DNA of 64,000 bases from an uncultured delta proteobacterium (GCA_963792965.1 CAWBYW010000011.1:64001-128000); one strand, 5' to 3'. Positions 1 through 64,000 are shown, counted from the first letter of the stretch. Program-made: numbers and translations. The notes: generated by a model from the letters alone, not told the origin.

Positions 1-408
1 GGCTTCCTGAGCCTCTACCGCAGGGGCAAGACCTCGCGGATACCCCGTATGGTAGCGGGCTCATCTCATGGCAAGAACCCGATCATCAGGGCCTTCATCA
101 AGAACGTCCCTCACTGTGAGGACATCGAGCCCAAAAGGATTCGGGAGACCGCCGTCAACGAGCCGCTCATCAACTGGCACTCGATCGACGGAGACCTGGC
201 GCTGGACGCCATCAGGGTAACCTCCGGCTGGGCCCAGTATGCGAGTGACAAGAGCATGATCTCCTACGCGAGGCTCATGAAAGATCGGGAGGGGCTCAAC
301 ATCCTGCCGGCTTCGACGGCGGGGCTTGTGGTGCTCCTGGAGCAGCATAAGAGGGAGCCGATGCCGGGGGACCGATACGTGGTCATCCTCACCGGGAGGA
401 GATCATGA
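1..408 (+). CDS. PLP-dependent threonine synthase-like enzyme (fold type II), C-terminal part; 5' end outside the window
   Basis: The frame is open from base 1 (GFLSLYRRGKTSRIPRMVAG...). The C-terminal EGLNILPASTAGL and VVILTG motifs are typical of the threonine synthase family. The stop overlaps the next start (ATGA). Confidence 0.7.
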   Translation, partial: GFLSLYRRGKTSRIPRMVAGSSHGKNPIIRAFIKNVPHCEDIEPKRIRETAVNEPLINWHSIDGDLALDAIRVTSGWAQYASDKSMISYARLMKDREGLNILPASTAGLVVLLEQHKREPMPGDRYVVILTGRRS

Positions 409-1499
409 CGGGGCTGCCCGAGGGGAACGCGATCGTCTATTGCGAGGGGGCCTTCGGGACGACATACGGAAAGACGGCGCACGGTCTGGTCCGTCGCACT
501 CTCCGGTATCACGTCATCTCGGTGGTGGACAGCACGCTTTCCGGAAGGGACGCGGGGCGACTTATCGACGGGAAAAGCGCGGGTATCCCGATCTTTGCCG
601 ATATACCCGAGGCCGTGGCGGCATCCCGAAACACCGCCGATCCCGCCACCCACCTCGTCATCGGCCTTGCCACCGACGGCGGTTACATCCCCAACAACGT
701 CAGAGTGGACATAGCCCATGCGATAACCCTCGGGCTTTCCGTCGATTCGGGACTGCACGAATTTATGACCGAGGACGATACTCTCGTGGGCCTGGCGCGG
801 CAGTATGGCGTCACGCTGAGGGACATCCGAAAACCGCCGCCGCGAAAGGAGCTCCACTTTTTTTCGGGCAAGATCTCAGATGTGACCTCTCTGATCGTCG
901 CCGTCCTCGGCACCGATTCGGCCGTCGGGAAGCGGACGACGGCCTGGCTGGTGACCGATGCCCTGAGGGAGCGGGGGTATAGCGCCGAGCTTATCGGCAC
1001 GGGGCAGACCGCGTGGATGCAGGGGGTCGCGTACGGGATCATGCTGGACTCGCTGGTCAACGACTTCGTTGCCGGGGAGATCGAGCATGCCGTCTGGAGG
1101 GCCTGGAGCGAGAAACGGCCGGACGTCATCATTATCGAGGGACAGGGAAGCCTCATGAATCCGGCATACCCCGGCGGGTTCGAGATCCTGGCCGCGGCAA
1201 GGCCGGACGCGGTCATCCTCCAGCACGCCCCGGCCCGCGCCGAATACGACGGCTTCCCCGGCTATCCGCTGCACCCTATAGAAAAGCAGGTCAAGGCCGT
1301 CGAATTCCTCTCCGGGCGGAAGGTTATCTGTGTGACGGTTAACCACGAAGGGATGAGACCGGCGGACGTGCCGGCCGCCTGCGCCGAGATCACGAAAAAG
1401 ACGGGTCTTGGCGCTTCCGACGTCCTGATTTCCGGCGCCGGGTCGGTGGCCGACGCCCTTGTGCCCTACCTCCAGCGGAAAAAGGCGGGCGCGAGATGA
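405..1499 (+). CDS. DUF1611 family P-loop protein (DgcN-like, D-glutamate N-acetyltransferase family)
   Basis: GKTAHGL at the N-terminus, GTDSAVGKRTT P-loop, GTGQT and EGQGSL motifs are characteristic of DUF1611. It lies in an operon with a dipeptide epimerase. Confidence 0.85.
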   Translation: MTGLPEGNAIVYCEGAFGTTYGKTAHGLVRRTLRYHVISVVDSTLSGRDAGRLIDGKSAGIPIFADIPEAVAASRNTADPATHLVIGLATDGGYIPNNVRVDIAHAITLGLSVDSGLHEFMTEDDTLVGLARQYGVTLRDIRKPPPRKELHFFSGKISDVTSLIVAVLGTDSAVGKRTTAWLVTDALRERGYSAELIGTGQTAWMQGVAYGIMLDSLVNDFVAGEIEHAVWRAWSEKRPDVIIIEGQGSLMNPAYPGGFEILAAARPDAVILQHAPARAEYDGFPGYPLHPIEKQVKAVEFLSGRKVICVTVNHEGMRPADVPAACAEITKKTGLGASDVLISGAGSVADALVPYLQRKKAGAR

Positions 1500-3077
1500 G
1501 GCCCGAGATCGTCTCTACCGGGCAGACCGCGCGGCGGGAAGACCCAATGAACGGTGATTCCCATCCCGATACCGACCCCTTCCGTTGTCTTTCGGTCATC
1601 GACCGCCTCGAGGTGGGGCCCGTCAGGGTCGAGAAGCGCCGCCTCATCTGCCCGTATACCGTTTTCCAGGGAGAGTCGACCGATACCTTCCGGCTCATCT
1701 ACCGGTGGGGAGAGGACGTCTTCGATCCCTCGGAGACTGCCGACCGGAACCTCGCCGGAATGATCGCGGCCCAGGTCGCGCTTAACTACGGACTCTTCTG
1801 CGATGAGATTCGGTTTTGCGGTCCCTTTGACGAGCACGACCGCCGCTTCCTCGCCGAGATGGCCGAGAACACCTCGTGCGAGATCTATGTCAAGAAGTTC
1901 CTCCAGCCCAATCCCTTCCTCTTCGGGGCGGCGGCGTCGCTTCCCGTGATAAGGCGGCCGAGCTACCTCCGTGCCCGCCTTTCGTTTGAGGACATGTCGC
2001 CACGCAACATCCGAACGACCCGCAAAACCAGCGGATGGAGGACGGACCCAAGAAAACACGCCGTCCTCTCCAGCGGCGGGAAGGATAGCCTCCTCACCTT
2101 CGGGATCCTTGACGAACTGGGACAGGAGGTATCCCCGATCTTCATCAACGAATCGGGGCGGCACTGGTTTACCGCCCTCAACGCATACCGGTCTTTTACA
2201 GAGCGCGTCCCTCGCGCCGCCCGGGTCTGGACAAACGCGGACCGGCTCTTCTGCTGGATGACACGGCGCCTCCCCTTCGTCCGCCCCGATTTTGGCCGGT
2301 TGCGGTCGGACGAATACCCAATCCGCCTCTGGACGGTGGCGGTCTTCCTCTTCGGGGCGCTCCCCTTGATCAGGAAGAGGGGTATCGGAAGGCTTTCGCT
2401 CGGCGACGAGTTTGATACGACACGCTTTGCCCTCCATCACGGGATCCCCCACTTCGACGGCCTCTTTGACCAGAGCCTCGTCTTCGACCGCGCCCTGACT
2501 GCCTATTATAGGAGCAAGGGGTGGGGGATCGACCAGTTCTCGCTGCTGCGGCCGCTTTCCGAGCTCCTCATCCAGAAGATCCTCTCCCTGCGGTATCCCG
2601 AGCTCCTTTCCGTACAGGTCTCATGCCACGCGGCCCACATCAGGGGGGGGCGCGTCTACCCGTGCGGGAGGTGCGAGAAGTGCCGGCAGAATCGTCGGCA
2701 TGATGACGACGTTCGGAGCCGACCCGTCCGTTCTCGGCTATTCGGGGACACAGGTTGAGCAGTGCCTGAGGAAGATCGACAAGATGGGGGTGGACCAGGA
2801 GGGTGAAGGAGCCGAGCATCTCTATTTCCTCCTGAAGGGGCTCGGGAAGACTTCGGGGGGCTCGCGTACGGTGCGGCCGCACCCTGAGGTGGAAAAGCTC
2901 AGGTTCGATGCGCGGGTATCCCCGGTCGACGCGATACCCTCCGATCTCTCGGACCGGGTCTATGACATCTTGGGCCGTTATGCCCGGGGGACGGTTATGT
3001 GGGACGGCTCGGCGTGGGTCGATCAGGGACCTTCGCACACGGTCGCGTCGGCCGGCGGCCACTTAAAAAAGGGTTAG
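1496..3077 (+). CDS. PP-loop (adenine nucleotide alpha-hydrolase-like) ATPase with C-terminal Cys cluster, QueC/MurL-like; frameshift near 2690
   Basis: SSGGKDS PP-loop and SCHAAH...CGRCEKC motif. ORFs 1496..2758 and 2700..3077 join with one frameshift just after CEKCR. Confidence 0.6.
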
Positions 3078-3081
3078 CGGG

Positions 3082-4148
3082 ATGAAGATCACCGGTCTTG
3101 AGGCATGGTCGGCTACCATGAGGCTCTCCGAGCCCTATACCATCGCCTATGAATCGATTGAGGCGGCAACCAATATCTTTTTGCGGGTCAAGACGAACGG
3201 CGGGATCGTCGGGTACGGATGCGCCGCCCCGGACCTCGAGGTGACGGGAGAAACCCCGGATTCGGCCTCAGATACATCGACGATGCCATTCGTCCGGCGG
3301 TGGTTGGATCCGATCCGCTGCGCATTCGGCTCGCGCTGGAGGCGGTAAGGCGCGCCGGCCCGGTCTCCCCCGAGGCCCTGGCGGCCCTCGATATGGCGCT
3401 GTTAGACATCCTCGGAAAGGTTGCCGGACTCCCTCTCTTTGTGCTCCTCGGCGGGATGAGAGATCAGATCCGGACGAGCGCAACCGTCGGGATCCTTCCC
3501 CCCGATCAGACCGTAAAGAAGGCCCGAGACCTGATCGGACAGGGGTTCACGTCGCTCAAGCTCAAGGGGGGAGTCGATGTCGAGTCCGATATCGAGCGGT
3601 TTCTTAAGGTACGAGAGGCGGTCGGGGACGGCGTCGAGCTTTCCCTTGACGCAAACCAGGGGTACGCGGCGGAAGAAAGCCTGAGATTCATACGGGGAAC
3701 AAAGGCCGCACGCCTTGTCTTTCTGGAACAGCCCACCCCCCGGCGTGACCTGGAGCTTCTCGGATACGTAAGCTCGATGACGGACCTTCCAGTGATGGCC
3801 GATGAGTCTCTCCTCACCCTTGATGACGCCGTAACCCTCGCCCGGCGGGGGGTCGTGGACCTCTTCAACGTCAAGGTCATGAAGGTCGGCGGCATCATCG
3901 AGGCGCAGCAGATCGCGGCGGTGGCGCGTGCGTTCGGGATCGGTGTCATGGTGGGGTCTACGGACGAGGCGGCCCTCGGGATCGCGGCGGGGCTTGCCGT
4001 CGCGTTGGCCGATCCCGCCGTCCAGCGTGCAGATCTCGACGGCAATCTTCCGCTCGAGGGGGACCCGTCGTCCGGCGCGGTAATCCTGAGCTCCGGCTCC
4101 CTGTCTCCCACAGGCAGGCCCGGCCTCGGACTGGACCTCGACGCCTGA
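3082..4148 (+). CDS. Dipeptide (L-Ala-D/L-Glu) epimerase family, enolase superfamily; frameshift near 3270
   Basis: N-terminal capping domain (PYTIAY, GIVGYG) in ORF 3082..3348. ORF 3219..4148 carries KLK, DANQG, EQP, ADES, NVKVMKVGG and the C-terminal DLD motif. Confidence 0.85.
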
Positions 4149-4160
4149 TACACAAAAGCC

Positions 4161-4189
4161 TTGACTCGAACCGGTAACTGCGCTATCTT
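4161..4189 (+). promoter_or_regulatory. Putative sigma70 promoter for the acyl-CoA ligase cluster
   Basis: TTGACT-17 bp-TATCTT, about 235 bp upstream of the 4424 start. Confidence 0.45.
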
Positions 4190-4423
4190 TCTTGCGGCGG
4201 GGTGGGAGGTCGAGGGTCTTAGTCTCATATGGGCTTCATCTGTTCTTACCTCCTGCTGTCTTCCCTTCCCCTTTCCATGCCTGCCGCCCGACGGCCCTTC
4301 TGTGAGCAGCCAGACGGGAGCCCCGTGGTGCCCAGACGCGTCATCGTTACGTCCGGTCCTACTAATAACAACTCGTTTTATAAAGGGTAATAAACCAACA
4401 TCTTTCGTATCGTGAGGTAGCCA

Positions 4424-6118
4424 ATGGCCAAAAATGAACAGATCTGGAGGAAATCATGGGACCCGGGGCTTACGGACCTGGATCCAAGGTCGTGGGAAGT
4501 CAATTTCGTCGATGCCGTAAAGCCGGCCTTCGAGCGCTTCTCCGACAGGGCGGCCCTCGCCTTCATGGGGACGGAGATCACGTTCAGAGAACTCGATAAG
4601 CTGTCCAACCGGTTTGCCGACATGCTGATCAAGAACGGGTTCAAGAAAGGAGACCTCGTCGGCATTAACCTCCCGAATATCCCCGAATATGTCATCGCGT
4701 GGCTGGGAACCCTCAAGGCGGGGTGCGTCGTCTCCGGGGTGTCACCCCTCCTCTCGACTGAGGAGATGGAATACCAGCTTATGGACGCGGACGCAAAGGG
4801 CCTGGTGACGCTCGATGCGATCTTCGCCGCCCGGGTTACCAAAATCGCGGCAAACCTGCCAAAGCTCAAGGTCGTGGTTGCGGCGAGCGTCGGCGGGTTT
4901 TTGCCTCCCGTTAAGCGGGTGTTGGCAAAACTCCTTAAGAAGATCCCGATGGGGGAGGTGACGCCGCTTCCCGGAAAGACCGTCTATCGGATGGAAGAGG
5001 TCATCAAGACCGCGAAGTTTTCGGATAAGGCGTCCGGCGTCAAGATCACACCCGACGATATTGCCCTCGTCCAGTACACCGGCGGCACGACCGGCGCGCC
5101 CAAGGGAGCGATGCTCTCGCACCGCAACGTCGTCTCCGACCTTCTGATTGTCCAGAGGTGGCTGGCCTGGGAGCCGGGTAAGGGGCCGGCGCTCTCGGGA
5201 TTTCCCTTCTTTCACATCGCGGGACTCTTCTTCAATGAAAACTGTATATACCTCGGCTGGACCCAGGTGCTGATCCCCAACCCGCGGGACACGAAGCATA
5301 TCACGAGCGAGCTTGCCAAATACCGGCCGACGACCCTCGTCAACGTGCCGTCGCTCTTCCAGCTTCTCATCGCCGAGCCGAAGTTCAAGACGCTGGATCA
5401 CTCGAACCTCGAGGTCTGTATTTCGGCGGCTTCTCCGTTCCCCGAGGAATCCCAGAAGGAGTTGGAGGCGATCGTCGGCAAGGAGAAGTTGTTGGAGGTC
5501 TACGGGATGTCGGAGACCTCTCCGCTCACGGTCATGAACCCCTCCAAAGGAAAGAAAAAACTGGGCACTATCGGGCTTCCGATTCTCAACACGGACATCA
5601 AACTGGTGGATCACGCCACGGGCAAAGAGGTCGGATCGGGGCAGCCGGGCGAGATGTGGATCAAGGGGCCCCATGTCATGATCGGCTACTACAGGAAGCC
5701 CGAGGAGACGAAAAACGCCGTCGACAAGGAAGGATATATGCACACCGGTGACGTGGCCGTCATGGACAACGAAGGGTACCTGAGGATCGTGGATCGTACC
5801 AAGGACATGATCATCGTCGGAGGGTTCAAGGTCTTCTCGGTGAAGGTGGAGGATGTCCTGTCCAGACATCCGGCCGTAGACATAAGCGCGATGGTGGGCG
5901 TGCCCAACCCCGAGCGGCCCGGCTCGGAGGTCGTCAAGGCGTTTATCCAGCTCAAGCCGGAATATGCCGCGGGCGACAAAGATGCGCTCAAGAAGGAGAT
6001 CTTCAGCTACGCCAAGGAGAAGCTTTCACCCTACGAGGTGCCGAAGGTCATCGAGTTCATGGACGCACTGCCGCTGACGGCCGTGGGGAAGCTCGACAAG
6101 AAGAAACTGAGAAAATAG
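4424..6118 (+). CDS. Acyl-CoA synthetase (long-chain fatty acid-CoA ligase family), paralog 1
   Basis: AMP-binding motifs YTGGTTGAPKG, YGMSET, HTGD, DRTKD and C-terminal VGKLDKK. GAGG RBS. Confidence 0.93.
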   Translation: MAKNEQIWRKSWDPGLTDLDPRSWEVNFVDAVKPAFERFSDRAALAFMGTEITFRELDKLSNRFADMLIKNGFKKGDLVGINLPNIPEYVIAWLGTLKAGCVVSGVSPLLSTEEMEYQLMDADAKGLVTLDAIFAARVTKIAANLPKLKVVVAASVGGFLPPVKRVLAKLLKKIPMGEVTPLPGKTVYRMEEVIKTAKFSDKASGVKITPDDIALVQYTGGTTGAPKGAMLSHRNVVSDLLIVQRWLAWEPGKGPALSGFPFFHIAGLFFNENCIYLGWTQVLIPNPRDTKHITSELAKYRPTTLVNVPSLFQLLIAEPKFKTLDHSNLEVCISAASPFPEESQKELEAIVGKEKLLEVYGMSETSPLTVMNPSKGKKKLGTIGLPILNTDIKLVDHATGKEVGSGQPGEMWIKGPHVMIGYYRKPEETKNAVDKEGYMHTGDVAVMDNEGYLRIVDRTKDMIIVGGFKVFSVKVEDVLSRHPAVDISAMVGVPNPERPGSEVVKAFIQLKPEYAAGDKDALKKEIFSYAKEKLSPYEVPKVIEFMDALPLTAVGKLDKKKLRK

Positions 6119-6286
6119 ACGGACTATCGGTAATCAGGGTGGACGTATTGTCCCCGATGCACGATCGGATTCATCGATACAGGAGACCAACCCCGCAGCG
6201 CTTTCTGCTCACCCCCCGAGAAGGGGTCGGCCTGTCTGCGGGGACTTCACATGCATATTGGTTTTTTAACTCGAGGGAGGCATCGT

Positions 6287-7981
6287 ATGTCGAAAAGGGA
6301 GCAAATCTGGAAGAAATCATGGGATCCAGGGCTGTCGGACCTGGATCCAAAAATATGGGAAACGAGCCTGGTGGAGGCGTTTGCGCCGACCTTCAGGGAC
6401 TTCCCGGATAAGGCGGCACTTGCATTCATGGGGACGGAGATTACCTTCCATGAGCTCGACGTTATGGCCAATCGGTTTGCGAATATGCTTATCGAAAGCG
6501 GGTTCAAGAAAGGTGACCTCGTCGGGATCAACCTCCCGAACATCCCCGAGTATGTCATCGCGTGGCTCGGGGCGCTCCGGGTCGGGTGCGCCGTTTCCGG
6601 TGTCTCCCCGCTCCTCTCGACGGAAGAGACGGCCTATCAGCTCAGAGACTCCGACGCAAAGGGACTGGTGACGCTGGACGCGATCTTTGCCGGCCGGCTT
6701 ACAAAGATCGCGCAGGACCTCCCCAAGCTCAAGCTCGTGGTGGTGGCAAGCATCGGTGGATTCTTGCCTCCCGTTAAGCGAGTCCTGGCAAAGCTCCTCA
6801 AGAAGATCCCAACGGGCAAGGTGACGCCACTTCCCGGTAAGACCGTTTACCTGATCGAGGAAGTCATCAAGACCAAGAAATATTCGGACAAGAACCCCGG
6901 CGTGAAAATCTCGCCCGACGACATCGCCTATATCCAGTATACCGGCGGCACCACCGGCGCCCCAAAGGGGGCGATGCTCTCCCACCGAAACGCGGTGTCA
7001 AACCTGATAGTCGTCTATAAATGGCTCGGCTGGGAGAGAGGCAAGGGCCCGGCGCTTTCGGGTTATCCCTTCTTTCATATCGCGGGACTTTTCATTAACG
7101 AGATGGGTAACTACCTCGGCTGGACGCAGGTATTGATCCCCAACCCGCGGGACACCAAGCATATCACGGACGAGATCGTTAAGTACCGGCCGACCGCCCT
7201 CATCAATGTTCCCTCTCTTTACCAGCTCCTCATGGCGGAGCCGAAGTTCAAGGCGCTGGATCACTCGAAACTGGCCGCCTGCGTTTCGTCGGCCTCACCG
7301 TTTCCGAAGGAATCCCAAAAGGAGCTGGAGGAGATCGTGGGAAAGGGGAAACTCATAGAGAACTACGGGATGTCGGAGACCTCACCGCTGATCGCCAGCA
7401 ATCCCTCCAAGGGTAAGAAGAAGCTCGGCTCAATCGGTGTCCCGATCCTCAATACCGACGTTAGGCTGGTGGACCCCCAAACGGGCAAGGAGGCCGAGCT
7501 CGGCCAACCAGGTGAGATCTGCGTCAAAGGTCCTCAGGTGATGGTGGGGTACTACAAGAAGCCCGACGAGACGAAAAACGCCATCGACAAGGACGGCTAC
7601 ATGCACACCGGCGACGTGGCGATCATGGACGACGAGGGATATCTGAAGATCGTGGACCGCACGAAAGACATGATCATCGTTTCCGGGTTCAAGGTCTTCT
7701 CGGTGAAGGTCGAGGATGTGCTGACCAAGCACCCCGCCATCGACATGATCGCGACAATCGGCGTGCCCAATCCCGAGCGGCCCGGCTCCGAGATCGTCAA
7801 GGCGTTCGTCCAGCTGAAACCGGAGTACGCCCAGAAGGATAAAGAGGAGCTTAAGAAAGACATCACGAGCTTCGCCAAGGCGAAGCTCACTCCGTATGAG
7901 GTGCCCAAGGTCATCGAGTTCATGGATGCGCTGCCGCTGACAGCCGTGGGCAAGCTCGATAAAAAGAAGCTGCGCAAGTAA
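6287..7981 (+). CDS. Acyl-CoA synthetase, paralog 2
   Basis: Same motifs as paralog 1. The start is placed at MSKREQ after a GGGAGG RBS, giving 564 aa like its neighbours. Confidence 0.93.
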   Translation: MSKREQIWKKSWDPGLSDLDPKIWETSLVEAFAPTFRDFPDKAALAFMGTEITFHELDVMANRFANMLIESGFKKGDLVGINLPNIPEYVIAWLGALRVGCAVSGVSPLLSTEETAYQLRDSDAKGLVTLDAIFAGRLTKIAQDLPKLKLVVVASIGGFLPPVKRVLAKLLKKIPTGKVTPLPGKTVYLIEEVIKTKKYSDKNPGVKISPDDIAYIQYTGGTTGAPKGAMLSHRNAVSNLIVVYKWLGWERGKGPALSGYPFFHIAGLFINEMGNYLGWTQVLIPNPRDTKHITDEIVKYRPTALINVPSLYQLLMAEPKFKALDHSKLAACVSSASPFPKESQKELEEIVGKGKLIENYGMSETSPLIASNPSKGKKKLGSIGVPILNTDVRLVDPQTGKEAELGQPGEICVKGPQVMVGYYKKPDETKNAIDKDGYMHTGDVAIMDDEGYLKIVDRTKDMIIVSGFKVFSVKVEDVLTKHPAIDMIATIGVPNPERPGSEIVKAFVQLKPEYAQKDKEELKKDITSFAKAKLTPYEVPKVIEFMDALPLTAVGKLDKKKLRK

Positions 7982-7995
7982 ACACAGACAAAAAG

Positions 7996-8023
7996 AAACG
8001 GGGTGGAGATATCCACCCTGTCC
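7996..8023 (+). repeat. Hairpin homologous to the terminator at 9864, but without a U-tract
   Basis: AAACGGGGTGGAGATATCCACCCTGTCC here versus AAACGGGGTGGAGAAATCCACCCCGTTTTTT at 9864. Confidence 0.65.
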
Positions 8024-8151
8024 TTTACAGGGTTTCGGACCCATGGAACCGACCCTTATTTCCGCTTATCTCTATCTCCCGTTCAGAGAGCCGGCTTACC
8101 CATGGCGATTTCACGCTCACGTTTATCGTTTGACCTAAAGGGAGGCATCGC

Positions 8152-9846
8152 ATGTCAAAAAGGGAGCAGATCTGGAGGAAATCATGGGACAAGGGGCTGA
8201 CCGATCTTGACCCACAGCTGTTCGAGAAGAGCATCGTCGACGCCGTAAGGCCGTCCTTCGAGCGGCTCCCTAACAGGGCCGCCCTTGCCTACATGGGGAC
8301 CGAGATTTCCTTCCGGGACCTCGACCGCTACGCCAACCGATTCGCGGACATGCTCATCAAGAACGGGCTTAAAAAGGGCGACGTGGTGGGGATCAACCTC
8401 CCCAATATCCCCGCGTATGTCATCGCGTGGCTCGGGATACTCAAGGCCGGGTGCGTCGTCTCCGGCGTCTCGCCCCTTCTCTCGACTGAGGAAATGGAGT
8501 ACCAGCTTTTAGATTCCGATGCAAAGGGGTTGGTCACGCTGGACGCGATCTTCGCCGCCAGGGTAACCAAGATCGCCGACAGGCTGCCAAGACTGAAGGT
8601 CGTCGTGGCAGTGAGCATCGGCGACTTCCTACCATCGGTCAAGCGCGTGCTCGGTAAGCTCCTCAAGAAGTTCCCAACCGGTGAGGTCACGCCCCTTTCA
8701 GGAAAGCAAGTCTACCGGATGGAGGAGGTCGTCAACAACGACGCATTCTCCGAAAAGGATCCCGGCGTAAAGCTCGCACCCGGCGACCTCGCCTACGTTC
8801 AGTATACCGGCGGTACCACCGGGATCCCCAAGGGGGCGATGCTCTCTCACCGCAACATCGTCTCTGACATCCTGTGTGTGTCCAAATGGTTCGGATGGGA
8901 GCCGGGAGCCGGGGTGGCGGTTAACGGGTTTCCATTCTTTCACATTGCCGGGATCTTTGTCAATGCAATTTGTCTCCAACTCGGGCTTACACAACCCTTG
9001 ATCCCAAACCCTCGAAATACCGGCCACATCGCGCAGGAGATCGCCAAGTACCGGCCAAGGCTGATGCTTAACGTGCCCGCCCTCTACCAGCTCCTCATGG
9101 CGGACCCGAAATTCAAGAAGCTCGATCATTCGAGCCTCGAAGTCTGCATATCGGGCGCGTCCCCCTTCCCCGAGGAGTCACAGAAGGAGCTGGAGGCCAT
9201 TGTCGGCAAGGGAAAGCTGATCGAGACCTTCGGGATGTCCGAGACCTCCCCGCTGCTCTTCCTTAATCCCTACAAGGGGAAGAAAAAGCTCGGCTCGATT
9301 GGGCTCCCGCTCCTGAACACCGACGTCAAGCTCGTCGAGCCTGCAACCGGTGCCGAGGTGGGCATCGGGAAGCCGGGAGAGATGTGGGTGAAGGGACCCG
9401 AGGTGATGTCCGGATACTACAAGAAGCCCGAGGAGAATAAGATCGCGTTTGACAAGGACGGCTACTTTCGCACGGGCGACGTCGCGGTCATGGACGACGA
9501 GGGATATCTGAGGGTCGTGGACCGTACCAAGGATATGATCATCGTATCCGGATACAAGGTCTTCTCCGTGAAGGTGGAGGGTGCGCTCACCGAGCATCCG
9601 GCAATCGATATGATCGCCACTGTCGGCGTGCCTAACCCCGAGCGGCCCGGCTCCGAGATCGTCAAGGCGTTCGTACAGCTCAAGCCGGAGTATGCGCAAG
9701 CGGACAAGGAAGCCCTCAAGAAGGACATCACGGCCTTCGCAAAAGAAAAGCTCACGCCCTACGAGGTGCCCAAGGTCATTGAGTTCATGGACGCGCTGCC
9801 GCTCACTCCCGTTGGCAAGCTCGACAAGAAGAAGCTGAGAAAGTAA
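8152..9846 (+). CDS. Acyl-CoA synthetase, paralog 3
   Basis: YTGGTTGIPKG, FGMSET, RTGD, DRTKD motifs. GGGAGG RBS. Confidence 0.93.
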   Translation: MSKREQIWRKSWDKGLTDLDPQLFEKSIVDAVRPSFERLPNRAALAYMGTEISFRDLDRYANRFADMLIKNGLKKGDVVGINLPNIPAYVIAWLGILKAGCVVSGVSPLLSTEEMEYQLLDSDAKGLVTLDAIFAARVTKIADRLPRLKVVVAVSIGDFLPSVKRVLGKLLKKFPTGEVTPLSGKQVYRMEEVVNNDAFSEKDPGVKLAPGDLAYVQYTGGTTGIPKGAMLSHRNIVSDILCVSKWFGWEPGAGVAVNGFPFFHIAGIFVNAICLQLGLTQPLIPNPRNTGHIAQEIAKYRPRLMLNVPALYQLLMADPKFKKLDHSSLEVCISGASPFPEESQKELEAIVGKGKLIETFGMSETSPLLFLNPYKGKKKLGSIGLPLLNTDVKLVEPATGAEVGIGKPGEMWVKGPEVMSGYYKKPEENKIAFDKDGYFRTGDVAVMDDEGYLRVVDRTKDMIIVSGYKVFSVKVEGALTEHPAIDMIATVGVPNPERPGSEIVKAFVQLKPEYAQADKEALKKDITAFAKEKLTPYEVPKVIEFMDALPLTPVGKLDKKKLRK

Positions 9847-9863
9847 TAGAAATATCGGAATGG

Positions 9864-9894
9864 AAACGGGGTGGAGAAATCCACCCCGTTTTTT
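9864..9894 (+). terminator. Rho-independent terminator
   Basis: Perfect stem AAACGGGGTGGA/TCCACCCCGTTT with a GAAA loop and a following T run. Confidence 0.85.
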
Positions 9895-9950
9895 ACTCTT
9901 GTCTGAAAACGCCGGACATAGATCTCAGGGAGCGGAAATTCACCTCTCGC

Positions 9951-10442
9951 CTACCCCGTGGGGTCCTTCTCAGGCTCCGCCTCTCCGGAAATTATATCGA
10001 CAAGCCGGTCGATGAATACCATCTGTCCCTTGAGGAGCTTCTCTCTGGCCGCGGGTATCCCAAACCACGCGGCCCTGTCTACCTCGGGGAACTCCTGCTC
10101 CTTGCCCGATCCGGGCGGCCATTCGAGTACGAAGGTGTTGCTCTTGATCGTGGAAGGGTCGCAGTCTCGCTGGTGCGCCCATACGTGTACTACCTTACCG
10201 CCGGGCTGCTTGACGCTGCCGAGCGGGGTGAATGTCCCGTCGACGTGAACTCCTGTCTCCTCGAAGAACTCGCGCTTTGCCGCGCTCAATGCGTCTTCGT
10301 CCTCCGTGAATTCGCCCTTGGGGATCGACCATGCGCCGTCGTCTTTCTTCGCCCAAAAAGGCCCTCCCGGGTGAACCAGAAACAGCTCGAGGATCGCTCC
10401 GTTGAAGCGAAACAGCAGGATCCCGGCGCTCTGCCTCGGCAT
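9951..10442 (-). CDS. NUDIX hydrolase (HPGGP subfamily)
   Basis: MPRQSAGILLFR start, LVHPGGPFW, WSIPKGE...AAKREFFEETG Nudix box, FPEVDRA. Confidence 0.9.
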   Translation of the reverse strand: MPRQSAGILLFRFNGAILELFLVHPGGPFWAKKDDGAWSIPKGEFTEDEDALSAAKREFFEETGVHVDGTFTPLGSVKQPGGKVVHVWAHQRDCDPSTIKSNTFVLEWPPGSGKEQEFPEVDRAAWFGIPAAREKLLKGQMVFIDRLVDIISGEAEPEKDPTG

Positions 10443-10603
10443 TCTATCTTCTCCCGTGTATTGACTGACGCACAGTGGGAACGGCAAGGTGAGAATCAAA
10501 TCAGAGAGGGAGGTCTCCTCTCGTCTCTCTCCGCACGAGTCGGAAGGCTGGACAGAGCCAAGAGGAGACCTCAAAATAGGGGGTCGTGTCTCATCGATCC
10601 CCT

Positions 10604-11705
10604 CTACTCGAAATACGCCATCTCCACCCCGCGATCGCGCAGCCCCTTCAGGAAGGGCTCCGGGTCCTTGAGGAGACGCTCGGGGGCGTAGACGCCGCCG
10701 GGCAGGTCCTTGAACTTCCCTTTCGTGAGCCACACGGCCGCCTGTAGGCACGGCGCCGAGGTGATGTGCGCGATGTGGCCGACGTAGGTGTAGTGGACCC
10801 GCTTCTCCTTCCCCTTGTGCGTTCCCCACACCTCGACATACCCCACGGATTTGTCCGGCGCGCTGTCGCTCTGGAACAGCGGGAGGATCGGCTTGACGAC
10901 GGCAAAGAGGCGCCGCCGGCGTACGTCGGTCTGGGTGAGGCGCAGCGCCGCCAGGAAGCGGACGGTCATGACGTCGAAGACCGGCCTTACCCCGCCGTGG
11001 ACGCTGACGTATTTCAGACCCTTGAGGTTTTTCGGCAGGCTCACCGACTCGGCGTGGCCGGTGTAAAAAACGGGGAGCCTCCCGATAGGCGGCGGAAAGT
11101 CAACGATCTTCTTGCCCTTGCCGCACGGGACATATTGTTCGTGCCCGTCGCGCCACTGGAGCGTCTTCCCCGATAGGAGGTGAAACAGGTGCAGGATGTT
11201 GGCAGGCCCCACCGGCTCGTTTGACCCGGCCGCCCAGTTGACCGATATCCCCTCGGGGGCGTCCATCGTCAGGTAACCCTTCTTCGACAGGATCTGGGTG
11301 AGGCCCGGGGAGTTGCCGAAGCCGCTGAGTATCTTGACGCCCTTCTTCTTCGCCCTTCCGTCGAGCTTCTCGACGGCAAGGTAGGCGTCGTAATCGTCGG
11401 CGATCGAGATGTAGTCTACGCCGGCGTCGATGGCGGCGTCGGCCACGGGCGCCTCGAACCGGTAGAAAGGGCCGACGTAGCTGATAACGACGTCGTTTCC
11501 CTTCATAAGCTTCACCAGACCCTCACGGTCCGTGACGTCGGCTTTAGCGGCCGAGAACTTCTTGCCGTGGGCCGCCGCCTTTCTCTTTTGCCTTTTGCTC
11601 GTCGAGGTCGGCAACGACGACCGACGTGACGTCGGCATCCTTTTCCATCAACTCGAGCATGGTCGCGGCCATGTCCCCAGCACCGCCCAAGAACAGAATT
11701 TTCAC
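10604..11705 (-). CDS. Saccharopine dehydrogenase-like NAD(P)-binding oxidoreductase; frameshift near 11585
   Basis: GTG start after AGGAGG gives MKILFLGGAGDMA (Rossmann fold). The downstream frame carries VGPFYRF, GVDYISIADD, GFGNSPGL and GVYAPE. Confidence 0.8.
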
Positions 11706-11752
11706 GATAATACCTCCTATTAATCAGGTGAACGAAATCGACTATATGTGCC

Positions 11753-12154
11753 TTACTTCTTCTTCTGTGAGAAGTAGGCCTTCATCGGGGTGAAGTAGAA
11801 ATCGATCCACCCCTGCTTGTAGTTCTCACCCTGGCCGTCCGGGATGTTCGTATGGACGAGGGTGATTTTCGTGCCCTCCTTGACTTCTTCAAGGATCACC
11901 TCTATCTCCGAGTCGGGGGCATCGTCCGGGAACTCGGTGGTGCGCCACGCCTGGACGATACGCGTGAACGGCTCAACAAGGATCGTCGTCCCCGAGATAT
12001 AGTCGTCCCAGGCGGTGAACTTTCCGCCGACCCGACCGTCGACGACGGCCTTTGACCCCGTGAAGGCGCTGTGTTTTTCGCTGTCGAGCCAGGCCTCATA
12101 GATCACTTTCGGCTTTGCCGGCAGCACATCAGAGACTTTTATTCGGTCCGCCAT
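11753..12154 (-). CDS. SRPBCC/AHSA1-like domain protein
   Basis: IYEAWLDS, GGKFTAWDDYISG, RIVQAWRT, TKITLVHTNIP, GWIDFYF. GGAGG RBS. Confidence 0.88.
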   Translation of the reverse strand: MADRIKVSDVLPAKPKVIYEAWLDSEKHSAFTGSKAVVDGRVGGKFTAWDDYISGTTILVEPFTRIVQAWRTTEFPDDAPDSEIEVILEEVKEGTKITLVHTNIPDGQGENYKQGWIDFYFTPMKAYFSQKKK

Positions 12155-12340
12155 GGTCGTTCCCTCCTGTGTGAATTCCGATATTAAAATAATACGCCGT
12201 TTTTGTGGCGGGGTCAATGAAGCAAGATAGGGGAGACGAAAAAAGGGGGAAGCGGCTGAAATCGGCAAGGACTCGGGTTGCATATTCCAGCGTCCCGTGC
12301 TATACAGAAATGAACAGATTTTTCATTCATGAGGTGTGCC

Positions 12341-14025
12341 ATGAATCGCAAGAGGTTTATAGCGTTAGTTCCCTTGCTGCTCGTCGTTGCATTCTTCGCG
12401 GCGTCCTGTGCAATCATCACGCCCGTACCGGTCGGGGCAAAGCACCTGGCCATCGTCGATACGTCCGACATCCACAGCTTCGTGCTCCCCTATGAGGCGA
12501 CCGTTATCAAGGACGACGGTACCCAGGTGAAAATGCTCATCGGCGGGATGGACCATATCGCCGCCGTCGCAAAGCGGGAACGGGAAGTAACAGACGGGAC
12601 GCTTCTGGTCGCCTCCGGCGACATTCTCATGGGTAATTTCTACCGGATATTCGGCGGCGTTCCCGAGATCACCTCCATGAACCTGTCCGGCTACGACGTG
12701 GTGACGCCCGGCAACCACGACTTCGACTTCGGGGTCGACTTCTACAAAAAGGCCATGAAGAACGCCGCGTTTCCCATAGTCTGCTCGAACATTACTTTTG
12801 AGGACAAGGAGCTTTCCTCCCGAGTGGTCCCCTACATCATTAAGGAGGTTGGAGGGATAAAAGTCGGCATCTTCGGGCTCATGACGCCGGACCTTGTCCG
12901 GGTGTCGTCCGTGGGACCGACCGTCACCGTCGATCCCGACCTGACGTCGGTCTCGATCGAGATGGTCAGGACGCTCAGGGAGAAGGGCGCCGATATCGTC
13001 GTCGCGCTTACCCACACGGGCAAGCTCCTGGACGAAGACCTCGCGCGGGAGGTCGCGGGCATAGACATCATTGTCGGTGGCCACAGCCATGACACCTTTT
13101 ACGAGAAGATCAAGGGCCCCAACGGCTGGAAGACGGTCATCGTCCAGGCGGGGGTATACGGCAGGGAGGCGGGGGTCCTCTCGTTTGACGTCGCCGGCGG
13201 ACGGGTGACCAGGTCCCGCTGGGAGTTGGTTCTCATGGATGCGGAGGCGGGCAGTGATCCGACCGTGGCCGCGTACCTGTCACCCTATAAAGCCAAGATG
13301 GAGGAGAGCCTGAAACGGCCCGTCGGCGAGACGCTTGTGGACCTCGACGCCATGTCCGCCGACGTTCGATCGAAGGAAAACAACCTCGGCGATCTCGTCG
13401 CTGATGCGTGGGCGGACCGGTTCGCAAGAAAGGGCAACCACATCCCATCGTCCTGATCAACGGGGGCGCGATCCGAGGCGACACGACCTTCAAGAAGGGG
13501 CCCATAACCTACGGGGACCTTCTAACGATCCATTCCATCGCCAATACGATCTATGAGGTCAGCCTCACGGGCAAGACCCTCCTTTCCGTGCTCGAGATGA
13601 GCGCATCGGCAATCCGCGTTGCGGGCGACGGCTGCCTCGAGGGGGAGCGTGTCCCCACGGGCGGTTTTCTGCAGGTGAGCGGCCTCAGGATGGTGATCAA
13701 TTCGGTGGGTCGGCCGTTCTGCGCCGAGTTCGAGGGGAAAGACCTGAAGCAGATCATCTTCCCGGGAGAGCGGCTCGTCCGGGCCGAGGTCATGGAGAAC
13801 GGGAAGTGGGTGCCGGTCAGGGGAGACAGGACCTATACGGTCCTGGTCACCTCATGGACCGCGGGGGGTGGCGATGGGTACTTTCCCTTCATGACCGCCA
13901 AGAAAAAGGACACGAAGGTAGATATCGTCGATGTCCTGTCCGCGTACATCAAAAAGAGGAGTCCCGTCAACCCGGTGACGGACGGGAGGATCGTGATCGA
14001 GGGGATGCCCGGAGGGGAGAAATAG
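12341..14025 (+). CDS. Bifunctional metallophosphatase/5'-nucleotidase lipoprotein; frameshift near 13430
   Basis: Lipobox FAASC, then SDIHS, SGD, PGNHDFDFG, LTHTG and GGHSHD. The C-terminal domain (INGGAIRGD, FLQVSG, GGDGY) is in ORF 13408..14025. Confidence 0.88.
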
Positions 14026-14038
14026 GACTCGATAAGGG

Positions 14039-14073
14039 GAAAAAAGAAGGCCGGGACGATTTCGTCCCGGCCT
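14039..14073 (-). terminator. Rho-independent terminator between convergent genes
   Basis: Stem AGGCCGGGACGA/TCGTCCCGGCCT, followed on the minus strand by TCTTTTTT. Confidence 0.75.
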
Positions 14074-14215
14074 CTCCGTTTAGTCTCGCTTCATTCGTTG
14101 TGCAACCGGCATTCAGGGATATCTTACCATCCCATACGCATCGCAGTCAGCCGTTCGTGCTCGGTTTAATATTTACTGTGCCGCATGTCCCGATCGAAAG
14201 GCATACGAAAAGGAG

Positions 14216-14506
14216 TCACCGTGACAGCAGCTCTTTTACCTCCTGTTTCCCTTCGTCGAGCTCTCTTTGTTGCTCCTTATCCGATTCCAAGAGGAGGGTA
14301 AGAAATTCGCCGACGTGCTCCTTTTCTTCCTTGGCGACGTCAAGGAGGACGCGCCTGATCCGCTTGTCGCCCGAAAGCGCCGCCATCTGCTCGTAGAGGT
14401 TTATCGCGTCAAGCTCGGCGATAATCCCGGCTCGGAGGATCTCGTTATCGATATCCTCTCTCTTTATTTTTTCCAGATCAATAGGTACCTTGGATAGCAT
14501 CTTCAC
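14216..14506 (-). CDS. Small ferritin-like protein, encapsulin-associated ferritin (EncFtn/Flp) type
   Basis: ILRAGIIAELDAINLYEQMA and EEKEHVGEF two-helix di-iron motifs, 96 aa. Confidence 0.8.
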   Translation of the reverse strand: MKMLSKVPIDLEKIKREDIDNEILRAGIIAELDAINLYEQMAALSGDKRIRRVLLDVAKEEKEHVGEFLTLLLESDKEQQRELDEGKQEVKELLSR

Positions 14507-14576
14507 CCCCGATATGAAATTGTGTATATAAGAAAAGATACGTTACAGGCGGCGTGCGCGTCGGCACAGGGTCATC

Positions 14577-16244
14577 TCAGGTCGATTCCCATTTCTTCAA
14601 TATCTCCATCACCTCCTGCGGTGTCTCGGCGGTCCTGAGGAGATCGACAAGGTAGCGCTGCCGTGCGGCGCCGCTGGCCACGCTCAGGACCCTCACCTGC
14701 AAGTCCGGCATGTGGGCCGGGGTCAGGATCAGGAAAATGAGCTCGATCGGCTTTTCGACCTCGACCCCTTCCACCCCCCACTGGGCGATCCCGAGGGCGA
14801 GGACGGCACGGTCAAGCCCGCTCAGCCGCACGTGGGGGAAGGCGGTACCCTCGTTGAAGAAGGTCGACCCCTGTTGCTCCCGGACGAGAAGTGCATCGAG
14901 CACGTTCTTCCATTCTTCCTTTAGTCCGGCATCTTCGCATGATTTCTTGACCAGCTCGCGCAATGCGTCGTCCTTCTTTACGGGCTTTTTCCAGATGACG
15001 ATCCGCCCGGTCGTCAAGAGGGCGCTGAGCGACGTCCCCGTATCTCTTTGTTCGGGGACGAGTGGCGGCTTCTTGCTGAAGATGCTCAACACTCTTTTCG
15101 TCCCGGACGGCAGATTCTCGTCGTGAGTATCAAGCACGATGATCGTGATGTCCTGAGCATTTTGGATGAGCCTTCCCACGACGGACTCTTTTCCCATGAG
15201 CCTCTCATAGAAGGGGAGTACGGTGGGTGTGCCCACAACAATATGTCCCACCCGATACTCCCTGGCGAACTGGAGGATCGTCCCGGAGATATCGGTACCT
15301 TTGAAGGTGAAAACGATCGCCCCAAGCTGCTTTGCCAGCGTGAGTGTATCGGAGAGCACTCGCTGAGTATGGGCGTCAATCGCGGTCGGTTCCTCATGCG
15401 GGGCCTGGACGTAGAGGGCATACCAGTTGCGGTTGAGTCTTCCCGCCAGGCGCGACGCGTAGCGGAGGAGCTTCTCACTCTTGGGGCTTCGAGAGCTCAG
15501 GCATACCATGACCTGATCCGGCGCGGCGGGCGCCTCCTCCTCGAAGGGCTCGCGCTGTCTAATGTCGATCTGGGAGGCAAGCTCCCTGAGGGTCAGCTCT
15601 CTGAGCTGGTCGAGGTTGGGCCGAGTAAAGAAGTTTTCAGAGGCCGTCTGGATTCGATCCTTCGGATAGATTTTCCCCTCCCTCAGACGCTTGATCAAAT
15701 CTTCCGCGGTCAGGTCGATATTGACAATCTGGTCGGCTTCGGCAAGTACGGTGTCGGGGATTCGCTCGCGCACCTTCACGCCCACGAGCCGCTCGACAGT
15801 ATCGTAGAGGCTTTCGATATGCTGGACGTTGAGGGTGCTGACGACATGGATCCCGGAGGCGAGGATGTCCTGAACATCCTGATATCGTTTCGTGTTTCTG
15901 CTCCCCGGAACGTTGGTATGGGCAATCTCGTCGATGAGCGCAATCTCGGGCTTCCGCGCGATGACTGCGTCACAGTCCATCTCCTCGACTCTTATTCCCC
16001 GGTATTCTATGGCGCGCCGTGGAACTACCTCCAGTCCTTCGACGAGCCGGGCCGTTTCCGGCCGCCCATGGCTTTCCACGAGGCCCACGACCACGTCCAG
16101 CCCCTCCTTGAGGAGCTGGTGGCCTTCCTGGAGCATCTGGTACGTCTTTCCCACCCCGGCGCAGTAGCCCAGATAGATCTTGAGCCTTCCGCGCTGCGAG
16201 CGCCTGATCATCCGCAGGAAATTATCCGCTCTGCTTTCAAACAT
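14577..16244 (-). CDS. kdpD: Soluble KdpD N-terminal domain + Usp domain + PTS EIIA (Ntr/Fru-type) fusion, without transmembrane or kinase domains
   Basis: GRLKIYLGYCAGVGKTYQML, DEIAHTN and TLNVQHIESL (KdpD). VMVCLSS...HIVVG (Usp). REQQGSTFFNEGTAFPH (EIIA with the phospho-His). Confidence 0.85.
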   Translation of the reverse strand: MFESRADNFLRMIRRSQRGRLKIYLGYCAGVGKTYQMLQEGHQLLKEGLDVVVGLVESHGRPETARLVEGLEVVPRRAIEYRGIRVEEMDCDAVIARKPEIALIDEIAHTNVPGSRNTKRYQDVQDILASGIHVVSTLNVQHIESLYDTVERLVGVKVRERIPDTVLAEADQIVNIDLTAEDLIKRLREGKIYPKDRIQTASENFFTRPNLDQLRELTLRELASQIDIRQREPFEEEAPAAPDQVMVCLSSRSPKSEKLLRYASRLAGRLNRNWYALYVQAPHEEPTAIDAHTQRVLSDTLTLAKQLGAIVFTFKGTDISGTILQFAREYRVGHIVVGTPTVLPFYERLMGKESVVGRLIQNAQDITIIVLDTHDENLPSGTKRVLSIFSKKPPLVPEQRDTGTSLSALLTTGRIVIWKKPVKKDDALRELVKKSCEDAGLKEEWKNVLDALLVREQQGSTFFNEGTAFPHVRLSGLDRAVLALGIAQWGVEGVEVEKPIELIFLILTPAHMPDLQVRVLSVASGAARQRYLVDLLRTAETPQEVMEILKKWEST

Positions 16245-16250
16245 ATTTCT

Positions 16251-16826
16251 TTAGTTAAGCTCGTCAAGAGCCAGATTGAGTTTTACGATATTGACGCGCG
16301 GCCGTCCGAGTATCCAAAGGCCGCGACCTTCGATATGGGCCGTGATCATCTCACGGACGAAGAGCTCGGTGAGCCCGCGCGCCTTGGCGACCCTCTTTGC
16401 CTGAAGCAGGGCGTTTTCGACGCTGATATGCGGATCAAGGCCGCTGCCCGAGGCGGTGACGGCATCGACAGGTATCGGACTGTCGGGGGCGAGTCCGTTT
16501 TCCTGCCGGTAGAGTGACGCGCGCTCGCCGATCGAATCGATGAGTTTTTTCGACAACGGGCCGAGATTACTTCCCCCCGAGCCGGATGGGTTATACTCCA
16601 CGGCGGAGGGGCGGGGATGGAAGTAGTTCTCTCCCTTAAAAGGCTGGGCGAGCAACTCGCTGGCGATGGTCTTACCTCCAGCGGTAATCAACGATCCCTC
16701 CGCCTTGGCGGGGAACAAGACGTGGGCAACCCCCCACACGACGAGCGGGTAGACCCCACACGTCACTACAGCGATAATGGCCGTGATGATACAGGCCCTC
16801 TTAATCTCCACAAGCAGGCTCTTCAT
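16251..16826 (-). CDS. kdpC: K+-transporting ATPase subunit C
   Basis: YFHPRPSA, SGGSNLGP, DAVTASGSGLDPHIS, VNIVKLNLALD. Confidence 0.97.
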   Translation of the reverse strand: MKSLLVEIKRACIITAIIAVVTCGVYPLVVWGVAHVLFPAKAEGSLITAGGKTIASELLAQPFKGENYFHPRPSAVEYNPSGSGGSNLGPLSKKLIDSIGERASLYRQENGLAPDSPIPVDAVTASGSGLDPHISVENALLQAKRVAKARGLTELFVREMITAHIEGRGLWILGRPRVNIVKLNLALDELN

Positions 16827-16841
16827 TGCCGTCTTTCTCCC

Positions 16842-18863
16842 TTACAGATGAGAAAGAAAAGTGATACAGAGATCGATCAACTTGATCCCCACGAATGGGG
16901 CGACGATGCCGCCCATTCCGTATATGAGAAGGTTGCGCCGGAGGAGACTCTCGGCGCTCAACGGCCGAAACCTAACCCCTTTGAGCGCGAGGGGTATCAG
17001 GGCGACGATGATCAGGGCGTTGAAGATGACCGCGCTCAGCACAGCGCTTTGAGGCGAGGTGAGACCCATGATGTTAAAAGGGGCGATCACCGGGAACGAT
17101 CCGACGAGCATTGCCGGGATGATGGCGAAATATTTTGCCACGTCGTTGGCGACCGAAAAAGTAGTCAGCGCCCCGCGCGTCATCAACATCTGTTTGCCGG
17201 TCTCGATAATCTCGATGAGCTTGGTCGGGTTTGAATCGAGGTCCACCATGTTCCCCGCTTCCTTGGCGGCCTGCGTGCCCGTATTCATGGCAACACCCAC
17301 GTCGGCCTGGGCCAAGGCGGGCGCATCGTTGGTGCCGTCTCCGGTCATGGCGACGAGATGCCCGACGCCCTGCTCGTTGCGGATAAGAGAGAGCTTATCC
17401 TCGGGCCTTGCCTCCGCAAGAAATTCATCCACGCCCGATTCTTTCGCGATGGCCTGTGCGGTAAGCCGGTTGTCTCCGGTAATCATTACGGTCTTTATCC
17501 CCATGGCGCGAAGGCGCATGAACCGGTCGCTGATTCCCCCCTTGACGATGTCCTTGAGGTGAATGACGCCGAGGCATTCATTGTTTCGTGCCACGACGAG
17601 GGGTGTCCCGCCGGAGCCGGCGATTGCGGCCACGCACCGCTCGGTCTCGGGAGGGAAGTCGGCGCCAATAAAAGTGCGAACAGCGTCGGCCGCTCCCTTT
17701 CGGATGATTTCCCCGCCCATGTCCACACCGCTCATCCTGGTCTGCGCCGAGAACCCGATGAAAACGGCGCCCGGCAGCTCCGCGATCGATCTGCCCCTGA
17801 GGCCGTATTGCTTGGCCAAAACGACAATGCTCCTCCCCTCGGGCGTTTCGTCGGCCAGGGAGGCAAGCTGCGCCGCCTCCGCGAGCCGTTCAATGGAGAC
17901 ACCCGGGGCCGGAGTGAGCTCGACGGCCTGCCGGTTGCCGAGCGTGATGGTCCCGGTTTTGTCCAGGAGCAATACGTCCACATCTCCTGCCGCCTCCACC
18001 GCTCGTCCGCTCATGGCCAACACGTTTTTTTGGAATAACCGGTCTATGCCGGCGATCCCGATCGCCGAGAGGAGCCCGCCGATCGTGGTGGGAATGAGGC
18101 AGACGAGGAGCGACACGAGGATCGTCACCGAGAGTGGAACGGCCAGATAGACCCCGAAGAATTTCAGCGTGATCACCGCGATCAAAAATATTATCGTCAG
18201 GGCCGCAAGGAGGATCGTCAGGGCGATTTCGTTGGGAGTCTTCTGGCGCTGGGCGGCCTCGACCAGGAGAATCATCCGATCCAGGAAGCTCTCCCCGGGG
18301 TTTGACGTCACGCTAACCTTAATCATGTCCGACAGCACCCGTGTCCCCCCGGTGACGGCGCTCCTATCCCCGCCCGCCTCCCGGATGACCGGGGCCGATT
18401 CCCCCGTAATCGCGGATTCGTCGACCGTTGCGGCACCCTCGATGACGTCGCCGTCGGCCGGGATGATCCCGCCCGCGGAAACGATCACGAGGTCGCCCTT
18501 CCGTAGCTTCTCGGCGGGGATCTCCTCGGTGGCGCCGTCGGACCGCACACAGGTCGCCGTCGTTCTCGATCGTGTTTTTCTCAGCGCGCTGGCCTGCGCC
18601 TTTCCTCGGCCCTCGGCCATCGCCTCGGCGAAGTTGGCAAAGAGCACCGTAAACCAGAGCCAGAGCGCAATCTGGAGTACGAACGAAAATGACTCCCTAC
18701 CGCCGGGGATAAAGAGACCGATGGTGACGATCAGCGCGCCTATCTCGGTGACGAACATGACCGGGTTTTTCGCCATGTGCCGGGGGTTGAGCTTGGCGAC
18801 GGCATCGACGGTCGCCCGCCCCAGAATCGCCCGGTCGAAGATGGAGAACTCAATCTTGGCCAC
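16842..18863 (-). CDS. kdpB: K+-transporting ATPase subunit B (P-type ATPase)
   Basis: [36 protein letters not shown]. Confidence 0.98.
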
Positions 18864-18875
18864 TGCCCCAATCCT

Positions 18876-20599
18876 CTAAAAGAGTATAGTGGAGAACTTC
18901 ATCAAAAAGTGCTCAAGTATCGGTCCCAGAGAGAGCGCCGGCAGGAACGTGAGGGCGCCGACTATCAGCACCACGCCCGTCAGGAGACAGACAAAGGTGA
19001 TGCCCCAGACGGGGAAACTACCGCTGCTGGGTGGGATCAGCCGCTTCTTCGCGAGATTTCCCGCAAGCGCCAGGACCGGAATAATAAACAGAATCCGCCC
19101 GGAGAGCATGGCAAGCCCGAGGGTGATGTTATACCAGGGGGTATCGCCGTTGATACCGGCAAAGGCGCTCCCGTTGTTTCCCGTGCACGAGGAAAAGGCG
19201 TAGAGTATCTCCGAAAAGCCGTGGGGGCCGGCATTACTCACGCCGCTCTTGCCCCAGTCGGTTACGACGGCCCATGCGGAAAACCCAAGTATCGACAACG
19301 TCAGGATCAGAATCGCGATAACGGCGGCCTTGACGTCGTAGGCCTCGATCTTTTTGCCGAGATATTCGGGTGTCCGGCCGACCATCAGGCCGGCGAGGAA
19401 CACGGTCAGGACGACGAAGACGAGCATCCCGTAAAGCCCCGAGCCCACGCCGCCGAAAATCACTTCGCCCAGCTCAATGTTGAGCAGCGGGACGAGGCCG
19501 CCGAGGGGAGTGAAGGAATCGTGCATGGCATTAACCGCGCCGCAGGAAGCGTCCGTCGTGACGGTCGCAAACAGGGCGGAATCGAAGATCCCGAACCTGA
19601 CCTCTTTCCCCTCCATGTTTCCGCCCGCGGGATCGACCCCTAAGGCGGTGATGCGTGGGTTGCCGGCGGACTCCGCCCACCAGCAGATGGAGAGGCCCAA
19701 CAGGAACAGGATCAGCATGGACTTCCAGACGGCCCATCCGTGTCTCTTGCTATTTACCATAAGACCGAAATAGTAGGTCAGGCCGCTCGGTATGAGGAAA
19801 ATGGCCAACATCATGACGAAATTCGACAGGGGGGTCGGGTTTTCGAGGGGGTGGGCGGCATTGGCGTTCATGAACCCCCCGCCGTTGGTGCCGAGCATCT
19901 TGATGGCGTCCTGAGACGCGAGCGGGCCCTCGGCGATTGCGTAGGTCGTTGACGGGTCCCCAACGGCCGTTATCTTAATATATGAGCTGAAATTCTGAAT
20001 CACCCCCTGGGAGACGAGAAAAACGGCCAGGATGAGCGAGAGGGGGAGCAACAGGAACAGGGTGCTCCGCACGAGATCGATCCAGAAGTTGCCGATCATC
20101 TGTGTGGTCTGACGGCTTATGCCCCTGGCCAGCGCGGCGGCAACCCCGAGACCTACCGCCGCCGACGTGAAATTATGGAGGACCAGCCCCACCATCTGGG
20201 AAAAATAGGAGAGGGTCGATTCCCCGGAATAGTTCTGCCAATTCGTATTGGTCGTGAAGCTCGCTGCGGTGTTGAAGGCAAGGCCCGGCTCAACCGGACC
20301 AAACCCCTCGGGGTTCAGGGGCAGAATATGCTGAAGGCGGAGGATCGCGTAGGTAAACAAAAGGGATACGAGGCTGAAGGCGATCAGCGAAAAGGCGTAC
20401 TGCTTCCAGTCCTGTTCCTTTCCGGGATCTATCCCCACCACCCGATAAATCGCCCGCTCGATGGGTCCGCAAAAGAAAATCGAGGAACGTCTTCGCCCGA
20501 CGGATCCAGGACACGTCGGAGATAGGCTCCCATCGGTTTGGTGAGGACAATAAGCAGGATCACAAAGAGCGCCAGCTCGCACAAACTATAGATATCCAT
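18876..20599 (-). CDS. kdpA: K+-transporting ATPase subunit A; frameshift near 20490
   Basis: The N-terminus MDIYSLCELALFVILL is in a second frame. The main frame has FTTNTNWQNYSGE, LGTNGGGF, FGGVGSG and NNGSAFAG. Confidence 0.96.
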
Positions 20600-20615
20600 G
20601 CCTGTCTCCCTGCCC

Positions 20616-20699
20616 TTAGAATCGCTCGGGGCGCGCGATGACGAAAAGTAAGAAGATGATGAGCCCGACCCCGATGATGCCGACAATCGTGTCAAACAT
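20616..20699 (-). CDS. kdpF: K+-transporting ATPase subunit F (27 aa)
   Basis: MFDTIVGIIGVGLIIFLLFVIARPERF: hydrophobic peptide with the KdpF C-terminal PERF motif, directly upstream of kdpA. Confidence 0.9.
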   Translation of the reverse strand: MFDTIVGIIGVGLIIFLLFVIARPERF

Positions 20700-20702
20700 G
20701 AT

Positions 20703-20786
20703 CTATAACCTCTCGAACATGCGAATGAATAGTACGCAGAAAGAGAAGAAAAGAAGGATCAGGCAGATATAGATAATATCGATCAT
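20703..20786 (-). CDS. Second small membrane peptide upstream of kdpF (27 aa)
   Basis: MIDIIYICLILLFFSFCVLFIRMFERL, preceded by a purine-rich AAGGGGGA. It is in frame with the kinase ORF in this assembly. Confidence 0.6.
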   Translation of the reverse strand: MIDIIYICLILLFFSFCVLFIRMFERL

Positions 20787-22630
20787 TCGGCGTGAGTCCC
20801 CCTTTTTGCTGTCCGCGCGTCTGAGGCTGAAGGTAAAGGCGCTTCCCCGGCCCGGCCGGCTTTTCGCCTCGATCGTACCTCCGTGGGCCTCGACGATCTC
20901 CTTTGCGATATAGAGGCCGAGACCGGCGCCCTTCGTCTTTTCCTTCCCCCCCGACGCGGTGAAAAACTGGTCGAAGACATGGACCAGTGACTCGGGGGTG
21001 ATCCCTGTCCCTGTATCGGAAACCGTGATGTAGACAAAGCTTTCATCCGACCTTGCCGAAATTGTGACGGTCCCGCCGGCGGGCGTAAACTTGAGGGCGT
21101 TTGACAGGAGGTTATTGAGCACGTGCCTGATTTGCGGAAGATCGGCAAAGGCGTCGGGCAGGTCCTCGGGGAGCTCGGTCTGGACAAGAACGCCGGAGTC
21201 AACTGCGGCCGTGCGAAATTCTTCGGCAGATTCCATGACGACGTCTCGGGGAGAGACCGCCGTGAATTCCATCTGCACCCTCCCCGACTGAATTCTGCCA
21301 ACGTTCAGGAGGTCCTCGATGATGTTATTGAGGCGGTCGCTGTCTTCCCGGGCGGCGATGATGAGCTCTTCCTGTTTCGGCGTGAGGGGCCCGATTTTTT
21401 CGTCCAGCAACAGGTGAATCGCCATGCGTATGGAGGTCAGAGGAGTCTTCAGCTGGTGGGACACGGTGGAGATCACTCCCCGTTTCATCTCGTCGTTGTA
21501 GCGGAGCTTCGTAACATCCTCGATGATGAAGATCGCGCCGGTCATTTCGTTATCAAGGGTCGTGATCGGGAACGCGCCCGGGGACGATAATAGCGTTCCT
21601 CGTTGTTCACGAAGTGCTGAATGACCGCCCGATCCTCGGGCAGGTCCACGGCCCGTCCCTGCTTTGTCACCTCTTCAAAGAGATCGATCAGCCAGGGGAA
21701 GTGGAGATCGCGTATGGAGACGTTCGGCCTGAGTCCGAAGGTCTCCTGCGCCACAATGGTTGACAGCTCCACGATGCCCTGAGGGTTCAGGATGCACACC
21801 GCCTCGGTGAGGTTGTTGAAGGCCTCCTGGACGCTGCGCTGTGTGCGCATCAGCTTTGCCCGATTGGTCCGCCGGAATTCACGGAGGCCCACGGCCATGC
21901 TGTTAAAGGCGTCGGAGAGACGCCCGATCTCGTCTCTCGAATCGCTCTTGACGACGAGATCGAGGTTGCCCCTGCGGATCTCGTCGGTAACGGCGATGAG
22001 CTGATTGATCGGCTGGAGGATCCATTTTCGGGTGAAGAAAATGAGCAGACAGGCGACCAACGCGCCGACGAAGAGATATGTGTACATTTGCTGCTCGGCC
22101 TCTTCGGCCCGATGCTGCGCCAGCGTCTTTTCGTAGATCATGTTCTCCTGGTTCATCTTTATGATTTCGTCGGCAGACTCGTTGATCTCCTTAAAGATCG
22201 GGGAGAGCTCCCTGAAATAGACGTTGCGTCTCTCATTTGCCGAAATCCGCGAATCGCCGACGATTTTCAGGGTCGTCATATATCGCTCGAAGAGCTGTTC
22301 GACCTCGCCCACCTTTTCGCCCTCGCCGGGGATGGTGATGTTGCCCTTTTCGGCAGAAAGCTCCTCGCGGAAAAGGGCGATGCTGTTGTCGATCTCAATG
22401 TCCCCCTCGTGTCTATATCCCAACAACGTCAGGAGGACACCGCTGTCGATTCGCTCGAGGGCCTTTTTCATCTGCTGGCACGCGGTCACGCTGCGATAGT
22501 TTTCCTTCAGAATGACGTCGATCCCCTTTCCAAGCTCGTCAATCTGCTGCACACTCTTAAGGCCGATGGCAACCATGATCAGCAAGAGGCCGATGAACCC
22601 GAGCGATAATTTACGGCGAAGTCCAAACAT
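20783..22630 (-). CDS. Membrane sensor histidine kinase (TM, periplasmic four-helix bundle, TM, HAMP, PAS-like, HisKA, HATPase), KinB-like; frameshift near 21560 and probably near 20800
   Basis: Two TM segments, LKENYRSV, DEIGRLSDAFNSM (HAMP), H-box SHQLKTPLTS, NLLSNALKFT, DTGTGI, GAGLGL. Confidence 0.88.
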
Positions 22631-22665
22631 GAATCGCAGATCCTTATCCGGTTACCGTTCCTGTC

Positions 22666-22681
22666 AGCAAGATGCGTACCA
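22666..22681 (-). promoter_or_regulatory. Sigma54 (-24/-12) promoter of the kinase-kdpFABC-kdpD transcript
   Basis: Minus strand TGGTACGCATCTTGCT, i.e. GG-N10-GC, matching the TGGCACG-N4-TTGCW consensus, 35 bp upstream of the kinase start. Confidence 0.8.
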
Positions 22682-22732
22682 GACTCCCCATACAAGAATT
22701 CCAATGACTTGCCGACGGCAACGCTCGGCGGA

Positions 22733-22779
22733 ATTGCATTTTGCAATATATGGAGGCCATATTTCCGTGCACTTTGCGC
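22733..22779. promoter_or_regulatory. Putative enhancer (activator-binding) sites
   Basis: Palindrome ATTGCATTTTGCAAT (22733-22747) and a related GTGCACTTTGCGC (22767-22779), 50-100 bp upstream of the sigma54 box. Confidence 0.55.
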
Positions 22780-22818
22780 GAAACGCCGTTTCTTAGACGG
22801 ATGATCTTGTGCGTCGTG

Positions 22819-24177
22819 TCAGATATCATAGCGCTTTCGGCGGCGCCAGAGGGTCGCCTGATCCACGCCGAGGATATCGGCCGCTTCGCGGAGTGTTTTT
22901 GTCGTTTCGAGTATGCGGCGGATGTGGAGCTCACTCATCCGCTGAAGCGTGACTGGATCACCGACTGCGGGGAGCGATCGGTCTATGGGCGATGAGGTAG
23001 GGAGATACCGGGCGCCGACCAACTCGGACGTGCAGAGGATAGAGGCCCGTTCGATGACGTTTCTGAGCTCGCGGACGTTCCCGGGCCATGGGTGAGACCG
23101 TAAGGCCTCGAGGGCCTCATCTGTGAATCCCTTGAACAGGCGGTGGTTGCTTCTTCCGAAGAACTCTAAGAAATTCCCGGCAAGCGCCACGATGTCTTCC
23201 GTTCTCTTGCGAAGAGGAGGTATCTCAATCTGGATTACGTTGAGGCGATAGTAGAGATCATCTCTGAACAGGCCTTCCTGGACCGCCCTCTCGAGATCGA
23301 TGTTCGTGGCGGATATGAAGCGGACGTCGGATTTGAACGTCATCTGGTCTCCCACCCTCTCGTACTCACGATCCTGCATGACGCGCAGGAGCTTCGGCTG
23401 GATGGACGGGGGGAGATCTCCGATCTCATCGAGGAAGAGGGTCCCCCCCTCGCACGCGGCTATCCGCCCGCGCCTTTCGCTGACCGCACCGGTAAAGGCC
23501 CCTTTTACATGTCCGAAGAGCTCGCTCTGGAGGAGCTCGGGTGAGAGGGCGGGACACGAAATAGTCCCGAGGGGCTTATCTGCGCGTCTGCTCCACGAAT
23601 GTATGGAGCGCGCAAGCAAGCCTTTCCCCGTCCCGCTTTCACCGAGAAGGAGTATGCTCGCGTCGGATACGGCCACCTTTCGTGCCATGGCTATCGCGCC
23701 CCGCATGGCGGAATTCGTGCTGGAAAAGTCGACGGCGGGATTGAATTTATCGAGGTCTTCGGTGAGCTCTTCCACGCGGCGCTCCAGGCAGCGGATTTCA
23801 GAGATCTTTCTGATGACAATATTCAGCTGGGCCGGCGTGAAGGGCTTAGGGATATAATCGTCGGCCCCCCGACGCATCGCCTCGACGGCGGAGTCGATGG
23901 AAGCATACGCGGTAATGACGATGATCTTGAGCCACGGACACTTCGTGTGGAACAGCGGGATGAGATCCAGGCCATCGGTGGTGCCGAGCCGGAGGTCCAC
24001 AAAGGCGAGATCGAAATAGCCTCTCGAGACCTCGGCCACGGCGTCGTCGAAACTGCCGACGGCAACAACGGAGTGTCCCTCGGTTTCAAGGCAGAGGGAC
24101 ATGGTCCTGCGGATATTGGCCTCGTCATCAATGATAAGGATCTTGAGAGATGTTGGTGGGCTCTGGTTATCGGTCAT
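22819..24177 (-). CDS. Sigma54-dependent response regulator (REC-AAA+-HTH), AlgB-like
   Basis: IIDDE, FVDLRLG, GESGTGKG, SELFGHVKGAFTGA, LFLDEIG, WPGNVRELRN, C-terminal HTH ending ATLWRRRKRY. Confidence 0.93.
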   Translation of the reverse strand: MTDNQSPPTSLKILIIDDEANIRRTMSLCLETEGHSVVAVGSFDDAVAEVSRGYFDLAFVDLRLGTTDGLDLIPLFHTKCPWLKIIVITAYASIDSAVEAMRRGADDYIPKPFTPAQLNIVIRKISEIRCLERRVEELTEDLDKFNPAVDFSSTNSAMRGAIAMARKVAVSDASILLLGESGTGKGLLARSIHSWSRRADKPLGTISCPALSPELLQSELFGHVKGAFTGAVSERRGRIAACEGGTLFLDEIGDLPPSIQPKLLRVMQDREYERVGDQMTFKSDVRFISATNIDLERAVQEGLFRDDLYYRLNVIQIEIPPLRKRTEDIVALAGNFLEFFGRSNHRLFKGFTDEALEALRSHPWPGNVRELRNVIERASILCTSELVGARYLPTSSPIDRSLPAVGDPVTLQRMSELHIRRILETTKTLREAADILGVDQATLWRRRKRYDI

Positions 24178-24763
24178 TTTTCTATTATTGGGTATAATAG
24201 AATTTCATCGTGAGTTATCGACGATGCGGCTTGGCTCCCATGAGATCATTGTGCCGAAGTCCCTCGGGACTATTTGCTGTTTATTCGATATCTGTTGCCA
24301 ACTATTATGATAGCACACATTGAGGAGGGTCAATGCAAAAATAGAAAAGCGCGAAGAGTCGTGAGCGCGATCTATTATGGAGACCCGTCGAAATATTCTT
24401 CCCGCATCCGGCGTATGGCATGTTTCATCGAAGACCCGGGTGTCAGGCGGGAGAATGAGTTACTAACTATATAGGATTTGGGATGAAATGGGTGCCGCAG
24501 CCAAAAAAGGTGAAGAGGATCGGCTCGGAATAGGGAGATGACCTCTGAGACGAGAACTCGTATATGGTATGCATGCGGGGCCGAGCTCAGGCTAATTTTG
24601 ACACCTAATGATTCCCGGCAGTATGCCGAAATGTTCGAATCCCTCGGCCTACGCGATATTCCCCGATATGGTATTGGCCACCTTGTGGGGCTACCTTCTG
24701 CACGTCCAGGGACGGCGAGCGGCTTACGACCGGGCACTGCTGCCCGCCATGCCAACGTTACGG

Positions 24764-25895
24764 TTACACCAAGACGTCCTCCACCGGCCGACGGAGAGAG
24801 TGGGCATAAACTCGGAATAGCCGAACCGGGCCAACAGCTGGGGCCGGGACGAGCCGAGGCTTAGATGGCTCTCTGGAGCTGGGGCACGAGGCTGCCAATC
24901 TCCGCCGGCTGGTTAAGGAATGCCGACTTAACCGTGAGAGCCGTCGAGATGAGCGCATACCGCTCCCAGGTACGGCCGACGGCGACCCACGCCCTCTTGT
25001 CATTTTTCTCCGACACGAACAGGATCATCCCCGAGGAGCTCAGGGCCATCTTCTGGTCCTTGTCCCCCTGGCTCTTGCCTCCGGCAAAGAAATCCATCAG
25101 GATATTTCCGAGCCATTGCGGCACCACGGGATTTCCGCCCGCGCGGGACGAAAGGCCGTCGCGCGTCTTCAACGCCTCTTTATCGCTGAATCGAATCCAC
25201 GACTTGAGCTCCTTGACGAAGGCCTTGTCGTTCATCTGGATGTTGTCGCCTTCCTTCACGATCTCGATCAGTTTTTCGATCTCTTTTCGATCGGTAAAGA
25301 TCATCGTGCCGACCCCCGCCTCTTTTTGAAGTGCTTCAATCTTCTTCATATCTTCAGAGGGAAGGGGCCGTCCGTTGTATTCATTTCGGGTGCACTGACG
25401 GACGGGAATTGCCCTGAAAAGGGTCTCGTTGGGTCTTGCGGACGATGCCTTCAGTCGAATGACAATAGATTCCTCGTCGGCCGTGGGAAAATAGTCTATC
25501 TCGGGGTCAAATCCCGCGTATCGAGCGGAGACAACAAGGTTTTCCAGCGCGCAGCCGAGGCTGATGAAGAGCTCGCGATCATCGGGGTCGACGGCCGGAA
25601 GCCGCCGTGAATAGTCGGGGAAGATGCGGACGATGTTTCCATTGATGGAAAACTTCCACGGCTGGGTATTGTGACCGCTGGGTGCGAGGATCGTATAACG
25701 GATCAGCTCCCGCGACTGCACCGAGATCGTCGGCTCCTTCGTAAACGGCACGGCCCTGATCGCGGTTGCCTCATCTACGTAGTCGGCCGAAGAGCAGGAA
25801 ACCAGGGCGGGTGAGAGTGCCGTGGTCGCCCCGACCACCGCCAAAAGCTCAAGGAACTCTCTTCTGCCCAGATTCCCGGTCGTTCCCTTTCTCAT
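24764..25895 (-). CDS. Tat-exported Acg-family FMN-binding nitroreductase-like protein; frameshifts near 24870 and 24800
   Basis: RREFL twin-arginine signal with LVSC lipobox, LAPSGHNTQPW, SLGCALENL. The typical end (PQLLARFGY...SLRRPVEDVLV) lies in shifted frames. Confidence 0.8.
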
Positions 25896-25942
25896 CGGAA
25901 ACCTCCTTTACATCTGCACCAGATATCAAACAATATTTTCGT

Positions 25943-25971
25943 ATGGTAACAGCAGACGGACAAAGAGTCAA
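25943..25971 (-). promoter_or_regulatory. Putative sigma70 promoter
   Basis: Minus strand TTGACT-17 bp-TACCAT upstream of the nitroreductase-like gene. Confidence 0.5.
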
Positions 25972-26019
25972 GCCCAAGGTGACCGCCTTGGATTCACGAG
26001 CCCGTAAGGTACACGCTGC

Positions 26020-26056
26020 AAAAAGAAAGGAGTTGAGATATATCCCGACTCCTTTC
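26020..26056 (-). terminator. Rho-independent terminator ending the catabolic operon
   Basis: GAAAGGAGT/ACTCCTTTC stem followed by a T run on the minus strand. Confidence 0.65.
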
Positions 26057-26108
26057 CTGGATTCGTGTTTTACGTGCTCCTAACGGGTCCATACCCCCGT
26101 CTAACGTC

Positions 26109-27473
26109 CTACGACGTTTTCGCTCTCTCTATCTTCTTTTGAATCTTGCCCACGATTTCGTGGTGCATGCTCTCGCTGATCGGGTAGAAACTGATAACGA
26201 TAATCCCCGCCACGATAAGGACAATAGGCACAAAGATCATCAATGACCGAATGCCGTCCAGTGTCCCGGGGCTCTGAACCTTGTTCGCCTCAAAGCCGAT
26301 GAGCCCCAGTCCGTGCCCGGCTATGAAACCCGCCAAGGCGGAGGCCAGCTTCTGCCCGAAGAAGAAGATGCCGTAGAGGACACCCTCCCTCCGTAGGCCG
26401 GTAGAAAGCTCGCCGTATTCGACGGTGTCCGGGATCATCGCCCAGGGGCTCAAGAAACTGGTCGAGATGCCTATGCCCCCCAGGCAGAATGCCGCGACTA
26501 ACAGCGGCACGTTGAAATCCCTGATAAAATAGATGATACACAGCGCCCGGCTAAAAGCCCCATGCCCATATTGAAGGTCGCTTTCTTGCTCACCTTTTTG
26601 GAGACCATCACCCAGAGCGGCAGGGCAAGGGCGGCGGGCACGAAGATGCATAAAAACGCCACCGTTGCAAAGGAATCGTGGCCCATGGTGTATTTGAAAT
26701 AGTAATTGACCATGGCGGCCAGCATCCCCAGGGCGGTCAGATGCATGATCGTCCCCAGCGACAAGATCAGAAACGGCCCGTTGCCGAAGATGGTTGTCAG
26801 GATATCCTTGATGTTGTAATGCTCGCCGTCCGTCTCCTGCACCGTCTCCCTCACCGAGAAGAAGGTCACGTACGTGACCGCCACGGCGATTACCCCAAAG
26901 ATGGCGGCGGTCATCCTGAAACCGATGACCTGGTTCGGGAACAGGGCCACCAGCGGCTTCATCGAGCCTGCGACAACCAGCGCCCCCATCAACGCGAAGA
27001 ACGTCCGAACGCCCGAGAGCTTGGACCGCTCGTGAAATCGAGGGTCATGCTGGCGGCCAGCGCTCCGTAGGGGACGTTAACGATGGCGTAAAAGCTGCAT
27101 ACCAAGAGGAAAAAGACCAGTCCATAGGCGACCTTGAATTCCTGGGGTATGGGCGGCGACGCGAACAGGAGGAAGAAAAGACGCCGAGGGGGATGGCCCC
27201 GAACAGCAGGTACGGCCGTTTCTTCCCCCACCGGGTGCGGGTGCGGTCGGAGAGATACCCCACGATAGGGTCGCTGACGCCGTCCCACGCCTTGGCGATC
27301 AGGAAGATCGTCCCGGCTACGGGGGCGGCGATCCCGAAAACGTCGGTAAAAAAGAAGATCAGGAAAATGAAGGTAGATTGAAATATCAGGTTGGCGCCGA
27401 AATCACCGACGCCGAAACCGATCCTCGTCCCCGTCGAAAGCCCCCCACCCGCAGAGATTTCCGTTTTTTTCAT
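26109..27473 (-). CDS. Glycoside-pentoside-hexuronide (GPH/MelB-like) MFS transporter; several frameshifts
   Basis: FGVGDFG, WDGVSDPIVGYLSDRTRTRWGKKRPYL, NVPYGAL, PDTVEYGE...RREG, spread over four overlapping ORFs. Confidence 0.85.
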
Positions 27474-27495
27474 AGCATGTCTCCTCGAAACAGGA

Positions 27496-28199
27496 CTACT
27501 TCATCGCCTTGTTGGTATCCTTGTTCTCTCTGATCTTCTCTATCATCCCGACGGTCTCCCCAATTTTCTTGGTCAGCCCGTCAAAATCGCCTTTCTTCAC
27601 GAGGTCCGCGGTGATGAGCGCCGAGCCCATCCCCACACAGGCCACGCCTGAGTCAAACCAGGCGGTGAGCGACGCCTCCGTCGGCTCCACGCCGCCAGTC
27701 GGCATGATCTCGGCGAACGGCATGGGGCCCCGCACCGCACTGCGCGAAGGCGGGGCCGCCGACCTCGCCCCCCGGGAATATCTTGCAGATCTCCACGCCG
27801 AGCCGGTGGGCCATATGAATCTCAGTCGCGCTCCCGCACCCAGGGCAGTACGGGATCTTCCGGGCGTTGCAGAGGTACGCCGTCTCCGTCGTCGAGCACG
27901 GGCCCCACGACGAAATTTGCCCCCGCGCTGATATAGAGCGCCGCCGTCGGGGCATCGACGATCGACCCCACCCCGAGGATCAGTTCCGGCAGCTCTTCTC
28001 TGCAATATGCCTCAAGCTCCGCGAAGACGGAGACGGCCCCGTCGCCCCGGTTGGTGAACTCAACGACGGTGGCCCCGCCCTCGGCGCAGGCCGCGATGAT
28101 CTTCTTCCCGATCTCAACGTCGGGATGATAGAAGACCGCCACCATGCCGACCCGCCTCATCGCGGATAGGGTCTCGTGTCTGAAAAAACGCGCCATCAT
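27496..28199 (-). CDS. eda: KHG/KDPG aldolase family; frameshifts
   Basis: VEFTNRG, LGVGSIVD, GANFVVGP, PGCGSATEI, KIFPG, MPTGGV, VGMGS in successive frames. Confidence 0.85.
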
Positions 28200-28310
28200 A
28201 GGCCTTCCGCCCGTCTCGGAGCCGACAGTAACTGCGTCGGGTCCATTCGTTTCCTCGTTTTTTGCCGCGGTACGGTGAGGGCGGTGCTGCCGCCGCATCC
28301 ACATCTGATC

Positions 28311-29315
28311 TCACCGGGCTGACGCCGCCGGCCCGATGTCACCGGGGTCGGTCCGTTCCGGGGTGATACGCCCATCCAGCAGGGCCTTCTTAAAGATACG
28401 GATCGTCTCCCTCACGCCCTCGCGCAAGGGCGTGACCTTGAGATGCCCGAGCACGGCGACGAGCGGGGCATTATCGATCTCTTCGGGAAAGGGGAGGGGG
28501 TTCTCGTCGTGAGTGATCGTTCCCCGGCAGACGGTTCGGCGGCCTCGATCTCGGCGATGATGTCCTCTGTGGAGACGGTACGGCCGCCGAGGTTGAAGAC
28601 CTCGGCTCCCTTAAAGCTCACCCGAGAAGCATTGATGAAGGCCCCGGCCGCATCGTCGGCGTACTGGAAGCCGAAGCGTCCCCCGAACGTGATGTGATAC
28701 GGTACGCGGCCGCCGCCGCAAGCATCGCCTTGGTAGGCGTGGAGGTGAGCCCCTGGTCCCTGCCGGGGCCGTAGACGACGTAGGGCCTGATGCCGATGCT
28801 CGAGATGCCGTCCTCCATCCAGTAGACGCGCGCCGTCCCTTCGTTGGCCTGCTTAAAGACGCCGTAGTGCGAGCGGGGCCGGAGAACGGCGTCATGCGCC
28901 AGCGGCCCGGGGGATACTCCTGGCGGGGCCCATAGACGGCGGTGCTGCTTGCATAGACCACGTGCCGAATCCCACATGTCTTTGCCGCCTCAAATATGTT
29001 CACCGTGCCACCCACGTTCACCGCGGCGCCGAGCGGCGGATCGGCCTTACAGAATGGCAGCTGCATGGCAGCAAGATGGATGATATGCGTGATGCCGTGC
29101 TCGACGAGGGCATCGCGTATCATCGCGATATCGGTAATGTCGCCCGTGACGAACCGAACACGCTTGATCTCGTCATCCTCCATGATGAGCCGGAGGCGAT
29201 GGATGGATCCTCCCCTTACAAGCACACTGGTAAAAACTCCCTCCCGGACGAGGTTTTTCACCGTCCACGCCCCGATACACCCCGTCGCCCCTGTGACAAG
29301 AAATCTCTCTTCCAT
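28311..29315 (-). CDS. NAD-dependent epimerase/dehydratase (extended SDR); frameshifts
   Basis: LVTGATGCIG, IIHLAA, YASSTAVYG, YGVFK, RPYVVYGPG, VFNLGG. Confidence 0.85.
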
Positions 29316-29329
29316 ATCTACGACTCCCT

Positions 29330-30058
29330 TCAGTCGCCTTTCATCTGCTTAATCTGTTTCATCCGCACCTCTACATGCGAGAGGTGGTCCAGCATCGCCT
29401 GCCGGGCCGCCATCGGGTCACGCGACTTCAACGCCTGGACGATGGCGCGGTGGTCATCGATGGTCTGGCGCCGTACATCGAAGTGCTCGGCGGTGCGTCG
29501 GCGGCTGAAGATACTGAGCTGACTTATCGACCTCATGAAAAGGCTCAGGATCGTATTCCCTGTGGCCTCCAGGATGCTCCTGTGGAGCTCAAGGTCGATT
29601 TCGAGGAAGGCCTCGGGATCATTCAGCGCCTCCTGGGCCCTCTCGAGGCAGGTCTCCAGCCCGGCTATCTCGTCGGCCGTGATGGTGTGCGCGGCGAGCT
29701 CCGCGATCCCCACCTCCAATATCTTTCTTGCCTCGAAGAGCTCGATATAGGTTGAATCGTTGAGTGTGAAGATAATGTCGAGGTGCTCGACGAGACGCTC
29801 GGGTTCAAGCGAGGCGACGTACGTGCCGGATCCCTGGCGGTTGTCGATGATATTCATGATCTGGAGTGCCCTAAGCGCCTCGCGCAACGACGGCCGGCTC
29901 ACGTTCATCATCGCCGCCAGCTCCCGCTCGGGTGGGAGCCGATCACCCGGACGCAGCTGCTTTTCCTTGATAAGGTTCAGCAATGCGTGCGCGATCTTCT
30001 CGGACAGGACGTCCCGCTTCAATGTCTCGAAGGGTATCTCGGCCGTCTTCTTGCTCAT
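29330..30058 (-). CDS. FadR/GntR family transcriptional regulator
   Basis: LRPGDRLPPERELA...VSRPSLREAL...GSGTYV winged HTH, followed by an FCD domain (DLELH, DHRAIV, MLDHL). Confidence 0.93.
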   Translation of the reverse strand: MSKKTAEIPFETLKRDVLSEKIAHALLNLIKEKQLRPGDRLPPERELAAMMNVSRPSLREALRALQIMNIIDNRQGSGTYVASLEPERLVEHLDIIFTLNDSTYIELFEARKILEVGIAELAAHTITADEIAGLETCLERAQEALNDPEAFLEIDLELHRSILEATGNTILSLFMRSISQLSIFSRRRTAEHFDVRRQTIDDHRAIVQALKSRDPMAARQAMLDHLSHVEVRMKQIKQMKGD

Positions 30059-30831
30059 TTGGCCACCCATCCGCAGTCGACCAAAAGGTCGGTGCCGGTG
30101 ATGAAGGATGCCGTGTCGCCCGCCAGGAAATAGATCGACTCGGCGATCTCGGCGGGATCGGCCCAGCGCCTGAACGCCTGCTCGGCCTCCCTGATCTTCT
30201 TTACTTCGTCGTAGGGCTTCCCGGTCTTTTCCGATTCGATCTGAATATCGCCCCGCAGCATCGGCGTGTCGACGGAGCCGGGGCTTACGGAATTGACGCG
30301 GATGTTGTGCGGGGCCAGCTCCCACGCAAGGGCCCTGGTGAGGGCGATGATGGCGCCCTTCGTTGCGCCGTAGAGCGAGTGATCGATCTGCCCGACGTGG
30401 CCCGAGACCGAGCCCATGTTCACGATGGAGCCCGCCCTTTTGGTCTTTCATGACGGGAATGACGTGTTTGCAGAAGAGGAAAATGCCGCCGAGGTTCACG
30501 TCCACAACCCTTCGGTATTCGTCCCAGGCGATCTTATCCAGAGGGCGGACCAACACAATTCCCGCGTCGTTGATCAGCACGTCGATACGGCCATACATCC
30601 GCATTGTCCCTTCGACGGCCGACGCGACCTCGGTTTCGCGGCGACATCGCATTCGGTGAAGGAAGAGACGCCGCCCGCCTGACTCTATCTCGTCTCTGAC
30701 CTGCCGTGCCCCTCTGAGCGATATCGACCATGGAGACGGCATACCCCCGATGCGCGAACAGGCGCGCGGTTGCCTCCCCTATGCCGTTGCCGCCCCGGTG
30801 ATAAGCGCGACCTTTCTTGAGCGTTCATCAT
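30055..30831 (-). CDS. SDR family oxidoreductase; frameshifts
   Basis: KVALITGAA near the start, GRIDVLINDAG, NMGSVSG, YGATKG, RVNSVSPG, ITGTDLLVDCG. Confidence 0.85.
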
Positions 30832-31620
30832 TTCACTCCCGTAAGTCCCAAGATTTCGCGCGCCTGGCGCACGGTCGCGACGGGCCTTCCGAGCGACCGC
30901 GAGATCGACGCGATTTCCTCAACCAGCTCGTGCGTCTGGGCCTGCTTGCCCGATCGGGTATACGGGTAATCCTCGGTGCCCACGCGCACGTGATCTCCCT
31001 GCAGGACGGCGGCCGCCAGTATCTTCATCTGGTCCTCATGCATGATGCTCACCACAGCCGCGCAGCCCTCGGGGAGGAGCCTTCTCCGGTAGAGGTATTC
31101 CTCCACGGTGGGAGGCGACCAGGTGCCCCCCGGCCAGCCGAAAAAGAGCGTGGTGATATAGGGCGGCCGAAGCAGCTTCTTGTTGATGAGATAGTTCAGG
31201 TTCCATACGGACCCCGCGTGCCATACCTCGAACTCGGGCGCGACGCCGTATTTCGCGCAGAGCTTCGCATATTTCTCGAGCTCCTGCCGCGAGTGGAGCT
31301 TGAGGCAGTCAAGCTCGGCGAAGGCCTCGTCGTGGTGGTTCAGGATGATGGAGATCATGTCCGATTTTTCCCTGAAGACGTCCATGCGCTCTTCAATCTC
31401 GAGGCTGGACATCCCGCTCTGGACGATGATCTCGCACGATGCGCGAACCGCGCGGATCACCTCGATCCACTGCCCCTCGGCGTGGGTGTGGAGCACCGCG
31501 GCGCCGTGCTCCATGCAGCGTCTGGCCTCCATGGCGATCGCTGTCCGGCGTGGTTGGATAGTCGATTTGGGGGTGCAGCCAGCATGTGTTGGGCGTGGCG
31601 ACGATGATGAGAGGGTCCAT
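30828..31620 (-). CDS. Beta-keto acid cleavage enzyme (BKACE/DUF849, 3-keto-5-aminohexanoate cleavage family); frameshift near 31540
   Basis: PLIIVATPN, GAAVLHTH (HxH), PEFEVW, HVRVGTED, GRPVATVRQAREILGL. Confidence 0.85.
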
Positions 31621-31624
31621 TGAT

Positions 31625-32787
31625 CTATCTCCCTGTAGCGTGTTTCAGCAGCCGTGGCATCAGAGGCTCGATTATATGCTTATCGAGCGTCGTGATCTTG
31701 CGGCACCCCGACTCGCGTGACTACATAGCAGTCCTCCACGCCGATAAGCATCTTGCCGAAAGACTCCCACGCCTCGATTTCGAATACCATGTTTTGTTCA
31801 AAGGGGCGGTCCATCACCTGCAGGGGGCCGAAAAGGTGCTGCTCCTCGCATTCCAGCCCGATGCTGTGCCCGATGGCAAAGGTCATTCCGTCCGGCTTCT
31901 TCGTTTTATAGAAAGCGGTGGCCTCCGCGTTGAGCTGCTTGATATTCACCCCGGGCTTGACGCGCTTTTCGTAATATTCCTGCAGCAGGATAAGCCGGTC
32001 GATAATCTCCGCCGCCTCTTTCGGAACGGGACCCAAAACGACATGACGGTTGACATCGGCCACATATCCCTTATATACCGCGCCGAAATCGAAACGGGCG
32101 ATGTCGCCCTTCTTTAAGACTGTCCCGATGCCGGGGGCCTCAGGGTCGGATTCGCCGATGCTCAGCGTCAGATGGTCCCATACCTCGGCGCCTTCCTCGA
32201 TCATGGTTTTTCGCGCCAGCATCAGGAAATCGTTATCGGTCATGCCCTCTTTGAGTGGCATTGATGCAGGCCGTGATGGCCTTCTCCGTGATCTGCGTGG
32301 CTTTTTCGATGCGCCGGATCTCCTCTTCGCTCTTGATCAGTCGCATCTCCAGCAGGACCTCATCGGCCGTTACGATTTCGGAGGCGGGACTTTTGCCGAG
32401 CAAGATAGATCGAGCAGGTATTTCGGGGCAAAAGATTCCACGCCGATACGCTTTCCTTCCATTCCCCATTTCTTTATCTTGGCCGCTATCGCCCGGACGG
32501 TCTCTTTCTGCCCGATAGTCCCCTTGTGATCGGCTATCCAGGAGAACTTATCCACGCTCTGAAAGAGGTCCCAGTTAAACAGGGCCGAGTCGCCGTCACG
32601 GTTGATCATCGCCACGTTGGGATATTGATTACTCAAGCGCAAAAAGGATCGGGTTCGGGCTGGCGTGCAGCGTCGGCATGCCGCTGGTGTAAAAAACATT
32701 GACGGGAGTGGTCACGATCATGAGATCCAGGTTGTGCTTATCGAGCATTTCCTGCATCCGTTTGCGGTTAAAACCGATCGGTTTCAT
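31625..32787 (-). CDS. M24 (Xaa-Pro peptidase/creatinase fold) protein, paralog B; several frameshifts
   Basis: NVFYTSG, RLIKSEEEI, FDFGAVYKGYVADVNR, GHSIGL, FEIE, GVED. Confidence 0.8.
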
Positions 32788-32799
32788 ACGTTTCACCTC

Positions 32800-34464
<1,665 letters not shown>

Positions 34465-34576
34465 GGTTAGGTGTACCTCCGTGCTTTTTGTATCCTGTGC
34501 GATAGAGAGACATTTCGCTCACACCGTACCGGGTAGGTATCCACTCACGCGCCTCCTCGCCGGGCCGCCCGTTCTC

Positions 34577-35704
34577 TCATACCGAGATGATGTCGGCGGC
34601 ACGTGTGTTGAGACGCACCGTTTCCCTGTCGGTTATGAGAAAGGTCTCCTCATCGCCGATCTCGACCCCTTCCTCATAGTTCGTGTAGAGCTCGATGTTG
34701 ATGACCATCCCGGGCCGTAAGGTCAGGTCGGTCGTGCCATATACCCAGACTTCTTCCGTCTGGAGGCCGATTGAATGGCCGACGTTGATGATAAAGGGCG
34801 GGAGATCGTTCTTTTTGTAGAGCTCAAGGACCCGGTCATGCAGCTCTTTGGCGGTCACGCCGGGAACCAGTGATTTTCCTATTTCGGTGACGATATCGCA
34901 CATGATGGAGTGAAGCTTGGCCAGACGCGCCGGCACAACACCGGTGTAAACGTGTCTGCGTATATCCGATAGGTAGCCATAGTAGCTTGCCCCGAGGTCG
35001 AGCGCCACGAGCCTGTTCTTTCCCAGGCTCTCCTCTACGGACACCTCGGGATTGGAGGTGCCGAATGAGATGGTCACGTGGCCGATCCCGGTGGCTCCGT
35101 TCTTGATCATTCGGTGCTTGGCCTCACCGATGAGCTCGGGGCGGCTGATACCGGGCCGGATGATCTCTATGAGCTGGCTGATCGTCGCCTCCGCAACGGC
35201 GGTGCTCTTCCTCATCATCTCTATTTCTTCGGCGGACTTGATGAGCCTGAGCGACTGGATGATATCGTCAATCACGACGGGGTCCTTCAGCCCGGCGCCG
35301 GACTGGATGAGCCGGGTGGCGAAATAGGGACAGTCGGATTCTATGCCAATCGTTTTCCCACCGAGATCACGCGCCGCGAGGAAGTTCTTCAAGGACTCAA
35401 TGCTTCCCGTGCGGTCGATATACATTTCAACGTGGTCGACGGCATACTCAACGCCCCCGAGCACGGCGCCGATCCACGCGAAAAGCGTTACGCGCCCGTC
35501 GGCCTCGATGAACGAGAAGAAGGGCAGTTGATTTTTCAGTGCGTAGAGTATGGGGTTCCCGGCGCCGGGTATGCAGGGGTATCCGGTTGTGTAGAATACG
35601 TTTTCCGGAGTGGAAAAGAGCACCGCGTCGATCCCTCTTTCTTTCATGAGACGCATGAGCCCTGATTTATCGAACCCGAGAGACTGAAATTTTACGGGTG
35701 TCAT
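34577..35704 (-). CDS. M24 (Xaa-Pro peptidase/creatinase fold) protein, paralog A
   Basis: NVFYTTG, RLIKSAEEI, LDLGASYYGYLSDIRR, GHSIGL, NIE, GDEET (metal ligands D, D, H, E, E present). GGAGGAGG RBS. Confidence 0.88.
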   Translation of the reverse strand: MTPVKFQSLGFDKSGLMRLMKERGIDAVLFSTPENVFYTTGYPCIPGAGNPILYALKNQLPFFSFIEADGRVTLFAWIGAVLGGVEYAVDHVEMYIDRTGSIESLKNFLAARDLGGKTIGIESDCPYFATRLIQSGAGLKDPVVIDDIIQSLRLIKSAEEIEMMRKSTAVAEATISQLIEIIRPGISRPELIGEAKHRMIKNGATGIGHVTISFGTSNPEVSVEESLGKNRLVALDLGASYYGYLSDIRRHVYTGVVPARLAKLHSIMCDIVTEIGKSLVPGVTAKELHDRVLELYKKNDLPPFIINVGHSIGLQTEEVWVYGTTDLTLRPGMVINIELYTNYEEGVEIGDEETFLITDRETVRLNTRAADIISV

Positions 35705-35749
35705 CGCGCCTCCTCCGGAACGAACGCGGTTTCGCAAGGCTAAATGGCA

Positions 35750-35796
35750 AATTGGTATTACCAATATACTTACAACGTCGCTCGCACCCCTGTCAA
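35750..35796 (-). promoter_or_regulatory. FadR-family operator and promoter of the catabolic operon
   Basis: Palindrome ATTGGTATTACCAAT (35751-35765) matches the PdhR/UxuR-type AATTGGT-N-ACCAATT box. A perfect TTGACA lies at 35796-35791 on the minus strand; the -10 is imperfect. Confidence 0.75.
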
Positions 35797-36227
35797 GTTA
35801 AAACCTCTCTTTAAGGGCGGGAAGAAGCAAAAAAGAGAGATCCGAAGGCCGTTTGCGGGCCCGGCTTCCCGTCATAGGCATGGTAGCTGTTAAAAATGTA
35901 AAAAACTACCGACTGAAGTAACAAAAAAGGTAACTTTTTTATCACATGTGCTGTTTTTGTACTATAATACTATTGAGAATTTTCTTTTCAGGCACCTTCA
36001 GAAGGCTTCAACGAGGGAGCCCGCCGATCAATATGAGTCCAGAGGTGGCAAAAAAGGTCGGCTCGCGATGGGCTGCCTTCGGAAGTCGATCGGGCCGTTA
36101 CGTCGGGAAGAGAGACCGACCGGCCCGGAGGAAACGCGGGTGCCCAGACAGATGAGACTACCGATCGAATGAGCTATTTTTATGGTCTCGTGGCTTGTCT
36201 GAGAGTTTAAAATGACAATGGGAGGTC

Positions 36228-36638
36228 ATGATGAACAGAAAGACAATCCGAGAAATTCTGAAGCTCCACTTACCCGGATGGGGTGTATGGACGGTCTTTT
36301 GCTTCATTTCGCTCGTTTTCTTTGCCGAGCTTTACTTCTTTACGTCCTATAATTACGAGCTGGTAGATGGGGCATACAAGGGGACGGTGATCACGAGGGT
36401 CGTCATCCAGAAGCAGGAAGAGCTCATCAAAACCCAGTGCGACTATATCGACCAACTGAAGTCCGTCAATAAGGTACTGGCGGAACGCCTCGTGGCCGCC
36501 GAGGACGAGAATGCCGACTTGAAAAACGACATCGTGGTGACGTTCGGTCCGTTTGCCGAAAGCCTCGGATACCATATCGTCTTCCTCGGAGGACGGGCGT
36601 TCGTCCGAAAGGACGACGGGACGGTCGGGTTCAAGTAG
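36228..36638 (+). CDS. Hypothetical membrane-anchored coiled-coil protein
   Basis: GGGAGG RBS, one hydrophobic segment, then a heptad-like region. No family recognised. Confidence 0.6.
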   Translation: MMNRKTIREILKLHLPGWGVWTVFCFISLVFFAELYFFTSYNYELVDGAYKGTVITRVVIQKQEELIKTQCDYIDQLKSVNKVLAERLVAAEDENADLKNDIVVTFGPFAESLGYHIVFLGGRAFVRKDDGTVGFK

Positions 36639-36837
36639 ATCACCCGCGTCCCGACATAAGCGATTCTGAACGGTCGTGAGGGTGAAGCCAGGACGGTATC
36701 CTGAGACGGAACTCGACAGGTCCGCCGAAGGGCTGATCACATATCTCTTTTTGGGATGCCGGCGTATTCTCCGGATTTTTCTAATGATTCGCCTTACGTG
36801 AATGTCCCCGAGTTCGGAACCGCCCTCGACGGCACGT

Positions 36838-38073
36838 TTATTTTGCGCCGCAGCACTTCTTATATTTCAGGCCGCTCCCGCAGGGACATGGATCGTTTCG
36901 TCCGGCCGTGCCGCGCAAGATTCGGGCTTGCTCCTGGGTCTCCTGCTTTTTTCGCCACTCCAATACCAATTGCCTGATCTGGTCGTCGGCGTGACCGAAG
37001 AAGATCTTATAGGCGTCGCAGAGGTGATTGACCCTTGGGTCCGTCGGGTTATGGACGCGGTCTTTTGTGCATCCGCCTCGACAGACGGAGAGGTAGCCGC
37101 ATTCTCTGCACGACGCATCAATATCCGATTTCAGCTTCCCGAACTCGATCTGCCGGGGCGAATTGAGCATCGCCGTGAGGCTGTCGCTCGTGATGTTGCC
37201 GAGCCTCCAGCGCGGCTCGACGAAGAAATCGCATGAATAGACGTCTCCGTTATGTTCCACCACGACGTATGAGCCACATTCCTTGTCCAGCGTGCACTCC
37301 GGCGCCGGGAACCCGGCATAGGCAAACAGAAGCGACTCGAAAAACCTCACGGAGGTCGTGGGGACCCCATCAATAAAATCCCTTCGCCACAGGTCGAATA
37401 TCTTGCAGAGAAATGCGCCGTATTCATCTGCGGAAACCGAAAACGGCGCAGCGGTCTCGGGATTTTCGGGATCGATCTCGACGCAGGGGATAAACTGCAT
37501 GAACGTAAGTCCGAGGCCCTTGTGAGACTCGTAGATCTCCTCGGGGAAACGGACCGAGTAATCATTAACGACCGTCAGGGCGTTGACGGACACCCCCGCG
37601 TCGAGCATAAGCCTGGCGCTGTCGGTAACGTGTGACCATGAGCCCCGGTCACCTGTGATGCGGCGGTAGTGGTCGTGGACATGCTCAGGTCCATCGATGG
37701 AGAGCCCGATGAGGAACTGGTATTGGGCGAAAAGCCGCGCCCATTTCCCGTCGATGAGGATACCGTTGGTCTGAAGTCCGTTGCCGACGACCTTCGTATG
37801 CCCGTACCGTTTTTCACACTCGACCGCTTTTTCGAAGAAAGCCACTCCCATGAGCGTGGGCTCTCCACCCTGCCAGCCGATCGATACCTGCGCGCCCGAT
37901 TGATCCATGAGCTGACGTATCATCTCGTCCAGCACCGCCTCGCTCATCCGGTGGGTCTTTGTTCCGCCGAAGAGGGAGCGCTTGCCGCTGTAGAAACAGT
38001 AGGCGCACGCCATATTACAGTCGGGTCCCGCCGGTTTTACGAGGATATCCCGTAGAATCCTTCTTGCCGCCAT
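36838..38073 (-). CDS. Anaerobic sulfatase maturase (radical SAM/SPASM) with C-terminal SEC-C motif
   Basis: KPAGPDCNMACAYCFY, WQGGEPTL, YSCDFFV, CRECGYLSVCRGGC, GRNDPCPCGSGLKYKKCC. Confidence 0.93.
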   Translation of the reverse strand: MAARRILRDILVKPAGPDCNMACAYCFYSGKRSLFGGTKTHRMSEAVLDEMIRQLMDQSGAQVSIGWQGGEPTLMGVAFFEKAVECEKRYGHTKVVGNGLQTNGILIDGKWARLFAQYQFLIGLSIDGPEHVHDHYRRITGDRGSWSHVTDSARLMLDAGVSVNALTVVNDYSVRFPEEIYESHKGLGLTFMQFIPCVEIDPENPETAAPFSVSADEYGAFLCKIFDLWRRDFIDGVPTTSVRFFESLLFAYAGFPAPECTLDKECGSYVVVEHNGDVYSCDFFVEPRWRLGNITSDSLTAMLNSPRQIEFGKLKSDIDASCRECGYLSVCRGGCTKDRVHNPTDPRVNHLCDAYKIFFGHADDQIRQLVLEWRKKQETQEQARILRGTAGRNDPCPCGSGLKYKKCCGAK

Positions 38074-38074
38074 A

Positions 38075-39637
38075 CTACTTCTTTGTCCATCCCCCCGGGT
38101 TCTTTTCTATTGATTTCTCCCATTGGGTCATCACGGCATCGAGCTTCTTACAGACGTCGGGGTACCGCGAGGCGAGATCGTAGTTTTCTCCCACATCGGT
38201 CTCGAGATTATAGAGGTTCGGCCATACCCCGAGGAAGTCCCCTCCCGAGCGCTTACCGAGGAAGGTGGTCGGTTTGTCCATCGGTATGGGCCATGTGTAG
38301 TGGTTAATGTACCTGAAGTATTTCCAGTCACCCGCCCGCACTCCCTCCAGCTGTTCGTGGTGATAGAAGAAGAACGCATCGTGGGGTGATTTCTTGTCAT
38401 TACCCGTCAGGAGACCGGCGATGCTCTTGCCGTCGATGATCCTGTCCGTCGGGAGCTCGAGCCCCGCCAGCGCCAGCAGCGTGGGGAAGTGGTCGATATT
38501 CATCGTCGGCTCGCTACAGACGGCGCCCGGCTTTATATGACCCGGCCACCTGACGATCAGCGGCACCCGGAATCCCCCTTCGTAGCTCTGCCCCTTCCTC
38601 CCCCGGAATGCGTCGCCGGGATTGCCGTTATACCAGGGGCCGTTGTCACTGGTGAATATTACGACGGTGTTTTGCTCAAGCCCGTTTTCCTTCAGATATC
38701 TCAGTATCTTGCCAATGTTGGAGTCAAGCTCTTCCACGACGTCTCCGTAGATGCCCGCCCGCGACTTATCCTTGAACTCTTTGGTCGCATAAAGGGGCAG
38801 GTGCGGTGCGTGGTAGGCCATGTAAAGGAAGAACGGCTGCTTGCCTTTCGACCTCTCAATAAAGCCTATCGCCTCCTTCGTGGAAAGGGAGCTCAGCCGC
38901 GCCTGATTGAGGCCGATGTCTTTTTCGAGCATCGTCTCGTTTCGATAGAGCGGATTGGGAAGCTCATCGTTCGTCATGGGCGTGCCGAAAAACTCGTCAA
39001 ATCCGTGTCTCATCGGGTGATACTGCGGGTCCACGCTGAAGTCTCCGAGGTGCCACTTGCCGATCATTCCGGTCCTGTAGCCCGCTACCTTCAGCGCGTC
39101 TGCAATCGTGATCTCGGATCGGGGTATGCCGTCCACCGAGCTTCCCCGGGAAAGGTCCAGCGCGCCGAGCCTGCCCATCGCTCGGCCCGTTTTTATGAAG
39201 ATCCTCTTGATAAAGGGGGTCCCGCCTGACTGCAGGGGAAAGGTGAGTCCCGTCCGTATCGCATATCTTCCGGTCAAGAGGCCGATCCGGGACGGCGTGC
39301 ATAGGGAGGCCGACGCGTATGAGTCGGTAAACCGAATGCCCGCCCGAGCAAGTGAATCGATGTTAGGAGTCCTCACGGTCCTGTCACCGTAGCAGCCGGG
39401 ATCACCGTATCCGAGGTCGTCGCAGAGTATCAAAACGATGTTCGGGGGCGTGCCTGTGAATTCCTTGTTTCTTATGATAGGTATTATCCGGGGCGCGTCC
39501 GAGGCGTGGGCGGGCCCAACCCCAACGCCGTCGAGAACACCGGGAAACCGGTGCAACGCGGTGTAGCCCAACGCCGCGGCCCCGAGAGCGACACCCGTTT
39601 TCAACATCGTCCTTCTGTCTACCGTCTTTTCTCCCAT
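38075..39637 (-). CDS. Tat-exported Cys-type arylsulfatase
   Basis: DRRTMLK Tat signal, PNIVLILCDDLGYGD, CTPSRIGLLTGR, GKWHLG, FTSDNG. Confidence 0.93.
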   Translation of the reverse strand: MGEKTVDRRTMLKTGVALGAAALGYTALHRFPGVLDGVGVGPAHASDAPRIIPIIRNKEFTGTPPNIVLILCDDLGYGDPGCYGDRTVRTPNIDSLARAGIRFTDSYASASLCTPSRIGLLTGRYAIRTGLTFPLQSGGTPFIKRIFIKTGRAMGRLGALDLSRGSSVDGIPRSEITIADALKVAGYRTGMIGKWHLGDFSVDPQYHPMRHGFDEFFGTPMTNDELPNPLYRNETMLEKDIGLNQARLSSLSTKEAIGFIERSKGKQPFFLYMAYHAPHLPLYATKEFKDKSRAGIYGDVVEELDSNIGKILRYLKENGLEQNTVVIFTSDNGPWYNGNPGDAFRGRKGQSYEGGFRVPLIVRWPGHIKPGAVCSEPTMNIDHFPTLLALAGLELPTDRIIDGKSIAGLLTGNDKKSPHDAFFFYHHEQLEGVRAGDWKYFRYINHYTWPIPMDKPTTFLGKRSGGDFLGVWPNLYNLETDVGENYDLASRYPDVCKKLDAVMTQWEKSIEKNPGGWTKK

Positions 39638-39889
39638 CGTCGTGCTCCTGACTGATACCCAAGAAAGATGCCCTATTGCCGATGTCTCTCATGATACGCC
39701 CTTTGCGTGGAGGCTGCCATAAGACATCGGAGACCACCGTGGCCCATATTATATACCGTATTTTTCTGTTCGTGAAGGATTCTTTGGAGGACGAAGTTTT
39801 AGGCGCCCACATCGAGAGACGTCTTATCGGTAAGATACGGTAAGAGGGTTCTCCGCGGGGGATGGTGCGATAACCGGTTCAATCGATGA

Positions 39890-40477
39890 TTACGGACGCT
39901 CCTCGATCTCAAATAAACAGGTATCGTCGCCGAGGGCCTTGCACTTAGTTTCTTTGACGATATAGATTCCCTTTCCAAAGGTCCAATCGGTAAGGAACGA
40001 GAGCGCCCCCGCGTACTGGGAACAATAGGGCTTCTTGCTGGTAATTCCGTCGCACATCAGGCAATCAAAGACGTCGAACTTCGGCATTCCCTCACCATCC
40101 GAAACGGCCTTCCCCTTATTGACAGCGATGCGAAGAAACTCGAAGCATTTCGTGATTTTCTCGTGGGGGCGAAGGTCGGCAAGATGGTTAAGGACCCCGA
40201 ATTTTAAGACAGATGTCTCTGTATTCTTATAGCCGATCTGCCTTAGGATCCCCTGGGCGCCCACGGCTCCGACAAGGTTGACGACCTCAACAAAGAGCGA
40301 AAGCTGCTCCGCGTTCGTGAAATTCTTATCCCATGTGTACTCCGGCGGAGACTCGATAACGCGAATTAGCCCCACATTTCTGAAGATCATGTCTCGTGCC
40401 CAGGTACCCAGGATTTCGTCAACCGAATCGTATATGGCTCTGATCGCGATGTTTGTTACTGTCTTTTCAGCTTCCAT
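39890..40477 (-). CDS. V4R (4-vinyl reductase) domain protein
   Basis: CLMC...KPYC...ETKCKALGDDTCLF V4R Cys/Glu pattern. GAGG RBS before MEAEKT. Confidence 0.8.
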   Translation of the reverse strand: MEAEKTVTNIAIRAIYDSVDEILGTWARDMIFRNVGLIRVIESPPEYTWDKNFTNAEQLSLFVEVVNLVGAVGAQGILRQIGYKNTETSVLKFGVLNHLADLRPHEKITKCFEFLRIAVNKGKAVSDGEGMPKFDVFDCLMCDGITSKKPYCSQYAGALSFLTDWTFGKGIYIVKETKCKALGDDTCLFEIEERP

Positions 40478-40523
40478 TAGTATAGCCACCTCTTCAGGTG
40501 AGTTTAGACGAAACAGAATACCC

Positions 40524-41423
40524 CTATTGATCGGGACGTAGGGGTATGGCATCCAATTCCTTCCACTCCGATTCTAATTTATTCCAATCCAGGGATTGGA
40601 CCCCGATGTCTTTCTGTTTTATGAAAAAGGCGCAACATTCATCTCCCTTTGCAAGGCATTTTACCTCCCTGGACTCAGTCGACTTTCCGGTAAGGTTATA
40701 GGAAAGACTCTCACCGATGCCTTCAAGATAGCTTTGAAGTATTATGCAGATCGGTCTTGACGAAGAAACGCCGTCCATTTCATAGGCGTTCCAGCATTTC
40801 AGGAAGAATATATAATTTTGGTCTTTTGCCTTTTTGGTAACGGTCCGCGACTTGCCCCAACCATACAACGGGAATACGTACGACAGAACCTGGTCCATCG
40901 AAGCCATTGCACTATCAAGCTCGTGCCAGCCGTAGTCAATACAGGCCTTATTCCCGACCGCCATTCCTCCCTTTTTCGATACCCTCCGAAGTATTGCATT
41001 GGCGCCATTTTCAGTCAGGACGTCGACCATGACCTCCTTCAGTTTCTGTAGATAGAGTATTGTTTCAATCTCAAACAGAGTATTACCGTAGGCCGTCATT
41101 TCTCGCGACCTTCCATCATAAGTAAAAACGCTGGGGATATTACTTTCGCTCAACGAGATGGGAAGGATTTCAGCATCGTTCAATTTATATAAAGATTCGA
41201 TGAGCGCTCTTTCTCTGAGATCGTTGGGTGCCTGTAGTCGTGACAGTAGAGCCCTTAATAGTATTGTAAGGGTATCCTTCCCCGCCACCATTTCTATCTC
41301 ATCGAAGAATGCCTGCAGAAAGCCCTTTCTAAAAAGCACAATTCTTTCTTTTTTCCCTTGGCAAACAAGGTTAATATCGCCTTTTCCATGTCCCCATTCG
41401 ATTACCTTTTCATCTTTCGCCAT
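40524..41423 (-). CDS. V4R domain protein (longer, with N-terminal extension)
   Basis: YGWGK, NAYE, RPIC...GIGE...EVKCLAKGDECCAF. GAGGAGG RBS. Confidence 0.82.
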   Translation of the reverse strand: MAKDEKVIEWGHGKGDINLVCQGKKERIVLFRKGFLQAFFDEIEMVAGKDTLTILLRALLSRLQAPNDLRERALIESLYKLNDAEILPISLSESNIPSVFTYDGRSREMTAYGNTLFEIETILYLQKLKEVMVDVLTENGANAILRRVSKKGGMAVGNKACIDYGWHELDSAMASMDQVLSYVFPLYGWGKSRTVTKKAKDQNYIFFLKCWNAYEMDGVSSSRPICIILQSYLEGIGESLSYNLTGKSTESREVKCLAKGDECCAFFIKQKDIGVQSLDWNKLESEWKELDAIPLRPDQ

Positions 41424-42081
41424 ATTGAACCTCCTCATATTCCGAGGGGCATATCATTTTCAAGGCACTCCAAAAACTCCCATATTACAAATTATCATAT
41501 TTAAATAGCGAATACAAGGTGTAGCAATGAAGCAGACGACCCCCCAAGAAACACGACTTTGACCTCACCTCCGGAAACAAGGCTGAGTTATGGGCGGGTT
41601 TAGGAAGATAGTTGGCCAAAAAAGAGAGCATTTCTCAAACAGCTATACCTAAATCGTTTCCGCCGAAACGCGTCGGCATACTCCTCCTGGATATCCTTGG
41701 CGGTATATTTCAGATGGTGCCCTGCGCTCCTAATAGCGGAATACCCCGGTAGTTGTTCAGACTTCGCGAGACTGTTGGTGCTGTTGTGAAAGCGGGGGCG
41801 AAGAAACGTCTGAGTATGTGCGGACTGACGTTAAGGCCAACGGACTTCTTACAAATCTATTTAAAATTGACTCAACTTTTTTCACATGGCCAACTGACTA
41901 CATTTATACAGGTCGCGACGTATATAAACAATATCATATGTTCCTGAAGTCCCCTTAGATTCCCTGTGATTCTCTACGATTCATTCTATATTTCATCTGT
42001 ATCAGAAACGTCATGCAACGGTGGAAAAAAGGGAGTCGGGACGCTCTCGATATTCTTGTCGATGATCATAGGGATCTCCCG

Positions 42082-42456
42082 CTAAGAAAGGAGTTTCTTT
42101 ATCTCGGCCAGGAATTCGGTGTCTTTAAACGTCGATTTGTCATAATGGAGGTTGATACCGATTTCCTTTGCGTACCGGAAGAATTCGGGTTCCTTGTAGA
42201 CACCGGTCAACAAAACGATAGGAATTGTCTTGCCGGAAGGGAGGGCGCGGATTTGCTTGGCGAGCTCAAATCCGTTCACCACCGGGAGAAGGCCGTCGAA
42301 GATTATCAGGTCGGGCTTGAACTCCTCGAAAGCTTTCATGACCTCATCGCCTCGGGAAAGCCCGAGGGTCTCGTAACCCGTCGCCTTAAGCTTGAAGAGG
42401 AGCAGTTTCTGGAATATCGCGTCGTCTTCCGCCACAAGGATCTTCTTTGCCGTCAT
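42082..42456 (-). CDS. Single-domain response regulator
   Basis: KILVAEDD, PDLIIFDGLLP, IPIVLLTG. Confidence 0.88.
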   Translation of the reverse strand: MTAKKILVAEDDAIFQKLLLFKLKATGYETLGLSRGDEVMKAFEEFKPDLIIFDGLLPVVNGFELAKQIRALPSGKTIPIVLLTGVYKEPEFFRYAKEIGINLHYDKSTFKDTEFLAEIKKLLS

Positions 42457-42482
42457 AAAAATCACCTATCAGTCACTATCGG

Positions 42483-45400
42483 TTATCGTTTGTCATTACC
42501 GATCCGTTCGATTTCGTCAGCCAGCGAGCCGAGGAGAAACCGGACGACCTCGTCGTTTTTCTCTTTTGCTGCCGTTTCAATCTGTCTGCCGATCATACTG
42601 ATCTTTTCCCTCCCAAAGGCTCCTCCGGATCCTTTCAGATCATGCCCGATCCTGTAGAGCGTTTCGTAGTCGTGCTTCTCAATGGCCTCCAGCAGTTTCT
42701 GATGCCTGTCCGTGAGGCTCTTATCGAATTCGCGGTATATCTCCATGAGCTCTTCGTCGGGTGTTGGCTCTATGTGTTGCGGGGCGGGAGGCATGGGAGG
42801 TGCGGCTGTCTTTTGGAGGTGGGCGGCGATCTGTCTTATGAGCTCTTCCCTGCGCACGGGCTTTGCGAGGTACCCGTCGAACCCCGCGCCGAGGATCTTT
42901 TCCTTTTCCCCTTTCATGGCGTGGGCCGTGAGGGCTATGACTGGGATGGCGCAGGTGCGCTTATCGGATTTGATCAGGCGCGTCGCCTCGTAGCCGTCCA
43001 TGACGGGCATCTGGATATCCATGAGGACGAGGTCAAACGATCCGGACCCGAGTGTCTCTATCGCCTCCCGGCCGTTTACGGCGGTCTTAACCTCGTAATC
43101 CTCCTTGGAGAGGATCTTCACTATCAGCTTTCGGTTTATCTCGTTGTCTTCAGCCAGCAGGATGACCGGGCGTCCTTCGCGCTTCTCGATAGCCGGCCCT
43201 TCGCACGTGACGGCCGACGGCTTGAATTCGTCCATCATCTGCTGTATCTGGGTCAACACCATCCGGGAGCTGAGCAGGCTTTCATCCAGGAGCGTGTGCG
43301 TGATCCCCTCCAGCTTGGCGGTATCCTGTTCGGTCATCGATTTTCCGGTGATGAAGATTATCGGGGTATCTTTCATGGTCGATTCCTGCTTGAGCGACAA
43401 CAGGAGATCGAAACCGGTCGTCTCCCTCAGAAATACATCCAGAATGATGATATCGACTTCGTGCCCGTCTTTCAGATAGGCCAGCGCATCTTTCGGGTCC
43501 AAAAAGGGCACGGCGGCAAAGCCCTCTTCGCCCAACATCTCGCTCAGGAAATCGAGGACCGGCTTATCGTCATCGACGATGAGAACCGTTACGCCTTTTT
43601 CCGTGCCCTTGATCCTTGTCAACATCTCTATTTTGTTGATAAGGGCGTTTCCCATGATCGGCTTTTCAAGGTAGTCGATGGCCCCCAGCGAGATCGCCTT
43701 TTCTTTTTCCGACAATACGGAAATAACGACCACCGGTATATCTGCCGTTTTTTCGTTTTTCTTCAGCTGCCGGAGGACTTCCCATCCGGAAATATCCGGC
43801 AGGAGGATATCCAGAATGACGAGGGCCGGGTTGTGCTTCAAAACGAGGGGCAGGGCCTGGCCGCCGTGCGTTGTGGTGACGACGGTAAAGCCTTTGCCCT
43901 CGAACAGGTGCCTGTAGAGCTTCAGGGTGAGTGGATCGTCCTCGACGATGACCATCGTGTTCGTCCGTTCCTGGGCAACCCGGACATATCGTGACCGCGG
44001 TATCTGTACTGGCACCCAAAACGTAAAGACACTGCCTTTCCCAAGCTCGGAAGTCACCTCGATCTTCCCGCCGAGCAGCTCGACCAGCTTTTTCGTATGG
44101 AAAGCCCCAGGCCAGTCCCGCCGTACTTCCGCGTAGTGAGGGCGTCCACCTGCATGAAGGGATCAAAAATCAGGTCGAGTTTGTCCGAGGGTATTCCGCA
44201 TCCGGTATCTCTGACCGAAACGGATAACCGCGCGTTTTCTTCATCCACCTTATCGGACGCGGGCCGATATAAACACGCCCCCTTCATCGGTAAATTTCAC
44301 GGCGTTGGAGACCAGGTTAACGAGTATCTGCCTGAGCTTGTCGGGATCGGTGATGACCTTGGGCGCGGTATCCGGGGTCAATAGCGAGATCGAGCTCTAT
44401 CCCCCTTTCCCGGGCCTTCAGGCGCGTTATGGCAACAATGCCGTTCAGGAGCTCGAAGAGGAAAAATTCCTCGCCGCTGACCGATGCCGCCCCTGATTCG
44501 ACCTTCGACAGGTCCAGGATCTCATTAATCAGGGTAAGAAGGGTCTGGCCGCTTTCGTAAATCGTCTTGACGTATTCTCTCTGCTCCTCGGTGAGATTCT
44601 CTTCCATGAGGAGCTCCGAAAAGCCGAGTATGCCGTTCATCGGCGTCCTGATTTCATGTGACATGTTCGCGAGAAACTGGCTTTTGGCCTGATTGGCCTG
44701 CTCGGCATTGATCTTGGCTTCCTTGAGCTCCTCCTGTAACTTCTTCTTCTCCGATACGTCCCTGATGATTCCCTGGTATCCAACAATATTCCCTGCCTCA
44801 TCCCTTCTCACCACCGCGGTCTCGAGACATTCAACCAGGGTCCCATCTGCTCTCTTATAAATTATTTCGAAGTCTTGTACATACCCTTTGGCCTGAATCT
44901 CTTTTCCGAATGTCCTTCTGTCATCCGGACTTTGGTACAGATCATTTGTATCGAGAGAAGTAAGAGCATCCATTGAGTATCCAAATAACGCGATTCCCGC
45001 GGGATTGAGATCGGTGATCTTCCCATCAATGGTGGATATGTAAAGGGCATCTTTCGAGGTTTCAAAAATGCTCAGCCACTTGGCCTCGGATCTCTTCAGC
45101 TCGACTGTGCGATCGAAAAGAATTTCGGTTAATTCCTCTGCTTTCTTCTCTGCTTCTTTTCTTTCCGTGATGTCGATGCCCACACCCGCCAGGAAGTGGC
45201 TATCTCCGATCTGTACGTCCATCGCGGACAGGAAAAATGGGGTCTTACTCCCATCTCGTGAGATTAGATCAGTCTCGAAGCTGGATTGCCCTTTTGCAAA
45301 AACCCGATTAATCCATTTCGCAATATCATTAAGCTTCTCCTTATCAAAGAAGTCAAAGGGGCCCATGTTCGATATTTCTGCTTCTGAATAACCCGTTACT

Positions 45401-46272
45401 TTTTCCAGGTTTTTGTTCCATCGGAGAATATGTAGTTTATCATCGAGAATATAGAAAACTCCGGGCAGGCTGTTGACGATTGACTCAAAAAAGTTCTTCT
45501 CTTTGAGTATTTCTTCCTCAGCGTTTTTTCTTGACGAGACATCCCGGGCAATGCCCAGCACCAGATCTTCATCGTGGATTACTACCGGATACGTCCTTAT
45601 CTCTGCGTAAATCTTAGTCCCAGTTCTCCTTTTTAGTATCAGCTCGTCGGGACCTGTGGGAGTGCCTTCGACATTTCTCGCGAGAATTGCAGCGGCTTTC
45701 TGTATCTGATCTTCTGGAAGTATGTTAAGGTCCAGCAAGTTCTTACCGACCAGACCAGCCTTGTCGAGGCCGATCATAGCCTCCGCTGCTTTATTGGCGT
45801 CGATAAGCCTTCCCTTCAGATCAGTGAGGTAATATGCGTCGGGCGCATAGTCGAACAATATTCTCAGTCTTTCTTCCGATTCTCTTACATCTCTCTCTAT
45901 CTTTTTTCTTCCGGAAATGTCACGGCAGATCCCGATCGCATAGTACGACCCATTTTTTTCAACGCGCGACACAGAAAGTTCGATATCAAACACCGACCCG
46001 TCTTTCCTTTGTGCCTCCAGTTGCGCCGCCTTACCGATAACGGGGCCGTTTCCGGTCTTGCCGAAAATCTTCAGTCCCTTTTTCATGGCCTTTCTATATT
46101 GATCCGGGACGATAAGATCTATAAGCGGCTTATCAACGACCTCCTGAGATGAATAGCCGAACATCGTTTCGGCGGCAGCATTCCACAAGACAGTTTTAAA
46201 GGAATCATCAACGACGATGATCGCATCGACGGAGTAATCGATCATTTCTTGAAACGGGAGTTTTCTTTCCAT
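42483..46272 (-). CDS. Cytoplasmic hybrid histidine kinase (4 PAS, HisKA, HATPase, 3 REC, Hpt); frameshifts between about 44050 and 44350
   Basis: Four PAS/PAC repeats, [29 protein letters not shown], three receiver domains, GHDLKGSGG Hpt. No TM segment seen. Confidence 0.88.
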
Positions 46273-46371
46273 TCTTACAACTTCTGGCTAAAGAGTATTT
46301 TCAATTCCACAGCCTGTCGTACTGTCATCGCTAAGACTCAAAAGCAGTCGGTTTTCAATGAAATGATCGTC

Positions 46372-46600
46372 TGACCTGTCCCCATTGACGATACCATCTT
46401 AAGGGTCAGGCAAAACGCCCTATGTTTCGTGACCGCCTTTCGAAGACGCGGCAAGTAAGGCTTTGAGAGCCAGGCGGTTGTGGCGAAGAGAAGTGTGTGG
46501 CCTGGTGGTCCCGTCCAAGCCCACCTCTCCTTCAAGACCCGAGCTTCTGTCAGCGTACCATAGCTTTCACCGTTAAGTGACCCATCCCCGAACTTCCCGG
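46372..46600 (-). mobile_element. IS3-family transposase remnant with one terminal inverted repeat
   Basis: The minus strand translates to GKFGDGSLNGESYGTLTEARVLKERW, then TRPHTSL in a shifted frame, resembling the IS3 integrase C-terminus (GKLRDELLNGE..TL.EA..LIE.W..YN..RPHSSL). It ends in GGTATCGTCAATGGGGACAGGTCA, an IS3-like terminus. Confidence 0.75.
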
Positions 46601-46807
46601 TCTGTTGATGACCTATTCTGCGGTAACTCGCTCGTTTGGCATTTCCTTGTCCGCCCTTATCAATCTATTATATATTATATTCTAACTTTTTGCATGGGCT
46701 CTTTTCAGGGGACAGGCCGGTGCCCCATCCCGGAATCGAATCCGGATACGTGGATTTTCAGCGCCCTATTGGGGACGATAAGCTATTGGCATCACCCGCG
46801 AAAGTCC

Positions 46808-46858
46808 TTGACTTTGAATAAATAGTTCGATACGATAAAATATATCGATGATATCGTA
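46808..46858 (+). promoter_or_regulatory. Promoter and putative MarR operator
   Basis: TTGACT-17 bp-TACGAT. The inverted repeat TACGATA-N14-TATCGTA overlaps the -10. Confidence 0.5.
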
Positions 46859-46882
46859 CCATCTTTGTGGAGAATTCAGCTT

Positions 46883-47350
46883 ATGGGAAAGTCTGATGCG
46901 CCCCCGATCGATGACGCCTTGGTGCGTGAAGTTGTTGAGATCCTCCGAGAGTTGCTCCACCGTCTTCTTATGTCGTCGGTCCCGGTCTGGATAGATCTTA
47001 AGCTGACACTGCCTCAATTAAGGACTATTTTTGCAATAGCCCATAATGAATCTTCTTCAGTTATGCAAATCGCGCTTTATCTTGGGATTGGCAAATCTAC
47101 GGCGAGCCATCTGATCGAGAGATTGGTACGGGCGGGCCTCGTCGATCGAAGCGAAGATCCAGAGGATCGACGCCGTGCAACGATTCGACTAACAGCTGCG
47201 GGAGAGGAACTTATCGAACGGCTGCTCGGTTGGGAAGAGCTCCTCGGTGGATGGTTAAGTAAAATTCCACAAAAGGACCTTTCCTCTTTTCGACATGGTT
47301 TGAACGAGCTCATGATCACGTTACAAGGCCAGGACGACAAACGACAATAG
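46883..47350 (+). CDS. MarR family transcriptional regulator
   Basis: LTLPQLRTI, KSTASHLIERLVRAGLVDR..DPEDRR...LTAAG. Confidence 0.92.
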   Translation: MGKSDAPPIDDALVREVVEILRELLHRLLMSSVPVWIDLKLTLPQLRTIFAIAHNESSSVMQIALYLGIGKSTASHLIERLVRAGLVDRSEDPEDRRRATIRLTAAGEELIERLLGWEELLGGWLSKIPQKDLSSFRHGLNELMITLQGQDDKRQ

Positions 47351-47383
47351 AGCATCTGAAGAAGATCAGTAGGATTCTCGACT

Positions 47384-48181
47384 ATGATAATTAGTTCCGC
47401 GTTTGATCCAAGTTTTCTCTGGTTACCATTGATCGGCTGCGCCGTTGGTTTGCTCGTAACCCTATTCGGCGGCGGTGGAGGCTTTTTTTATGTGCCGATA
47501 TTGACACTGCTATTCCATGTGCCCACTCAGATTGCAGCCGCCACCTCGTTGGCGGTGACTATTCCGACGGTAATGGTAGGGTCCATCGAACATTATCGAA
47601 AGGGCAACATAGACCTAAAGGTTGGTGTTGTTTTCGGCGTAGCGGGTATTGTCGGCGCGCTCGGCGGTGCTTATGTATCGAATCTTGTTTCGTCGGCTCT
47701 CTTGAGGAAGCTCTTTGGAGTTTATTCGCTCGCGTTGATTGTCCCGATGGTGCTCACAAGCAAGAATAGACTCAAGAACCTGAACAATGAGAAGAACTCG
47801 TCTCAGCCATTTACGGTTACAAGAGTCGTTTTGAGCGTATCCTTCGGATTCCTTTCGGGAATCATGGCCGGGCTTTTTGGAACGAGTGGCACCGCATCGA
47901 TCGTTGCGGGGTTATATATCTTGGGTTTGCCGGTAACTCTTGTCATAGGGACATCAGTATTGGTAGTGCTATTCAACGCTCTTTCCGGTTTTGCCGGGCA
48001 TCTGATAGTCGGCCATTTCGATCTAACGCTGCTTCTATTTCTCGGGAGCGGATCAGTGATTGGTGGATTCATCGGGCCGAGAATACTACCGATGCTCAAT
48101 GTCCAGAAATTGGAGAAGCTTTACGGTGTTTTCTTTATACTACTGGTCATCGGCTTTGGTTTAGCTATGTTTTTTAAGTAA
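47384..48181 (+). CDS. Sulfite exporter TauE/SafE family membrane protein
   Basis: FGGGGGFFYVPIL, AAATSL, a repeated half (GLFGTSG, IGTS), about eight hydrophobic segments. Confidence 0.88.
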   Translation: MIISSAFDPSFLWLPLIGCAVGLLVTLFGGGGGFFYVPILTLLFHVPTQIAAATSLAVTIPTVMVGSIEHYRKGNIDLKVGVVFGVAGIVGALGGAYVSNLVSSALLRKLFGVYSLALIVPMVLTSKNRLKNLNNEKNSSQPFTVTRVVLSVSFGFLSGIMAGLFGTSGTASIVAGLYILGLPVTLVIGTSVLVVLFNALSGFAGHLIVGHFDLTLLLFLGSGSVIGGFIGPRILPMLNVQKLEKLYGVFFILLVIGFGLAMFFK

Positions 48182-48287
48182 CCTTTTGCATCAATTGAAG
48201 ATCGTTCTTCTGAGATCGGTGCCGGACAGGTTAGAGAGTTGCCCAAAAAGAATACTCATTTGACACATGGCGCGTCTTAGACCTATA

Positions 48288-48324
48288 TAAAAGAAAAAAT
48301 GGGTTGGCATGGCTGTCAACCCAT
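48288..48324 (-). terminator. Terminator downstream of the tRNA
   Basis: ATGGGTTGGCA/TGTCAACCCAT stem followed by TTTTTCTTTT on the minus strand. Confidence 0.7.
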
Positions 48325-48344
48325 CGAGATCACCATAGTATTTT

Positions 48345-48417
48345 CGCGCCCGGCACGATTCGAACGTGCGGCCAACGGATCCGAAGTCCGTTGCTCTGTC
48401 CACTGAGCTACGGGCGC
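48345..48417 (-). tRNA. tRNA-Arg (anticodon UCG), CCA not encoded
   Basis: GCGCCCG acceptor stem, TAGCTCAGTGGACAGAGC D arm, ACGGA-CTTCGGA-TCCGT anticodon arm, GCACG-TTCGAAT-CGTGC T arm. Confidence 0.95.
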
Positions 48418-48493
48418 ATTGACATTTTCCCGTGATATCCCACCGAGGCCCTTGCGGGTCCAAAACCGCACAACGGCCCACGGGTGTGCACCA

Positions 48494-49732
48494 CTATTTC
48501 TTGTGGGCTTTCATCATCTTCGATTCCTTGAGCATGAGGCTCAGGATCACGTTGATCAGCAACATCCCCACGAAGATCAGCATGAACGGCGTCATGGCGC
48601 GGTCCGGGGTCCTGAGCGCGTCCATCCCGAATATAAAGATGATCCCCGAGATCTGGCCCGCCAGCACCAAAAGCCCCTGGGAGGTGGCCTCCGGAGCGGG
48701 GTGCGTCATCTCGGCGCTGTACTGGTACCCGATGGGCCCGCCGGCCATGAAGAAGAAGCCGAGGAAGAAGGACGAGACCATGAGGAGCCAGAACGACGTC
48801 GCGAAGGTGAGACCGACGAGGCCCGGGATGGTGAGAATCACCGTGATAACGATGAAGAGCTTGCGCTTCCTGAAAACGTCCGACAGGATCGGAAAGACGA
48901 TGGCCCCGAAAATGCCACCCACCAGCATGATCGCCCCGGCGTACCCTGCCTGCTCGATGGTAAATCCCCGCGGAGCAAGGATCTGTTCTATCCAGGTCGT
49001 CACCGCGTTGAACATCCCCAGTCCAATGAAGAAGATAACGATGAGGATGATCATGTCGCGCTGCCTGAAGATATGCTTGAGGCCCTCGAATACCGTATGG
49101 CGCTCGTCGCTGCCGACCAGCCCCGGAAGTGTCGGAGGCTTCTCGCGCATAAAGATGAGGAAGAGCACGGCGCCGACGGCCGAGACAACCCCGTAGCCCA
49201 TCAGCATCCGCCCCATCCCAAGGTTAACGAAGAGCATGGGGGTAAGCGCCATGGCCAGGATGATCCCCACGAACTGCGCAAGCACCGAAATGCCCGCCGC
49301 CGTTGCCCGCTCCTGGAGCGGAAACCATCGGGCCGCCACCGCCGTCACCGCGTTGAGGATGAAAGGCTGAGCGACAGCAAGGCCGAACTGGGCGGCAAAG
49401 ACCATTGCGTAGCTGCTACCGGAAAATCCCCTCATCAGCCCGAAGACGCCCGTCAGCGCCGCCCCGATGCCGACGCCGATGCGGACGCCGTAAGTATCGA
49501 TCACGTAGGAAGCGGGGACGGATACCGCGAGGTAGACGATCATGAAGATCATCGACAACACGGCGATTGACAGCTCCGAGACGCCGAAGAACTTCGCGGC
49601 GTCCCCGGTGATGGGGGCAAAGGTAATCCAGTTTGCCTGCATGACGAGGTTGATGATGAAAAAGAGCCCGAGCACCACCCACCGATAGCCGTAGACCTTG
49701 AATGCTTTTTCTGGCATGATTCTACTCCCCAC
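48494..49732 (-). CDS. MFS transporter (FLVCR-like)
   Basis: YGYRWVVL, WITFAPI, AVAQPF, WFPLQERATA, about 12 hydrophobic segments. Confidence 0.88.
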   Translation of the reverse strand: MGSRIMPEKAFKVYGYRWVVLGLFFIINLVMQANWITFAPITGDAAKFFGVSELSIAVLSMIFMIVYLAVSVPASYVIDTYGVRIGVGIGAALTGVFGLMRGFSGSSYAMVFAAQFGLAVAQPFILNAVTAVAARWFPLQERATAAGISVLAQFVGIILAMALTPMLFVNLGMGRMLMGYGVVSAVGAVLFLIFMREKPPTLPGLVGSDERHTVFEGLKHIFRQRDMIILIVIFFIGLGMFNAVTTWIEQILAPRGFTIEQAGYAGAIMLVGGIFGAIVFPILSDVFRKRKLFIVITVILTIPGLVGLTFATSFWLLMVSSFFLGFFFMAGGPIGYQYSAEMTHPAPEATSQGLLVLAGQISGIIFIFGMDALRTPDRAMTPFMLIFVGMLLINVILSLMLKESKMMKAHKK

Positions 49733-49922
49733 AATGGTGTGAAATGGTTTCAGAGAAGATATCTAAACGGGATGATGAGAGAGAAGGTCGGCACGCGTAA
49801 GAGAAACGTCGGTGGTTCATCCGCATCCCGTTTTATCTTAGAATAAGCACGGCCCCAAGCTCTCGATCGCGAGTGGGGCGGCGAGACGTAAACTCCGAGT
49901 CATTCGGGAGACTGGTCCTCGG

Positions 49923-50738
49923 CTATTTTCTCCCCATCTCCTTTGCGCGCCGATGGGCCGCGTCGACAGCCTCGATGAAAGAGCCGCGCACCCCATCTTT
50001 TTCCAGCACGGCCAGCCCCTCTATCGTCGTGCCTGCCGGAGAAGCAACCATGTCCTTGAGCTCGCCGGGGTGCCTGCCGGTCTCGAGCACCATCCGCGCC
50101 GCGCCGAGCACCGTCTGGGCGGAAAGCCTCTCGGCGGTCTTACGGGGCAGCCCCGCCCGCACCCCCGCGTCGGAAAGGGCCTCGATGACGAGGAACAGAT
50201 ATGCCGGGCCGCTCCCCGAGAGGGCCGTGACGGCGTCGAGGTGCGCCTCGTCCACCACGAGCGCCTCACCCACTCCGCTGAAAACCTTCAGGGCCACGTC
50301 GAGGTGCATCTTTTCGGCGGCACTCCCCGCCGAGAGGCACGACATCCCCGCGAGGACCAGCGCCGGGGCATTGGGCATAACTCTGACGACGGGCGTCCCC
50401 TTTTTCAGCCGCGACTCTATCGCGCCGATGGTGACGCCCGCGGCGATGGAGACGACCAGTTTTTGCTTCGTGATGATGTCGGCGATCCCGTCCAGCGCCC
50501 CGGGCACCTGGGCGGGCTTGGTGGCTATGAAGATGACGTCTGAAGACCGTGCGACCTCCCGGTTATCGGGGGTGACGGTGACGCCGAGTGTCGTTGAAAT
50601 ATGAGTGAGCCGCTCCTTTGAGATATCGGAAACGGTGATGCTATCTTTCGGCCAGAGGTTTTTGGCGGTGATCCCCTTGATCAGGGCCTCGGCCATGTTA
50701 CCGGATCCGATGAAGCCGAGACGTTGGGCGGAAAACAT
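49923..50738 (-). CDS. proC: Pyrroline-5-carboxylate reductase
   Basis: GFIGSGNMA, VSIAAGV, RVMPN, ALSGSGPAY, VASPAGTT. Confidence 0.96.
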   Translation of the reverse strand: MFSAQRLGFIGSGNMAEALIKGITAKNLWPKDSITVSDISKERLTHISTTLGVTVTPDNREVARSSDVIFIATKPAQVPGALDGIADIITKQKLVVSIAAGVTIGAIESRLKKGTPVVRVMPNAPALVLAGMSCLSAGSAAEKMHLDVALKVFSGVGEALVVDEAHLDAVTALSGSGPAYLFLVIEALSDAGVRAGLPRKTAERLSAQTVLGAARMVLETGRHPGELKDMVASPAGTTIEGLAVLEKDGVRGSFIEAVDAAHRRAKEMGRK

Positions 50739-50793
50739 ACGTTTGTTCCTCCGGGAGCCAAAAGAGAAGGAATGCCCAAGAACAAAACATTGT

Positions 50794-50822
50794 TTGACAA
50801 TATATACGAAAGATGATAGCAT
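50794..50822 (+). promoter_or_regulatory. Sigma70 promoter of the ftsH operon
   Basis: TTGACA-17 bp-TAGCAT with an extended TG. Confidence 0.65.
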
Positions 50823-50895
50823 TACAAGATTATTTTATAGGAGACATGCTCCAAAACAGGGCTGTGCCCCGTCTTGTGGTTAACACGAATCGCCC

Positions 50896-52737
50896 ATGAA
50901 TCAATCCGCAAAAAACCTGACCCTCTGGCTTGTGATCATCCTGGTGGTGATCATCGCCGTGAGCCTGCTTGCCCCGCCAAAGGAGAACGTCAAAGACGTC
51001 ACCTATACCGAATTCCTCACGCTGGTCGGTGCTTCCGGCGATAAGAAGATCGACAAAGTGACGATCGCGGGCAAGGAGGTCACCGGCGAAACCGCGAAAG
51101 GCATCAAATATAAGACCTACATCCCTGAAGACCCGACCTTCGTCCAGACCCTGCTGGACAACAAGGTGACCGTCGAGGCCAAGCCCGAGAGCGTCCCCTG
51201 GTACGAGACCGGCATGGCCCAGATGCTCATCCTTGTAGGGATGCTGGTCCTTTTCTGGGTCTTCTTCATGCGACAGGTCAATTCGGGAGGACCCGGCAAG
51301 GCGCTTTCCTTCGGCAAGAGCCGCGCGAAGCTGTTGTCGGAGTCCCATCAGAAGGTGACATTCGAGGACGTGGCCGGCGTCGATGAGGCCAAGGAGGATC
51401 TCAACGAGATCGTCCAGTTCCTCAAGGATCCCAATAAATTTACCCGACTCGGCGGCCGGATCCCCAAAGGGATTCTCCTCATGGGCCCCCCGGGAACGGG
51501 AAAAACGCTGCTTGCCCGGGCGATCGCCGGCGAGGCCGACGTCCCGTTCTTCACGATCTCCGGATCGGACTTCGTGGAAATGTTCGTGGGAGTAGGTGCG
51601 GCGCGGGTGCGGGACCTCTTCGAACAGGCAAAGCGACGCTCCCCCTGTATCGTTTTTGTCGACGAGATCGACGCCGTGGGCCGGCACCGCGGGGCGGGCC
51701 TCGGCGGAGGACACGACGAGAGAGAGCAGACCCTGAACCAGCTTCTCGTCGAAATGGACGGTTTTGAGTCCAACCAGGGTGTCATCCTGATTGCGGCCAC
51801 CAACCGGCCGGACGTCCTTGACCCGGCGCTCCTCCGTCCCGGAAGGTTTGATCGCCAGGTGGTCATCCCGATCCCTGACTATATCGGCAGGGAGAAGATC
51901 CTCGGCGTCCATACGAGGAAGGTCCCCATGGCCGACGATGTCGAGTTATCCATCCTTGCGCGCGGGACGCCGGGGTTCTCCGGCGCCGACCTCGAGAACA
52001 TGGTCAACGAGGCCGCCCTCGTCGCCGCCAAGAGAGGCAAGTCCAGCGTCGAGATGATCGACTTCGAGGAGGCCAAGGACAAGCTCCTCATGGGCTCCGA
52101 GCGAAAATCGATGATCATCAACGACGAGGAAAAGCGACTTACGGCATATCATGAATCGGGCCATACGCTGGTGGCTTCCCTCTTGGAGGGTACCGATCCG
52201 ATCCACAAGGTGACGATCATCCCGCGGGGGACGGCAATGGGCGTCACACAGCAGCTCCCGATCGACGATCGCCACAGCTACAAGAGAGACTTCCTTGAAA
52301 AGAAGATCGAGATTCTGATGGGCGGGCGTGCCGCCGAGGAGCTGATTCTGGACGAGATATCCACCGGCGCGGGGCAGGACCTCGAGGTGGCAACCAGTCT
52401 CGCTCGAAAGATGGTGTGCGAATGGGGAATGAGCGAAACGCTCGGCCCCCTGACCTTCGGCAAGCGTGAGGAGCTGGTCTTCCTCGGCAGGGAGATCGCC
52501 CAGCATAAGGACTACAGCGAGAAAACCGCCGAAGAGATCGACAGCGAAGTGAAGCGCATCGTCCACGGATGCCACGAAAAGGCGCGCGAAATCCTCGAAA
52601 AGAACCTCGATAAGCTCCACCTGCTTGCCGAGAGCCTCCTCGAAAAGGAGGTGCTCACCGGGGATGAGATCAAACAGATATTGGAGAAGAAGAGGATATC
52701 GAAGGCGGAGGGTAAGAAGGTCGCCCGGGAAGCGTGA
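50896..52737 (+). CDS. ftsH: ATP-dependent zinc metalloprotease FtsH
   Basis: Two TM segments, [29 protein letters not shown]. Confidence 0.98.
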
Positions 52738-52749
52738 TAAAACCGCGCC

Positions 52750-53695
52750 ATGATCCATCCACCCACATACATCCACGATCTCCCGGCCGATTCGGAGAGA
52801 ATCGAGGAAAACCGGTCCCGTTGCGAGACGGCCGATTTCACTCTCAAAATCGGCCGCCGGAGCTTTGACCTCTCCCGAGAAACCCTCATTATGGGCGTCC
52901 TCAATATTACGCCGGACTCATTTTCCGACGGCGGGAAGTATCTCGCCCGGGACGAGGCGGCCAGCCATGCCGTGAAAATGGCCGAGCAGGGGGCTCATAT
53001 TATCGACATCGGCGGCGAATCATCGCGCCCGGGAGCACAACCCATCTCGGCGGACGAAGAGTGTCAGCGCGTCCTTCCCGTCATCGAAATGATCCGTGAA
53101 AGGACCGACGTGCCCGTCAGCATCGACACCTGTAAGGCGTCGGTGGCCCGAAAGGCCCTTGACGCAGGCGCGGCGATGATCAACGACATCAGCGCACTGG
53201 CCCTCGACCCGGACATGGCGCCGCTTGCCGCCGAGCTTCAGTGTCCCGGTGGTCCTCATGCACATCAAGGGGACGCCGCGGGATATGCAGAAAAACCCGG
53301 TATACGAAGACGTGGTCGGCGAGGTAAGGGACGCCCTGCATGAATCGATCCTGCGTGCCCTTGATGCGGGGATCGACCCCGAGCATATCATTATCGACCC
53401 CGGCATCGGGTTCGGCAAGACCGCCGAGGATAATCTCAGGCTCATCAAGCATATCAGGGACTTCTATGACCTCGGCCGGCCGGTGCTGATCGGCGCCTCG
53501 CGAAAGTACTTCATCGGCCGCGTCACCGGGAAACCCGTGACCGATCGGCTCTGGGGGAGCATTGGTGCGGCCGCGGCGGCGGCGCTGTTGGGCGCACACA
53601 TGGTGCGGGTGCACGACGTGGCCGAGACCAGGGACGCGCTTATGGTCGTCGATGCGATCAAGCGCGGAAGACTGCGCGGGGAAATGGACACATAA
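52750..53695 (+). CDS. folP: Dihydropteroate synthase; frameshift near 53240
   Basis: MGVLNITPDSFSDGG, DIGGESSRPG, then VVLMH, DPGIGFGK, GASRK, VRVHDV in the second frame. Confidence 0.93.
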
Positions 53696-53787
53696 GGACG
53701 GGAAAGATAAGCGGCTTTCTCTCTTTAGTGGCAACTCACAGGCCAAAGGTGCTATAATCCTTCGTGACTGAAAGGACGGGATAGACC

Positions 53788-55137
53788 ATGAAAAAACTCT
53801 TCGGGACCGACGGAATCCGCGGCGTCGCCAATGAAGAGCCGATGACTACCGAGACCGCCATGAAGGTGGGCAGGGCCACCGCCTACATCTTCAAGGGGGG
53901 CACAAAGCGCCATCGCATCGTTATCGGCAAGGACACGCGGCTTTCCGGTTACATGCTCGAGACGGCGCTGGCCTCCGGCATCTGCTCAATGGGGGCCGAC
54001 GTGCTCCTCGTTGGACCGCTCCCGACGCCGGGCATCGCCTTTATAACCTCGAGCATGCGGGCCGACGCTGGGGTCGTTATCTCGGCCTCCCATAACCCGT
54101 TTCAGGACAACGGCATCAAGATATTCTCCGGCGACGGATTTAAGCTCCCGGACGAGAAGGAAAGCCAGATCGAGCGGCTCATCTTCTCCGAAGAGCTGGA
54201 TAAACTTCGCCCCACCGCATCCGAGGTCGGTAAGGCCTTCCGGGTGGAAGACGCGGTGGGGAGATACGTCGTGTTCCTCAAGGGCGCCTTTCCGAAAGAC
54301 CTGGACCTGTCGGGCATGAAGATCGCGGTGGACTGCGCGCACGGGGCCGCCTACAAGGTGGCGCCCGCCGTCTTCGAGGAACTCGGGGCGCACGTGGTCA
54401 CCTGCGGACATGATCCCGACGGCGAAAACATCAATGCCGGCTGCGGCTCCCTCTATCCCGAGGTGGTCAGAGGGCTCGTCAAGGAGTCGGGGGCCGACAT
54501 CGGGATTGCGCTCGACGGTGACGCCGATCGGGTCATCGTTGTCGACGAGAAGGGCACGGAGTTCAACGGCGACAAGATCATGGCCGTCTGCGCCCGCCAG
54601 ATGATGGAAAACCGTGAGCTCGTCGACGGCGTGCTCGTGGCCACCGTCATGAGCAACATGGGTCTTGAGCTCTTCATGAAAGAGATGGGCGGGCGGCTCA
54701 TCCGCACCCAGGTGGGTGACCGATACGTGGTGGAGAAGATGATCAAGGGTCGCTATAACCTCGGGGGAGAGCAATCCGGGCACATCATCTTCCTGGACTA
54801 TAACACCACCGGGGACGGCATCCTTTCGGCCCTCATGCTCCTTTCGGTTATGGTCAGGAAGCAGAAGCGCCTCTCGGAGCTGGCCGGCATCATCACGGAT
54901 TTCCCCCAGGTCCTCAAAAACGTCCAGGTGAAGCGCAGGGCAAATCTGTCGGAGATACCGACCGTCGCCGAGGCGATTTCGCAGGCGGAGAGCCGGCTGG
55001 GCGATAGGGGAAGGGTCCTCGTGCGTTTCTCGGGGACGGAAAACAAGGTGCGGGTGATGCTCGAGGGTCAGGACGAGACGCTTATCGCAGATCTTGCCTC
55101 CGGGATTGCGGACGCGATCGAGAGGGAGCTCGCATGA
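53788..55137 (+). CDS. glmM: Phosphoglucosamine mutase
   Basis: [28 protein letters not shown]. Confidence 0.97.
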
Positions 55138-55510
55138 TCCTTTCCGTCGGGACCGACGCCCTTGAGATCGGACGGATGGCGCTTGCCCTCAGGCGTCAGG
55201 GGAAGGGATTTGAGCGGCGGATCTTCACCGAGGCGGAGAACGCGTACTGCGGCGAAAGAAAAACCCCGCCTCATCGTACGCCGCCCGTTTTTCCGCCAAG
55301 GAGGCGACCCTCAAGGCGCTTGGCCGGGGGCTTTTCCAGGGGGCGGCGATGAGGGACATCGAGGTGGTCAGGGGGCCGCGGGGGAAACCGTCGATTCGCC
55401 TTCACGGTGGGGCGCTGAGGATTTTCGAGGAACTAGGCGGAAAGACGATCCACCTCTCACTGACCCATTCGCGGGACATCTCCTTTGCGGTGGTGATTTT
55501 CGAGGGGTAG
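55134..55510 (+). CDS. acpS: Holo-ACP synthase; frameshift near 55270
   Basis: MILSVGTD...RIFTEAE, then [14 protein letters not shown] and HLSLTHS in a shifted frame. Confidence 0.88.
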
Positions 55511-55640
55511 GCGTGCCATAGGCCGGCATCCGCGGAAGCCCGGCGGCAGAGAGAAGAAAACTGGACGGCACTTTTTGAGAAAGGTGTCACCCGTGTCGTG
55601 CGGAGTATCCTGGAGATGTACAGAGGGCTCGGATAACGAT

Positions 55641-57232
55641 ATGAAAGCCGTGACCGCACAGATCATCCGCGAGCTCGACCGGCGCGCCATCGAGGAGTAC
55701 GGTATCTCCGGCTCGGTCCTCATGGAAAACGCCGGCGGGGGGACGGCACGCATCCTCCTGGATCGTTTTCCCGAGGTCTACCGAAGAGGTGCGACGATCG
55801 TGGCCGGCACCGGCAACAACGGGGGGGACGGTTTCGTCATCGCCCGGCATCTTGCCAACCGGGGGGTTGAGGCGGACGTCTTTCTGGTCGGCGACGAGAC
55901 GAAGGTACGCGCCGGGGAATCGGCCAATAACCTGGCGGTCCTCAAGAAGATGGGGGTCGCGGTGGTACCTGTCGGACGCGACGAGGACGTGGCGGCGCTT
56001 GTCGAGTCGGTCCGAACGCGGGGTATCGTCGTGGACGCGCTTTTCGGCACGGGGCTCGAGCGGGAGGTGACGGGGATCTTCGCCCGTGTAGTGGCGGTCA
56101 TGAACGAAGGGCGCCCGATTCTCGCCGTGGACGTCCCTTCGGGGATCTCGTCGGACACGGGAAGGGTGCTCGGATGCGCCGTCAAGGCGGACGTGACGGT
56201 AACGTTTGCGCTGCCGAAGGTGGGAAGCCTCATCTACCCCGCCGCCGACTACGTCGGGGAGCTGGTCGTCCTTGATATCTCGATTCCGGCGAAACTCGTC
56301 GAGGCCTCCCCGATCAGAGACTACGTCCTCGAGCCGGGGGATTTTGCCCCCATCACGGCCGGGAGGCATGCGGACAGCCACAAAGGGGATTTCGGCCATC
56401 TGTTGATCGTGGCCGGCTCACGCGGCAAATCCGGCGCCGCCGTCCTGTGCGGGACGGGGGCGTTACTCGCGGGTGCGGGGCTGGTGACGATCGGTGCGCC
56501 CCAGTCTCAACTTGACAACATTGCTGTGAGGCTGACGGAGGCGATGACCGAGCCGCTGCCCGATGACGTGGGGGCGCTGGGCCGCTCGGCTTTCGAGAGG
56601 ATCGAAGCGGTCACCCTTGGAAAGAGCGCCGTGGCGCTCGGGCCCGGGCTCGGGACCGGTGCGGGAGCTGTTGCGGCGGTGCGGAGGCTCATCGAAAAGG
56701 TCGCTCTCCCGCTGGTGATAGACGCCGATGGGATCAACGCGATCGCGACCGATACGACGATCCTCAAGCGGAAGAAGGGCTCGATCATCCTGACGCCGCA
56801 CCCGGGAGAGATGGGCAGGCTCGTCGGGAAGTCGGCCGGGGAAGTTCAGGAGGACAGGATCGGGATTTCGCGGAGGTTCGCGGCCGATTTCGGCATCTAT
56901 GTGGTGCTGAAGGGTGCACGGACGATCATCGCCGAGCCGTCCGGAGACGTATATATCTCCATGGGCGGCAACCCCGGAATGGCCTCCGGGGGGATGGGAG
57001 ACGTGCTTAACGGGGCTCGTCGGGGGCTTCCTGGCGGCCTCGGGTGATGCGTCTGTCTCGGCACGGGCGGGCGTATTCATCCACGCCGCCGCCGGAGATC
57101 GGGCGGCGCGGCGGGTGGGGGAGATTTCCCTTGTCGCCGGAGACCTCATCCAGTGACGTGCCGGGGGTAATCAATGCGCTCTCATGCGGGGAAGGTCGGG
57201 CCATCGGGTGCGGTATTGAACGCATCTTTTAG
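55641..57232 (+). CDS. nnr: Bifunctional NAD(P)H-hydrate epimerase/dehydratase; frameshifts near 57010 and 57150
   Basis: LMENAG, GTGNNGGDG, DALFGTG, HKGDFG, GPGLG, LTPHPGE, GGMGDVL. Confidence 0.93.
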
Positions 57233-57283
57233 GGACGGCCCGGTCGAGCCGGGAAACGCAGGGCGAAGCGCGGTGTCACACTT

Positions 57284-57784
57284 ATGGGGCAGGGGCACAC
57301 AGAGATTGAGGTCTTCACCGGATCCGCCGACGAGACGCTCTCGCTTGGCCGCGCCCTCGGCAAGCACGCCCGTCCCGGCACGGTGCTGTGCCTGTTTGGC
57401 GATCTCGGAGCGGGTAAGACGAAGCTGGCCCAGGGGATCGCGGGGGGGCTCGGCGTTCCTAAGACATACGTGGTGACGAGCCCGACCTTCACCTTTGTCA
57501 ACGAATACCCGGGGAGGCTCCCCCTCTACCACATCGACCTTTACCGTATCTCGTCGCCCGAGGAGCTTTCCGACCTCGGTTTTGAGGAATACGTGGACGG
57601 AAACGGGGTCGTGGTGATCGAGTGGGCGGAGCGGGCGGGGCGACTTTTGCCGTCGCGCCGGATAGACGTGGCCATTACGATCCTTTCGGAAACGGGGCGC
57701 AGATTCAAATTCGACTTCATCGGCATCGACGGAACACTGAAGGATATGCTGATTGACCATACACACACGCATGAAGGAGGTTAG
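57284..57784 (+). CDS. tsaE: tRNA t6A biosynthesis ATPase
   Basis: GDLGAGKT, VTSPTF, HIDLYR, IEW. Confidence 0.96.
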   Translation: MGQGHTEIEVFTGSADETLSLGRALGKHARPGTVLCLFGDLGAGKTKLAQGIAGGLGVPKTYVVTSPTFTFVNEYPGRLPLYHIDLYRISSPEELSDLGFEEYVDGNGVVVIEWAERAGRLLPSRRIDVAITILSETGRRFKFDFIGIDGTLKDMLIDHTHTHEGG

Positions 57785-57793
57785 AGAAATCCT

Positions 57794-59038
57794 GTGGCAC
57801 TGATCGTTCAGAAATACGGTGGAACCTCGGTAGGAAACTTGGATCGTATCGCCAACGTGGCAAAGCGGGTCATTAAGACGAGAGAGGCCGGAAACGACAC
57901 GGTGGTCGTCCTGTCGGCGATGTCCGGCGAGACCGATCGACTCCTCGACCTGGCCAAGAAGATCAATCCCCGCCCCAACGAGCGGGAACTTGACGTGCTG
58001 GTCTCCACGGGAGAGCAGGTGACGGTGGCGCTGTTGTCTATGATGCTTTCCGACATGGGCGTGCCCGCGCGATCGTTTCTGGGCTACCAGGTGAAGATAC
58101 TGACCGACAACTCGTTCACGAGGGCCCGCATCACCGACATCGAGGAAAAGGTCATCCGCGACGAGCTCAAGAGGGGGACGGTGGTGGTCGTGGCGGGGTT
58201 CCAGGGGGTGGATAACGACGGCAACATCACCACGCTCGGGCGCGGAGGATCGGACACCACGGCGGTTGCGCTGGCGGCGGCGCTCAAGGCCGACCTCTGC
58301 GAGATCTACACCGACGTGGACGGGGTCTACACCACCGACCCGAACATCTGCCCCAACGCGAGGAAGCTTGCGAAGATCTCATATGACGAGATGCTCGAGA
58401 TGGCAAGCCTTGGGGCCAAAGTCCTTCACACGCGGTCGGTGGAGTTTGCCAAGAAATATAACGTCCCCGTGGTGGTGAAGTCGAGCTTCACCGACGGGGC
58501 CGGGACAATCGTTACGGAAGAGGATAGGGATATGGAACAGGTCGTCGTTTCGGGGATCGCCTACAACGTCAATGAGGCAAAGCTGACCATACGGGGTGTC
58601 GCCGACAGGCCGGGGATCGCCTCGCGACTCTTCGGCGCCATCGCCGGGGCCGACATCATCGTGGACATGATCATCCAGAACGTGAGCGCGGACAACAGCG
58701 CCGATATCACCTTTACCGTGCCGAAGAGCGACCTGGCGAAGGCCCGGGAGATCCTTGACGGCCTCAGGGGGGAGCTCGCGGCCCGGGAGATCATCGCCGA
58801 CGAGAATATCTCCAAGGTCTCGATCGTCGGCGTCGGCATGCGAAGCCACGCCGGGGTGGCGTCGCAGATGTTCAAGGCGCTGGCGTCGGAGGGGATCAAT
58901 ATCCTGATGATCAGCACCTCCGAGATCAAGGTCTCCTGCGCCATCGAGCGCAAGTATACGGAGCTCGCCGTCAGGGTGCTGCACGACACGTTCGAGCTCG
59001 GCGCGGAGGAGCCCAAAGTCTCCAAGGAAGAATTGTAG
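57794..59038 (+). CDS. lysC: Aspartate kinase
   Basis: [20 protein letters not shown], two ACT domains (internal MEQ typical of alpha/beta type), ISTSEIK. Confidence 0.96.
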
Positions 59039-59048
59039 GGAACAGCCT

Positions 59049-60638
59049 ATGCGGTTTGTCAAGATCTATGACACGACGCTCAGGGACGGCGCCCAGGCCG
59101 AAGATATCTCGTTTGTCCTGGACGATAAGCTGCGCATCGCCAAGAAGCTCGACGAGCTGGGTGTCCACTATATTGAGGGCGGGTGGCCCGGGGCCAACCC
59201 GAAGGACGACAAGTTCTTTGCCGCCGTCAGGACGATGCGGTTCAACATCGCCAAGATCGCGGCCTTCGGAAGCACCCGCAAGAAGGCTACCGCCCCGGAA
59301 AATGACGAGATGCTTGGGCTGTTGATTGCCGCGGGCACGGACGTCGTGACGATCGTCGGTAAATCGTGGGACATCCACGTGACGGCGGCGCTCGGCGTGA
59401 CGCTTGAAGAAAACCTCGCCATGATCGGCGATACGCTCGCCTATCTCCGCCCGAAGACCAAGGAGCTCTTCTTTGACGCCGAGCATTTCTTCAGCGGATT
59501 CAAGGCGGACCCGGACTACGCCCTGTCGACCATCAAGCGGGCCGAGGCCGCCGGTGTCGATTGTATCGTGTTGTGCGACACCAACGGCGGCATGATGCCC
59601 TGGGAGATCAGGGAGATTGTCGGCCGCGTCAAGAGCGAGGTATCGACGCCGCTGGGCATCCACTGCCACGAGGACAACGGCCTTGCCACGGCAAACTCGC
59701 TCATCGCGGTGGAGATGGGGGTCGACCAGGTGCAGGGGACCGTCAACGGCTATGGGGAGCGGTGCGGCAACGCAAACCTCTGCACGATCATCCCCAACCT
59801 CAAGATCAAGATGGGCATCGAGTGTATCTCCGACAAGCAGCTCGAGCGGCTCAAAGAGGTCTCCCGGTTCGTGGACGAGATGGCGAACCGCGTGCCCGAC
59901 AAGCACCGGCCCTACGTGGGGGAGAGCGCCTTTGCCCACAAGGGGGGCATCCACGCCTCCGCCGTCATGAAAAACCCCCTCACCTATGAGCATGTCGACC
60001 CGCGGCTCGTCGGCAACGAGCAGCGCATCCTCGTCTCCGACCAGTCGGGGCTGTCCAGCATCCGGCTGAAGGCGCGGCAGTTCGGCATCGATCTTTCCTC
60101 CGAGGACGAAAAGACCAGGGGGCTCGTCAAACAGGTCAAGGAGCTGGAGGGAAAGGGCTACCAGTTCGAGGGGGCCGACGCCTCCTTTGAGCTCCTCATG
60201 AACCGCGCCCTCGGCAAGTACAAGCCCTACTTCACGCTGCGGGGCTTTCGGATCATCGCGGAGCGGCGCACCGGCGACAAGGAGCCGCTGGCCGAGGCCA
60301 CCATCATGATCGACGTGGACGGCCGCGTCGAGCACACCGCCGCTACGGGCAACGGGCCGGTCAACGCGCTGGATAATGCCATCAGAAAGGCGCTGGAAAA
60401 GTTCTACCCCGAGCTTTCCGAGATGAGGCTTCTGGACTATAAGGTGCGGGTCCTCACCACCGAGGACGGGACGGGGGCCACGGTCCGGGTCCTCATCGAG
60501 TCGGGCGACAAGGAGGACACCTGGGAGACGGTAGGGGTCGACCAGAACATCATCCAGGCCAGCTGGAGCGCGCTGGTGGACAGCATCGAGTATAAGCTCT
60601 ACAAGGACGAGAAGAAGCGACGGGCACGGGGCGAATAG
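59049..60638 (+). CDS. cimA: Citramalate synthase (LeuA-like family)
   Basis: [53 protein letters not shown]. Confidence 0.9.
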
Positions 60639-60792
60639 CATAGTGGACCAGGAACTGCCGGGCGCGGTCGCAGGGGCGGGATACACGGCCCCGTTTACAG
60701 GATTTGCGCCGGCGGCCCCGACCGATCCGAGCGACGTTTGGACGGGTCACGTCGTGTCCAATAAATACCCTATCACCATCTCCTCGCAGTGA

Positions 60793-61743
60793 ATGAACGA
60801 TTCATTTAAGGATTTCCCGGATACCCCCCAGGACCTTCCCCAAAACGAGGGAACGCCTTGTCCCGAAGATGATCATCACGCCAAAGCCGAAGCACCACCG
60901 CCGCCCGACCCCGGGATGCTGCGTTTTAGGCCGGCGATCGTCTTGATCGCGGCGCTTCTCGTCACCGTTACGCTTGCGTCCTCTCTTGCCCGGTGGATGG
61001 ACGAGCGGGCCGGCCCCGAAAAACCGATATCCGGCGTCGTCGTCCGGGGACCGGAGGGGAGAGCTGAGATCCTGCCGAAAGGGACGACCGTCGGGGAGGC
61101 GCTCGGGACATGGGACGTGGATACGGTGGGGCTGGACAAAAAGGTATTGAAGACAAGGCTCTCGGACGGCACGTGCATCACAATCGTCGAGACACACGGC
61201 ACGCGTGAGGTGAAAATCGGTGAGATGCAGCCGGCGGAGCGCATCGCGGCGGGACTTCCCTTCGACGTCAACGAGGCGACCGCGCCCGAGCTTGACCTGA
61301 TCCCGAACGTTGGGGAGGCGACGGCGCGCCTGATTGTCTCCTACCGCACGGCGCACGGGCCGTTTGAATCTGCCGCGGACCTCGAAAGGGTGCCCGAGCT
61401 CGGCACAAAGAAGGCCCGCGAGATCGCCGCCTACGTCACCTTCGGGGAGGAGCCGAAGACGGATGCGGACCGAGGGGACACCGCCTCCCTTGGTGCGGGC
61501 GGGGAGGAAAAAGAGGCCCCGTCAAACGATAAGCTGACGCAGTCCGATCGGCCCATCGACATCAACGGGGCTTCCCTCGACGAGCTGATGCGCATCCCCG
61601 GCGTGGGGGAGGTGACGGCACAGCGGATCATCAACTACCGGACGAAGAACGGCCCACTCAAGAGCATCGCCGATCTCGAAAAGGTCGAGGGGATAGGGGA
61701 GAAGAAGGCGGAGAAGATCGGCGCGTATGTTAATTTCGAGTAG
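60793..61743 (+). CDS. comEA: ComEA-family DNA-binding protein with two HhH modules
   Basis: One TM segment, DVNEATAPELDLIPNVG and DINGASLDELMRIPGVG repeats. Confidence 0.85.
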   Translation: MNDSFKDFPDTPQDLPQNEGTPCPEDDHHAKAEAPPPPDPGMLRFRPAIVLIAALLVTVTLASSLARWMDERAGPEKPISGVVVRGPEGRAEILPKGTTVGEALGTWDVDTVGLDKKVLKTRLSDGTCITIVETHGTREVKIGEMQPAERIAAGLPFDVNEATAPELDLIPNVGEATARLIVSYRTAHGPFESAADLERVPELGTKKAREIAAYVTFGEEPKTDADRGDTASLGAGGEEKEAPSNDKLTQSDRPIDINGASLDELMRIPGVGEVTAQRIINYRTKNGPLKSIADLEKVEGIGEKKAEKIGAYVNFE

Positions 61744-61755
61744 TATGGGACGGGC

Positions 61756-62451
61756 CTAACCAGCATCCTGACTTAATCCCAAAGCATTAATGAAACGTTG
61801 GAAGCTTGCGGTGAGTATACCTTGATCGCTTTCGTAACCTAAATGTCCACCTACCAGAGTCTTATAAAGTCCTGTCCTGTTCAACCGCGTTAGAAAACCT
61901 GGTATTAATTCTCTTGATATTCCTATGGATCCTTCTATTTCGTCAAGAAGGTTCTCCCAGTACTTTTCTATTAATTCGTAGTCTATCCCCTCTTTTGGTT
62001 GAGGATTTTCTAATTCGTACCTGTAAATTAACCTGAGTATTTCAAACTCACGGTAACCTAGGTCATCTAGAATGGACAGAAATTCCTCATACTCATCCGT
62101 TTGCTCGAATTGCTTCCTTTCACAATAGCCTGAAAAAAGAGAGGAAAAGAGCCTAATTTTCTCTTCACGCTTAGTATTTAGGACGTAATGCACCGTACAA
62201 AAGTAAGCATGCAGGAAATCATTATTTTTAACATCCTCCGGGGTAAGCTCTATCTTTCTCCTCTCCAAATTATTAAAAAATGTCCGAAGGCGTTTTTCGC
62301 GGATACCTCTTATTGTCTCTACCAGAAACACATCAAGTGCAGAGCCAATTCCCTTTGGAACTAATTGAATAAGCCCACGTATTATAGGATTGTGCTCATA
62401 GTATTTCTCTACCTTTTCAGCCAATTCCTTAACGATCTTATCATCAATCAT
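61756..62451 (-). CDS. Hypothetical protein, AT-rich
   Basis: 231-aa ORF with visibly lower GC than its flanks. Its start directly abuts the cupin stop. Confidence 0.7.
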   Translation of the reverse strand: MIDDKIVKELAEKVEKYYEHNPIIRGLIQLVPKGIGSALDVFLVETIRGIREKRLRTFFNNLERRKIELTPEDVKNNDFLHAYFCTVHYVLNTKREEKIRLFSSLFSGYCERKQFEQTDEYEEFLSILDDLGYREFEILRLIYRYELENPQPKEGIDYELIEKYWENLLDEIEGSIGISRELIPGFLTRLNRTGLYKTLVGGHLGYESDQGILTASFQRFINALGLSQDAG

Positions 62452-62811
62452 CTAAATCCGCTCCACCTCCGTCTTCGTCCGCTCGTTTTGCACCTCGCCG
62501 GTGTTCACCGTGGTCTTCGGCTCAAAAAGCATCACGTCTACTTCTTCCGGAGCCACCGGCATATGCTCGACGCCGTGGGGGATGATGAGGAACTCGCCCT
62601 CGGAGATCCGGATGTCCCGGTCGCGAAACCGGATCGTGAGCGCGCCCTTCACGACGAAGAACATCTCGTCCTCCACGTCATGGGTGTGCCACATAAACTC
62701 GCCCTTGAGTTTGGCGAGCTTAAGGTAGTAGTCGCCGATCTCTCCGACCACCTTTGGGCTCCAGAGGTCGGAGAAGAGGGAGAATTTGTGTTTAAGATTT
62801 ACTTTTTCCAT
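62452..62811 (-). CDS. Cupin domain protein
   Basis: WSPKVV, GEFMWHTHDVEDEMF, PHGVEHMP, FEP..TVNTG. Confidence 0.92.
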   Translation of the reverse strand: MEKVNLKHKFSLFSDLWSPKVVGEIGDYYLKLAKLKGEFMWHTHDVEDEMFFVVKGALTIRFRDRDIRISEGEFLIIPHGVEHMPVAPEEVDVMLFEPKTTVNTGEVQNERTKTEVERI

Positions 62812-62879
62812 CGATTGTATCCGATAATATAAGGTATGCGGTTTGGCTCGAGATGACCGGGTGGAACAGAAGAGCCAAA

Positions 62880-62903
62880 GGGCGGCATATATGCCGCCCC
62901 TAC
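62880..62903 (-). repeat. GTAG-type REP-like palindrome
   Basis: Minus strand GTAGGGGCGGCATATATGCCGCCC: a GTAG tetranucleotide followed by a perfect palindrome. Confidence 0.6.
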
Positions 62904-62965
62904 GAACCCCAATTTAGATCGAACCTGAAGACGGGGTCCCTGCAAAACGCGGCTGTCGTGGGGTG

Positions 62966-64000
62966 TCACAGCCCCATGATCTTCTTTGTCTCTTCCTTCG
63001 TATCGCCGAGCTTATACGGGATGAAGAAGAGGAGTCCCACGAGGCACGAGGCCGCGCAGAAGGCCCACACCATCCTGACGCCGAGGGCGTTCTCCACGCT
63101 GTAGCCGAAAAGCGCCAGCACCCCGTTGAGTATCACAGCCGAGAAGGCCCAACCGGTCTTGCGGACAAAGCCGTATATGCCGAAATAGATCGCCTCTTTC
63201 CTCTTTCCCGTCTTTAGCTCTCCGTAATCGGTGAGGTCGGCGATGATGAGGAGCGACAGCAGAAAGACCCCGCCGAGGGGCACGGCCGCCAGCGGAAAGA
63301 CGATCATCGCCTGGACGAAGGGCGAAAGGACCGGATACCAGCCGATGAAAAAACTCAGCCCAAAACCACCGATCATGGCGGCGATCACTCCACGGAAGAC
63401 GTGCCGCTTCGGGTATTTCTTGACGAGCCAGTACCAGAGGGGAACCGATATCGCCATGGCGATGATCACCTCACCGATCAGGATCGACGAGTCGGCCTTG
63501 TTTCTCTTGAGGATGAGCTCGGTTAGGTAGGGCGTGTTCATGAGCATGAGCTGGTAGGTGAGCTGCACGAGCGTGATCATCGCGGCAAAGGAGAATATCT
63601 GCCGGTCTGCAAAGGCCTCCTTCATCGCCTTGAAGAACCCGGACATCTTTTCGGCCTCGTCGATCTTGTGACGCTGCTTGATGCCAAACAGCGTCAGCTC
63701 CCCGGCGATGAACCCGACGACGCCGAGGATCAGCGCCATCACGAAGATTCCGTACTTCGCCATCAGGGGGCCCGAGAGGCCGCCGGCGACGAGCGCGCCG
63801 AGGATGCCGAGCGCCACCCCAACAGAAGCTATCTTGGCGCGGTCGTCCTTCTTGGGGCTCATCTCCGGCAGCACCGCAAACCAGGGGATGAGCACGAGCG
63901 TATAGGCCCAGTAGTAAAAGAAAAAGACGACCGCGATATAGAGGATATTGATCGAGCTGGCGGCGGCCATTGGCGGCGTCCAGACCAGGAGAAACGAGAT
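62966..64000 (-). CDS. MFS transporter (GPH-like); 5' end outside the window
   Basis: IPWFAVLPEM, ADLTDYGELKTGKRKEAIYFG, multiple TM segments. Confidence 0.85.
   Translation of the reverse strand: MSFLLVWTPPMAAASSINILYIAVVFFFYYWAYTLVLIPWFAVLPEMSPKKDDRAKIASVGVALGILGALVAGGLSGPLMAKYGIFVMALILGVVGFIAGELTLFGIKQRHKIDEAEKMSGFFKAMKEAFADRQIFSFAAMITLVQLTYQLMLMNTPYLTELILKRNKADSSILIGEVIIAMAISVPLWYWLVKKYPKRHVFRGVIAAMIGGFGLSFFIGWYPVLSPFVQAMIVFPLAAVPLGGVFLLSLLIIADLTDYGELKTGKRKEAIYFGIYGFVRKTGWAFSAVILNGVLALFGYSVENALGVRMVWAFCAASCLVGLLFFIPYKLGDTKEETKKIMGL

Follow-up and report, generated by a model that had tools for sequence, protein, structure and literature searches.

A sigma-54-linked kdp locus in an uncultured delta proteobacterium, with a candidate portable K+-responsive kinase cassette and a KdpD-EIIA fusion

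Gene content of the kdp locus

The window, the whole stretch of DNA analysed here, comprises 64,000 nucleotides from an uncultured delta proteobacterium (GCA_963792965.1 CAWBYW010000011.1:64001-128000). All parts of the locus were located on its minus strand, in the single co-oriented block that the initial annotation had described: activator, enhancers, promoter, kinase, peptides, kdpABC and a soluble KdpD. The activator is a sigma-54-dependent response regulator of 452 aa (22819-24177) with receiver, AAA+ and HTH domains (Pfam PF00072, PF00158 and PF25601), and the GAFTGA motif of its AAA+ domain is intact. A distal degenerate enhancer site (22767-22779), which matches the consensus at 7 of 10 positions, lies 33 bp upstream of the main palindrome TTGCA-N3-TGCAA (22734-22746), a putative activator site. 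The predicted sigma-54 -24/-12 promoter box is found at 22666-22681, and the kinase start lies 51 nt further on.

The membrane histidine kinase occupies two frames. Its N-terminal frame (21542-22630) encodes TM1, a periplasmic four-helix sensor, TM2, HAMP and the start of PAS (Pfam 4HB_MCP_1 and HAMP), while its C-terminal frame (20783-21545), frameshifted relative to the first, encodes HisKA, with the phospho-His at 21458-21456, and HATPase. The frameshift that splits the kinase, near 21590-21545, is probably an assembly error, and another, near 20790, joins the kinase end to the first peptide. A kinase naturally made of two genes was considered and rejected, since most relatives encode it as one ORF of about 610-660 aa (intact in 48 of 58). 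Two peptides of 27 aa each follow. The first is hydrophobic (20703-20786), lies upstream of kdpF and has counterparts at the same position in most of the relatives listed; the second (20616-20699), which ends in RPERF and has counterparts in nearly all relatives listed, is presumably KdpF, a name that we take from its position and a KdpF-like motif. The 5′-end of kdpA (18876-20599; PF03814 and TIGR00680 above cut-off) is broken by a frameshift near 20520-20470 and runs across three frames. It is followed by the P-type ATPase gene kdpB (16842-18863; TIGR01497) and by kdpC (16251-16826; PF02669 and TIGR00681). The soluble KdpD gene (14577-16244) encodes three domains: a KdpD N-terminal domain, predicted to be an atypical serine kinase (15567-16244; PF02702), a Usp domain (15162-15515; PF00582) and a fused PTS EIIA (PtsN-like) domain (14577-15017; PF00359 above cut-off) with phospho-acceptor His471 at 14834-14832. 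The EIIA domain and the frameshifts are additions to the initial annotation.

Promoter conservation and regulator inventory

A sigma-54 box is present upstream of the kinase in 37 of 59 regions and the palindrome in 24 of 59, the window included in both counts. Across 100 shuffles the means were 0.17 and 0.26, respectively, with a maximum of 2, and neither element was found in control regions before the regulator (0/41) or before kdpD (0/79). As the counts lie far above both shuffles and control regions, the box and the palindrome are conserved beyond chance. The most frequent secondary-site spacing among relatives is +/-32-33 bp; further short palindromes in the 188-bp spacer are not conserved in a six-row alignment. 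The main palindrome is identical at 11 of 13 bases to the DVU3334 site (Rajeev et al., 2011, Tables S7/S9). It is also similar to the sites of another activator family in Table S9 of that study, so the palindrome by itself does not identify its regulator. Relatives of the regulator (at least 55% identity) occur at 48 of the 59 kinase-holding loci, and the survey of relatives supports the linkage of the two-component pair to kdp that had been proposed.

The genome, which is 88.85% complete, carries rpoN, one KdpD and one kdpABC, together with ptsN, HPr, EI and a diadenylate cyclase. No kdpE was found in this 88.85% of the genome, where the three OmpR-type regulators score best as CusR-like (two) and PhoB-like (one); nor was a second KdpD, or a canonical pair of membrane KdpD with DHp/CA and OmpR-type KdpE. 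The earlier statement that no OmpR-type kdpE is present agrees with this inventory. Sigma-54 control in place of KdpDE, as the initial annotation had proposed, is likewise supported by the conserved box and palindrome, the presence of rpoN and the failure to find kdpE, and may be considered the predicted mode of regulation. Neither TrkH nor Kup was found (genome 89% complete), and Kdp may thus be the main K+ importer of this organism.

The membrane kinase and its periplasmic sensor

The phospho-His of the kinase is kept in 58 of 59 relatives. A general loss of this residue wherever the regulator is missing was considered and rejected, as it was seen in only 1 of 11 such loci. The sensor is modelled as a four-helix bundle (pLDDT 88.6), and its invariant residues are small polar or acidic ones (N44, S47, E59, D62, N97, T99, E103 and N160). 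Sequence searches of the PDB found no relatives of the domain, and the closest solved folds are those of PcaY, LytS and HK9, which bind organic ligands or partner proteins.

With its order of TM, helical sensor, TM, HAMP, PAS, HisKA and HATPase, and with a sigma-54 partner, the kinase resembles P. aeruginosa KinB/AlgB, a pair described as controlling alginate and virulence genes. The initial annotation had drawn this comparison, and it holds for the layout: many relatives are labelled KinB by JGI, and weak Pfam KinB_sensor matches occur. For the sensor it is weaker: PF16767 has no above-cut-off match in the genome, and sub-threshold matches are confined to 1 of 41 family members and 2 of 16 distant members (best E 1.1e-4). 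By fold, the KinB sensor 4llc is among the Foldseek matches at rank 28 (17% identity), below other four-helix sensors; KinB is not among the best 50 matches of a wide fold search. Searches among plasmids yielded neither AlgB nor KinB. The KinB likeness is weakly supported.

Gene neighbourhood is more informative. Of the first 15 genomes, 14 have the sensor family beside K+ transport genes, as have 9 of 10 regions that come from two additional phyla. In another 60 regions, which are related rather than independent and include several duplicates of loci in the earlier set, it lies within 6 kb of such genes in 47 cases (33 kdp, 13 trk and 1 kup). Unrelated 4HB sensors, taken as a control, were near K+ transport genes in 0 of 20 cases. 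Among the 13 regions without a K+ gene, five are on contigs that are too short or at contig edges, and five are the weakest matches. In a quick tree, the only phylogeny made of the kinase, K+-linked kinases form at least five separate supported clades. Ten genomes that have no above-cut-off KdpD match were tested, and in nine of them the kinase family adjoins trk, ktr or kup genes. At three loci (L179, L193 and L197) the full cassette of activator, palindrome, box and kinase stands ahead of trk genes; two of these genomes have no KdpD match, one of them being a single contig and 99% complete. Because the same family adjoins other K+ transporters in KdpD-less genomes, the kinase probably reads a K+ signal itself, without KdpD, and the earlier proposal of KdpD as the required K+ input is difficult to maintain. 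The neighbourhood points to a K+-related role, which is not the same as K+ binding; that the sensor binds K+ directly is inferred.

A minority possibility, which we nevertheless take seriously, is that the kinase does not bind K+ and instead senses a correlate (membrane potential, turgor or Na+) or the activity of a partner transporter, K+ genes being only its usual targets. The ligands of the nearest solved folds would suit this explanation, as would a kinase from Parabacteroides that shares the sensor motifs but lies beside mscL, with no K+ transporter among 18 annotated neighbours; kinase-less sensor genes that abut trkH in five loci suggest contact between sensor and transporter. However, the partner transporters (Kdp, Trk/Ktr and Kup) are unrelated, which makes a shared ligand simpler than a shared protein contact, and the small polar and acidic invariant residues would suit a cation site.

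The soluble KdpD-Usp-EIIA protein

The full-length model of KdpD is weak overall (pTM 0.35) and was used per domain only. The N-terminal domain has a fold match to 2r8r, and its Walker A (G-x5-GKT), Walker B (DE) and Arg186 are invariant in 80 of 80 relatives. The adenine-binding aromatic/Arg pair, W39/R190 in E. coli, corresponds by motif position to Tyr35 and Arg186; residue 35 is aromatic in 80 of 80 relatives and Tyr in 72 of them. The protein had been called kinase-less, a description that does not fit the retained serine-kinase Walker A/B motifs (cf. Silberberg et al., 2024, PMC11018627). The putative substrate motif, TGES of KdpB, is kept in the window and in 62 of 71 relative segments examined. 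In E. coli, phosphorylation at its Ser is inhibitory. At two Kup loci (L157 and L158), the KdpD-like protein adjoining the kinase has lost Walker A/B, as expected if these motifs serve KdpB.

The Usp domain carries the E. coli-type signature RxxxR-x8-WxA[V/L]Y (Moscoso et al., 2015), of which R261, R265, W274 and Y278 are invariant across 106 homologues. The EIIA phospho-His is present in 77 of 80 relatives. By both sequence and fold, the best PDB matches of this domain are EIIA-Ntr proteins, while it shares 27% identity with the genome's own PtsN and scores 42.8 bits against the PtsN equivalog TIGR01419, below the cut-off of 138.7; it is PtsN-like, not PtsN. Taken together, the soluble KdpD looks like the off-switch serine kinase of the pump fused to a PtsN-like domain.

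A model of the locus and its alternatives

The best reading of the locus, to which we assign a probability of roughly two in three, is a portable K+-responsive two-component cassette combined with a PTS-gated kinase that would inhibit the pump. In the ON step, the periplasmic four-helix sensor of the membrane kinase would read a K+-linked signal, and the kinase would phosphorylate the sigma-54 activator. The activator would then occupy the two enhancer sites 33 bp apart and open the -24/-12 promoter, giving a predicted single transcript of kinase, both peptides, kdpABC and kdpD. Such activator binding at a kdp promoter has been demonstrated for DVU3334 (Rajeev et al., 2011, PMC3333781). Induction should also raise the amount of sensor, since the kinase gene is inside the transcript and the activator gene outside it, the feedback layout that the initial annotation had proposed. 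In a second layer of control, the fused EIIA would probably be phosphorylated by the EI/HPr of the genome and would gate either the pump-inhibition step or the kinase by carbon/energy state. Serine kinase activity of a short KdpD has been established (Silberberg et al., 2024, PMC11018627). The present data show the parts of the locus, their motifs, their conservation and their gene neighbourhoods; from these we infer that the kinase can sense K+ in the absence of KdpD, which way each switch works and what EIIA does.

In the three-component circuit proposed earlier, KdpD-Usp-EIIA binds and modulates the kinase, most simply if EIIA docks on the DHp helices in the way of free PtsN, which is reported to bind the DHp domain of E. 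coli KdpD. With KdpD as a modulator this is compatible with the portable-cassette reading; with KdpD as the required K+ input it is incompatible. We regard this circuit as unlikely, the K+-linked kinases of KdpD-less genomes counting against it. All KdpD-EIIA fusion loci fall within one kinase clade of the quick tree, and 11 of 80 loci have a pump of another clade but keep the fusion together with the kinase, a hint that fusion and kinase are tied; KdpD kinases work across species, however, so that travel with the pump would be unnecessary. In several rearranged loci KdpD-EIIA lies directly behind the kinase. Distance correlation over 40 loci is 0.64-0.71 for KdpD and kinase against 0.27 for KdpD and KdpB, but when swapped-pump loci are left out (33 remain) the gap is smaller, at 0.65-0.72 against 0.53-0.61 for KdpB/KdpA. 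The motif-less KdpD-Usp genes at the two Kup loci are intact and stand directly before the kinase, but both come from one genus. The genomic data lend some support to the idea that KdpD-EIIA contacts and modulates the kinase.

It is more improbable still that c-di-AMP acts as the switch of the short KdpD by way of Usp, as in D. geothermalis, with EIIA secondary. The genome has a diadenylate cyclase, the window protein has the S-x-S-x20 spacing, and its Usp has a fold match to the c-di-AMP-bound KdpD Usp 7ji4. However, 79 of 80 relatives have Gly at the position of the second Ser, the S. aureus-type SxS-x20-FTAxY motif is not found (WYALY replaces FTAxY), the E. coli-type signature that is invariant here is a non-binding one, and no Rfam family, c-di-AMP riboswitch included, occurs within 13000-26000. 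Decay of the locus, with real frameshifts in kinase and kdpA, is very improbable: two genes are broken and the close relative L002 has no kinase His, regulator or promoter motifs, but splitting across frames also affects about 10 of the 97 gene bins of the genome that could be tested against relatives, housekeeping genes among them, every catalytic and promoter motif is intact, and Kdp may be the main importer here.

A broader proposal, which we put forward tentatively and at somewhat less than even odds, is that the sensor bundle represents a family of extracellular K+ sensors that has not been described before and is not related to KdpD. In several phyla it would serve Kdp, Trk/Ktr and Kup operons; it would occur also in kinase-less form directly before trkH, be a remote relative of KinB (which might then have a cation as its ligand) and, in the clade of the window, be paired with a serine kinase bearing its own PTS phospho-switch. 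If so, carbon state could set pump activity directly.

Relation to described systems

As in the short KdpD of Silberberg et al. (2024, PMC11018627), in which a KdpD domain and Usp without a histidine kinase form an atypical serine kinase at the kdp operon end, the window protein combines Walker A/B and Arg with a Usp domain, has no histidine kinase, is encoded at the operon end and occurs together with a KdpB with TGES. It differs in its additional C-terminal EIIA and in Tyr in place of E. coli Trp39, and the Usp of its relatives is without the S. aureus c-di-AMP motif. PtsN (EIIA-Ntr) is reported to regulate KdpD in E. coli, P. putida and rhizobia, the last of which are described as keeping ptsN2 in the kdpDE cluster (PMC8534201, PMC13104625). 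A PtsN-like phospho-His domain is likewise linked to Kdp control in the window; unlike in E. coli, it is fused to the N-terminal half of KdpD, without the DHp that PtsN binds, and the sole DHp of the locus is on the unrelated kinase. KdpFABC output and the N-terminal KdpD-Usp module are shared with canonical KdpD/KdpE systems, whereas the window KdpD has no TM/GAF/DHp, no KdpE was found in the 88.85% of the genome available, and the predicted promoter is of the sigma-54 rather than the sigma-70 type.

The same kinase family also lies beside other K+ transporters in KdpD-less genomes, and this is new. How kdp is transcribed in short-KdpD species without the riboswitch was a question left by Silberberg et al. 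(2024, PMC11018627), and the sigma-54 cassette is a candidate for this control in many anaerobes. With the same cassette ahead of Trk and Kup genes, the signal would enter through the kinase's own sensor, a small soluble domain of about 150 aa (about residues 35-180) with the invariant residues named above. If it binds K+, bacteria would have a second K+ receptor of independent type. In the KdpD-EIIA fusion, two proteins whose interaction is known from proteobacteria are naturally joined, and the fusion bears on PTS control of pump inhibition.

The basic sigma-54 kdp wiring, which the initial annotation had put forward as undescribed, is already known: Rajeev et al. (2011, PMC3333781) mapped it in D. 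vulgaris and also pointed it out in S. fumaroxidans. In D. vulgaris Hildenborough (DVU3334-DVU3339.1), a sigma-54 response regulator controls kdpFABC, and Sfum_2622/2621 of S. fumaroxidans is a related case (Rajeev et al., 2011, PMC3333781; Kazakov et al., 2015, PMC4641369). The D. vulgaris type and the window share a sigma-54 REC-AAA-HTH regulator (GAFTGA) linked to kdpFABC, a separate histidine kinase, a soluble KdpD with Usp, a near-identical palindrome and a predicted sigma-54 box, a comparison made at the level of gene and domain content and of the site sequence. S. fumaroxidans resembles the window in having the site before the kinase gene and the same Usp motif in KdpD, while in D. vulgaris, judged by locus number, kinase and regulator come after kdpD. 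The KdpDs of both species are without the EIIA domain found in the window. Rajeev et al. (2011) took DVU3336 for the K+-sensing half of a split kinase, whereas the present evidence favours the sensor that the kinase itself carries. At loci that share the gene order of D. vulgaris (L214-L216), this sensor is present in a distant form.

The kdp block and its promoter

The kdp block occupies the minus strand in the order and with the gene names of the initial annotation, which Pfam and NCBIfam bear out. The response regulator gene (24177–22819) is followed, across a 188-nt spacer, by the histidine kinase gene, which starts at 22630 and is split over two frames; downstream lie two 27-aa peptides, kdpA, kdpB, kdpC and a gene for a 555-aa soluble KdpD that ends at 14577. 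This soluble KdpD had been recognised, but its three-domain make-up had been missed: Pfam places a KdpD domain at residues 17–226, a Usp domain at 244–361 and a PTS EIIA-2 domain at 410–551. The 3′-end of the kinase ORF continues into the first of the peptides, and kdpA has its 5′-end spread across three frames. Since the kinase is a single ORF in 48 of 58 relative loci, and roughly 10 of the 97 gene bins that could be tested in the window's own genome are broken across frames, assembly indels are the likelier cause. A sugar-symporter-like gene (27473–26109, minus strand) and a nucleotidase-like gene (12329–14025, plus strand) are also broken over several frames, which fits assembly indels. 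The conserved hydrophobic 27-aa peptide at 20786–20703, upstream of kdpF, usually overlaps the kinase stop and is possibly an extra small pump subunit. An encapsulin-cargo-like ferritin gene (14506–14216, minus strand) lies immediately 3′ of kdpD.

The proposed sigma-54 promoter and enhancer palindromes ahead of the kinase held up well. On the minus strand, a −24/−12 box (22681–22666) is preceded by the palindrome TTGCA-N3-TGCAA (22746–22734), with a weaker copy 33 bp further upstream. Among 59 kinase-upstream regions, including that of the window, the box occurs in 37 (shuffle mean 0.17) and the palindrome in 24 (shuffle mean 0.26); both are absent from control regions before the regulator (0/41) and before kdpD (0/79). 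Secondary palindrome sites cluster at 32–33 bp spacing. In six loci (L030, L032, L039, L040, L048 and L054) the gene inserted under the promoter, between regulator and kinase, encodes a conserved secreted protein of ~170–240 aa, the one scanned member of which has no Pfam match, and in L044 (2081–3358) the insert under the promoter is a beta-barrel porin gene.

The system is real and conserved, and its sigma-54 wiring, put forward as undescribed, is already known from Desulfovibrio vulgaris. There, the kdp operon is a target of its own sigma-54 regulator, DVU3334, the kinase (DVU3335) and KdpD+Usp protein (DVU3336) are encoded by separate genes as in the window, and in S. fumaroxidans the site lies ahead of the kinase gene (Rajeev, 2011; PMC3333781). 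The DVU3334 regulon is also listed in a later study (Kazakov, 2015; PMC4641369). The window system therefore works like, and very probably belongs with, the DVU3334-type wiring. Its palindrome core agrees with the DVU3334 site in 11 of 13 positions. The same table also gives similar sites for another activator, DVU3305 judging by the species named (PMC3333781), so the palindrome alone cannot identify the cognate regulator. The suggested likeness to KinB draws on layout, JGI labels and sub-threshold matches, which are not enough to file the pair as KinB/AlgB.

Distribution and genomic context

Relatives were taken as the best 80 of 287 loci ranked by likeness to the full KdpD-EIIA fusion, which biases the set towards it; among the taxa named in the titles are deltaproteobacteria, Syntrophales, Aminicenantes, Planctomycetota and Hydrogenedentota. 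Within this fusion-biased set, the EIIA domain and kdp genes are each present in 79 of 80 loci. The phospho-accepting histidine is kept in 58 of the 59 loci with the kinase H-box in view, and the regulator is in view in 48 of them, so that linkage of the two-component pair to kdp extends to relatives. Both PF02702 and PF00359 occur in 120 of 120 protein homologues among the matches listed. Across an even sample of the phylum, KdpD exceeded the cut-off in 21 of 151 genomes, and in none of five from the same family; 5 of 20 regions from other genomes carry the fusion, and most of the remainder have canonical or split KdpD/KdpE. The distribution of the system is patchy. In one close relative (L002:3630–5465) the kinase carries Asp for the phospho-His, and regulator and upstream promoter motifs are absent, with kdpABC and KdpD-EIIA intact. 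Four loci (L023, L031, L051 and L055) hold both systems: the kinase with KdpD-EIIA, and in addition a kdpABC with another KdpD, of the membrane type, behind it.

The window's genome (88.85% complete) encodes one kdpABC and one KdpD. Its three OmpR-type regulators score as CusR-like or PhoB-like, in agreement with the reported absence of an OmpR-type kdpE. TrkH and Kup gave no match in this 88.85% complete assembly, TrkA_N gave one strong match, and a diadenylate cyclase is encoded. In an rpoN operon (G000:C7:42100–50400; L081), rpoN is followed by ptsN, and the operon also holds hpf, rapZ, a short HprK-like gene and genes for mannose-type EIIA-D, HPr and EI, as named from their translations.

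The soluble KdpD-EIIA protein

The description of this KdpD as kinase-less was wrong, because the serine-kinase residues are invariant (Walker A, Walker B and Arg in all of the best 80 of 287 relatives) and the KdpB target motif is kept in the window and in 62 of 71 relative segments, the other nine giving no match to the search pattern. The N-terminal domain of KdpD has been shown to act as a serine kinase, stopping the pump by phosphorylation of KdpB S162; short KdpD/Usp forms act solely in this way, and c-di-AMP stimulates one from D. geothermalis (Silberberg, 2024; PMC11018627). Here the Usp domain bears the E. coli-type signature in place of the c-di-AMP motif known from S. aureus.

In sequence as in fold, the EIIA domain most resembles EIIA-Ntr; it scores below the PtsN cut-off and shares 27% identity with the PtsN encoded in the same genome. 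Its histidine is present in 77 of 80 relatives, the exceptions being two truncated and one frameshifted or changed. PTS and EIIA go unmentioned in the main text of Silberberg (2024; PMC11018627), and the architecture was not found among the listed rows of its table; further rows may hold one. Titles and abstract openings, with subscription journals mostly uncovered, yielded no description of such a fusion, which is apparently an unpublished variant.

A K+-linked sensor kinase family

The periplasmic part of the kinase is predicted to form a four-helix bundle (pLDDT 88.6), with the sensors of PcaY, LytS and HK9 as its closest folds. Its profile matched in 15 of 151 phylum genomes, and K+ transport genes adjoin the sensor in 14 of these (kdp in seven, Kup in three, TrkH in three, a TrkA-domain gene in one). 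Rebuilt with distant members (alignment A5), the profile matched 68 of 401 genomes at 80 places, of which 64 were new and gave 60 regions. With K+ gene queries fixed beforehand, a K+ gene lay within 6 kb of the sensor in 47 of the 60 (33 kdp, 13 trk/ktr, 1 kup), a set that includes non-independent kin and some repeats of the 80 relative loci. The proportion was 44/52 for stronger matches and 3/8 for the weakest. None of 20 unrelated 4HB_MCP_1 sensors, one per genome and drawn from 45 matches, had such a gene; a Fisher test of this contrast overstates it, given the kin and repeats in the set. Two further phyla gave 9 of 10 regions with K+ genes (kdp 7, trk 2), the tenth being a 3.3-kb contig. 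Counting against the link, a Parabacteroides kinase with the sensor motifs and a sigma-54 partner has no K+ transporter among 18 neighbours, and in a Bacteroides record the kinase behind kdpD gave no match to the profile. The family is large, with 2162 clusters at E values of 1e-10 or below, and N44, S47, E59, R60, D62, N97, T99, E103, Y138 and N160 are kept at >90% among the best 150. In a quick tree of 49 rows, K+-linked kinases fall into at least five separate supported clades, one of which holds all fusion loci. No account of the family as K+-linked was found among titles and abstract openings, subscription journals being mostly uncovered.

The non-kdp loci argue against KdpD as the required potassium input to this kinase. 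Of ten genomes searched in which the kinase has a non-kdp partner, nine lack a KdpD match over the cut-off, two of the nine being single-contig and 99% complete. The full cassette of regulator, palindrome, −24/−12 box and kinase precedes trk genes in L179, L193 and L197, whose regulators are 55–58% identical; in most of the other non-kdp loci scanned, at least one of the two motifs is missing. In five loci (L155:7539–9736, L186:113–2310, L194:282–2479, L195:8236–10433 and L201:7711–8813), kinase-less sensor genes of 253–254 aa abut the trkH start and may encode a direct sensor subunit of the Trk/Ktr channel. KdpD therefore does not seem to be required as the kinase's input. The strongest new result, on genomic evidence, is a KdpD-independent, K+-linked sensor kinase family reused with unrelated transporters; that it senses K+ directly is a tentative reading, with a probability of about 0.4.

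A modulating contact between soluble KdpD(-EIIA) and the membrane kinase, the link first proposed, is plausible. The pump derives from another clade in 11 of 80 loci, with KdpD-EIIA retained, usually together with the kinase. Distance correlations across 40 loci are 0.64–0.71 for KdpD-kinase and 0.27 for KdpD-KdpB, although the gap narrows (0.65–0.72 against 0.53) once swapped-pump loci are removed. Two Kup loci of one genus carry an intact KdpD-Usp-like gene without Walker motifs directly 5′ of the kinase (L157, ~9400–10700, minus strand; L158, ~7500–8880, plus strand), the products of which are possibly pseudokinases. In E. coli, according to two reviews (PMC8534201, PMC13104625), unfused PtsN attaches to KdpD at its DHp domain, and the only DHp in the window locus is that of the membrane kinase.

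Within one kinase clade (L118, L152, L153, L165, L173, L179, L183, L188, L191–L193 and L199), the kinase is followed by a receiver protein, TPR-bearing where scanned, as a putative second output. An APC-family permease, possibly a KimA-like K+ importer, recurs beside the cassette (L056:698–2554, L154:13691–15664, L168, L173, L174, L177 and L183).
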